Shown piece by piece: positions 1-64,000 of a stretch of 64,000 nt of DNA (its first letter is position 1; every line of letters begins with the position of its first letter). Source of the stretch: Anolis carolinensis (taxonomy: Eukaryota); assembly GCF_035594765.1 (NCBI RefSeq), contig NW_026943823.1:8308001-8372000 (forward strand), read 5' to 3'. The notes under the pieces are model-generated. The model was not told the DNA's origin, did no database searches, and worked only from the letters and a program-made list of their open reading frames with translations. Position numbers and translations under genes: made by a program.

Positions 1-14600: not shown

Positions 14601-17600
14601 GTTTGCAAGATGATCTCTAGCACCGCTTCCTTTTCTGAACCCAGCTCACACACCTGGCATTTCCTGCTCTGTATATATATAGCAAACGGCGTCGCTATAA
14701 AATATTGAGCATCACTTTGCTTTCATGGGAAATTAACATAATAATGGTCTTGTGGCTATAACAATCCCTGGAAACCAAACTAGTCAGGCATGTTATTATT
14801 ACCGGATCTGTTTAACTCGTATGCATCACACAGGAAGCTGAATTAGAGTGAAGGAAAGGATGCACACAAGCTGGAGAAAAGGAAGGATGGTAGATGGCAT
14901 TACAATACAGTAGAGTCTCGCTTATCCAATGTAAACGGGCCGGCAGAATGTTGGATAAGCGAATATGTTGGATAATAAGGAGAGATTAAGGAAAAGCCTA
15001 TTAAACATCAAATTAGGTTATGATTTTACAAATTAAGCACCAAAACATCATGTTATACAACAAATTTGACAGAAAAAGTAGTTCAATACACAGTAATGTT
15101 ATGTAGTAATTACTGTATTTACGAATTTAGCACCAAAATATCACGATGTATTGAAAACATTGACTACAAAAATGTGTTGGATAATCCAGAATGTTGGATA
15201 AGCGAGTGTTGGATAAGTGAGACTCTGCTGTACTAGCAGAAAATAATAGCAAAGGGTGCATCTGCACAAGTGTTTCCCAAACGTTGGTCCTCCAGGTGTT
15301 TTGAACTTCAAATCCCAGATTGTTGGCCAAGTTCGAGAGACTACGGAGTAGATTTAACACAGTTTGACACCACTTTAACTGATGTGGTTCAGATGCAGCC
15401 AGAGACTCAACATGACTATTGTGGAAACTCATGGAAGGAAATGCAAAAGCCGGGGTTAAAAGTCAACTTGCCGGCAACTGACAACAACAACGCTTGAGAA
15501 AGTAGAGGAAAGGGCATTCTTTCCAAACCAAGCCAGAAACAGGAAGACCTAAGGCTCTTGGCAGAAGGTGTCAGCATTTCTGAAACTGCTTCAACAGGTA
15601 TCTAAACAGGTAAAGGAGAGCGACAGACACACTGCAATTCAAACTGACTTTACGGTCCTTTCCTTAATCCCAGATTAAGCCGGAAGAGAAGGGAAGGCTA
15701 TTTACGATCCCCGGGGCAAGCAGCCACTCTCTCTCTCCTGGCATGCCCACTTTTTACGGAACTGGAAAAACCGCAAATCATGATTCAATTCATTTTAGGG
15801 GCCTGGTACTGTGTACACACACCTCCCAAGTCCTCTGGGGCAATGAGAGTGCCTCGGAGGAGGCAGAAGTTATTATTAGGATGGCATCATTCAGTAGCAT
15901 TATTAGGGTGGTATTATTATGGTGGTATTGTTCTGTGAAATTATTCAGGTGGCATCATTAAGGTGGTATTATCAGGAAGACATCCTTAAGATGGCATTAT
16001 TAGGGTGGCATCTTTAAGGTGGTACTATTAAGATAGCATTCTTAAGGTGGCATTATTAGGGTGGTATCCGTAAGGTGGCATTACTAGGACACCATCCTTA
16101 AGTTGGTATTAGGACAGAACCCATATGGTGGTATTATTAGGACTGAATCCTTAAGGTGGTATTATTAGGACAGAATCCTTAGGGTGGTATTATCAGGATG
16201 GCATCCTTAAGGTGGCATTATTAGGGTGGCATCCTTATGGTAGCTTTATTAGGATGGCATCCTTAAGGTGGCACTATTAGGATGGCATCCTTAAGGTGGC
16301 ATTATTAGGATGGCATCCTTAAGGTGGCATTATTTGGATGGCATCCTAAAGGTGGCATTATTAGGATGGCATCCTTAAGGTGGCTTTATTAGGATGGCAT
16401 CATTAGAGTGGTATTATAAAGTGACATTATTGGGGTGGCATGTTTAAGATGGAATCCTTAAGGTGGCATTATTAGGATGGCATCCTTAAGGTGGCATTAT
16501 TAGGATGGCATCCTTAAGGTGGCATTATTAGGATGGCATCCTCGAGGTGGCATTATTAAGATGGCATCCTTAGGGTGGCATCCTTAAGGTGGTATTATTA
16601 GGGTGGCATCCTTACAGTGGCATTATTAGGATGGCATCCTTAAGGTGGCTTTCTTAGGATGGCATCCTTAAGGTGGCACTATTAGGATGGCATCCTTAAG
16701 GTGGCACTATTAGGATGGCATCCTTAAGGTGGCATTATTAGGATGGCATCCTTAAGGTGGCATTATTTGGATGGCATCCTAAAGGTGGCATTATAAGGAT
16801 GGCATCCTAAAGGTGGCTTTATTAGGATGGCATCCTTAAGGTGGCTTTATTAGGATGGCATCCTTAAGGTGGCTTTATTAGGATGGCATCCTTAAGGTGG
16901 CATTATTAGGATGGCATCCTTAAGGTGGCATTATTAGGATGGCATCCTTAAGGTGGCATTATTAGGATGGCATCCTCGAGGTGGCATTATTAAGATGGCA
17001 TCCTTAGGGTGGCATCCTTAAGGTGGTATTATTAGGGTGGCATCCTTACAGTGGCATTATTAGGATGGCATCCTTAAGGTGGCTTTCTTAGGATGGCATC
17101 CTTAAGGTGGCACTATTAGGATGGCATCCTTAAGGTGGCACTATTAGGATGGCATCCTTAAGGTGGCATTATTAGGATGGCATCCTCGAGGTGGCATTAT
17201 TAAGATGGCATCCTTAGGGTGGCATCCTTAAGGTGGTATTATTAGGGTGGCATCCTTACAGTGGCATTATTAGGATGGCATCCTTAAGGTGGCTTTCTTA
17301 GGATGGCATCCTTAAGGTGGCACTATTAGGATGGCATCCTTAAGGTGGCACTATTAGGATGGCATCCTTAAGGTGGCATTATTAGGATGGCATCCTTAAG
17401 GTGGCATTATTTGGATGGCATCCTAAAGGTGGCATTATTAGGATGGCATCCTTAAGGTGGCTTTATTAGGATGGCATCATTAGAGTGGTATTATAAAGTG
17501 ACATTATTGGGGTGGCATGTTTAAGATGGAATTCTTAAGGTGGCATCGTTCCACAGGACGCGTGAGGGAGGAGGCCAGGAGGACGAGGCGGGCCCGCTGC

Positions 17601-17937
17601 ACATGCTCAGAGGCACGCCCCCCACCCTCCCCCGGGCCCCTGGGAACTACAGATCCCATCAGCCCACCTCCTTGCGGCGGATCCTGCGGGCCAGCTCCCG
17701 GGCGGAGAGGAGGAGGAGCGGGTGCTGGGGCGGCGGGACCACGCGGCGGACTCTGCAGGGCGTGGCGGGCGTGGGGGGCGCTTTGGCGGCCTCGGGGGTC
17801 GGAGGCGAGGCCGGGGCCAGGGCCAGCGAGGCCAGGGCGGCGGAGGCGTACGAGACCAGGCTGACCAGGCCCAGGTAGGCGAAGGAGAAGAGCCGCAGCG
17901 CCAGCACCAGCACGCGCTCCACCCGCGACAGCGCCAT
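1243..17937 (-). CDS. FAAH2: Fatty acid amide hydrolase 2, coding exons 1-7 (partial; remaining exons lie left of the window)
   Basis: Exons 17937-17668, 10545-10463, 9725-9589, 7505-7296, 5259-5140, 2711-2576, 1360-1243; all GT-AG and phase-consistent. The translation MALSRVERVL...LLLLSARELARRIRRKE/VSCVDVIETYIARINEVNPLINAVV...PFLGVPVTIKEAF...GRTNNPYD...GGSSGGEG...GADIGGSIRMPAFFNGIFGHKPT has the amidase signature with the Lys/Ser/Ser catalytic residues. Confidence 0.96.
2987..3530. mobile_element. Tc1/mariner MITE, family B
   Basis: TIR C[TC]GTATATACTCGAGTATAAGCC with TA TSD. Confidence 0.85.
4344..4993 (-). mobile_element. Non-autonomous Helitron
   Basis: 5' TC(TA)n, 3' GCCAC..GTGGC hairpin followed by CTAG, inserted between A and T, no TSD. 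Confidence 0.8.
5970..6649 (-). mobile_element. Non-autonomous Helitron with a nested CR1 3' fragment (about 6058-6150)
   Basis: Same family as 4344-4993; CR1 tail TTCCAACTCTACTATTCTATGATTCT. Confidence 0.75.
7595..8375. mobile_element. Penelope-like fragments in inverted arrangement, interrupted by an L2-type tail
   Basis: 7610-7870 is the reverse complement of 8075-8245; same family as 2845-2975, 3940-4300, 24645-24830 and 51620-51730. Confidence 0.7.
8484..8788. mobile_element. Tc1/mariner (pogo-like) MITE, family A
   Basis: TIR CAGTAGAGTCTCACTTATCCAA with TA TSD. Other copies: 13673-13995, 14908-15230, 19924-20246, 44424-45370 (nested), 50939-51496, 52779-53287, 54307-54629, 57664-57971, and partial at about 1949-2180. 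Confidence 0.9.
8960..9364 (+). mobile_element. R4/Dong-clade non-LTR retrotransposon 3' fragment (restriction-like endonuclease) in a (TAA)n microsatellite
   Basis: EHNTPD...VWIVNVAIP..EK..RY..LKIELQRLW...VVPVVMGTL..QLQKATL; flanked by TAA repeats. Related tail fragments at 8817-8905, about 1835-1935 and about 24960-25025. Confidence 0.8.
10560..11360 (-). mobile_element. Sauria SINE interrupted by a second SINE
   Basis: AAAGGT-type tail, body GGTGCTCATCTCCATTTCTAAG...TTACCTTCCCGCCGGAG..TACCTATTGATCTA, and a tRNA-like head at the right end. Confidence 0.8.
10686..11161 (+). mobile_element. tRNA-derived SINE with L2-type tail
   Basis: A-box TGGCGCAGCTGG, B-box GAGTTCGAAGCC, L2-like 3' end plus (TAAA)n; TSD AAAGTCATG at 10677-10685 and 11162-11170. 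A shorter relative lies at about 47550-47784. Confidence 0.85.
12884..13368. mobile_element. Tc1/mariner MITE, family C (second copy inverted at 18541-19066)
   Basis: TIR CC.TGTTTCCC.GAAAATAAGACA with TA TSD. Confidence 0.85.
13383..13665 (+). mobile_element. tRNA-derived SINE with a different 3' tail (possibly Vingi-like)
   Basis: Head GTGGCGCAGTGGTTAAACC; tail GCGACTTGTAGTTTCTCAAGTCACTCCTGACAC(A)n. Confidence 0.6.
14148..14414 (+). mobile_element. Sauria SINE
   Basis: B-box GGTTCAAACC, conserved body and ACCTTT tail; further fragments at about 12035-12180 and 23525-23745. Confidence 0.8.
15950..17545. repeat. Minisatellite, 28-bp unit made of two related 14-mers, with higher-order duplication (FAAH2 intron 1)
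   Basis: Unit GGATGGCATCCTTAAGGTGGCATTATTA; a CTCGAG variant recurs at 16541, 16975 and 17185. Confidence 0.95.
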
Positions 17938-18110
17938 CGCCCTCCGGATCCGGGACTGAGGCGCGCGCACACCCAAGGTAAGGACGCCGCCGAAGGGGCG
18001 GGACACGGAGTGACACGCCCCCTTGTGGGCGTGGCCTCATATTACCACTCCCTCTCGAAGCCTGACCTCTCCTCCAAAGGGCGTGGCTACCAAATGCCCC
18101 GCCCCCCGCT
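17550..18110 (-). promoter_or_regulatory. CpG island / promoter of FAAH2
   Basis: Very GC/CpG-rich around exon 1; several GC/GT boxes (GGGGCGGG, GGGCGTGG) at about 17995-18110. Confidence 0.7.
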
Positions 18111-19313
18111 GCAAAAGCAGGAAAAACATCAAGAAAGCTAAAAAACAATATCCATTGTATAATGGAGGAAGGCAGGGAAATTCGGAAAAAAGTCTTGTTT
18201 TGGGATGTTAGGTCATATATCACTTAAGTTTGGTCCAGATCCAGCGTTGGCTGGGTTCAGTGCTCTCTGGATCAGGGTGAACTACAACTCGCAGATTCCC
18301 AGGGAAATCACCCCCAAACCCTGCCAGTATTCGTAGTTGGCCATGTTGGGCCTGTGTGCCAAGTTTGGTCCAGATCTGACATCTGATTCAGTGCTTTCTG
18401 GATGCAGGTGAACTACAACTCCCAAAATCAAGGTCCATTCCCACAAACCCCTGCAGTAGGTTCAATTGGTCATGGGGCTTCTCTGTGCCACGTTTGGTCC
18501 CAGTCCATTGTCAGTGGGGGTCACAGTTTCTCTGGATGTACCCTGTTTCCCCAAAAATAAGACAGTGCCTTATATTAATTTTTGCTCCCAAAGATGTGCT
18601 AGGTCTTATTTTCAGGAGATGTCTTATTTTTCCACAAAAAAGAATGAATTCATTTATGGTTGAATTTTTAAAAATGAACATTTATTATCTACTGTACAGT
18701 AGTTGCCATCACAAACCAGCATAACCAAACTGTGAATCCTTTCAAGAATTTCTATATTATATTTTATTGCTATACTGTTTTTAAATTACTGTTTTAAATT
18801 TCTGTTCGTATGTAAATTTATGTTGTTGTTGGGCTTGTCCTGTGTAAGCTGCCCTGAGTCCCTTCTGGGAGATGGAGGTGGGATACAAGAATAAAATTAT
18901 TATTATATTATTATTATTTCTTGTTATTACCTTTATGTACATTTACCGATCCTGCATGCTTCCAAACAAAGGTCTTACTTTCGGGGGAGGCCTTATATTT
19001 AGCAATTCAACAAAACTTCTACTAGATCTTATTTTCTGGGGATGTCTTATTTTCAGGGAAACGGGGTAGGTGAACTATAACTCCCAAAATCAAGGTCCAT
19101 TCCCACAAACCCCTGCAGTAGGTTCAGTTGGTCATGGGGATTCCCTGTACTAAGTTTGGTCCCAGTCTATTGTTGGTGGGGGTCACAGTTTCTCCCGAAG
19201 TAGGTGAACTATAACTCCCATCAAGGTCAATTTCCCCCAAACACAATCAGTAACAAAACTGTGAGAGTATAAGGATTTATTTTTCGCTTGGAAACAGTTG
19301 CACAATATTTTCT

Positions 19314-20258
19314 TTCTTATTTATTTAAAAAAATTTACAGTGAAAGCAAGGAAAACAATTGTGTGAGGATAGTAAGAGAGAGTGGAGAAAACAAGAAAGT
19401 GAGAGAGAGAGAACAAAAAGGAAAAAAAATCAAAAAGATGAGAATAAAAATTAAGAAAAAAGAAGGGGAAAAAAAGAAAGAAAAAAGTGTGTGTGGGGGA
19501 GAGTATGTGACTTCCCATTGTCCTCTTGAAGGTTTTAGATTACCGTTGTCTGTTTTCTTTTCTGGTTTAACAATCTCAATATTTCGGCGTATTTTCATAC
19601 GTCGGATAAGTTAGTTAGTTTGTATCCGTCTTTTCGAATAAAATCTCTGAAGCCCAACCAGTCTGTTGTTTTCCTTGACATCTTTTAATCTCTGAGTCAA
19701 AATGTCCATTTGGATTATGTCGAATAATTTTAAGATCTAATCGTGGATAGTAATAATAAGAATAATAGTAAGAACATAATAATAAGAACAAAATTGCCTC
19801 CATTACCCGAAACGTATCTATTAGGCATATCAAATGTAAAACTGAACGAAAATCAAGACAAACTGCTCTTCCTTATAGGGACTGCGGCAAGATTAGTACA
19901 AAGTATGGAAGCAAAAAGAGGTACAGTAGAGTCTCACTTATCCAACATAAATGGGCCGGCAGAATGTTGGATAAGCGAATATGTTGGATAATAAGGAGGG
20001 ATTCAGGAAAAGCCTATTAAACATCAAACTAGGTTATGATTTTACAAATTAAGCGCCAAAACCTCATGTTATACAACAAATTTGACAGTAAAAGTAGTTC
20101 AGTACGCAGTAATGTTATGTTGTAATTACTGTATTTACGAATTTAGTACCAAAATATCATGATATATTGAAAACATTGACTACAAAAATGGCTTGGATAA
20201 TCCAGAAGCTTGGATAAGCGAGGCTTGGATAAGTGAGACTCTACTGTACCTGCTATTG
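19314..20258 (-). mobile_element. 5'-inverted L1 insertion with nested MITE
   Basis: 3' segment on minus (about 19748 down to 19314: D*ILKLFDIIQMDILT, T-rich UTR, AATAAA); upstream ORF2 segment on plus (about 19775-20256: PETYLLG...TAARLV..KVWKQKEVP). 18-bp TSD AGTTGCAC[A/G]ATATTTTCT at 19296-19313 and 20259-20276. Confidence 0.8.
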
Positions 20259-20874
20259 AGTTGCACGATATTTTCTAGCCTACTTGCAAAACAAGCTTTG
20301 GAAAGTAAACAAAGCCTATCCTGTCGGCGATTTGGCTCGCCTGGCACAAGACAAGGCAGAAAAACTTGTCCAGGTATAATTTAAGCACATCCCTTTCCCT
20401 GTGAAGAAATGTATTTAGCTTATCTTCAGTATCATACCCTCCGAATGTCCCAAACAGGGATAGTCCTCAAACTTTTTAAACAGAGGGCTAGTTCACTCTC
20501 AATCAGACTGTAGGTGGGCTGGACTATTGTTTGTTGCTGTTGCACACCTTCAAGTCATTTAAAACTTAGAGCAACCCTATCGCTTAAGCGGCTAAAGGGG
20601 AAAAGAAAAGGGCCTGAAGCTGTTAGGAATTGTAGGAGTTGAAGTCCAAAACACCTGGAGGGCTGGAGTTTGCCCATGCCTGGTATAAAGTCTAAGGAAA
20701 TGACCGTCGTGGGCCAACGATGAAACAGAGGACCCCTGCTTTCAAATGTCTTCATTTCTCTGCCTTCCTTCCACTTTCCATTGTGGCAAACTGAGTTCAA
20801 AGTAGGGTTTCCAGGTCAAGATTTAATACATTTTCCAAATTCACATCACCTTAAAGAGCTCCAGATCCAGATTA

Positions 20875-22130
20875 TTATCATCATCATCATTTAATTACTT
20901 ATTAATCGCCCTCCATCCACGATGCTCTAGGCGATTTACAAGATAAAATTGTAAAAGATATAAATACATACATACAAATATTGATAAAATTAACCTAGAT
21001 CAAAAGCTCTAGTAAAGAGCCAGGTCTTGAGTGCTAGCAGGCCTGTAGCGAGGGGGCGGTTTTAGGGGTTCAAACACCCCCCCCCCCGAAATTTTTCAGG
21101 TTATAAAAAAAACCTGGTTTACTCATGAATTTTAACTGGTTAACCAAATCCCCATGCTAAGTCTATGAGATCCAAAGCATTAAGAGTCCCTCCAGGCACT
21201 ATCTCAAGCAGATATTGACAGGTTTGTAGCGGGGAGGGGTGTGTGCTAGGGGTTCAACACCCCCCCCCCCCCGAAATTTTCAAAACCCCTCCCGAAATTT
21301 TTTTCTGGCTACGGCCCTGAGTGCTAGGGTAAAAGGCCCTAACTCACGCATGGCTCTCATATAGGGCGGCAAGGCATTCCATAAGGCAGGGGCAGAAATA
21401 GAAAAAGCTCTGCGTCTGGTCCTTTCCAAGTGCACATCTCTAGGACCCGGTATATAAAGTAAGTCGCGTTGGGATGGTCGTTGCAACCTCCGATGATGGG
21501 AGAAGGAGAGACGGTCCCTAAGGTACGATGGGCCCTGGCCGTAAAGAGTTTTAAAGGTCAGAACTAGCATCTTATATAGACCACGGTAATCAGTTGGAAG
21601 CCAATGCAGATGCTGCAGCACTGGTGTTATGTGGCATTTCATGGGTGTTCTTGTGAGTAGCCTGGCTGCTGCATTCTGAACAATACGGAGCTTTCGGGTC
21701 GTGGACATCGGAAGCCCAACATACAGGGCGTTGCAATAGTCCAGCCTAGACGTGACCGTGGCATGGATGACCGTTGCCAGAGCCTCATCAGATAGATAGG
21801 GTGCCAGTTGCCTCGCTTGTCGTAGGTGGAAAAAGGCCTGTTTGCTGGCAGCAGCGACTTGGGCTTCCATTGTCAGCTGCAAATCTAAAACGACACCCAG
21901 GCTCTTAACGGTAGGCAAAGGAGATAGGGCAGCACCATCAAAGGTGGGTAACAAGTGGTCAGACCAGTCGAGCGGCCATGCCAGAGAATCTCGGTCTTCG
22001 CCGGGTTCACCTTCAGTCTACTAGCACGTAGTCAGTTCGACAGAGCCTCCAGACATAAGGTGAAATTGTTTGGTATTGACGTTGCTCCAGGCTCCAAGCG
22101 CAGAAGGAGTTGGGTGTCATCCGCATATTA
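20875..22130 (-). mobile_element. L2 LINE, 5'-truncated at the YADD motif, frameshifted, (ATG)n tail
   Basis: YADDTQL...VKSLGVVLD...SRLDYCNALY...QNAAARLL...HITPVLQHLHWLP...RAFSISAPALWNALP. A near-identical 3' end occurs at about 53078-53263. Confidence 0.9.
21038..21319. mobile_element. hAT-type MITE nested in L2
   Basis: Imperfect TIRs CAGGCCTGTAGC/GCTACGGCCCTG; perfect 8-bp TSD AGTGCTAG. The sister L2 copy near 53233 shows the empty site. Confidence 0.9.
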
Positions 22131-22269
22131 TTGCTATCCTCTCCTAATAAATAGTAATAGACTTTATTTTTGTATCCCGCCCCATCTCCCGAAGAGACTC
22201 GGGGTGGCTCACAACAGGGACAAGCCCAACAACGACACAACATATTTGACAAAAACTTAAAACATTTCA

Positions 22270-23465
22270 ACAATAATAATAATTTATTTGTTTGACCAGT
22301 CATATGACCATTTCAAAGTGCAACATAAATAAAAACAAGGCAAAAAGGATGGGAGGACAGGCAGCTGACCATCTGTTTGCCGACAAAATCTTATTTTCCT
22401 GATTCTTCTTTCAGGAAATGTGCTCTTTTCTTGATAGCTTTCAGGATAAAAAGGCTGACTCTGATTATGGTGGATCTTTCTTGTCCTTGCAAGAGGACTG
22501 TCAGAAGATCATTTCTGTTGGGAAACCTAAAATTAGATAGTAATGGATGTAAATAACTGTGTCGAAGTTCGGCATATGCTGGGCAGTCAATCAAAAAATG
22601 TTCGATATCTTCCACGATTTGATCTCCCCAGACACAAAATCTCTCATTTCTTGGGATGTTACAGTAGCGACCAGTTGGCATCATAATACCGAGTTGTTCA
22701 AACCTGGTCCTGGTGTATATTCTTCTTAAGGGCAATGGAAATGGAATAGTCAGATAGTGTTCTAAATGAGTATTCATTTTGTGGGAGTCTAAAAACTTTG
22801 TGGCAGAAGACCTACCTATACTTGCTAGGTCCAATTGAGCATAGATATCATGAGTGCGTTGCATGAGCACTTGTTTTGCCCTAGGTCCTAGATCATTCAA
22901 AAATTGTAAAGGAAGGCCAATTTTAGCCATCTCATTGTTTAAGGCCACTACCCATGATGACTTGTGGGCACGCTGGTCTTGATCCTCAAAACATAGGTGA
23001 GGAAGTCTACTGGAATTCATCTGATTTACCTTTGACCAGTAATTGAAAATTTGAGCTTTTACTGGGAGCATTCCTAGCTCTGCCCTTACAGCAGCCATCA
23101 GTGTTGTTCTGGAAAGTCCCAGGAGAATGCGAAGCTGCTTAACTTGGAAGGCTTCGATCTTGGCCAAATTGGTGTGCCCCCAAATTTCGGCCCCAAATAT
23201 GAGTGTTGGCATTATTTTTTTCTTAAAGACTTCCAGGGCAGGCCTGATTGTGCCTGGGTATCTATGATGGTACAGCTTGTAAATGGAACCTGCTGCTTTT
23301 GTTGCTCTTTGTATACTATGAGTAATATGATTAGACCAAGCACCAGATGATGAAAACGTAATGCCTAGATATTTGTAGCTATTAGTTTGTTCCAAGTGTA
23401 CACCATTTAGAGTCCAAGTGTACCGTTTCCTGTTTTTTCCAAATACCATAATTTTGCATTTCAAC
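22270..23465 (-). mobile_element. 5'-truncated non-LTR retrotransposon, probably RTEX clade (RT thumb plus C-terminal zinc-knuckle remnant)
   Basis: ORF 22391-23506: KCKIMVF, YKYLGITF, GAEIWG, AVRAELG, C...EDIEHFLIDC; short 3' UTR ending AATAAA(TTA)n. Confidence 0.8.
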
Positions 23466-24830
23466 ATTAAACAAAATAATATAATGAACAATACATTAAA
23501 ATCCAAGCAGATTTGTTCCCTCTGGACAACCTAGCAGTTCGAAAACATGTGAATGTGAGTAGATCAATAGATACCGCTCCGGCAGGAAGGTAATGGCGCT
23601 CCATGCAGTCATGCCAATGGCCTCATGACCTTGGAGGTGTCTACGGACAACGCCGGCTCTTCAGCTTAGAAATGGAGATGAGCACCAACTCTCAGAGCCG
23701 GACATGATTAGACCTAATGTCAGGGGAAAATCTTTGCATTTATCTTACCCCTCTGGAATGACTATAAACCTAGCTGTCATAAGCAGCTTTCCATTTATTT
23801 GTCAACAAGTGTTTTAGATTCCAGCTTTCGGAATACCAGTATTTGCATGAGCCATCTTGGAGATGGGATTGCAAAATTCACATATGTGTCATATATACTT
23901 TATTTATTTACTTGCTTGCTTGCTTTTTGTTAAATCCTGCCTCCTTCCCCTACCCCAACCCCTCAATCAATATCAATCAACATTAATTAAAAACAACATG
24001 AAAGCATTTGAATTATAGGTACACATATTTAAAAAGGCAACCACACCATTTATGTTATTCAAACCATTAAGCATTAAAATATTAAAATGTATTAAGAGTT
24101 TATGCCCATCTTAAAATAATGCCATTCATCCATTAATAAATGTCTGGTGGCAGAGGAATGCTTTGTTCTCGTATATTGCATTTTATACTCAATGTTTTCA
24201 TAATGTTGTGCACAGACAGCAAAACAAACACCACAGGAGTGTTCACCCTTCCCTATGCTATCCAAAACTACAGAACCAACACATGATCGCAATCCCAAAC
24301 CCGCAATAATGGAGACACTATGAGACTCAGCAGGATTCCTAGGAGTTGGGAGTTTTGGGACCAGCCTGGGAAAAAGGATCCTTCACATCTATTTGGTGTC
24401 AGAGATGGCATGAGCCTCTGGCACCAGAGATGGTTGTCTCATTTTCCCTAATGGTAGTGTTGGGCTTCCAGAATGTGGTCCTGACTCCACCTCATGTCAA
24501 CAATAGGTGACTATGGCATGCATTACACAGCTCAACAACAACAACATTATTATTATTTTTCTTGGCGTCTTGAGGATTATAACCCTTCTTGGGGTTATGA
24601 GGAGCAATGAGGAGAGTGGTTAAGAAATAAAAGTATTATTATTATAGGGTTGTTGTGTGTTTTTCGGGCTGTATGGCCATGTTCCAGAAGTATTCACTCT
24701 TGACGTTTCACCGACATCTATGGCAGGCATCCTCAGAGGTTGTGAGGTATAAATGTGAATGAAATGTCAGGAGACAATACTTCTGGAACACGGCCATACA
24801 GCCCGAAAAGCACACAACAACCCTGTGATT

Positions 24831-24958
24831 NNNNNNNNNNNNNNNNNNNNNNNNNNNNNNNNNNNNNNNNNNNNNNNNNNNNNNNNNNNNNNNNNNNNNN
24901 NNNNNNNNNNNNNNNNNNNNNNNNNNNNNNNNNNNNNNNNNNNNNNNNNNNNNNNNNN
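24831..24958. other. Assembly gap (128 N)
   Basis: Run of N. Confidence 1.
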
Positions 24959-26313
24959 AGAAGACACTCTGCCGGCTGTTGTATTAGATCACACGTCGGA
25001 CACTTCCCAAGTGTCTAGGACTGTTATTATTATTACTATTATGATTATGATTATTATTACAGCTCTCTGACAATACAGGTCTGAAACTGTTCTGTCATGT
25101 CAGTTCTTTCTTCCACCATCATTTCTATGCATTGCAGGCACATTCCTATAAGCAGTGTACATTTGCACCTTAACCACAAGATGGACCCATTGTCTTTCTG
25201 TTTTTAAATATTGTGTATTTATTTATTCCATTGATAAGTTCTCCCTTCTCCAACGCTGCCCCCCTGCAGCAAATTTTTAAAAATACATATCACTGTTTCA
25301 AGACTGAATAATTTGTGTTCGAATGTATGCAAAATTCTGATTGCATAGAAATTATTCCATTAAATCAAGTAAAGACAACAGTTGGCGGGATTAGCTGGCG
25401 ACATATGATGAGGAACAAATCTGTCTGCTGAATCCCTTGGAACACTTTAATTGAGTTAATTTTTTGACTAAAAATGACTAAAATGTCTACACCAAAGCTT
25501 TCCAAACATTTTGCCTTGCTTTGCCTAGTTGTACCCTGTCTGGAGAGGCAGGAATACACATATAAATAAATAAATAAATAAATACAAATAAATAAAGATT
25601 GTTTTCATAATCATCACCCCCAGTCCTTGCGCCCTTTGGATATGTTGGACCAGATTGTTTTCAGGGTGTTGTGGATAAAATATTTCGACAAAGTGCTGTC
25701 CAGAAACGGTAAACCATGTGCATTGTTTGACTCCTTCTTCTATAGTCACTATATGTAACTATCTCCAATGCAGTTCAAACAACACCCTGCTAAGATGGCA
25801 GCGAGGGTGCATAAGGGAGCATTATGAAGGCAACACACTTCACACAGTTGTAAAACTCTATTCACTTTGACTTTATTCATAAAGACAGACAATAAGATAC
25901 AGGTCTTGCTTTGTGAAGTGTCACCAATTGAATTTTTTGCCGTTTACATACATAATATTTGTCAATTGAGAAAGAAGAGGACCCATGTCTCTCTCTGCCA
26001 TCACCAAAGAGGCCAATTCACACATAAGAACAAGTGATTTAGTTACCCCTAGAGGTGTATCAGGACAAGAACTGCCAAGTCTATATTATTCCAACACACA
26101 CATCTTTAGCTCTGAGAACTGTTGTGTGAGAAAAGAGTCAATTGCTGCAAAAATTAACTTGCACCTTTCTCCAATGCCCTGCACACTGATAATCCATGCT
26201 CTAGGGTCCTTCTGATTTTGTGGCAGCATGGAAAGAGTCCCAGGAGAAGCAGCAAGTGAGGACAGGGTCAAGCCGAGGAATGTCTCCCTGGACAAAACGA
26301 AGCCCGCATTCCC

Positions 26314-29300
26314 TCACTCCAGGGCAGCCAGCTCTTTGAGAAGCTCCTCTTTCTCCTGCTGCAATTCCAGCATCCTCTGTTTGTTTTGCTCCAAACGGTC
26401 CTCCAGCCACTGCAGGAGTGGGCCACTGATGGCTGACATCTGGCTGCAGAGGTTCTTCGTGAACACTGGCAAGGAAGGCAGATGCAACCATTACTCGAGA
26501 TAAGCCCTCTCTATCTGCAGGTCGACGTGCCAGCAAAATTAGTCTTAGCAATTAACTTTTTCAGCTCCAAGAGTGATCATATCCAGGTCAATTTAGCACA
26601 GAGTAGTGATAAGAAGGGCAAGGAAGAAAATCCCCCATGGGTTGCTTTAGAGTGCCAGGGGACGATGCTATCAAACCATGAAATGTTTCACCAACCTCCA
26701 TAATCACAAATCAACACATCTGTACTACATAAGAGTTTTTCCAAATCTTGGTGTTTCTTCTGTAAGACCACCCAATCCTGGGAAAATGGCACAGAAAGGG
26801 CAATGACCCTTAATTTATCAACAAGTCATATAAAAATCCATACTTTTGGCCCCCAAAATCTGCCCTTGACTTATACATTAGTATATGCAGTACCACCTCT
26901 TCACAAAACCTGTTCACATATAAATAAACTCACTATACTTGCAAACTCTTGGTGTAGAAGAACAACCAGTTACTGATTATCAGGGCTCAAAAGCCTACTT
27001 ACTTTAAAAATGTGTAAACAACCAAAATAACATGTCAGTGCACTTGAATTGGAAACCCTTACCTGAGCCATTGTGTATCTTTGTTATTGAATCCAGATGA
27101 GTAAGGCTAAACATAGTGAGGGAAAAACAAAAAAAGAGACAAAGGAAACTATTAAGATGGCTAAGCGAAGAACACAGTTTATTCAATTTTATATTGTATC
27201 AGTTCTTCCCATTTTATTTGATGTTACACCCCCTTCCCTCCAATCACACTACTTTAATGTACAATAAGGATATTGTTGATAAAACAAAAACGCCCATCCA
27301 TTCCAGATGCTTCCATGCAGCTCTCACAAAGGCAACAAGATCTCTCCCATGGTTTATCCCTAGCACCTGGCATTCAGTAGCATACTGATTCTTATAAAGT
27401 AGATGTATTCTGGACATTTCAACTTTTTTTGGAATTGAGAAGGGGTAAGTCTAAAATCTAGGAATGGGACTCAAAAGCATTTGGAGTCTTGTTTGAAAGA
27501 AAAGCAGGATATAAAAAAATAAGAAGCCAGGGAGAGGTGGTGTCATAGGAATATTGCTTTCTGAGAAGTCCAGATGGCCTAATTTGCCCCTAGGGCCTAA
27601 GGTGTCCAATAATAAAATAATAAACTTTATTTATAGACCGCCCTATTTCGCCGAAGGGACTCAGGGCAGTTTCCAACATATGGCAACCATTACATGCCCA
27701 AAGAAAACCATACAGTTTACATCAAGACAAAGCACATTAGACAATAAAAACAACCTAACTGTAACTTAATAAACAAAATGACAACAAATAAAATAAAGAC
27801 TAAAAATGAAAAAAAAATATAGAAAACATCATAAAATAGAATAGCCCAACGTTGTTCTACTTTATGCAAAAAAGATAGAAGGGACCTTGAAAAGCCACCC
27901 ATAGTATACTGATCATCCCTGTGATTTGGGAAAGAAGAAACACTTGATTTACCTGTGAATTTTCCTATAAGCATCCTGCTCCTCTTGACACAAAATCTTA
28001 GGCAGTTCAACAGCTGACTCAAGACACACTTTCCCAATGGTGTTGTGAGGAACAACGTGAATTGGAATTTCAATCCTTTCGTATCTAGAAAACAGAAAAA
28101 TATCAGTGTAATTGTCCTATATGTGGACACTAGAGTTCTACAGAACAATGCTATTCGTGCTTACTTGGAGGCAAGTTCCACTTAAAAGGCAAGGCTTTGC
28201 TGAACTCTTCAACTTACTCTGAGCTCTTTTGGGCTTGAATGGACTGGAAAGAAGTGTACAGAATCCGGCCTGTCTGAAGAAATCAGCAGACACAAGTTCA
28301 TGAAAAACAAATTAGTCATGTTAACTTACCCATCCCCAAACACAACAGTTTATTTCAGTTTATTAACCCTAACCCTAACCCTAACCCTTAACCTGATTCA
28401 TATCCACTCTTTGAAGAGGTGGGAGACAGAAATAAAAAGGGAGATTAACCCCTTCCATACCTTTTGCAGCATCGCCACCCTGCTAATCATGATTCTATAT
28501 TATCCATCACCAGACTGCCAAGTATTATATATACTAACCACCATCAACTCCTAGGCATTCCAATATACCAACCACCATTAACTGCGGGACATGACATAAC
28601 CCTTCTAATGCCTGGATAAAGAACATAAGCATTTTGGATATTGCAATCCCCTCCACTGACTATGTTGGCCAGGGCTGGGGAAAAATTCAAGACAACAACA
28701 GGTGGAGGCCAACACATTCCCCGTTCCTGCTCTAAATACAAACAGAATGTTCATTCACACAAGGACAGATAAGTGAGATATTTGCTTTGAGACATGAGTG
28801 GATGCCATTTATCTGTATCCTGTTTACCTTTGTGTTTTTGTCCTCAATGAAACAGGAGAATATAAGCCCCACAAAGCCTTGGTCCATCATTTGATACATT
28901 GCTTGTGTACGGACATCTATGTACATAAAAAACAGGAAACACAAACCACAAAGTCAAGAGTTCCCAGGTCCCTCCTTGAAAAGTAACCATAGGGTCATCA
29001 TTCTTGAATACTCAAACCAGACACAGATGTCATTTTTATGCAGAAACAGCTAAACTTTGGAAAGAAACACAAAAGAGAGGACATCTGATAGATTATGTTA
29101 TAATGCAAGCTGCAATCAAGCTCAAAAGAATCCCTAAAGTCATTTTTGTTGAAATACAAACAAATACAATAAAAACCCCACATCAATGAAAAAAAGAACT
29201 AGTCCCATCCACCATTGTCCAGCTAAGGCACTGAATAATAATAAAAAAGATTTGTCCACTGGCACTTCACCCTCCTTTTTGGCTGCTTCACCCCTATGCC

Positions 29301-31132
29301 ATAGAGATGGCCTATTACGTAGATTAATAACCACCACCTTACAGGGGTTGCTCGGTACTGGCCATGCAGGAGAAGGCTGATAAGAGCTGTGGCTCAGCAA
29401 CATTGGGAGGGTCACACATGATCCATACCATCCTAGGCAATACAAGGGACAAACTTCAAAGAGAATTCTCTTACCTACATGAGATGGCCAGACTGTTATA
29501 TGTGGATGAGAATGATACCAGCCCACAACTCTCATAGGCCGCCCTGTTAATTCAGCCAATCTGTGTGCTAGTTAAGGTCTTGTTTTAAAAAATGTTAGAT
29601 ATGACTACACCCTAAGCTTAGCTGACTCATGTAATATCAGACTAGTTACAAATGTAAATCACTTCTAAAAAGTATACGAGACAAAAAAAAGTATTCTTAA
29701 TTTTTTAAAAAACCACTGTTTTTCATAGATACCCCATAATTTCCATCAAAGGATATCTCTGCTTCCGTTGAAGCAGCCGAGAGCTGCTCAGGAGAAATCT
29801 CCACGCGGTCCTTTCTTTTATCCGACCTCCGGAGAATGATCACAGAATGAATGTGGACAATTCGGCTAGTGTCGACCTGGAGATAAATCCAGAAAACAAC
29901 CCTTATTGATAGCTCCTTGTATTTATGCCCCAGTTCAAGGCACATATTGTGGGTTATTCTGCCTTGATATTCTGGGTTATATAGCTGTGTGGAAAGACCC
30001 CCAGTTCAGAGCAGAATGTGGGATTTTATATGGGGACGAGAGACAGGGCCTTTTCAGTGGCGGGGACGAGAGACAGGGCCTTCACGGTGGCGGGGACGAG
30101 AGACAGGGCCTTCACGGTGGCGGGGACGAGAGACAGGGCCTTCACAGTGGCGGGGACGAGAGACAGGGCCTTCACGGTGGCGGGGACGAGAGACAGGGCC
30201 TTCACGGTGGCGGGGACGAGACAGGGCCTTCACGGTGGCGGGGACGAGAGACAGGGCCTTCACGGTGGCGGGGACGAGAGACAGGGCCTTCACGGTGGTG
30301 GGGACGAGAGACAGGGCCTTCTCAGTGGTGGGGACGAGAGACAGGGCCTTCACGGTGGCGGGGACGAGAGACAGGGCCTTCACGGTGGCGGGGACGAGAG
30401 ACAGGGCCTTCTCAGTGGTGGGGACGAGACAGGGCCTTCTCAGTGGAGGCTCCTCGGCTGTGGAACTCCCTCCCCAGTGATATCCGGCAGGTTCCATCCC
30501 TTCTGAGTTTTAGGAAAAAAGTGAAGACTTGGCTTTGTGAGCAAGCATTTGATGAGTGAATTCTGTTGGCTTTGACTCGGGCCGGATCATGGTTCATGTA
30601 CAAGGTTTTGCGGACGAATGGTTCAAGTATTTTATACTCTATTGTTTTAAATGCATTTATTGTATTTTGTTAAATTATCCAATTGTTTTAATTGCTTATG
30701 TTTTATCTTTTTGTATTGTATATTGGCATTGAATTTTTGCCAGACTGTGAGCCGCCCTGAGTCCCTTCGGGTGAGAAGGGCGGGATAGAAATGAGGGAGA
30801 TATATAAATAATAATAAATTATATAGCTGTATGGAAGGGCCCTCAGGACCCTGAATATCAAGGCAGAAAATCCCACAATATCTGGTTTGAACTGGGTTAT
30901 CTGAGTCCACACTGCCATATATTCCAGTTCAAAGCAGAAAATGTGGGATTTTATTCAGCTGTGTGGAAGGGGCCCAAGAGACGGGAGGAAGGGCAGCAAG
31001 GCCTGGGCCTGCGCGCGGACGCCTCACCTCCCCGATGCAGAGGCCCATGACCTCCTCCTTCTCGGTGCTCAGCGCGTGGTTCAGGCAGACCAGGAAGGCG
31101 TCGGCCTCCAGGTGGGCCGCCTGCACCGCCAT
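26314..31132 (-). CDS. BRCC3: Lys-63-specific deubiquitinase BRCC36 (JAMM/MPN+), complete, 8 coding exons, 261 aa
   Basis: Exons 31132-31028, 29876-29757, 29562-29475, 28916-28828, 28273-28218, 28084-27953, 27106-27063, 26465-26314 sum to 786 nt in frame. MAVQAAHLEADAFLVCLNHALSTEKEEVMGLCIGE...VVGWYHSHPHITVWPSHVD (JAMM motif)...ELLKELAALE*. Candidate AATAAA on minus at 25872-25877. Confidence 0.97.
28364..28393 (-). repeat. Short interstitial telomeric repeat, (GGGTTA)4 on minus
   Basis: TAACCC x4 on plus, inside BRCC3 intron 4. Confidence 0.8.
29563..29756 (-). other. U12-type (minor spliceosome) AT-AC intron of BRCC3
   Basis: 5' end ATATCCTTT, branch site ACCTTAAC 8 nt before the 3' end, terminal AC. 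Only the AC acceptor keeps the ...EAE/RLAEL frame. Confidence 0.92.
30032..30445 (+). repeat. 30-bp minisatellite (~14 copies) derived from L2 ORF2 sequence
   Basis: Unit GGGGACGAGAGACAGGGCCTTCACGGTGGC; the last copy continues into RAFSVEAPRLWNSLP of the L2. Confidence 0.9.
30032..30818 (+). mobile_element. 5'-truncated L2 LINE inserted into a MITE-like element in BRCC3 intron 1
   Basis: ORF2 C-terminus RAFSVEAPRLWNSLPSDIRQVPSLLSFRKKVKTWL, then a 3' UTR and the GCCGCCCTGAGTCCCTTCGGGTGAGAAGGGCGGG tail; candidate TSD TTATAT at 30026-30031 and 30819-30824. Confidence 0.85.
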
Positions 31133-31720
31133 CCCGACCTTCTCCCAGGCCGGAGAACCAGCAGCCAATCCCCGAGACCCCTCTCCTTCCGCGTCTCCCG
31201 GACAACGCCGACTTCCGGTTCCGGTCCCCAAACATCCCTTAACCGGAAGCGCCCGGCCAGCTCCCGCAAGACGCGCTGTATCGGTTCCGCTGCTAACGCC
31301 GTGCCAGGTCGGTTCTGCTGTTGGGAGAACGGGGACAGTGTGTCATTATTATTGCTGCCATTACTGGGGGAAGCTGGAAAACGAATAGGAAAAGGGGAGG
31401 GCTCAATAAATAGGGGTGTGTGGACCTACTCGAGCGAAGGCTTGGCCCTCTCCGTGCAGGCCTCTCGCCTGTTGCCATGGGAACTCCTCAGCGGGGCGCA
31501 TTCCCCCTTAAAGGAAGCCGGCCTGGTTTGTTGTTTTTGTTGTTATTGTTGTTGTTCTGTGTCCCCTCGAGTTCCAACCCTTCTCCGAATTGGCCCAGAA
31601 GGGTTTGCCTTGGCCTTCCTTCTGAGGCTGAGAGAGTGTGCCTCGCCCAAGGTCACGAAGGGCCCTTCCACGCAGCCACATTACCCAGAATATCAAGGAA
31701 GAACATCCAACAATATCTGC
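30980..31720. promoter_or_regulatory. CpG-island bidirectional promoter for BRCC3 and MTCP1/CMC4
   Basis: GC/CpG-rich. ETS/GABP-type CCGGAAG sites in opposite orientations at 31211-31218 and 31243-31249. Candidate plus-strand donor CAG|GTCGGT at 31307/31308 for a non-coding first exon. Confidence 0.75.
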
Positions 31721-31862
31721 TTGGAACTGGGTTATCCGAGGCCCTTTTCACACTCCTGAATAAATTCCCACATCTGCTTTGAACTGGAATATATGGCAGT
31801 GTGGACTCAGATAACCCAGGGCCCATAACCCAGATAATTCAGACTGGGGGTCAGCCTGTTGT

Positions 31863-32833
31863 AACTCAAAGCACAGATGTCTATAATCTACAGTGAAACG
31901 TAAAAAGGAAAGTATGGTATATAATGTGAGGATACTACGTTGGTAATGTAATATTATCTTCTATATAAACAACTTTTAGTGGCACTTGTTATACAAGCTG
32001 CAAAAGAAGGGGATTATGGTGTCATATTAACAACAATCTAAACTGGATAGTGGTAGATCATAGCCCTCTGGAAACTCTTATGTTTACTAATAGTATATAT
32101 TGCAATGAATACTTTACTTTAGGTATCCACTACTTATATTCTCTTTCACTACATTAGTATAGTTCTTAACATAAAGGAATACACTTAGCAACACTTACAA
32201 AGGTATTATGGAAAAACTATTCCTATTTATAGTTTAAGTGTCAGTTATGTCAAATAGAAATCAAAACCAGATAAAGTCTTATTGTTGACTTAATAACAAT
32301 CAAAATTGCTGTCGCAGCGTTGAATCAAGGTAAATAAACAGTTCTTAACATGCATATGTACATAAAGGCAACCCTTCACATAGGCCTTAACATAAAACTG
32401 TTGTAGTCTCTAGATTGATTACAATCTTGTCCAATCAAATAAATGAAAAACAAGCAGAATCTACTGCCCTCTTGATAGTGTTCTCAAGTGTTGCTGGAGC
32501 ATAGAAAAAGACAGTTCAGTAATTAATATATCATCTTTATAAGTTCTTCTCAGAGTAGCTCTTGGATACCAGACATATCACGATGTCTTAAGGGTTAAAT
32601 AAATAGATTGTTGTTTCTAGATGTTGATACCAATCCGTTGTAGGGTATCTGGGATGGCCAAGTGATCTGTGGTGCCGGGGATGGTTACGACTGGTTTCCC
32701 GGGTATAGGCCAGTTTCGTTGCTTCTTCAGGTAAACCAGATTTCCCACTGTTTGTTTGGGCTAAAGAGTGGTGTGGCTCTGCCTTCTTGATTCTTCTATA
32801 CATATAAAAATAAAGAGAGAAACTATCTAATAT
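31863..32833 (-). mobile_element. Non-coding insert with a hammerhead ribozyme motif (Penelope-like or retrozyme-like), flanked by a ~112-bp direct repeat
   Basis: Direct repeats at 31750-31862 and 32834-32944; hammerhead motif at 32682-32738; no recognisable ORF. Confidence 0.65.
32682..32738 (-). ncRNA. Type I hammerhead ribozyme motif
   Basis: UGGUUUAC-CUGAAGA-agcaac-GAAA-CUGG(15-nt loop)CCAG-UC-GUAACCA: full catalytic core, 5-bp stem III, 7-bp stem I with one bulge, minimal stem II, GUC cleavage triplet. Confidence 0.75.
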
Positions 32834-35575
32834 ACACTCCTGAATAAATTCCCACATCTGCTTTGAACTGGAATATATGAGTGTGGACTCAGATAACCCA
32901 GGGCCCATAACCCAGATAATTCAGACTGGGGGTCAGCCTGTTGTGGCAGATTCAAAATCACATCATTTATTCATGGCACTGAAAAGAGTCAGGCTCTTTC
33001 TTGCACTTTCCCAGCAGCACTTATCTGGTTGGCCTAGGCAGGATTGATTCAGAAGTGAAAGTTTTCTCAGCAAAGTTGCCCCACCCTTCCAAACTGCGCC
33101 TCAAATGTCCCAAGAGGCCTTCAATTCACACATTCAGAAATACAGCATTCAACCGGCATCACTGCACTATTTCCCCATGAATCCTATTAAGGTCATTCAC
33201 TCTAACATAACCAATTACAAAAAAATATATAGTGGTTTAAGAGTTTGATAAATTTCGTGTTCATGCAAAACACTGAAATTGTGGAAAGAGGACAGTCAGC
33301 TTAGTAACTATGGATTCCAAGGGTGTCTGAATTGCCTTTCAATTTCTTAAAAATGGGGGAAGGAACAGCATTGTGTGTGCCGATTTCATGATCTGAGTCC
33401 TACTTCCTGCTTGGAAACAGGTTGCATGGAACTTATATAGCACTGACTCACAGTTTCTCAAGTCTGCGCCCTCCTCAGCATATGGCATGCTTAGCAAAAG
33501 GGCTTGAATGAATTCTTTTGGCTCGAGAATTGGCCTTTTTCAGTCTGATTGCAGGTGCAAAGAGCGCTTTTCTCTTGGGAGTTGACACTTGAGTCCCCTC
33601 CATTTTTACTAGATTTATATTCTCAATGTATTTACGTGTTAAGCCGACTTTCCCTTTATAAAAGTTCAGAATCTTGTTGCTGTTTAACTGCTTGTTACCA
33701 AAAGAAAGAGAATGTTGGTTTTTTTCTGTCCACTGGGAAAACATACATTTTTTCTCCCTAAAATCTTTATATCAGATTTCTTGTTTCTTTCCTTACATTA
33801 CTAAAGTATGATTTTCCTGATCTGCATTTTGCTATTGTTCATCCTTTATCCAGTTTGGGACTGAGAACGCCATAAGAAGTTTCATCTGTAGGATGATATT
33901 CTTGTACATATTTCATTTGTGTTTCACTTTGTATAATCAATGGGATAATAAAATAATTGTCCGTGTGCACGAAGATCACCACGTCACCAATGACTGGGAA
34001 GAAGCATCTTCTTTCTTTGAAATACCGTTTGTGATTCTAGACCAGAAAACACTGCCTAACCATTTAGTTAGAGCAGGGAAAGGAAGGGCAGGAGAATATC
34101 CTGCTCATTTGGAAGGAAGTGAGATAGCAAATTTCCCTCCTCCTTCTCATTGTTTTGAATTCTTTCTCTCTTAATTATTGCCAGCAAAGGTAGTTACTAT
34201 GACTGACCGGTTATTTTGAATCACAGCTCTCATCGGTCCTCACTATTGGGCATGTTTACTAAGGCTGGTGGGTATCTGGAGGACCACAACTGAGCATATA
34301 GTATTTTAAGAACAGCAGAAGAAAGAAGTAAAGCAGAGGTATGATTGGTGCAGTTCCTCTGACTTCAAGATTTTCTGCCAGAATGAGACCAGCCCAGATC
34401 CTCCCTTCTCTGATGCCCCACGGAAGCAGAGAGTAGAGAGATGAAGAAAAAACATCAGAGAAAGGAAAGAAGAGACAGGAAGACAAGCTGCTGAAAGGAC
34501 TCAGTACCAATTAAGTTGTCAACTAAGGTATCTCCTGGACAGATTCAGTCAGTCACACAGCATGAATCCTCAAATACTTTGCAGATGACATAAAGGTCTC
34601 ACTGAACAAAGTCAGATTACAAGTCATGGCTCTGTAGCACTACTTCTTTCTGAAGATGAAATGTGCCCTTTAGGTGAGGTGTAACTCATTTTGAATTCCT
34701 TCTACGGTTACAGTGTGGAAGGCATATATTTCCTAAATTTCTCCCCTACTAACCCCTTTCCTCATTTTTTAAACGTTTCATTAAAAAACAAGTTTTTATG
34801 CCTCAGTTAACAAAGCAGATATATCCTTGGGCATTTTTAAATAGTTAGATTGGTCTGTTCCTGTACACCAAAACCAAAGAGGAAAAAAGGAAGAATAACA
34901 ATAATATCCAGCAAACTTTTTTTACTCAGAGCTAACAATATGGGTATATAGAAACCAAATCAGGCTAGCCTTGCATGAGAGATTGAAACATTTTGAACTT
35001 TCTAGAGCCCATTTGAAGGCTTCTTCCAAATATGATTTTCACTCACTTTCTTCCACTTTTCTCATTATTTCCATTTTGGTGGTTAAACCTATAGATCTTT
35101 TTAATGTATCAGGGCTAGCTGGTGAGGCAGGCCCTTTTTGCTTTGCTGATTTCACATAAACAGTAAGGGATTCTGGAAACAGCTGCCATTTATCTGGCTG
35201 TTGGAGGCAGGAAAATGTAACTCCAATAGGATTGGCTGCAGTAGAATCCCACACTTCCCCACATCAAATTTTATTGCAATGCTTACTCTTCGGACATTGC
35301 AATCAGATTCTCTGGTCCTCCTTCATCATCCTCCCAGTGCTGATGTTGCTAAAAACCTAAAGCGGGAAATGTACTCAGGCAAAAGGAGCTGGTGGGCTGC
35401 AAAAAGAACGTTCTGGTTGAGAGGCTGTGTTAACTGAGGTATATGCTTGTACAACAGAACCACATGCTAGGTGGGTAGAGAACTAACAGTTCATTCCGTG
35501 TCTTTATTCCAAGGCCAAGGGGACCATGTGTAGAAGGGGAATGGAGGGAGGGCCTTCCTAGCAACGTAATTGGGA

Positions 35576-36123
35576 ATGGCAGAAGGAGAGGAAGACGGTG
35601 ATGCCCTGTCCCCACCTGTCCGCCTTTGGGTGCGACGGACGGGTGTCTATTGTGATGAGAACCAGAAGACATGGCTAGTGACACCCGAAGAGGCAAGTAA
35701 GAATACTCCCTGCACTTTTTTGTTTGGATGACTTTGATGTTTGGCTTGAACTGTTTAAGCAACTGCTCACATTTTCTGCCCTTTCTTCGTTGTTTTATGC
35801 TTCTCCTCCAGGAAGCAGGCACCCTCCAAGCTCGGATAAGAAGGGTCCAGGTCCCTCTGGGCGAGGCGATGCGCCCCAGCCGCCTCCCTGCATCCCAGCT
35901 GCCCCACATGTGGCAGCTCTCAGAGGGACAGCAGTATCGGGATAGTAACTCCCGCAACTGGGGCATCGAACACCATTTAATGGTAGGTAGAACCCCAAAC
36001 ATGCTTAGCTGTGAGTTTTTGAAAAGCTGGCACTGATGACTGAGTTGATCTGAAAGCTCTTTTTGTCTCTTGCAGATCACTGGAGTGGAGGAGCTACTCC
36101 TGAAACTCCTGTCAAGTGATTAA
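35576..36123 (+). CDS. MTCP1: p13 MTCP1 (TCL1/MTCP1 family), 3 coding exons, 111 aa
   Basis: Exons 35576-35692, 35812-35982, 36076-36123 give MAEGEEDGDALSPPVRLWVRRTGVYCDENQKTWLVTPEE/EAGTLQARIRRVQVPLGEAMRPSRLPASQLPHMWQLSEGQQYRDSNSRNWGIEHHLM/ITGVEELLLKLLSSD*. This is colinear with human p13 MTCP1 (QVPLGDAARPSHL..SQLPLMWQL...QELLLKLL). The first donor is GC. Confidence 0.93.
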
Positions 36124-37465
36124 ATTTAGTAAGTATTGCTTTCTCTTCCCTCCCCCAACGGCTTCTTCCTCAGTTTTTTCCATTCCACTCGCAGTAGTTC
36201 TTTAATGATGGTTTTTTGTCTTTCAGGAGCTGTGCCTCTAGGATGCTGTCCCTGTTTGTTTTTTATGTGGTCACTCCCAACACTGCAATGCCGCTGCCTC
36301 TGTGGCAGAGTGTGCCCAGCAGCTCTCTTAACAGCCCACAACAGTGCCACCTGAGACCTTAGGACAGACTGTGGAGAAGTGTTCCCATGGCCCAGTTGAA
36401 ATAACAGGGGGAGTTTTAGGTACGCAGCATGGGATCCTCATGCTTCAGTTGGAAAAAGATCAGAGCACCAAGATTATCACATGTTAAGGGTCAACAAGAG
36501 GTAGCAGCTACACCAGTGCTGTTCTGCAGAGGTCTGCAGAAGAATTTGGATGGTCATTGCTTGAGATGCAATGCTGGATGAGATCAACTCTTAGTGTTAT
36601 TTAGTAATACACTTCATAAGTTTTTTCCCAATTAACACTATTCTGTTCTCTATGGCTGCTGTAAATTTGGTTCGTGTATTAGTTGTCTGTTCTAGCGTGA
36701 CCAGAAGTTACTTCACCCTTTTCTTGTTACACAGGGCGCTGGCATCCAGGGGAGAACCCTGTCTCCAACATTCAACCTTTGCTCTTTTTTATGATCTCTG
36801 TTTAAAACACTTTTGTCTCAATAAAGTTCACCACCAGTTGCTGTCCCTTGATAGATACAATCCTCCTTAAGCATGTTAGCATTTGGATTGAAGAGAGGTG
36901 CTTTTCAGTAGAGAGTAGCATCAGGGACGTGCTCCTCTTCATATCATTTCAAAAACCGGCATTTTGCAAGGCTGTGTGGGTTAGGGGAAAGAACTCTGGA
37001 ATTGCAAGAGTGAAAAGTACCGATCTGATCAAGAAAGAAAACCTTCAGACTTTCAAATATTTCTCGGTCTTCTTTGTTCAACAAACTTTGTGGGAGGCAG
37101 GAGGTGCTTGTGTTGTATAGGTTCACCTGGGTGGATAAGGAGAACTCGCTCTGATGATGGCAGTGGGTGGAGTGAGGTCTCAAGAGTGGAGTCTTGTTTC
37201 TGGGCAGTAAAAGATATGAAGAGAGCCTTAATCTTGCTTTCCCAAGTTCTTTTGGAGTTCATACAGGCTTTATTTAGACCAAGAGTGAAAAACCTTTGGC
37301 CTAAAAATTCCATTAGCTCCATGCAGCATGGGAATTGTAGTTCAAAACATCTGGAGAGAAAAAGCTCTTCTCACACCGACTTACATTGTGTTTTGCTAAT
37401 TTCCTAGTCAGTTCTTACACTTCTTACTAATATAATGCTTTCCTCTTCTTTTAGCTCCCCCGGCC

Positions 37466-38596
37466 ATGGCTCAGAAGGATCCCTGTCAGAAATATGCCTG
37501 TGAAATCCAGAAATGTTTGCAAGGTATACCACATCTCTTGGCTCTTCTTTGATTTTATTATTCAGAGCCATCTAATATTTTCTCTTTCTATTCAATAACC
37601 TGATGTGTTTTTTTAAACTCCTGAAGCAGCAATACTGTAATATTAATAATGTATTTGGTTGGTTGGTTCATCCTGTCTTTCCTCTAATGCATTTAAAGTG
37701 GAATGCATGGCTGTTTTATTTCTTACTTTGTTTTTATGGCTATAGATGTGCAAGAGAGGTAAGACTAAGAGAGTGTGGCGCGAGATCATTCAGTCTGATT
37801 TATGATTCAGTAGGGTTTGAATATGCCAACCTCACATGGTGGCTGAGCAAGACTTATGAGAAGGGAAAGCTTTAACCTGCTCTCATCAGCAAAGGAGTGC
37901 AGTTTTTAGCCTAATCCACTGCCAGCCCTAATCTCCTGTAATGAACAGCAGGGATTGGGTTTCCTGTCATTTTAATCCAGCTCTCTCCAACTCCAATTAA
38001 TTGTGTTTTTAGTTGTTGTTTTCCATCCAATGTAAAGAACAGTTATTGAGAAACTCAAAGCAACATATTAATTACCAGTACTAATACATATTACATTGCT
38101 GTTTTTAAATTGATTCTTCTACGGATGTCAGCAGATATGTTATAACACAAATTTTCCAAATCATATTGTAAAATTTCCAGTAAGGTATGGTCTTTGCAGT
38201 CCTCTTAGCTTAAGATTATGAATCTCAATGTTCACTTCTATCAAGGGGTGGGTATTTGCACAGCAAAGCCCCACCTTTTTAATGTAAATATGAAACACAA
38301 GGGGAAGGGGCTGGAAAAGAGTATTTTTAAAACGTGACTACTGTAAGGGCAGTATTCTTAAAACGTGACTCTCAATGAGGGGTGATCATATACTAGTTTT
38401 CAAATTGTTTTTCCCCCTCCTTCCAGCAAACAACTATGTGGAATCTAAATGTGAAGCTGCCATCCAGGAGATGAGAAAATGTTGTGTCCGGTATCCAAAG
38501 GGCAGATCTATCTCTTGTTCGGGGTTTGAGTCGGAGGAAAAAGCGAAACAGAAGCCAGTTCTGGCTCCCAAGGGATTTCCCACCCCACGATCCTGA
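37466..38596 (+). CDS. CMC4: Cx9C motif-containing protein 4 (p8 MTCP1NB), 2 coding exons, 75 aa
   Basis: Exons 37466-37523 and 38427-38596: MAQKDPCQKYACEIQKCLQ/ANNYVESKCEAAIQEMRKCCVRYPKGRSISCSGF...; twin Cx9C motif, GCCATGG Kozak context, acceptor AG ending at 37454. Confidence 0.95.
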
Positions 38597-41500
38597 GGAG
38601 ACACGGACTGCTGGGGAGCACAGGCCTTTCCTGCAAACTATGTAGCTGCACAATACCTCATCCATCCCGCTTGCATTGGAGCACATTCCAGGATGCAAGC
38701 CAGCTCTTCTTTCAGACATTCACAGCAAGAAAGCAACAAGTGTCTGTTAAGATTAGAGCTGTTCAGCAGTTCTACCATCAAAATGTAGTCCTGCTTTAGC
38801 CTTATTGTGGATTAGATTGGAGTAGAACAATTTGGTGTGTTAATGTTCAGTGTCATCGAAATCTGTTGTCACGAGTAGCAATATTCCACTGCTAGGTGGA
38901 ATCCAAGCAGTCCTTTTTGCTGTTCGTTCAAGTTTCAGACAATCTTGTTAGACATAGTATGTAAATTAGTCTGTTGTGAATCTGCAGAACCTTTATTTCC
39001 AGTAAATGAGGATTTCCCAGGCTGCTCAGAAGCTGCCCTCCTCCTGCCTTTTTGCTGTGCAGACAACGTTGGCAACAGAAGCTGCCTTCTCCATTCAGCA
39101 CAGCAATAGTTAGGTTACCTGTGTGCCTCAGTATCCTTGTCTGCAACCCATCTAACCTTTGGACTATCCGGTCGATCCTTTGGATTGTAGATTGAGTAGC
39201 ACTGATCTCCAATTGCACAATACTGATTTATGTGAATGCTGTTGAAATTTCAGGGATAATTATAGTGTGATGTGGAGCTCTCCCTCGCCTTTGTAAAGCA
39301 ATAGTCACTTTATGGAGTCAGAGTGGTGAAAGGTATTTTTTAAAAACCCTTCACTCTGCAACTTATGTGAGCAAAGTGCCATTCCAATGAATGGAATTGG
39401 AGTGTGCTTGTAGCATCACTTTCCTCACCCAATTTAGACCCTGCTGAAGACAACCCAGGAGATGTTGAGCCTATTTTAGTACCCTTGTATCAATCTAGTA
39501 CCTCATCATTGTTGAATAATTTCAAAACCAGTGCAATGTTCTGTGTGCATTAGTCAGCAGGCATCACCAAAGCCAGTGGAATAAGTGTGTGTTGAATGTT
39601 TTTAAATTCCATGCTGCAAAAAATAAAACAAAGAACACAGGACTCAGAACTAGTTTTTTTTAAAAAATTAAGGCACTGAAGATCACATTTTTCTTCCCTT
39701 TCATTTTAAATCAACCTTTGTCCCAATTTCCTTTGCATAATGTGCACACAGATTTACTAGAACGTGTATGTGAATTCTGGTGTCATGGGCCAGCTCTTAC
39801 TGGGGTGATACTATTTCTAAAAATGGAGGGGTGGGCTTTGCCAACCTTTGGTCTAGAAATCTGATTTCTTCTGGAAGAGCTTAAGGATCAAAAACAACTA
39901 TTGCATAATAGAAGCCAACAAACTTAAGTTATGGGCACAGTGACCCTTGTCCATAGACTCTTTTGTCTTGTTTATGATCTGTCTGAAGACCTACAGGAAA
40001 TCAATCAGCTAAGTAATGGTCACTATTGTTGAAAAGCAGTAATAGTGTTATGTGTGCAGATATTCTGAGGCCTGAGAATTATTGATGAAGACTTCTAGCT
40101 CGTCAGTATTTCACTTATTACTGTTGTTGTTGGATTCCTTGCCCACTTCTCCTCGTGGCTTGAGGCAGGTCACAACATAGCTAAAAACGCATCTTTAACA
40201 TATAAAATACACATATCAAAATGTATGTTTATGAAATACATATACTAAGATACATAGAACAAAGATGAAAATATAGTAAACACAAGATGTGAGTTTAACA
40301 CTCAATTAGATGGATGGATGGTCTTGATCAGGAGAGGTCATTTTTCTGTGCCCAGGGGAAGAGATGCAGCTTTAGGCAGAGTATTTATTTATTCATTTAT
40401 TATTTATTTATTTACTACATTTATATGCCGCCCTTCTCACCCCAAAGGGGACTCAGAGCGGCTTACAGATTAAATTTACATACAATATTATATTATCTGC
40501 ATAGTACACTACTGGCAATAAATTACTATATTGTACTATATCAATATATTGTAATATTATTAGTAATAATATATATAAAATATATAATTTATACTATTAA
40601 ATTGTATTATTAGTATGTGCTTTGCACGCAGCAGCAGCAACTAAATTCAGTCTCCAGCATCTTATTTAACAATAGGCTTAGGTGTCTGCCTGAAGCTCAA
40701 GAAAACCATTGTCTTATCAAAATAGCCAATGCTTGATTTATGGCCTACACTTCTATAGGAATATAGAGTAGCCTCAAAGGTACTGTGTACAAAGATATCT
40801 TGAACTGAGGCTGTAGATTAATTCTAATTGAAAGATATATTCAGCCTCTTTAACTAGAGCATCCTCTCTAATTGAACTGGGATAAGACACAGCATTCGTT
40901 AAAATGAGATTATTGCTAGACTTTTAGAATAGACTTGTGGAAGTCATGTGTCTCATTAACTCAGGTCCCACTGATTTTAATGGATCTTCTCTTAAATATG
41001 GCTCATTCTGCAACCATTCCCATCTGCAATGTCAGAGATACAAATGGCCAGCTCTGTCCACCACTCAGAAGTCATGCCTGCTTTCAGTGTTTATTTTCAA
41101 TGTTGAGAGTAAACAAACATAGCACTCAAAGGAAGCTCAGCAAAAATGGTTTATTTTGTATTCTCACTCCACGCAAACATTTAATTTAAATACCATATAA
41201 AAACACTGTAAAAACCTAAGTGTTTCTCTAAGTGCAGCTGGTTACTGGGTTTGAACTTCTTTTTGTGACCCCAAACACAATGATGTGAGATTGTCCCTTC
41301 ACTAAAGACACTGCACTCAGTACTTTGGATAAACATTAGTGGGACTGGGGGACTTTTCATATGGGTCAGCTGCTAGATAGTTATTAAGGCCTAGAAACCG
41401 TCACTGAAGCAGTTATGGCAAAAACTGCACAAAAGAACTGACAACACCCAATTATCGAAATGGACTGGGGGGAAAAAAGAAAATGGGGCAATTCCCTTTT

Positions 41501-43500
41501 TCTTTTTTTGGCAGAAGCAAGCTTTTGCAGCAATGTCATTAACATTTGAGGCATTTTAATAGCCCAAACTATGAGTTATTTCCAAACACAAAATGTATAG
41601 ACAACCCAGATCCTGCCAGCTTTATTCCTGCCACATCCAACATTGAATTGTGAAAGTCCTATCATGTTGTCAACATCTTTTAGGTGCAAGGGATCACCCA
41701 TCCCATCTCTCTGAAGATTAAAGCGATCGCTTACATCATTTGAAGAGGATTTGAAGAGCTCTGTGGTAGCGCACTTGCTATGCACATAGAAGGCCCTTCA
41801 TTCAATCCACTCAAAAGGCTCTCAGCTAAAATAGTAATGGTGATTATCCAAAGCTATGGGAAACCCATGCCAAGAGGGAGGACCACATGAAGCAACTGTT
41901 CACCTCACCATGCATGGCCCAATCTCATATTCCAGATCATGTAAGCCTTGGTTGTTAACCTTGGTAGGTATAACAAAAACTTCTGTATGGCCAAGAGAAG
42001 TAGCACATATTTTATATGATTTGAAGAAGGGATTGATTCTGCAATGAGACCAAGGGATTTGTCTTATTACAGTTTTAGGTATAAGTTTTCAAAACAGACT
42101 GAAAATCTCTAGGAAAACAAGTTATTGATGTTTTCCCTCTTCCAAAGCTTTGGCAAGTTCAGCAACAGTTAAACATACAACTATCCTATAACACCCAATA
42201 AAGGAAGAGGTTTATTGTGGCGCAAAACTTCCTGAACTACAACTTCTTAATACATGATTAAAGAGCCTCTAGTTCATGAAAACTTAAAACAATGTCTGCT
42301 GGAACAGACTGACCTAGTGCAAGGGATATCAAAGCAGGAACTGCAAGAGAAAATACACACTAAGCATCTGCTTTCTCCCATCTATAGAACCCTAAATTGA
42401 TATTGCTTGGGCAACTCCCTCCTATCCACAGCTATTAACTAGCTATGGGTATTTGTTGTTGAGTATATGTGCATGCAATGAATTAATATATTTTCCTGCA
42501 GTGACTGGAAAAACAATTATATGCTGGAGGAATTGGAAATATAGCCCATAAGTATCAGGAGAAATGCAAACTTTAGCCTTCCACCTAACACAGATCTCCT
42601 GCAGAGATAAACCAACATTTCTCAATCTGGTCTTCATACCATTTCATGGAGCGAGAGTACCATATGAAAGAAAGTGGCAGAAAATATGCAATTCTACTCT
42701 CATTTCACAATGGCAGCTGCTAAAAATACCATTTTTATCTAAAAAGCCTCCCAACTCTAGCAAGTCATCTTCTATCCTCACCACCACCGAGAGCATAGTT
42801 CATCTTTAATGTCTACTCCATCCAAGGCTATGACTGGTGAGCATTCTAAATAATACTTTTAGGGAGAAAGATCTTCCTGCTTGCCAGTCCTCCTTCAGCT
42901 GGAGGACAGCAGAAAATACAGCAGAGCAGTCAGAGTTTCCACATGTCATTCCAGCTCTCTGGATTCAGCCAGAGGTATAAATAACAGTTTGTGCAATGCC
43001 AAGAGGATCTGTGTTTTCCAGCTCTGGCTCTGCCGAGCAGTATACAGAGCCTGTTCAAGGAAGAACCAGGCAAATGCTAAATACTATTATTTCATGACGG
43101 GCCCGGATCCTCCCTTGTCCTCCCAGAATGGGCTTGAAAGAAAATAAACAAAACAAGAAAGTGCATATAAAGACAAGGGAGTGATTATTATACGGATAGC
43201 CACAATATTTTGAATAGGTCACCCCACTGGGACATTCTGAAAGATCTAAAAGGTACCGATAGTATCCAGTATGGTAATAACTGACTTTGAGTCTAATCCT
43301 TCCTCCCACCAACCAGCCAATAAATTAAAATGGGGAAAGCCCCAAGGACGATATTTTTGGCAGCAATGATGCATGTACAAAGAGGAAGACAATTCAAGAG
43401 GGAGAATGTTCCTGCAGACAAGTCTGCCAATGGAGTCAGAAACTGGAGAGGAAATGGCAGTTGTACAGGGAACGGTAGAGCAGCTTGATCTGGTCGGCTC

Positions 43501-46500
43501 CTAAGACGCCAAGCCAAGCAGAAACCCTCCAACGAACCCTCCAGTCAGGATAACATTTTTCTTCAAAAAGCGGATCACCTGGGTAGAAGAGAAAGGAGAC
43601 TTGTGTTGGCCAAACTAGGGCTCCTTGCTGTATCAATTCTTAAGACATGGCAACATTTGCATGGCTCAGCAGCCAGTTAGGAAGACGTAAAAGAGGAAGG
43701 TATGAGTATCTCTCTTCCCTTGATGCACTGTTCAACCAAACAAGTGCCCAGATGTCCAGCAAGAGCCCACTGACCCAACACAATCTAATGCTCACAGAAA
43801 GGTGAATCCTACAGCTCTTCAGATGTCAGTGAACTATGAAGCCCAGCCAGCACATCCCACAAAAGGAATGCTGGCAATCCAACATGTCTGGAGACTGATG
43901 TCTGGCAGAAAAAGGGACTAAGGATCATAATGTATGAGTATCAAAATGTTTTTTTAAAATGATGTTTCTTGCTTCATAAAGTACCACTTCTAAGTGGCCA
44001 GCTGAAAGATCTCACCTCGTCCACTCGGGTCTTCACCTCTGGCGGTAGCTCAGTGTTAGGGCTGCTGCGGAACTTCAACTGCTCCTTCGCTTTGTTCACA
44101 TCTCGCTCAACCATTTTCCAGTCGACTTTGATGTATCCCGTGTGATTGGCAACCTGGAAAAGGGGAAGGTGCTCTGAAGCATATTATGTACCCAAACCCA
44201 GGTCTTTCTGGAAGACTTGCTCCCATCTACCCTCCATCGACATCACTGTGGTCCTAGGAGAGTAATCCTTCAAAGGGCTTTTAATGTAGGAAATTGCGAT
44301 GAAAGTAATGTTGGCATTTTACATACGGATTTTTCCACAATGGATTCCACGATTCCTCCTACTTGGTCTGATGAGTAAGAAGGTAAATAAGATCTGAAAT
44401 ACATCCCTTGCAATTTACTTATACAGTAGAGTCTCACTTATCCAAGCCTCGCTTATCCAAGTTTCTGGATTATCCAAGCCATTTTTGTAGTCAGTGTTTT
44501 CAATATATCGTGATATTTTGGTGCTAAATTTGTAAATACAGTAAAGTCTCACTTATCCAACACTTGCTTATCCAACATTCTGGATTATCCAACGCATTTT
44601 TATAGTCAATGTTTTATTTATTTATTTTTATTTCCAATATTTCTATCCCGCCCTTCTCACCCGAAGGGTCTCCGGGTGGCGTACAATTGGCAGCAATTTG
44701 ATGCCGATACATCATTAAAAACAACAACATATAAAAATATATTACAACCAATTAAATACAGTATAAAATATAAAACATAAAACATATGCTTAAAATCCGT
44801 TCGTCCAATATCCTCCAACTTTATCCATATAACAGTCTGGGTCGTCTTTATCATTTATTCGTTAAAAGCCTGGGCACATAGCCATGTTTTTAAGGCTTTT
44901 CTAAAACTCCAAAGGTTTTCAATAAATCATGATATTTTGGTGCTAAATTCGTAAATACAGTAATTACTACATAGCATTATTGTGTATTGAACTACTTTTT
45001 CTGTCAAATTTGTTGTATAACATGATGTTTTGGTACTTAATTTGTAAAATCATAACCTAATTTGATGTTCAATAGGCTTTTCCTTAATCTCTCCTTATTA
45101 TACAACATATTCGCTTATCCAACGTTCTGCCAGCCCATTTACGTTGGATAAGCGAGACTCTACAGTAATTACAACATAACATTACTGTGTATTGAACTGC
45201 TTTTTCTGTCAAATTTGTTGTAAAACATGATGTTTTGGTGCTTAATTTGTAAAATCATAACCTAATTTGATGTTTAATAGACTTTTCCTTAATCCCTCCT
45301 TATTATCCAAGATATTCACTTATCCAAGCTTCTGCCGGCCCATTTAGCTTGGATAAGTGAGACTCTACTGTAGTTTCCTTTCTGCCTAGCTCAGTTGGGA
45401 GATCTATCCTTCAAATGTGCTGCATTGTAGGACATGGGAGTGAACACACCTTTCTCTATGGCAGAGGTGTCAAACTAGTGGCCATCTAGATGTTTGGGAT
45501 TCCAACTCCCAGAAGCCCTAGCCAGTTTGTCCAAAGGTAAGGAATTCTGGGAGCTGAAGTCAAAAACAACTGGAAGGGCACAAGTTTGACACCAATGCTC
45601 TATGGAGTCAAGGGAAGGAAGATGAGTAACCTGGGCCTAGATCTCAATAGCTTACTTTAATGGGGATAGTAGGAACACTGGACATATTCTGCCCAGAGCT
45701 GGAGTTTAACAGCATCTGTAGGGCCATATAATTATTATTTTATTTCTTACCCATCTCTTCCTGTGGCTCAAGGCAAGTTACAACACAATTAAAATACATA
45801 AACATTGTAAAAATTCTATAAATAATATACATATTTATAGAAAAGATACATATTAAAATGTATTTCTATAAAATACTTATTAAAAAGCATGGAACAGAGA
45901 TTAAAGACAAGACAAGAGTTTAACATTCATGCTTTAATGTGTTGTTGAAGGCCTTCATGGCCGGAATCACTGGGTTGTTGTGAGTTTTCCAGGCTGTACA
46001 AACTAAGGCCCGGGGGCTGGATGCGGCCCTCCAAGGTCATTTACCTGGCCCCCGCCCTCAGTATTAGACTTAGGCTCACCCAAAGTCTGAAATGACTTGA
46101 AGGCACACAACAATAACAATCCTACTTAACTTGATTATCTCATTGGGCAGAAGCAGGCCCACACTTCCCATTGAAATCCTGATAGGTTTATGTTGGTTAA
46201 AATTGTTTTTTTTTAAATTATTGTATTGTTCTTTCATTTACCAATATTGTGCTATGGTAATAATATAATATATTGTGTATACATATTATATTATTAATAA
46301 TATTATAATGCCATACAATATAATAATACTAATAAAAATACAATATAATATTAATTATACATTATATATTAAATTTAATATTACTAATAATATTACCATA
46401 TAGTGGTATAGTACAATATTGTAATATATAATGCTAATATTGTGCTATGCTAATCTATATATATAAAAGAGTGATGGCATCAGGGCAGCGGACAAAACAA

Positions 46501-49500
46501 CAAAACTACAGGCCCCCCAACCTCAAAATTTGACAACACAACCCATCATTCACGGCTCTAGGTTGATACAACAAAAAGAAAAGAAAAATAAAGTCCTAAT
46601 TACAGGGAGAGGAATAATAGTTTTTATCCAATTGCTGCCAGTTTGAAGGCTAGGCTCTGCCCACTTGGTCTCCTAGCAACCTCCTCAGCCCAGGGGACAG
46701 GCACAGTTAGGCCTCACTTAGGCCTCTTCCACAGATTATCAGATTTGAACTGGATTATATGGCAGTGTAGACTCAAGGCCCTTCCACACAGCTATATAAC
46801 CCATTTAGAATCTTATATTATCTGCTTTGCACTGGATTATCTTGAGTCCACACTGCCATATAATCCACTTCAGTGTGCATACTAAACATAAAGACAACCA
46901 TACAATAGACATTCAATACCACCACTACCTCAACAATTTCTCACCAACACCACCAGACAACGCCACAGCAACGCGTGGCCGGGCACAGCTAGCACTGTAA
47001 TATATTGTATGTACATACAACTTGTAAGCCACTCTGACTCCCCTTCGGGGTGAGAGAGGGTGGGATATAAATGTAGTAAATACAAAAATAAATAATTGTT
47101 GTTGGGGGGGTTTTGCACTACAAATAAGACATGTGCAGGGTGCATAGGAATTAGTTGGGTTTTTTTTTCAAATGATAATTCGGCCCCTCAAGAATCTGAG
47201 GGACCATGAACCAGCCCTCCACTTCAAATGTTTGAGGACCCCTGCTGTACATGTTCCAGAAGCATTTTCTTCTGAAGTTTACCTCACAATCTATGAGGAT
47301 GCCTGCTATAGATGTGGGTGAAATGTCAGGAGGAAATGCTTCTGGAACATGGCCATACAGACTGGAAACCTCACAACATTCATGCTTTAAACTGGCTGGC
47401 TAGGCCACTTCACCATACGTTCCCTGGGCCTGATCTATGAAAACAGAGGATCCCAATGGTTCTCTGTTCACTCCCAATAACATGCATCAAAATGTGACCA
47501 CAATGCAGTACTGCCAAGGAGCAGTAGGGAAAACTCATTGCATGTTCAATCTGGGCTGTGGCGCAGGCGGGAGAGCAAGCCAGCTGCAACTAGCTGCAAT
47601 GAATCACTCTGACCAGGAGGTCATGAGTTCGAGGCCCGCTCGGAGCCTATGTTTGTCTTGTCTTTGTTCTATATTAAAAGGCATTGAATGTTTGCCTATA
47701 TGTGTAATGTGATTTGCCCTGAGTCCCCTTCGGGGTGAGAAGGGTGGAATATAAATGCTGTAAATAAATAAATAAATAAATAAATATTGGCTACACAAGC
47801 CTGGCCTGGGGTTGGAATCCAGATAATGACCTAAATGGCTCACTCGTGTGAAAAAAACACACATGTTATAACTACAGGTTAGAAAAAATACCCTTTGGGG
47901 CTCACTGCTTGCAGGATTCTGGGTAGACCATAAAGGAAATGTTTGCAGCCCTGATCAAAATTGTATTTTGGAAGTCTCAAAATACGCTTATATAGTTACC
48001 AACCTGGAGCAGAAAGAAGCCGCCTCCCACGGCAGTCGCAGCCAGCTTCCCAACCTTCTGGAAAATGAAGCCAGTGCACCTGCACATCGAAACGTAGGGA
48101 AATGGCACTTAAGTATACAAAAGTAAGAAAATATAAGAGTATAGAGCAGGCATGGGCAAACTTTGGTCCTCCGGGTGTTTTGGACTTCAACTCCCACAAT
48201 TCCTAACAGCCTACCGGCTGTTAGGAATTGTGGGAGTTGAAGTCCAAAACACCCGGAGGACCAAAGTTTGCCCTACTCTTCCTCCCTCCTTCCCAGCAAT
48301 GCACACAAAGCCCACACAAAGCAAAGCGCCTCACCATCCTGTGGCTCCTCCAATGGCCAGCTGGCTGGCAACGCTGTATTTTTCCGCGCTGGACCCCGAG
48401 TTTGGCTTAAAGAGCTTTCGCCACCAGGGCCGCCTCTTGGTGTACTCGGCCAGGTCCAGCACCTCATCAATACCTTGCTTTCCTGCACGTTAATAGGAAG
48501 AAGGCATAAAAGAAAGCCAATTATACAACTGCTTTTTAGTCTGCCTCGCAATCTATGTTTCACTGTTGCACTGAAAGCATACGGAAAAGGAGAGGCTGCT
48601 GAAAGAACCAATAATCGTCCCAGGATGCAATTTGGGACAAGGTTTCAAGACCTACTTCCCAGTGGCACCACAGAGGGCCACTTCACCTTGCAGCAGTGGC
48701 ATTGCAGAGGGTCACTTCACCTAGTCACAACTGTTATGGTACAAAACATACCAACCAGACCTATTTCCCAGTGGCATCACAGAGGGACACTTCACCTAGC
48801 AACAAGCTTTATGGTACAAAACAGACCAGACAAATCTACTTCCCAGTGGCATCACAGAGGGCCACTTCACCTCGCAACAGTGGCATTGCAGAGGGTCACT
48901 TCACCTAGCAACAGCTTTATGGTACAAAACAGACCAGACAGACCTACTTCCCAGTGGCATCAAAGAAGTTCACTTCACCTAGCAACAAGCTTTATGGTAC
49001 AAAACATACCAGACAAACCTATTTCCCAGTGGCATCACAGAGGGCCACTTCACCTAGCAACAAGCTTTATGGTACAAAACAGACCATACAGACCTACTTC
49101 ACAGGGGCATCACAGAGGGCCACTTCACCTAGCAACAAGCTTTATGATACAAAACAGACCAACCAGACCTATTTCCCAGTGGCATCACAGAGGGCCACTC
49201 CACCTAGCAACAAGCTTTATGGTACAAAACAGACCAGACAGACCTACTTCCCAGGGGCGTCACGGAGGGCCACTTCACCTAGTAACAAGCTTTATGGTGC
49301 AAAACAGACCAGACGGACCTACTTCCCAGGGGCATCACGGAGGGCCACTTCACCTAGCAACAACTGTTACGGCACAAAACAGACCAGACAGACCTACTTC
49401 CCAGTGGCATCATAGAGGGTCACTTCACCTAGCAACAACCTTTAAGCTACAAAACAGACCAGACAAACCTATTTCCCAGTGACATCTCAGAGGGCCACTT

Positions 49501-49870
49501 CACCTAGCAACAGTGGCATCAGAGGCCCACTTGGCCTAGCAACAAACTTTATGGTACAAAACTGACCTATTTCCCAGTGACATCAGAGCGCCACTTCACC
49601 TAGCAACAAACTCAATGGTACAAAACAGAACCTATTTCCCAGTAACATCATAGAGGGCCACTTCACCTAGCGACAGCAGCATCGAGGGCCACTTCACCTA
49701 GCAACATCCTTTTATGTTATAAAACTGACCTACTTTAACCTATATACAGAAGCATTTTGAAAATAATTTGGTGCTTGGAAGAAAGTTTGTGTGCACTGAA
49801 CCCCGCCCCATCTATACTGTGGAACTAACGCGGTTTGATACCGTTTTAATTGCCATCGCTCACCGGCCAT
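43501..49870 (-). CDS. FUNDC2: FUN14 domain-containing protein 2, 5 coding exons, 148 aa from the strong-Kozak ATG
   Basis: Exons 49870-49864, 48482-48335, 48079-48004, 44153-44016, 43578-43501 (447 nt). [27 protein letters not shown]...[54 protein letters not shown]...[16 protein letters not shown] and adjacency to CMC4 favour FUNDC2 over FUNDC1. Confidence 0.93.
44424..45370. mobile_element. Family A MITE containing a second family A MITE, itself containing an L2-type 3' fragment
   Basis: Outer TIRs at 44424 and 45370; inner copy about 44539-45163; L2-type tail on minus about 44615-44915. Confidence 0.75.
46454..46992 (+). mobile_element. Non-autonomous Helitron nested in a hAT element (about 45999-47244)
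   Basis: A|TCTATATATA start and GCCACAGCAACGCGTGGCCGGGCACAGCTAG end. Confidence 0.8.
48655..49730. repeat. 60-bp minisatellite in FUNDC2 intron 1
   Basis: Unit approx. CCCAGTGGCATCACAGAGGGCCACTTCACCTAGCAACAAGCTTTATGGTACAAAACAGACCAGACAGACCTACTT-type; copies line up at 60-nt intervals across 48901-49480. Confidence 0.95.
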
Positions 49871-50270
49871 GATGGCGGCGGCCCGCTCCTTCTCCTGCTG
49901 CAACTCGGATCGCCTCCGCCGCTTGGCCTCCTGCTCCAGGCGGACCAATGAGGAGGCCGAATGGACGCCAGGCTCGGGTGACGTCGGCACGGTTAGCCCC
50001 GCCTCTTCCGGCTCTGGCTCCTCCTCGTCGTCGTCGTCCAGCTCCAGGTCCGAGTCCATCTCTCTCTCTCTCGCCCTCGTTCGGGGAAGCCTACGAGGCC
50101 ACGCCCCCCACCGCGTTTGCACCCGCCCACTCCGCGCCTTTGCGCCAATGGCGGCCTGATTGTTGGTCTCCTAGGCAACGCTACTTCCGCGTCATACAAT
50201 TGGAGCCGTTGCAATCCGCTTTAGTTGCCATGGCTACCCTGGCATTTAGGGGGCGGACCTCCGTATCCTT
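49820..50270 (-). promoter_or_regulatory. CpG island / promoter of FUNDC2 with two RFX X-boxes
   Basis: CpG-rich, with CCAAT and GC boxes; X-box-like GTCTCCTAGGCAAC (50166-50179) and GTTGCCATGGCTAC (50224-50237). Confidence 0.7.
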
Positions 50271-50308
50271 AACAGGGGATTATTTTGCATTATGTGCTTA
50301 GTGTAGAG

Positions 50309-50442
50309 CAGGCCTGGGCAATCTTGGGCCCTCCAGGTGTTTTGGACTACAACTCCCACAATTCCTAACAGCCGGCAGGCTGTTAGGAATTGTGGGAGTT
50401 GTAGTCCAAAACACCTGGAGGGCCCAAGTTTGCCCAGGCCTG
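50309..50442. mobile_element. Palindromic hAT MITE (134 bp)
   Basis: Near-perfect inverted repeat CAGGCCTGGGCAA...TTGCCCAGGCCTG; degenerate 8-bp TSD GTGTAGAG/GTATAGAC. Relatives at about 48147-48273, 60245-60360 and 45462-45597. Confidence 0.85.
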
Positions 50443-50726
50443 GTATAGACTCATATGAACTGCATTATATGAGTCTACACTGAGCATATAATCCACTTTC
50501 GAACTGCATTATATGGCTAGGAATACTCTGTTGTAGTTCACAATGCTTCACCAGAGTATAGCTCCCATTAGAGGATGCCAAAGTGGTGTCAAACTGCAGT
50601 AATTTGGCAGTGTGGATGCAACCTCGCAGAGGTTATCCGTCTCATTTCCAGCAGGCTGGGGCAAATGTGAATAATGATAGCCTTATAATGGCGCTAGGTG
50701 ACTTGGTTTCCATTTGTAAAATGCTA

Positions 50727-50915
50727 GTGCGAGCTGTTCAGCAGTGGAACTCTCTGCCCTGGAGTGTGATAGATGCTCCTTTGTTGGAAGCTTTTAAACA
50801 GAGGCTGGATGGCCATCTGTCGGGGGTGGTTTGAATGTGATTTTCCTGCTTCTTGGCAGAATAGGGTTGGACTGGATGGCCCATGAGGTCTCTTCCAACT
50901 CTAGGATTCTATGTT
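50727..50915 (+). mobile_element. CR1 LINE 3' fragment
   Basis: VRAVQQWNSLPWSVIDAPLLEAFKQRLDGHL followed by the TTCCAACTCTAGGATTCTATG tail. Confidence 0.85.
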
Positions 50916-51673
50916 ATCGAGAAATGGACACCCTCATACAGTAGAGTCTCACTTATCCAAGCCTTGCTTATCCAAGCTTCTGGATTCTCCAAGCCATTTT
51001 TGTAATCAATGTTTTCAATATACAGTGACATTTTGGTGCTAAATTCATAAATACAGTAATAACAACATGACATTACTGTGTATTGAACCAATTTTTCTGT
51101 CAAATTTGTTGTATAACATGATGTTTTGGTGCTTGATTTGTAAAATCATAACCTAATTTGATGTTTAATGAGCTTTTCCTTAATCCCTCCTTATTATCCA
51201 AGCCTCGCTTATCCAAGGTTCTGGATTATCCAAGCCATTTTTGTAGTCAATGTTTTCAATATATTGTGATATTTTGGTGCTAAATTCGTAAATACAGTAA
51301 TTACAACATAACATTCCTGCGTATTGAACTACTTTATCTGTCAAATTTGTTGCATAACATGATGTTTTGGTGCTTAATTTGTAAAATCATAACCTAATTT
51401 GATGTTTAATAGGCTTTTCCTTAATCCCTCCTTATTATCCAAGATATTCGCTTATCCAAGCTTGGATAATAAGCTTGGATAAATGAGACTCTTCTGTAAT
51501 TAGACACGGACGGAATTGAACATGAATTTATTTATTTTTCCCCTTTGAACTGTTTTTTCAATGTCGAAAGATTGCTCCTCTTCAACTACAGAAAAGCTCA
51601 GCTACAGAAATATCTCCCCTTGGATTGCTATGAGTTTTCAAGGCTGTATGGCCATGTTCCAGAAGCATTCTCT

Positions 51674-51714
51674 CCTGACGTTTCGCCCACATCTATGGCA
51701 GGCATCCTCAGAAG
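51674..51714 (-). ncRNA. Minimal hammerhead ribozyme motif in a Penelope pLTR fragment
   Basis: CUU-CUGAGGA-ugccugccauagaugugggc-GAAA-CG-UC-AGG: intact core with the palindromic ACGU stem III typical of Penelope-type minimal hammerheads. Confidence 0.65.
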
Positions 51715-54639
51715 TTATGAGGTCTGTTGAGCACTAACTCTGCTGATATCTTCTTTGGTCACTGAGAATGAAAAATCTTTGTTTTTCCCTCTACCGGTCT
51801 GTGTCCTGATTGGGACTTAGGTGGAATATCCTTTCCTGCCATTTGAATCCATTGTTCCCGTTGCAGCAAAAAACAAGTTTTCAAGTGTTTCAAGGAAACT
51901 GGGATTCGGCCTGTACATAATAATACCCCATCGGTCTCTTGGCTGCATCCATCGATTCAGGATGAAACCTCAGCAAGAAGGGGATTCTTGGATAGAGAAA
52001 GAAAGGCCACGCTGCAGCCGCACTTCCAATATTGTTGATGTAAAAGTGTTGCTAATCGGCGATCGCAGATTCCTGATGCCACAGGAAACCCAGTAATCAG
52101 ATGTAGCTGTGGGTATCATCAGACAGATTCTACACCGACTACTGAGCAGCCCATTGGCATCCAATCCCAAGGAGTCCTGGTCCCTCTTGGCTCAACCAAG
52201 GGCCGTTCCAGATGATCATGATGCTGGTGACGTTTTGAGCATATTCCTGTGATGTATTCCCTGTGAAAACATATGACTGATCCAAAGTCACAGTTAATGT
52301 CATGCGCCAATGCAGCCCAACTTCATTTCTTTGTCTAATGCCCTAATACAACATTAATTTACTATACTGACCTATCAGTGACCTTCAGGAAGCCCACCAG
52401 TAGGACACAAGGACAACTAAGCTCTCTGTTTAATATTCCACCCATTTCCAGGAATATTTGTGGTCATTGCATGCCTTCAAGTTGTTTCTGGCCTATGGTG
52501 GCCCTCAGGCAACCCTATCATGGGGTTTCCTAGGGCTGAGAGTATGTGACCCTCCTCAAGTCCATCAATAGGTTTCTGTGACTACAACTGGTCTCTACAA
52601 TTATAGCTCAACACTCAAAGTGCTGGTCCTCATGCTGCCTCTAATATTGCTGCAGTCTGGTAACAACCACTGACACACCTTGAAAAGGAGACTTGTGTGG
52701 ACTACAGACCCCAAAATTCTCCACTATCACAATTTGGGGTGGCGGGAGTTGTTATCCAAAAGGTAACATTTCCAAGTACAGTAGAGTCTCACTTATCCAG
52801 CACTCGCTTATCCAACGTTCTGGATTATCCAACACATTTTTGTAGCCAATGTTTTCAATATATCATGATATTTTGGTGCAAAATTTGTAAATACAGTAAT
52901 TACTATGTAGTATTACTGCATATTGAACTACCTTTTCTGCCAAATTTGTTGTATAACATGATGTTTTGGTGCTTAATTTGTAAAATCATAACCTAATTTC
53001 ATGTTTAATAGGCTTCTCCTTAATCTCTCCTTATTATCCAACATATTCGCTTATCCAACGTTCTGCCGGCTCGTTTATCATCATCCCCATCATTTAATTA
53101 CTTATTAATCGCCCTCCATCCACGATGCTCTAGGCGATTTACAAGATAAAATTGTAAAGGATAAAAATACATACATACAAATATTGATAAAATTAACATA
53201 GATTAAAAGCTCTAGTAAAGAGCCAGGTCTTGAGTGCTAGGGTAAAAGGCCCTAACTCACGCATGTTGGATAAGTGAGACTCTACTGTACTGACCACTGA
53301 TGATCTTAACCACTGGTTTAGCTAGTTCCTCTACAAGATCATACACATGGACAGCTATATAATCTTTTTGCCATGTGGACTTCTCTTGGCACCTTACTAT
53401 GTTCTCAGGAAGGGCCAGCACATTTAGATACATCCTGTAATTATTAAGGGAGATGAGAAATTTTAAAAAAATCTAACCTTGTTCATCAGGAACTTCCATC
53501 CCCAGAAAAGCCATTTCTTTTGGTTCTCTACTTCAAGTTGCCTTTCAATAGGTTGGAAACATGTTGCCATCAATAGTCCTTTCATGCATGAACAGGCCGT
53601 TGCGACATGGCTGTATCCCTCCAAGGCTGTGCCGGCTTCTCTGAACAAGATGTGGTTTGCCGTCCTAATATTAATAGCTTTGCCAGCAGGTGAATTCCCC
53701 TTTCTTGCCGAGGCCCCTTTCTCTTCCTCTGACTCACCTCAACAGGGACAACCCCGATCTACAGATCTCAGCAAGGCGCATCCAAGATACATCAAAGTGA
53801 AATAGGCAGAACAAGACAAGACAGGGAAACTACCTGGCTCCTCCTTCCCTCTATTTTTTTAATTCTCATTTTCTGGAAATAACACTCTCTCTCATGTCGC
53901 CAGTGGACCTTCACTCAGCATGGTGCAGCAGGGACAATTTAGGGAGATGGAGGTTTACGAAGAAATGAAACATAAACTCATCACACTCTGTCAGAGCTTG
54001 ACTTATTTCATGGGTTGTCATGAGGTTAAACTGGATAAACAGAGGGACATGTGCACTGCCTTGAGCCCATTGGATGAAATGTGGGGTATAAATGTGATTA
54101 AGAAAGCACACAACAATAACAACAACAACAACTTTATTTTTATACCCCGCCTCCATCTCCCCAAAGGGACTCAGGAAGGCTAACATGGCGCCAAGCCCAG
54201 GTAATTACAATGAAACAAAATAAAATATAACACATAATATCACATAATAAAACACATAACACACACCATCAGCAGGTAAAAATGCATCAAGATAAAAACA
54301 CAATTACAGTGGAGTCTCACTTAACCAACATTCGCTTATCCAACGTTCTGGATTATCCAACACATTTTTGTAGTCAATGTTTTCAATGCATTGTGATATT
54401 TTGGTGCTAAATTCGTAAATACAGTAATTACTACATAGCATTAATGTGTAATGAACTACTTTTTCTGTCAAATTTGTTGTATAACATGAAGTTTTGGTGC
54501 ATAATTTGTAAAATCATAACCTATTTTGATGTTTAATAGGTTTTTTCTTAATCTCTCCTTATTATCCAACATATTCACTTATCCAACATTCTGCCGGCCC
54601 ATTTATGTTGGATAAGTGAGACTCTACTGTATACACATG

Positions 54640-55282
54640 TGTTGTTGAAGGCTTTCATGGCCGGGATCACAGGGTTGTTGTATATCTTTCAGGCTGTGTG
54701 GCCATGTTCCAGAAGTATTCTCTCCTGACGATTCACCCACATCTATGGCAGGCATCCTCAGAGGTTGTGAGGCATGGATAAACTAGGCAAGGAAGGTAAT
54801 ATCTGTGGAGAGTCCAGGGTGTGACAAGAGTCCTTTGTCAGTTGGAAGCCAGCACTAATGTTTCTGTTAATCCACAAGCATGTGGACAACTTCAACAGAA
54901 AGGAGGAAACCATGAAAATGAACAAAATCTGGCTACCAGTATTAAAAAACTCAAAAATCAGAACAGTAGATGGGAAGCAACACTCTTGAGGGCAGAGGAG
55001 CCCCAAGGATGGCTAATGACTGAACAAAGGATGCCCCCCAGGCAAGAGACAAACCTTTCCAATGCTAATTAGGGTGATTAACTGAAACATTAGTGCTGGC
55101 TTCCAACTGACAAAGGACTCTTGTCATACCCTGGACTCTCCACAGATATATATTTACTTTCCTTGCATAGTTTATCCATGCCTCGCAACCTCTGAGGATG
55201 CCTCCCATAGATGTGGGCAAAACGTCAGGAGATAATACTTCTGGAACATGGCCACACAGCCCGAAAGACATACAACAACCCC
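54640..55282 (+). mobile_element. Penelope-like element 3' fragment with inverted pLTR
   Basis: Inverted arms about 54672-54873 and 55074-55282. The spacer encodes HKHVDNFNRKEETMKMNKIWLPVL, resembling the end of a GIY-YIG ORF. Both arms carry mutated hammerhead cores. Confidence 0.8.
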
Positions 55283-56646
55283 ACAATTATACACAGTAAC
55301 ATAGTAAAATAATACAATAGCAACAATAACATAATAAAACATAATTTAAAAGCAAAATAGGAATTAAGCAAGAGCAAACTGGGCCAAAGTGCAAGGAGTG
55401 TATATTGTAAACTCAATGGGTGAAGAAGATGGATAAAGTGCTGCATTTAATGGAGACTTGGGGTGGGATAAACTATGAAATTATTTCCGACTGATGGAAC
55501 AGAATAAAATGCATCAGATATAGTGATTGTCACTGATAAATGCTCCTTTTGTGCTATGAGCAATTTTATTTCTGAAAGAGTTGGGGTAAGAACAAAGGTT
55601 CAGTTAAGTCTGATGTGGCAAATAGTAGCTATGCATCAGCATACGTGAAATAGGATCAACATTCATCAGTGAAATTCAAAAATCTTTGCAATGGTTATTT
55701 TCACTTGTCACTTTCAGAATGTTAACTTGGAATAATAATTTTTTAAAAACAAACACAATGGACCTTCGGTATCCACTGCTTTTGGTTGCAGGAGTCCCCG
55801 TGGATATCAAATTGCTGGATGGTCCAATCCTATTATATATAGTGGCATAGGAGAATGGTGTCCCCTTTATAAAAATTAAGCTATGGAAAAATTAAGCTTA
55901 GTTTTTTGGATTTTTTTAAAAAAATACTAAAGACAGGGTTGATGGAATCTGTTGATTCAGAATTCATGGATACAAAGGGCCAGATGTGAAATACAGTGGA
56001 TCTCAATTTGGGAAAGAGAAGTCTAGTACAATAACGTACTGTAATTTCCAATAACTTGTTATCCTTTCTAATATTATGGGAAGGGATTCTATAGGAGAGG
56101 GCACAATGTTTTGTAAGTAGTTTTGCACCATATGTTGATGGATGACTTGAAGGCACACACACACACTAAAGAAACCATAAATACATTGTATATCTTGAAA
56201 CAGTCCTGATAAAATGTATCTTGTGGGGGAGAAAGGATGTTTTTCATATAAAATCTAGACCTTTAGCATATTTTTAAAACTTTTTCCAACATTGTGTCCA
56301 CTGTAGTGCAAAGCTGTGACATGCAAATTGAGGGTTTGTCTACACTGATTAAAAAATTGTGTTCACAACCGCTTTAGCTCTTTTTACGTTTTAATGCAAT
56401 ATTTCAAAAACTCACTTCTTGCTTTGTAGTTTGCCCAGGGAAAGCCCGGATGTGGTACCATCCTGCTGGGAGGCTTCTCCCATGGCCCCACAAGCTAGAG
56501 CTGACAGACGGGAGCTCACCCCTGTCACGCCCGTCAGTTGGGGTTCTAAATTTGCAACCCCCTTTCTTCAGAAGCTTCGTCTTCTGGTTAAGGAGAATAT
56601 CCAAAACAAACTGCCTCTTTAACAAGAAAAGATTTATATAAAGGTA

Positions 56647-57154
56647 CTAGCTGTGCCCGGCCATGCGTTGCTGTGGCAAAGTATGAGGCCCTTTCTACAC
56701 AGCTGGATAAAATGCACACTGAAGTGGATCATATGGCAGTGTGGACTGAAGATAATCCAGTTCAAAACAGATAATATAAGGTTATAAATGGGTAATATAG
56801 CTGTGTGGAAGGGCCTTGAGTCTACACTGCCATATAATCCAGTTAAAATCTGATAATCTGTATTTTATAGCCAGTGTGGAAGAGGCCTAAGTGAGGCCTA
56901 ACTCTGCCTGTCCCCTGGGCTGAGTAGGTTGCTAGGAGACCAAGTGGGCGGAGCTTAGCCTTCTAACTGGCAGCAATTGGATAAAAACAATTATTCCTCT
57001 CCCTCTAATTAGGACTTTATTTTTCTTTTCTTTTTGTTGTATGAACGTAGAGGCATCGATGAGGGGTTGTGTTGCCAAGTTTAGTGTTTCTGGGATGTGT
57101 AGTTTTGTTGTTTTGTCCTAGGCTGAAATTTCATTACCCTTTTATATATATAGA
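56647..57154 (-). mobile_element. Non-autonomous Helitron
   Basis: Same termini and body as 4344-4993. Confidence 0.8.
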
Positions 57155-57516
57155 TTTACAAATACAGCAGAGTCCTTGGATTATTCAGCTGCTTCCACAT
57201 AATGATTTGTAAACAATAAAGTCCTCATCTTCAGCAAGATGCCACAGTCTTGTTCTTCAGACGTTGCAGCAATAATACACCTCCGGCAACTCCAACTTGG
57301 ACAAATCAGCTCCAGCAACTCCAGTTCAGCGTTCAAAGTCAAGCTCCAAACTCTCCAATCTCCAACCTCTTTTCAACCTTGAATAACATAATGTACTTAG
57401 TCTCTATTAGTACTCCATCTTTAGCAGGTGGCTTGATTGTTGCTGGCCATACAGTGATTGGTCATGATCCTTACAATCACTTACCCATTTTCACTTAAGA
57501 AATGATATAAAACTCT

Positions 57517-59566
57517 AAAAAAATACATGAAATGATACAAAAGATCATCAAAATAAATATCCAATTGAGACCGGAATACTTCTTATTAGGAATGACTGAT
57601 ATGAATTTCAACAAGAATCAAGAGATTCTATTTAATTATTTCGTAACAGCAGCCAGAATAGTACAGTAGAGTCTCACTTATCCAAGTTTCTGGATTATCC
57701 AAGCCATTTTTTTAGTCAATGTTTTCAATATATCGTGATATTTTGGTGCTAAATTCGTAAATACAGTAATTACAACATAACATTACTGCGTATTGAACTG
57801 CTTTTTCTGTCAAATTTGTTGTAAAACATGATGTTTTGGTGCTTAATTTGTAAAATCATAAACTAATTTGATGTTTAATAGGCTTTTCCTTAATCCCTCC
57901 TTATTATCCAAGATATTCACTTATCCAAGCTTCTGCCGGCCCGTTTAGCTTGGATAAGTGAGACTCTACTGTATATGCAAAGAAGTGGAAATCAACAGAA
58001 ATACCAACTAAAGAAGAATGGATATTAAAAATTATGGATATAAAGAACATGGATACACTGACATATTACTTGAGGACCCATCAGGGTAAACCAAAAAAAG
58101 AAACAGACTGGTAATTACTGACAACTTATATAGAACAAGAAGAACTTTTTACAAAAACATAATGTCGGAGTGGACTTATAACAATAACAAATACAAAATA
58201 TTTCATTACCCAGAAGAAAAGACGGGAAGTACTCTTTCTTTCTTCTTTTTTTCTTTTTTTAATTTTATTATTATTGTTGTTAATTTTTTTCTTTTTCTAT
58301 TTTTTTATTATTATCTCTCCTCCTCCCTATGACACCCTTCACTTTCTTTTCTATACTTATTATTGTTCTCACTCTGTCAAGAGTCAGACGCCAATTAGCG
58401 ATCAAAAATAGAGTTTATTCAGCAGATAAGCCAAATAGTAATGTTAACACAGAAAAAACCTTGAAACACTTCACTATCAGTGCTTCAAGAGCAGTTCAAA
58501 CAAAAATATAATTCAGCAACACAAGCAGGTAAAAACAAAGCTAAACAAACTTAGTGCAAACTGCACTTTCTGAGTCCAAGCCTTGCCAGCCGGCTCTGTA
58601 GTTTTCAAAGGAACAGTTCCCAAAAGAAAACACCAAATTGGTCAGGAAACAAACAAACAAACTAAGAATGCAGTAGACTGCTTCCACAATGTGGATAAAG
58701 CCGAAGGCTCCAAAAGGATGGTGAAAAGACGTCGTCCGGGATTCCAAGGTCAGGTCAGGAGATAACAGCGGTGTCCAAAGAGCAAGCCAGGAGTCAAAAG
58801 CCGATAGTAGTCATCAATCACAGGGCGAAGGCAGTAGCAAGGTCAAATTCCGATCCAAGGTCTGAAGAGGGTGCAGTCATCCAAAACAGGTCCACGATAA
58901 GACACAGCGAGAGCCAAGCTAGGTGATAACAGCAGATTCAAATCATAGTCCAAGTCCAGTCTTCATGGAAACACAGAGATCCCAATGGCGCCTCAGCAAC
59001 ACCTTGCCACACGCAAGGTGCAGTGGTCAAACATTCCCATTTTATTCCCCTTCCTCCTGGGTGACCAAACACTCACACCCAAACACCAGGTGTCCTAAAT
59101 CTACTCAGAGTCTGAGCTCCACACAGCTAGAGCTCGTGGATCTGGAGTACCTAGCAATTCGTCGGAGTCCCAATCATCCCGCCCACACTTAGCCCCATGA
59201 ACACTTAAAGAACCATCCTCCCTTCTCCAAGCATCCCAATTGGGATCAGCTCCTGCAGAAACCCCAGGTTCAGAAGTATCCATAGACCCCAAAATCCCCA
59301 GACATCTCCGGTGGCTGTGCCCATTCAGTGCCCGCTTCCCCAGCCACCACCTGTTCCTCAGCATCCATCTCCCCATCTGAATCTTCCTCAGAAGATCCCC
59401 CATATAGCTCTCTAAGTCGCTTCCTGCGCAACTCCTCCAGTGAACCCTCATCACGAGGGTTTTTTCTTCCTCTTCGAATTCCATCCCCATCAACCATAAT
59501 CCCCGAAGGCGCAGTCACAACACACTCTTTTTATGTTTAAAAGTGCTTAATAAAAATATTTTTTTA
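57517..59566 (+). mobile_element. 5'-truncated L1 hosting a MITE and a solo LTR
   Basis: ORF2 C-terminus IQKIIKINIQLRPEYFLLG...TAARIV/YAKKWKSTEIPTKEEWILKI, T-rich UTR, AATAAA; 17-bp TSD AAATGATATAAAACTCT at 57500-57516 and 59567-59583. Confidence 0.85.
58375..59522 (-). mobile_element. Solo LTR (1148 bp), Gypsy- or BEL-like
   Basis: TG...CA termini, 5-bp TSD CACTC, AATAAA on minus about 40 nt from the left end; interrupts the L1 3' UTR. Confidence 0.85.
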
Positions 59567-60729
59567 AAATGATATAAAACTCTGACAACCCGTCTTGCGA
59601 ATTCGAAACAGCAACCCAATCTTCAGGCCAGCAGTCCAGCCGGCACAAGGGTTTAATCCATTGCGCCACTGCGGCTTTGATGCAAAATATATCTTCCTTT
59701 TCCAATTTAGCACCAATAATGATGCTAAATTGGAAAGGGGAAATATATTTTGCACCAGAGCTTACAGTAAGTTATGGAAAACCATAAAAATATAAACAAA
59801 AGCTTTTTGCTAGCGAACCCACGGTTTGTCAACAAACAAACTAAAAATATTCATAAATTTCTTGTCCCATATTCAGGGTCAGAATGCATTTTCTCCCCTA
59901 GGCCTAACACCAGAGGAGTGACTACATTTGCTGTCACCAGGGCTGTTTCCTGCACAAGGCAGAAAGTGTAGGTAGAGGCTGAAGGTTTCCAGTCAGTCAG
60001 ATAGGAAAGTCCCCAGAAAAAAAATTGGGTGTGCTTTTGGGAATCCCGGAGGATGAGTTCATTGTGCCAGGGATTTCCACCATCACCACAGCCGGGTATC
60101 TTTTCTGGGACACAGAATGTAGGCAGAGCTTTGAAAAGTTACTTTTTCTAGCACAAAACCCAAATGCTCCAGCTTGATGGGTGGAGAATTCTAGGATTTA
60201 TGCTTAAAAAAGTTAGAAACAGAGTAGAATAGAGAATAGAGTCCAGGCCTGGGCAAACTTGGGCCCTCCAGATGTTTTGGACTTCAACTCCCACAATTCC
60301 TAACAGCCTACCAGCTGTTAGGAATTGTGAGAGTTAAAGTCCAAAACACCTGGAGGGCTTGAAGGGGCAAGGATGTAAAAGATGTAAAAAATACTCCTCT
60401 TAATCCAAAGTCAAAAGCAGGAGGCCCCTTTTTCTGTGAAGAGGGTGAGGAAAAACACCACAAAAGTTGAGTCTTCAAACTGCAAAAGAACTATTTATTG
60501 TGTGGCCATAGCAATGTCCCAAATGCATACATGAAATCAAAGGATTTGTCCGAATTTCCAAAATGGTTGCAAGGGTTTTATCACCTCCGCAGAAATTAGC
60601 AAGCATATCCTTATTGGCTTACAAAGATAATTTACCCCATTTGTCTAATGTTGTCTACATCACAAGCATCTTAACCATCATGAAATCCCATTGGTTTTCT
60701 ATGCTGTAACAACATGTAATTCTTTAGAC

Positions 60730-61431
60730 CAGGGGTCCCCAAACTTTTTAAGCAGAGGGCCGGTCCACAATCCTTAAGACTCTTGAGGGGCCGAATTATC
60801 ATTTGAAAAAAAAAATACAAACAAATTCCTATGCATACTGCACATGTCTTATTTGTAGTGCAACAACAACAACAACAACGAAAGAACAATACAATATTTA
60901 AAAATGAAAACAATTTTAACCAACATAAACCTATTAGGATTTCAACGGAAAGTGTGGGCCTGCTACTGGCCAATGAGATACTCAAGTTAATTAGGATTGT
61001 TGTTGTTGTTGTTGTTGTTGTGTGCCTTCAAGTCATGTCAGATTTTGGCCGAGCCTAAGTCTAAAATTAATTATTTATTTACTGCATTTATTTACTACAT
61101 TTATATCCCACCCTTCTCACCCCAAAGGGGACTCAGAGCAGCTGTATGTAAATACAATACATTATATTATTAGCATAACACAATATTAGCATTATATATT
61201 ACTATATTGAACTATACCACTATACTATTATATAATATGTAATATATAACATATAATTAGTATTATTATATGGTATTATTATTAGTATTATATTGTATAA
61301 CATGTATATCCAATATATTATATTATTAAAACTGATATAAAAATATTATATTATAAAACTGAGGGCGGGGGCCAGGTAAATGACATTGGAGGGCCGCATC
61401 CGGCGCCCGGGCCTTAGTTTGGGGACCCCTG
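60730..61431. mobile_element. Non-autonomous hAT (Charlie-like) transposon
   Basis: TIR CAGGGGTCCCCAAACT; perfect 8-bp TSD CTTTAGAC. Confidence 0.9.
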
Positions 61432-61964
61432 CTTTAGACAATGGTGCTTTCATGTTATTGACCCTGACTTGTTACAAGTATATGCTCGAAATCGTATGGG
61501 AACCGGTTCTGACTTGATGTATTGTTATTATTTGAAAGTAACTTCTTTTCTCTGGAACAACTCTTTTCCCATCAGCATTTTCTCTCAAGTGCAGGCCTTC
61601 CTCAAACATAGGACTTTTGCAACTTAGGTCAATCAAAACATATGGGACTTATAGTCATTACAAGTATCTTTGAAAATTCTTTTTAAACCCATGTCTCCCT
61701 CAGGCTGAAGTTTGCCCATGCCTTCTATAGCTGTTACTACCCCCTCCCCAGCTAAAAACATCTGTTGCAAATCTCATCCGAAGCTATTTCTGTCCCATGC
61801 TGCAGTCAATAAGTGACCCAAAAGCCAGGTAGAAGTGGTGCAAAAGCCATTGAGAAGTTACTTTTGTAAATGGTCTGATACAAGTTGTCCAATATAATCA
61901 AGGTCAACTGAAAAGGATGGTCCAGGAGTCATTATAAGAACTCAGATAAGCCAGTAGGTAGGAA

Positions 61965-62011
<47 letters not shown>

Positions 62012-62837
62012 GTTTATTTATATCCCGCCTCCATCTCCCCCCGAAGGGGACTCCTGGTGGCTTACAGCAAAATCAGATACAAAACAATAAAATATGAAAC
62101 ATCAAAGAACAAGCAGCTGAAAAAACACAACGCGGTATTAAAACATCGAATTAAAAACAATGAGGTTGCAATAGCGGATAAGCAAGGTGCACATTATGAG
62201 TTATTTTAAATAGATAAAGTGCAATAGATTCATTTAAGATCACATTGGGTAGAGAGGAGCCCTGAATTAATATCAAGTAATCAGGAAAAGAGCGACTAGT
62301 ACAAAACAGAGGGGTTCGTACATCGGTCCATACTCACCATGTAGTTGTTTCTGGTTTTCCCAATGATGTTTTGAAATTGCTGGTCTTTATTGTGGAGTAA
62401 AATGGATTAAATATGAGCCGGAATTGGCCTGTGCCATTCCTTCTCCATGGTTGCATGGACCACCTCTGCTGATGCCATCACTGAGAGATGGCTGGGGGTG
62501 TCAAGGTGATGGTCCAGCAATGCTGAAGCAGTCTTGGTCTGTCTGGACTGGCTGGATTCCACTACATCTTACGTTGTGGGTGGCTGCCTCTGGAGGCAAT
62601 TCATAGCATTATTCTCCATGAAGCGGCCAATGTAGATGAATCCAGAGTCATTAATTGAAGCCAGTCTAAAACCACATTACTAACAGTTAACAGGAACAAT
62701 TGGTTGTGATCAACAAAGCTGCAGGGGAGCTGCTGGAAGCTTTACGTCCTGTGATCTCATATCATCAAGTATCTAACTCATGGTGTCAAACTTGTAGCCC
62801 ACCAGGTGTTTTCGGCTTCACCTCCTAGAATTCCTGT

Positions 62838-63618
62838 TGTAATGAAGTACAAATTTTTGGTTTACAAATGTTATGTTTAATTGTGTGTTTGTGTTTTAGA
62901 AGGGTAAGTATTGCAGTTGCTGCTCTCAACACCCAGAGGCTGGTTGCCATGGAGAAGTGGGTAGAGCCAACTGCCTTTTGCTGAGGAAGAGCAGAGTTTA
63001 AAAAAGAGAGCCAGTCTGTGCTCTGATGAGGCACAGGGAAGACTGAACCTAGGTTAAAGAGATCAGGGAGACTCAATTGGTCATTTTGAGTCAGTTTAAA
63101 ATAACTTTGGTGACTTATTTAATATAATCTGTGTCCTAGTAAGGAACAGAGAGTCTGTGAAAGCAGATCACAGGGGTGACTGTGATATAAAAGTTGCTGA
63201 GGAATTGAATTTCCTAAAGTAAAGGAAGTAATATTTTAGAGAGTTGATTCATCTTATTCAAGTATTGTAACTCTTCGTGAGAAACTTCATTGTAACCATT
63301 AAGCTTTGTGCCTGAATAAACTTGTTCTTGTTTTTCCAACATCGAAGCCTCTGTCATATATATTTTGAACCAAGTATGCTACCATCTAAAGTAAATAAGT
63401 AAAAGAAGAAAGGAATAAAACGTAAAAGATCTTCTTCCTGAGTCTTTGGTGGCTAGATCATTTCAATTGGTTGTTCCATCTTTCCAAATTGGTGGCAGTC
63501 ATAATTAGCTCCATTACAAATTGGTGGCAGCTCTTTGTAATTAAGATTTTTTACAAAGTGGTGGCAGCGGTGGGATAAAAAGATCCCTCCCCCTATACGT
63601 AGTAATAACCCCTTTACA
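62838..63618 (+). mobile_element. Solo LTR (781 bp) with an internal tandem array of tRNA-Leu PBS repeats
   Basis: TGTAA...TTACA termini, 5-bp TSD CCTGT, TATAAAA at 63186, AATAAA at 63315. It splits a hAT MITE whose halves rejoin when the LTR is removed. Confidence 0.88.
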
Positions 63619-64000
63619 CCTGTCTATTGGACAAGCTGGCAAGGGCTTCTAGAAGTAGGAGTCTGAAACATCTGGAGGGCCACAAGTTTGATGCCTCTGA
63701 TTTAGTTAATCAGTGTTGCCTATTTAACATCTGCTGTGATCGTAGTAATTTCTCGATCATTCAGAAAAGGATGGTGTCACGTATTCAGCGTAATGGGAGT
63801 CTGACATCTTCCTCTATGGAGCAGAAGCTCCCACTGCCTCCAGCTTCTTGGATTTGGAGAGGTTGCCATTATCTGGAGCTGCACTTGCCCCGACATCCAA
63901 CTGTCCTACTATTCGCGCCCAAACATGAATCAAAGAACATGAAAGGCACTGCAGACTAACTCAACCAGAGAAGTCAGCCATTTCAGAGCACGTGATGAAC

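Follow-up and report, generated by a model that had tools for sequence, protein, structure and literature searches.

In a 64,000-nt stretch of Anolis carolinensis DNA (the window, to which all positions refer), an insert enclosed by a long direct repeat is very probably a pLTR, the terminal repeat of a Neptune-type Penelope-like retroelement, that was truncated at its 5' end; it likely arose recently, when unspliced element RNA was copied by target-primed reverse transcription. The 113-base repeat around it likely represents a genuine duplication of the target, produced as the truncated copy was attached to the host at a 5-base microhomology. The features of the site are as follows.

31750..31862, plus strand: left copy of the target duplication (113 nt), next to the 3' junction of the element; it retains the MITE-type letters
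32834..32944, plus strand: right copy of the duplicated target, 111 nt with 2 nt lost, at the element's 5' junction
31861..32838, minus strand: very probable pLTR of a family A element (Neptune-type Penelope-like retroelement), truncated at the 5' end, from comparison with sibling copies
32834..32838, minus strand: 5-nt microhomology between the truncated 5' end of the element and the target; the same five letters lie inside the element in sibling copies
32796..32838, minus strand: 3'-terminal 43 nt of the pLTR intron (159 nt in full), including the pyrimidine tract and AG acceptor, from 5 spliced and 10 unspliced sibling sites
31863..31890, minus strand: the "tail", lying between the two 3' end zones that the family prefers, from sibling 3' ends
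31659..31819, no strand assigned: MITE-like pieces of a very common element, older and rearranged, part of the target

The two copies of the repeat are identical apart from the 2 nt absent from the right one, with no substitution between them, and they cover the end of a MITE-like piece (31740-31819) together with unique DNA. Between them lies an insert of 971 nt (31863-32833) with 66% A+T, whose longest stop-to-stop frame is 110 codons. The original prediction of an AT-rich, non-coding insert within a direct repeat of about 112 bp, which spans the junction of a MITE and unique sequence and resembles duplicated target rather than an LTR, therefore describes the site correctly. Element and repeat overlap by 5 nt on the 5' side of the element, which reaches 32838, and probably by 2 nt on its 3' side.

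The identity of the insert follows from its relatives. A genome search gave 458 candidates, 40 of which were scored, with 52 matches. Among the first 29 siblings many extend upstream of the window copy with sequence in common, which shows that the latter was cut short at its 5' end; compared with its siblings, it starts inside the pLTR intron and ends at the family tail. The upstream DNA of the siblings encodes pieces of a reverse transcriptase (RT) and a GIY-YIG nuclease, and six copies (L010, L015, L024, L025, L060 and L067) run on into this open reading frame (ORF) DNA. In L060, a member of family A, the ORF stop lies ≈ 230 nt before the point at which the window copy starts. The family A fragments match RVT_1 (E 2e-4 and 2e-5) and GIY-YIG (E 2e-4) at levels under the curated Pfam cut-offs, and the intact sister ORF L068 lies above the cut-offs for both. 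L068 shows the DKG motif, CX2CxxC, and two cysteines inside GIY-YIG; a CX2-5CxxC linker ahead of GIY-YIG together with cysteines inside that domain is seen in L060, L063, L065, L068 and L070. The sister families B and C, with ORFs ≈ 76% and ≈ 68% identical, respectively, include long open frames. The pLTR follows the ORF in L060 and precedes ORF1 in the sister-family copies L064 and L069; in L064 the end of the pLTR is followed by the ATG of ORF1. Because the siblings continue into RT/GIY-YIG DNA, and because the pLTR end adjoins the ORF1 start in L064, the insert is read as a pLTR fragment of a coding element. The search yielded neither a family A copy with an upstream pLTR and ORF1 start nor an intact family A source, the nearest sibling being 95-97% identical. 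The putative assignment to the Neptune type rests on the domains and the cysteine linker, the latter being common to Neptune and Nematis elements according to the available part of PMC8557442. Neptune insertions have already been listed in anoles, many of them polymorphic, at 376 loci (PMC7561263, Table 1).

The borders of the siblings are equally informative. Both orientations, that is, inverted 5' pieces, occur at 54 of 125 sites. The pLTR intron (159 nt, GT-AG) is kept at 10 sibling sites, and its exact spliced joint is found at five. The window copy retains only the last 43 nt of the intron and has lost the donor; since these 43 nt were kept, it likely derives from unspliced RNA. Of the five spliced pLTR-only copies, about four start close to a single conserved motif that lies 164 nt upstream of the 5' end of the window copy; this motif is probably the start site of the element and is absent here. 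At the opposite border, 26 of 39 aligned siblings reach the 3' region, 12 ending at 31884-31893, 12 at 31863-31874 (a zone bounded by the end of the query), and two earlier. These two zones, ≈ 25-30 nt apart, match the tail which PMC11167929 traced to two RT start sites. An insertion bias for microsatellites was hypothesised for Neptune (PMC8557442); judged by eye, most of the flanks inspected here are not microsatellites, and neither is the target in the window. Along these lines, the Penelope-type origin put forward in the original prediction holds, in view of siblings with RT and GIY-YIG, inverted pieces and a pLTR intron, and the genome search it had proposed as a check returned a multi-copy, ORF-linked family with a duplication mode of 14-15 nt.

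The length of the duplication has to be judged against this mode. From 126 distinct sites of families A, B and C, 125 were scored, one lying too near the end of its locus; these are the best-scoring matches rather than a random sample, and the scoring would overlook repeats longer than 400 nt. Of the 125 sites, 43 carry a direct repeat at both junctions, compared with none in 300 mismatched flank pairs used as a control. Forty of the 43 duplications measure 11-19 nt, and 24 of those are 14 or 15 nt long. The three longer ones comprise 26 nt in L115, where the junction repeat sits inside another repeat, 62-68 nt in L142, and the 113 nt of the window, ≈ 7 times the usual 14-15 nt of the family, so that the original description of the duplication as unusually long is confirmed. 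L142 (62 nt in junction scoring, 68 nt by local alignment) is a clean case in unique DNA, with overlaps of 2-3 nt at both ends. Apparent duplications of 146 nt at L115 and 50 nt at L085 were dropped, as they are matches between other repeats. Inverted sites retain the repeat more often (30/54, against 13/71 for non-inverted sites), and all three long duplications are associated with non-inverted 5' junctions (3/13 vs 0/30 at inverted ones, p 0.023); with the window left out, as it had been picked for its length, the comparison becomes 2/12 vs 0/30, with a hand-computed Fisher p of ≈ 0.08. Our literature search returned no report of long duplications in Neptune elements. In non-LTR retroelements they are known, with 126 bp for R9 and a median of 900 bp for Dualen-4b (PMC9977147). 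These systems share with the window a duplication of at least 100 bp around a retrotransposon copy; according to the part of that source available, however, the long duplication is the rule or common there, whereas here such cases are rare, three of 43, in a family with a tight mode of 14-15 nt.

It can be rationalized that the insertion proceeded as follows. The GIY-YIG nuclease would nick the plus strand at about 31862|31863, and the RT would prime at the outer of the two start zones of the family, the zones themselves being visible in the sibling 3' ends. The pairing may involve ≈ 2 nt, as suggested by 10 of 33 distinct 3' ends which continue with the next three letters; a priming match of 5-6 nt was rejected, the extended pattern occurring at the window site only. 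Copying halted after ≈ 976 nt, inside the pLTR intron. The tight duplication mode suggests a fixed offset of 14-15 nt between the two nicks, at which the second one would normally be placed. If both ends were primed on RNA, an inverted insertion with a short duplication would result; if only one end was, repair would have to join the other. At the window site presumably no second RNA copy was primed, and the free host end was probably extended ≈ 98 nt along the target up to a 5-nt match with the cDNA end, the loss of 2 nt arising in the newly made right copy. A second nick ≈ 110 nt away would give the same product; the sequence is the same for both, and the two versions have equal standing. 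On either route, the 113-base duplication likely records a rarer way of finishing an insertion. In this context one should recall that PAc, the Poseidon element of the green anole, nicks and extends both strands in vitro, and that the steps after first-strand synthesis in Penelope-like elements are described as not worked out in the available part of the same source (PMC11167929).

The original prediction had placed the insert with non-autonomous, retrozyme-type elements, and a family of this kind, spreading via self-cleaved circular RNA, would account for a non-coding insert which bears a hammerhead and occurs in many copies. A 2026 preprint derives animal retrozymes from the pLTRs of Penelope-like elements (10.64898/2026.07.22.740005, as far as the available part goes), and the five spliced pLTR-only copies, with ≈ 4 starting near one motif, would fit as well. 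The proposal is nevertheless very improbable and largely refuted: the insert is one unit and no tandem array, its siblings are single, inverted or linked to the ORF, with the six copies named above continuing into RT/GIY-YIG coding DNA, the 5' starts of the 39 aligned siblings are scattered without a cluster at the predicted cut, and the 3' ends fall at the tail, ≈ 800 nt from that cut. A slightly better, although still quite improbable, case can be made for the same element with a duplication that arose separately, by an earlier tandem duplication or a later repair. The length far outside the family mode and the palindromic, highly repeated MITE piece in the target speak for such an event, but both ends of the repeat coincide with the ends of the element, with overlaps of 5 and ≈ 2 nt, no additional 14-15-nt duplication is nested at either junction, and L142 provides a second junction-exact long case, in unique DNA.

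An artefact of assembly is extremely improbable. The assembly holds 1.85 Gb in 211 contigs, and the site lies inside one of 25 Mb; no other scored copy is identical to the insert, and both junctions carry biologically typical overlaps. On the other hand, no public contig among the matches listed bridges either junction, and at 32562 and 32582 a different letter makes up the whole depth in all four runs; a young insertion is, however, expected to be absent from other animals. The window copy is probably young, judging from its few private changes (four in 975 nt, third lowest of 40 rows, the 39 siblings ranging from 0.25 to 2.0%) and from the lack of substitutions between the repeats. Editing of an RNA intermediate was rejected as the source of the divergence, the four private changes being of four different types. 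Public contigs from the same organism in runs X1, X3 and X10, belonging to three studies, read unbroken through 32944|32945, and run X8 has no contig over the right junction, so that three of four runs are unbroken there. In X1 the contig stops at the 2-nt difference with its three final letters unaligned, as would fit an undeleted single-copy form. No contig spans the site or bridges either junction among the matches listed, the best 32 of ≈ 34,000 pieces, many of which are MITE contigs; contigs also drop rare variants. Unbroken contigs at 32944|32945 are as expected for an empty site, while the assembly graph of a carrier should branch, and this suggests that the insertion is absent from three other animals and is polymorphic or private. 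Taking all this together, we retain the truncated Neptune-type pLTR with its target duplication as the preferred reading.

The hammerhead announced in the original prediction lies within this pLTR, on the minus strand.

32682..32738, minus strand: type I hammerhead motif consisting of stem I, CUGAAGA, a one-pair stem II (32722/32718), GAAA, and stem III (32714-32710 with 32694-32690), from the core pattern and sister alignment; predicted cut at 32689|32688
32698..32703, minus strand: palindrome of six bases within the 15-nt loop III, shared with sister families B and C

The complete type I core was indeed found, with C3 at 32730 and C17 at 32689; the elements CUGAnGA, GAAA and NUH are accompanied by three helices, a stem III of 5 bp, a stem II of one G-C pair and a stem I of 4-7 bp. 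A loose core pattern matches five times in the window, where 0.84 are expected and none of 100 shuffles reach five; two of these matches are one site and two lie in another Penelope family. In the genome as a whole, the exact 24-nt core is present 21 times. Within 10 chosen sequences, stem III is 98% paired and G10.1-C11.1 is present in 10 of 10 rows. All aligned families have a stem III of 5 bp and a stem II of 1-2 bp, the 2-bp form belonging to the sisters; stem I has only 2 bp in family B, and family C carries a changed core base. Outside the coding region, the insert aligns to family B solely at the hammerhead and the last 60 nt, and this pattern in the sequence points to selection on the motif. 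Two checks suggested in the original prediction gave no support: an Rfam scan of 30000-35000 returned no hammerhead at E ≤ 10, with three weak unrelated matches, and covariation among the 10 chosen sequences did not exceed that of shuffles (three double-change pairs, reached by 208 of 500 shuffles; score 0.050 vs 0.058 shuffled). Folded freely, the motif is no more stable than shuffles (z 0.67), and the hammerhead fold of the monomer, at −5.6 kcal/mol, is ≈ 6 kcal/mol worse than a rival helix at −12.0 kcal/mol. The motif is likely a slow ribozyme that would need a protein or a partner; carried along as part of the pLTR, it would probably be idle in the promoterless window copy. A second, longer intron which would remove the hammerhead was sought with one junction pattern, to which no spliced copy in the genome corresponded; such forms may exist in RNA.

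The comparison with known systems places both the element and its ribozyme. With the EN+ elements of the Neptune clade the family shares the RT with C-terminal GIY-YIG, the cysteine linker, the pLTR with hammerhead and intron, 5' truncation, inverted 5' partners, the tail and the duplications (PMC8557442, PMC3846280, PMC7561263). As far as the available parts of these sources go, it differs in that the window holds the pLTR only, that the duplication is 113 nt compared with 8-10 bp in Adineta, and that a separate ORF1, which overlaps the RT ORF in the −1 frame, is present in the full-length relatives found here. PAc is alike in its two adjacent RT start sites, which give rise to a tail, in the nicking and extension of both strands, and in its type I hammerhead (PMC11167929); it belongs, however, to the Penelope/Poseidon clade, for which the CX2-5CxxC linker is given as absent in the portion of PMC8557442 available. 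Moreover, the ORF of PAc starts inside the hammerhead, whereas here the hammerhead and the pLTR end are ≈ 850 nt apart, and ORF1 starts just past the tail (in sister family B). The PAc hammerhead needed protein and, according to the same partial source, was not required for insertion (PMC11167929).

The original prediction took a reduced stem II to be usual for Penelope hammerheads; the papers, in the parts available, describe a reduced or absent helix III instead (PMC4209133, PMC6155905, PMC6765202). The minimal hammerheads of metazoan Penelope-like elements agree with ours in the type I topology, the extra base between positions 9 and 10.1, the G10.1-C11.1 pair and the palindrome in loop III (PMC4209133). 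There, however, helix II is long and helix III absent or tiny, in contrast to the 5-bp helix III, 15-nt loop and 1-2-bp helix II found here, which bring the motif nearer to the fungal and protist variants in the available part of that paper. A longer helix III, a helix II of 1-2 bp and a position in untranslated RNA ahead of an ORF recur in the type I hammerheads of chrysoviruses and fusariviruses (PMC13725137), for which a rate of ≈ 0.01 per min is reported with a 1-bp helix II. These are viral RNAs, often cut near the start codon according to the part of PMC13725137 available, and the resemblance is one of architecture alone. The literature search returned nothing on this hammerhead shape in lizards; vertebrate and Neptune hammerheads are drawn in figures and supplements of PMC4209133 and PMC8557442, where it may already be shown. 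The shape may be under-described.

With respect to the host, the insertion is close to three genes.

31028..31132, minus strand: first coding exon of BRCC3 (BRCC36), match with E 8e-16
35576..36006, plus strand: coding exons of MTCP1, two matches
38420..38545, plus strand: coding match of CMC4

The motif can cut only minus-strand RNA, and its antisense placement relative to MTCP1/CMC4, as described in the original prediction, stands; the "first intron" of that description is deduced from position. The further proposal that BRCC3-strand transcripts starting upstream could be cut appears unlikely. The hammerhead site lies ≈ 1.56 kb upstream of the BRCC3 ATG and outside the CpG island at ≈ 30990-31330; because of the position of this island, normal BRCC3 RNA probably starts downstream of the hammerhead, and the copy has lost its probable start site, which together make an effect on BRCC3 unlikely. 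Premature polyadenylation of MTCP1/CMC4 was considered and rejected, as four plus-strand AATAAA signals are not far from chance at 66% A+T. For the host, the site is probably one young insertion, ≈ 550 nt from a shared BRCC3/MTCP1 promoter region and without evidence of effect.

For the family, a broader picture may be drawn, which we regard as possible though doubtful. Lizard Neptune elements would finish their insertions by two routes, a double nick with a constant spacing of 14-15 nt, both ends being primed on RNA and the product inverted, and, at one-ended insertions, a repair that copies 25 to more than 100 nt of host DNA up to a microhomology. They would also possess a hammerhead class of their own, with full stem III, palindromic loop and a stem II of 1-2 bp, a slow cutter like those of fungal viruses; placed in the 5' leader of an element with two ORFs, it would govern processing or translation. 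The short duplication mode at inverted sites and the rare long duplications at non-inverted ones make up a prediction from genomic data that purified Neptune protein could put to the test. As the hammerhead shape is missed by Rfam and is unlike the long-helix-II form of animal Penelope-like elements, the ribozymes of Neptune may be under-counted.

Spliced copies of the pLTR, the intron-bearing terminal repeat (loci L007, L011, L021 and L115), have their 5' starts close to a single conserved motif, which lies about 48 nt upstream of the intron donor and is probably the transcript start. Several unspliced pLTR copies run on into the ORF. Immediately ahead of the tail, the DNA between the two preferred 3' end zones, the window insert carries the following feature:

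31868-31905, minus strand: pyrimidine tract with AG

This tract looks like a candidate second splice acceptor, shortly upstream of the expected ORF1 start; a genome search with one junction pattern returned no genomic copy spliced at this putative site. ORF1 comprises 243 aa in the full-length relatives L064, L065, L068-L070 and L059 (about 3480-3960 along the element strand), and has no match in Pfam. Its overlap with the RT-endonuclease ORF is in the -1 frame and falls at the same position across three families; either a frameshift or a splice may link the two. The copy at L060, which belongs to family A like the window insert, ends abruptly in three telomere-type repeats from sense position 7397 onward.

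A second case of a long, junction-exact flanking duplication, of 62-68 nt with two substitutions, was found at L142, around a member of sister family B:

L142 (G000:C5:69058000-69063500), 1261-2882: sister-B insertion, non-inverted

Exon 1 of BRCC3, together with its CpG island, sits between two MITE-like copies that are inverted relative to each other and share a 47-nt perfect match:

30821-30974: MITE-like copy
31659-31819: MITE-like copy, in the opposite orientation

In sequencing run X10, from the same organism, one contig departs from the reference past 31640.

A core pattern search of the window located two hammerhead cores that belong not to the insert's family but to a long-stem-II Penelope family, which we take to be Poseidon-like:

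24705-24736, minus strand: hammerhead core, adjoined by an N run (24831-24958)
51680-51711, minus strand: hammerhead core

All five sister-C hammerheads found (L068:6158-6230, L069, L070) have the core CAGAAGA instead of CUGAAGA, GUU at the predicted cut and a longer stem I. The sister-B hammerhead (L062, L065, L066; sense about 6340-6440) has a stem I of just 2 bp, and its CUGAAGA box is doubled by a 15-nt tandem duplication. Because its copies are 95-99% identical, sister family B looks recently active.

What the first reader, a model, noticed from the sequence alone, without database searches (positions are those of the whole stretch)
63440..63623. Solo LTR carrying a polarised, CRISPR-like array of tRNA-Leu primer-binding sites with unique spacers
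Seen: inside the TSD-bounded LTR (62838-63618), TGGTGGC(AG) recurs at 63447, 63490, 63522 and 63559, separated by non-repeating spacers of about 20-40 nt. The last three copies are each preceded by an LTR-end-like ...TTCCA/ATTACA/TTTACA plus 3 nt, which is the normal LTR-PBS junction geometry. The match lengthens toward the 3' end (7, 9, 10, then 18 nt). Established: TGGTGGCAGCGGTGGGAT is the exact complement of the 3' 18 nt of vertebrate tRNA-Leu (…AUCCCACCGCUGCCACCA), and a PBS normally lies outside the LTR. Inference: the U5 end has grown repeatedly by absorbing the old PBS plus a new spacer with a new integrase end, leaving a chronological record. Possible roles include decoys for tRNA fragments or PBS-binding repressors, multi-site priming, or capture of ends from helper elements. 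I cannot confirm from memory that this is undescribed.
Basis: partly seen in the sequence, partly recalled or inferred. Interest (0 to 1): 0.82.

Follow-up and report, generated by a model that had tools for sequence, protein, structure and literature searches.

The report
Repeated tRNA primer sites inside LTR
A 781-bp leftover end-repeat (solo LTR) of a lizard jumping gene has four head-to-tail copies of its "LTR end plus tRNA-Leu primer site" junction inside its 3' end; these look like duplications made during reverse transcription, not a CRISPR-like record, and similar arrays occur in unrelated elements from other animals.

Summary
TGGTGGC starts at 63447, 63490, 63522 and 63559, matching the tRNA-Leu(AAG/TAG) 3'-end complement for 7, 9, 10 and 18 nt. 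The last three copies follow TTCCA/TTACA plus 3 nt.

The element 62838-63618 is a real insertion. Its flanks belong to one palindromic MITE-like repeat. With the element and one CCTGT removed, they align without a gap to an uninterrupted copy at 45462-45594. So a perfect primer-binding site (PBS) lies inside the integrated LTR.

The CRISPR-like reading is not supported:
- A pattern scan of metagenome contigs found the same anatomy in 15 loci from about nine retrotransposon families, including classical Gypsy and Gmr1-like gene orders.
- In young arrays (L015, L008, L010) the spacers are near-identical duplicates.
- Some L008 and L009 units carry the tRNA T-arm complement in register.
- The anole spacers share a TAAT(T)A motif in register, which is weak, post hoc evidence.

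Best reading (about 0.6): the U5-end/PBS junction was tandemly duplicated during reverse transcription. Priming then shifted downstream, so older junctions were absorbed into U5.

No other anole copy could be fetched, so variation in unit number is untested. Six unchecked first-reader notes of this scan report similar arrays elsewhere in this genome.

The parts
62833..62837 (.). Left copy of the 5-bp target-site duplication, CCTGT
   Evidence: The empty-site alignment needs a 5-nt gap only if both CCTGT copies are kept.
62838..63618 (+). 781-bp solo LTR, TGTAATG...CTTTACA, with short terminal inverted repeat TGTAA/TTACA
   Evidence: There is no second copy in the window, and no Rfam or tRNA match.
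63186..63192 (+). TATAAAA, candidate promoter TATA box near the U3/R boundary (inferred from consensus only)
63315..63320 (+). AATAAA, candidate polyadenylation signal. A second AATAAA lies at 63414-63419, so U5 starts near 63340 or near 63440. The array lies in U5 either way (inference).
63447..63489 (+). Unit 1: PBS-like TGGTGGC (7-nt prefix) plus a spacer ending TTTCCA+AAT. It is not itself preceded by a CA end.
63490..63521 (+). Unit 2: TGGTGGCAG (9-nt prefix) plus a spacer ending CTCCATTACA+AAT. This end is the best inverted-repeat partner of the LTR 5' end TGTAATGAAG.
   Evidence: (families D1 and I11).
63522..63558 (+). Unit 3: TGGTGGCAGC (10-nt prefix) plus a spacer with the CTTTGTAA/TTACAAAG inverted repeat, ending TTTACA+AAG
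   Evidence: (I3, D14).
63559..63618 (+). Unit 4: perfect 18-nt tRNA-Leu(AAG/TAG) PBS (63559-63576) plus a 42-nt tail that ends in the true LTR terminus CCTTTACA
63619..63623 (.). Right copy of the 5-bp target-site duplication, CCTGT
62786..62835 (.). Left arm of the palindromic MITE-like host repeat into which the LTR inserted
   Evidence: I1: 50 nt, 76% complementary to 63642-63691. Paralogous copies at 45462-45594, 50319-50432 and 60254-60359.
63642..63691 (.). Right arm of the same MITE-like host repeat

Best explanation
This is a solo LTR of a tRNA-Leu-primed LTR retrotransposon of the green anole. The parent is probably Ty3/Gypsy-like, but its clade was not determined.

The 3' part of its U5 is a short tandem array of one module: LTR terminus (TTACA), 3 nt, then the start of the tRNA-Leu primer-binding site.

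The proposed history has four steps, all inferred:
1. The U5-end/PBS junction was duplicated in tandem during error-prone reverse transcription, by template switching or mis-annealing around the primer tRNA.
2. Because each copy carries its own integrase-type CA end, a downstream copy could take over priming.
3. The cDNA primed from the downstream copy carries everything upstream of it in both LTRs, so older junctions became internal to U5 and the LTR boundary moved 3'.
4. Only the PBS actually used is re-copied from the tRNA in each cycle and stays a perfect 18-mer. Upstream copies are truncated or decay, which gives the apparent polarity.

Shown here: the anatomy, the insertion boundaries, and the recurrence of the same module arrays in unrelated families.
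For: 1. Boundaries. The joined flanks, minus one CCTGT, are colinear with an uninterrupted paralogous MITE copy at 45462-45594 (133 bp, 80%, no gap). Keeping both CCTGT copies forces a 5-nt gap.

2. Module structure. An 18-nt core is repeated three times at 15-17/18 identity in LTR-end + 3 nt + PBS geometry. Tandem Repeats Finder calls a 37-nt tandem repeat over units 3-4.

3. Recurrence. The pattern TGGTGGCAG-N(15-45)-18-mer found 15 metagenome and WGS loci in about nine families. In most of these families the PBS-like copies are preceded by ...ACA plus 1-3 nt (in the two-unit families L003/6/7, L004 and L009 only the true PBS is), and the last copy is perfect and followed by leader and gag. 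Pol domain orders include classical Gypsy (L013: RNase H then IN) and Gmr1-like (L011/L016: IN before RT).

4. Duplication origin. L015 units 1-2 are near-identical. L008 has six or seven 39-40-nt units, two of them with perfect PBS copies separated by a spacer that carries its own CATTACA end. That matches the state inferred for the anole LTR.

5. tRNA-templated content. An L008 unit has TCGAACCC at positions 19-26, in exact register with the tRNA-Leu complement. L008 and L009 upstream units match 6-9 of 12 positions at 19-30, against about 3 expected.

6. Six other first-reader notes report tRNA-Leu PBS arrays inside or just after LTRs elsewhere in this genome. These are unchecked leads.

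7. Two-PBS retroviral vectors are reported to initiate at either site (Voronin & Pathak 2004). Only the title was seen; the details are from memory.
Against: - No other anole copy of this LTR could be obtained. There is none in the window and the LTR ORF has no relatives in the protein database. So it is unverified that both LTRs of a full-length copy carry the array and that a further PBS follows.
- The anole spacers cannot be aligned with statistical support. The shared TAAT(T)A motif is post hoc (p about 0.01).
- The upstream copies keep a sharp perfect prefix followed by unrelated sequence, and the 18-nt core is far better conserved than the rest of the unit. Simple neutral decay of whole-unit duplicates does not predict this. 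It hints at selection on the core or at repeated re-creation of the junction.
- The polarity seen in the foreign loci is partly imposed by the search pattern.
- L003, L006 and L007 (80-87% identical) keep a fixed two-unit array, so arrays are not always dynamic.
Confidence: 0.6

Rival explanations
1. The array is a selected functional module. The several U5-end/PBS junctions would serve as alternative initiation and integration sites (multi-site priming). Alternatively, the upstream partial copies, often folded against the next LTR-end module, would regulate primer annealing or soak up 3' tRNA fragments or PBS-binding repressors. The duplication origin is the same as in the best explanation, but the copies are kept by selection.
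For: - The 18-nt core is 15-17/18 identical between units, while the spacers are not alignable.
- Sharp prefixes of 9-10 nt are within the range of working PBS lengths. The Drosophila Gypsy PBS is 11 nt (PMC1635307).
- The same architecture recurs in about nine families from distant hosts.
- Upstream units tend to fold so that the PBS-like prefix pairs with the following LTR-end module. Mean z is -1.4 over 20 units; L008 units score -2.9 to -4.3 and anole u1 and u2 about -2.
Against: - There are no functional data.
- The whole anole array does not fold better than shuffles (z = -0.57).
- Units u3 and u4 are not significant in the unit folding test, and that control used mononucleotide shuffles of very short sequences.
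- Recurrence could reflect a recurrent replication error rather than selection.
- Ascertainment by pattern inflates apparent conservation of the prefix.
Confidence: 0.2
2. It is not a plain solo LTR. The parental LTR ended at 63555, and 63559-63576 was the single functional PBS. The 42-nt tail is leader sequence joined to the last few bases of the 3' LTR by a post-integration deletion, through microhomology at a TTTACA-like module.
For: - The perfect 18-nt PBS sits exactly 3 nt after a good LTR end, TTTACA.
- In every foreign full-length-type locus the perfect PBS is the one followed by leader and gag.
- Other first-reader notes describe arrays 'after the LTR' (unchecked).
Against: - The integrated unit ends at 63618 with a TSD confirmed by the empty site.
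- The terminal 15 nt (AATAACCCCTTTACA) differ at several positions from the 63555 end (AATTAAGATTTTTTACA). A young element's 3' LTR would be expected to carry the 63555-type end.
- The deletion would have to use about 6 nt of homology, when more than 700 nt of LTR-LTR homology was available.
- L008 shows that two perfect PBS copies, separated by a spacer with its own LTR end, do coexist.
Confidence: 0.1
3. One reading: a CRISPR-like chronological record in which each new unit adds a unique spacer and a new integrase end captured from elsewhere, for example from helper elements.
For: - The anole spacers are not significantly alignable to one another.
- Match length rises toward the 3' end: 7, 9, 10, 18 nt.
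- The additional copies not imposed by the search pattern lie upstream of the perfect PBS in L001, L008 and L015, and none with an exact prefix lies downstream.
Against: - In relatives the spacers are duplicates of one another or are derived from the tRNA.
- The anole spacers share TAAT(T)A in register, and Tandem Repeats Finder aligns units 3-4.
- The spacers have no match elsewhere in the 64-kb window.
- No acquisition mechanism for foreign sequence is known or needed.
- L003, L006 and L007 keep a fixed array across 13-20% divergence.
Confidence: 0.03

Closest known systems
Canonical LTR/PBS junction of LTR retrotransposons and retroviruses (tRNA-Leu-primed examples include ERV-L/HERV-L; recalled from memory)
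   Same: TG...CA LTR, 5-bp TSD, an 18-nt complement of the tRNA-Leu 3' end including CCA, and 2-3 nt between the terminal CA and TGG.
   Different: Here the junction occurs four times in tandem, and all copies, including the perfect PBS, lie inside the TSD-bounded LTR instead of once just outside it.
Engineered retroviral vectors with two primer-binding sites (Voronin & Pathak, J Virol 2004; title seen, content from memory; PMC400373 not held)
   Same: Two same-sense PBS copies on one RNA. Initiation at the downstream one would carry the upstream PBS into the strong-stop DNA and therefore into both LTRs.
   Different: Those are laboratory constructs. This is a natural array, each copy has its own integrase-type end, and the upstream copies are truncated.
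Bipartite or dual PBS of Ty3 and Drosophila Gypsy (Gabus et al. 2006, PMC1635307)
   Same: More than one tRNA-complementary site on the genomic RNA of a Ty3/Gypsy element. The Gypsy PBS is short (11 nt).
   Different: Those sites lie at opposite ends of the RNA and pair with different parts of the tRNA. Here the copies are tandem, all complement the same 3' acceptor end, and all lie in U5.
tRNA read-through and tRNA-mediated recombination products in retroviruses (circle junctions carrying tRNA sequence; 'HITME' recombination in HIV-1; recalled from memory, only glimpsed)
   Same: tRNA sequence beyond the 18-nt PBS is copied into viral DNA. L008 and L009 units carry the T-arm complement in register.
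   Different: Those were described as rare in-culture products, not as fixed tandem arrays in genomic element families. The anole units u1-u3 show no tRNA match beyond the prefix.
CRISPR arrays
   Same: Only a superficial likeness: a short conserved repeat alternating with dissimilar stretches of 20-40 nt, and an apparent polarity.
   Different: No foreign-derived spacers, no acquisition machinery, and repeats that grade in length. In relatives the spacers are duplicates or are tRNA-derived.

Membership tests
Solo LTR of an LTR retrotransposon | TG...CA termini with a short terminal inverted repeat | tested here: met
   TGTAATG...CTTTACA, with TGTAA/TTACA as the inverted repeat.
Solo LTR of an LTR retrotransposon | 4-6-bp target-site duplication at the exact ends, with an empty site lacking the element | tested here: met
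   CCTGT on both sides. A paralogous uninterrupted MITE copy at 45462-45594 aligns without a gap once the element and one CCTGT are removed.
Solo LTR of an LTR retrotransposon | Promoter and polyadenylation signals in U3/R | tested here: inconclusive
   TATAAAA at 63186; AATAAA at 63315 and 63414. These are consensus matches only, with no transcript data.
Solo LTR of an LTR retrotransposon | Other genomic copies, including full-length elements with two such LTRs | not testable with these tools
   No copy in the window. The LTR ORF has no database relatives. The scan index gave no look-alike.
tRNA-Leu primer-binding site | At least 18-nt complementarity to the tRNA-Leu 3' end including CCA | tested here: met
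   63559-63576 matches 18/18. Reference sequences come from PMC10591036 and PMC6103689 (mammalian tRNA, anole tRNA gene not examined).
tRNA-Leu primer-binding site | Lies immediately 3' of, and outside, the 5' LTR | tested here: not met
   All four copies lie inside the TSD-bounded LTR. A further external PBS cannot be seen in a solo LTR.
Ty3/Gypsy (including Gmr1-like) element | gag-pol with the characteristic domain order | not testable with these tools
   A solo LTR has no coding part. Foreign arrays belong to both classical Gypsy (L013) and Gmr1-like (L011/L016) orders, so the array does not identify the clade.
Simple tandem duplication (minisatellite-like) | Units alignable over their whole length | tested here: inconclusive
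   Tandem Repeats Finder: 37-nt period, 1.9 copies, 77%. MAFFT keeps only the core columns invariant. Spacer-only alignments are not significant. The in-register TAAT(T)A motif has p about 0.01, post hoc. The feature is clearly met in relatives L015, L008 and L010.
CRISPR-like record | Unique spacers of foreign origin, added in polar order | tested here: not met
   In relatives the spacers are duplicates or tRNA-derived. The anole spacers share a motif. Polar addition among anole copies could not be tested.

The most novel reading that the evidence does not exclude
Tandem U5-end/PBS junction arrays may be a conserved, selected feature of tRNA-Leu-primed Ty3/Gypsy lineages from insects to lizards. 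They would be generated by tRNA-templated read-through plus template switching. They would let the element prime and integrate from several alternative sites, so that the LTR boundary moves between generations, or would shield the true PBS from tRNA-fragment or repressor attack. The graded copies would be a partial record of past priming sites.
Probability: 0.2. Interest if true: 0.7.

Novelty: new variant of a known kind. Interest (0 to 1): 0.5.

Why it matters
Textbook LTR elements have one PBS just outside the LTR. Here a perfect PBS and three partial ones lie inside a TSD-proven LTR, and the same module array turns up in about nine unrelated families.

This suggests that the LTR/PBS boundary is more plastic than usually assumed, and that reverse-transcription accidents around the primer tRNA are repeatedly fixed.

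There are practical consequences. LTR-finding software that anchors on 'PBS follows the LTR' will misplace boundaries in such families. PBS-based counts of tRNA-fragment target sites will count these copies.

If the copies are functional, they would be a new layer of control of primer use. If not, they are a useful natural marker of template switching during plus-strand strong-stop synthesis.

Tried and rejected
- Other copies in the window: blastn of the LTR against the window found only itself.
- Fetching anole copies through an LTR-encoded ORF: the 83-aa ORF at 62828-63076 (-) has no relatives in the protein collection.
- Viral contigs pattern scan: 0 hits.
- Full-length relatives with both LTRs:
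  - No locus holds an LTR pair.
  - The WLWD Gmr1-like element (L016) shows no 3' LTR within 4 kb downstream of pol.
  - The SCAN-bearing Gmr1-like family P0002 (L017-L024) has no tRNA-Leu PBS and was dropped.
  - Exact look-ups of L004 gag and the L015 ORF gave only short contigs that break inside the array.
- tRNA or SINE origin on the minus strand: no tRNA by ARAGORN and no Rfam match at E up to 1 in 62700-63750.
- Global RNA structure of the array: not better than shuffles (z = -0.57).
- tRNA complement beyond nt 18 in anole units u1-u3: 1-3 of 12 matches, which is chance level.
- TSD around LTR+PBS in L003: none, so the unrelated sequence after its PBS is not an LTR boundary.
- Long ORFs of the window: no Pfam hit, so no retroelement gene to link to the LTR.
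- Literature: ten searches found no paper describing tandem U5-end/PBS arrays. Term matching was crude, so this is weak evidence that the feature is undescribed.
- None of the fetched contigs looked human.

Full report
**Setting.** The window is vertebrate DNA. Earlier notes of this scan name the genome as the green anole; I did not verify this independently. The finding lies 380 bp from the window's end.

**1.
- The sequence shows TGGTGGC at 63447, 63490, 63522 and 63559.
- Contiguous identity to the complement of the tRNA-Leu 3' end is 7, 9, 10 and 18 nt.
- The full 18-mer occurs once in the 64 kb even with three mismatches allowed, and in none of 100 shuffles.
- Two papers confirm that it complements the 3' end, with CCA, of mammalian tRNA-Leu(AAG/TAG).
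- The last three copies are preceded by TTTCCA/ATTACA/TTTACA plus AAT/AAT/AAG. They form an 18-nt repeat family at 32- and 37-nt spacing, 15-17/18 identical.
- A window-wide search for any TGG-initiated 9-mer recurring within 20-90 nt found only ordinary satellites and this array.

**2. The LTR boundaries are real.**
- The element reads TGTAATG...CTTTACA and is flanked by CCTGT on both sides.
- Its flanks form a 50-nt, 76% inverted repeat (I1). They belong to a ~130-bp palindromic MITE-like repeat with further copies at 45462-45594, 50319-50432 and 60254-60359.
- The two flanks joined, with one CCTGT removed, align colinearly and without a gap to the uninterrupted copy at 45462-45594. If both CCTGT copies are kept, a 5-nt gap appears exactly at the junction.
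- This is an empty-site test. The inserted unit is 62838-63618 and it made a 5-bp duplication. The suggestion that the true LTR ends at 63555 or 63518 is rejected for the integrated unit.
- A TATAAAA (63186) and two AATAAA (63315, 63414) place the array in U5 (consensus matches only).
- There is no tRNA gene and no Rfam family in the region.

**3. Are the spacers unique?**
- In the anole copy the evidence is thin either way. Spacer-only alignments are not significant, and MAFFT keeps only the core columns invariant.
- On the other side, Tandem Repeats Finder aligns units 3 and 4 as a 37-nt repeat at 77%. Spacers 2-4 share TAAT(T)A at a fixed 5-7 nt from the TTACA end (195 of 20000 shuffles; chosen after looking).
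- The end of unit 2 (CTCCATTACA) is the best inverted-repeat partner of the LTR 5' end (I11). That is compatible with an older LTR end at 63518.

**4. Relatives elsewhere decide the matter.**
- No other anole copy could be fetched.
- A pattern scan of metagenome and WGS contigs for TGGTGGCAG, 15-45 nt, then the 18-mer returned 15 loci. The viral collection returned none.
- The 15 loci fall into about nine families: L001; L002/3/6/7; L004; L008; L005/9/11/12/14; L010; L013; L015.
- The anatomy is the same throughout. In most families the PBS-like copies are preceded by ...ACA plus 1-3 nt (in the two-unit families L003/6/7, L004 and L009 only the true PBS is), the upstream copies are partial, and the last copy is perfect and followed by a leader and a gag-like ORF.
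- Pfam shows both the classical Gypsy order (L013) and IN-before-RT, that is Gmr1-like (L011, L016).
- In the young arrays the 'spacers' are plain duplicates. L015 units 1 and 2 differ at one of 41 positions. L008 has six or seven 39-40-nt units. L010 units share GGGATTGG..GTTTGT.
- L008 carries two perfect PBS copies separated by a 21-nt spacer with its own CATTACA end. This is the state the anole LTR implies.
- Some upstream units contain tRNA sequence beyond the 18-nt PBS. One L008 unit has TCGAACCC at positions 19-26, in exact register. L008 and L009 units match 6-9 of 12 positions at 19-30, where about 3 are expected. So at least in those families the unit was copied from the primer tRNA, not captured from elsewhere.
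- Anole units 1-3 show no such extension.
- L003, L006 and L007, at 80-87% identity, keep the same two-unit array. L008 and L015 are related and differ in unit number. Arrays can therefore be stable or dynamic.

**5. Mechanism (inferred).**
- During replication the plus-strand strong-stop DNA ends with a copy of the tRNA's 3' end joined to the U5 terminus. That junction is the repeated module.
- Template switching or mis-annealing at this step can duplicate it.
- Because each copy brings its own CA end, priming from a downstream copy still yields an integrable cDNA. That cDNA then carries the upstream junction(s) in both LTRs.
- The PBS in use is refreshed from the tRNA every cycle, while unused copies are not. 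This explains a perfect last copy and poorer upstream ones.
- Work on two-PBS vectors is the experimental analogue (title seen; content from memory).
- Simple decay does not explain two things: the sharp perfect prefixes, and the much better conservation of the 18-nt core compared with the spacers. This leaves room for selection on the cores.
- Upstream units also tend to fold so that the PBS-like prefix pairs with the next LTR-end module (mean z = -1.4; L008 units -2.9 to -4.3; anole u1 and u2 about -2). The whole anole array, however, does not fold unusually well.

**6. Rivals.**
- A post-integration deletion that left LTR + PBS + a stub is disfavoured, because the true terminus differs from the 63555 end and the event would need microhomology only.
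- The CRISPR-like record is not supported, for the reasons in sections 3 and 4.
- Chance is excluded by the statistics in section 1 and by the recurrence in section 4.

**7. Novelty.**
- Ten literature searches found no description of such arrays.
- The nearest published items are the dual PBS of Gypsy and Ty3 and engineered two-PBS vectors.
- The searches were crude and many journals are not held, so I rate this a new variant of a known kind, of moderate interest.
- Six other first-reader notes describe similar arrays elsewhere in this genome. They are unchecked and were used only as leads.

**Housekeeping.** None of the fetched contigs was taken for human. 

Noticed in passing
window 62786-62835 / 63642-63691; also 45462-45594, 50319-50432, 60254-60359, 20625-20664: A ~130-bp palindromic MITE-like repeat occurs at least four or five times in the window. 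The LTR inserted into the central loop of one copy.
   Followed up: partly
window 52074-52157 (-): A mir-221 precursor: Rfam RF00651, 70.4 bits, E = 5.8e-14. It is the only Rfam family above gathering score in the window.
   Followed up: no
window 31750-32944: An earlier first-reader note (s1-570508) reports a hammerhead-ribozyme-bearing insert here. The Rfam gathering-level scan of the whole window reported no hammerhead family. No permissive scan was run.
   Followed up: partly
window 15880-17450; 30050-30390; 48730-49620 (+) and about 49050-49650 on the minus strand: Three minisatellite arrays with periods of about 28 (or 14), 30 and 75 nt, seen while scanning for other TGG-initiated tandem repeats.
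   Followed up: no
window 24831-24958: A run of 128 N (assembly gap or masked stretch). Left untouched.
   Followed up: no
L002 and L003 (oriented L003 5313-6114): An 802-bp LTR plus a two-unit array plus PBS is homologous to L006 and L007 up to the last base of the 18-nt PBS. The sequence then becomes unrelated, with no TSD around LTR+PBS. This may be a non-autonomous or recombinant derivative.
   Followed up: partly
L016 (GCA_012263305.1, WLWD01000757.1), gene 4001-8494: An intact 1497-aa polyprotein with integrase upstream of RT (Gmr1-like order), preceded by a two-unit tRNA-Leu array. No 3' LTR is detectable within 4 kb downstream. A lone TGGTGGCAGCG lies about 430 nt after the stop codon.
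   Followed up: partly
L015 1753-2526: An ORF with a baculovirus F-protein (errantivirus env-like) domain lies only about 1.5 kb downstream of a tRNA-Leu PBS array. The element is probably internally deleted.
   Followed up: no
window 63569-63598: The last 5 nt of the perfect PBS (GGGAT) pair with ATCCC 6 nt downstream, giving a small hairpin where the tRNA complement would have its T-arm stem. Not significant on its own.
   Followed up: partly
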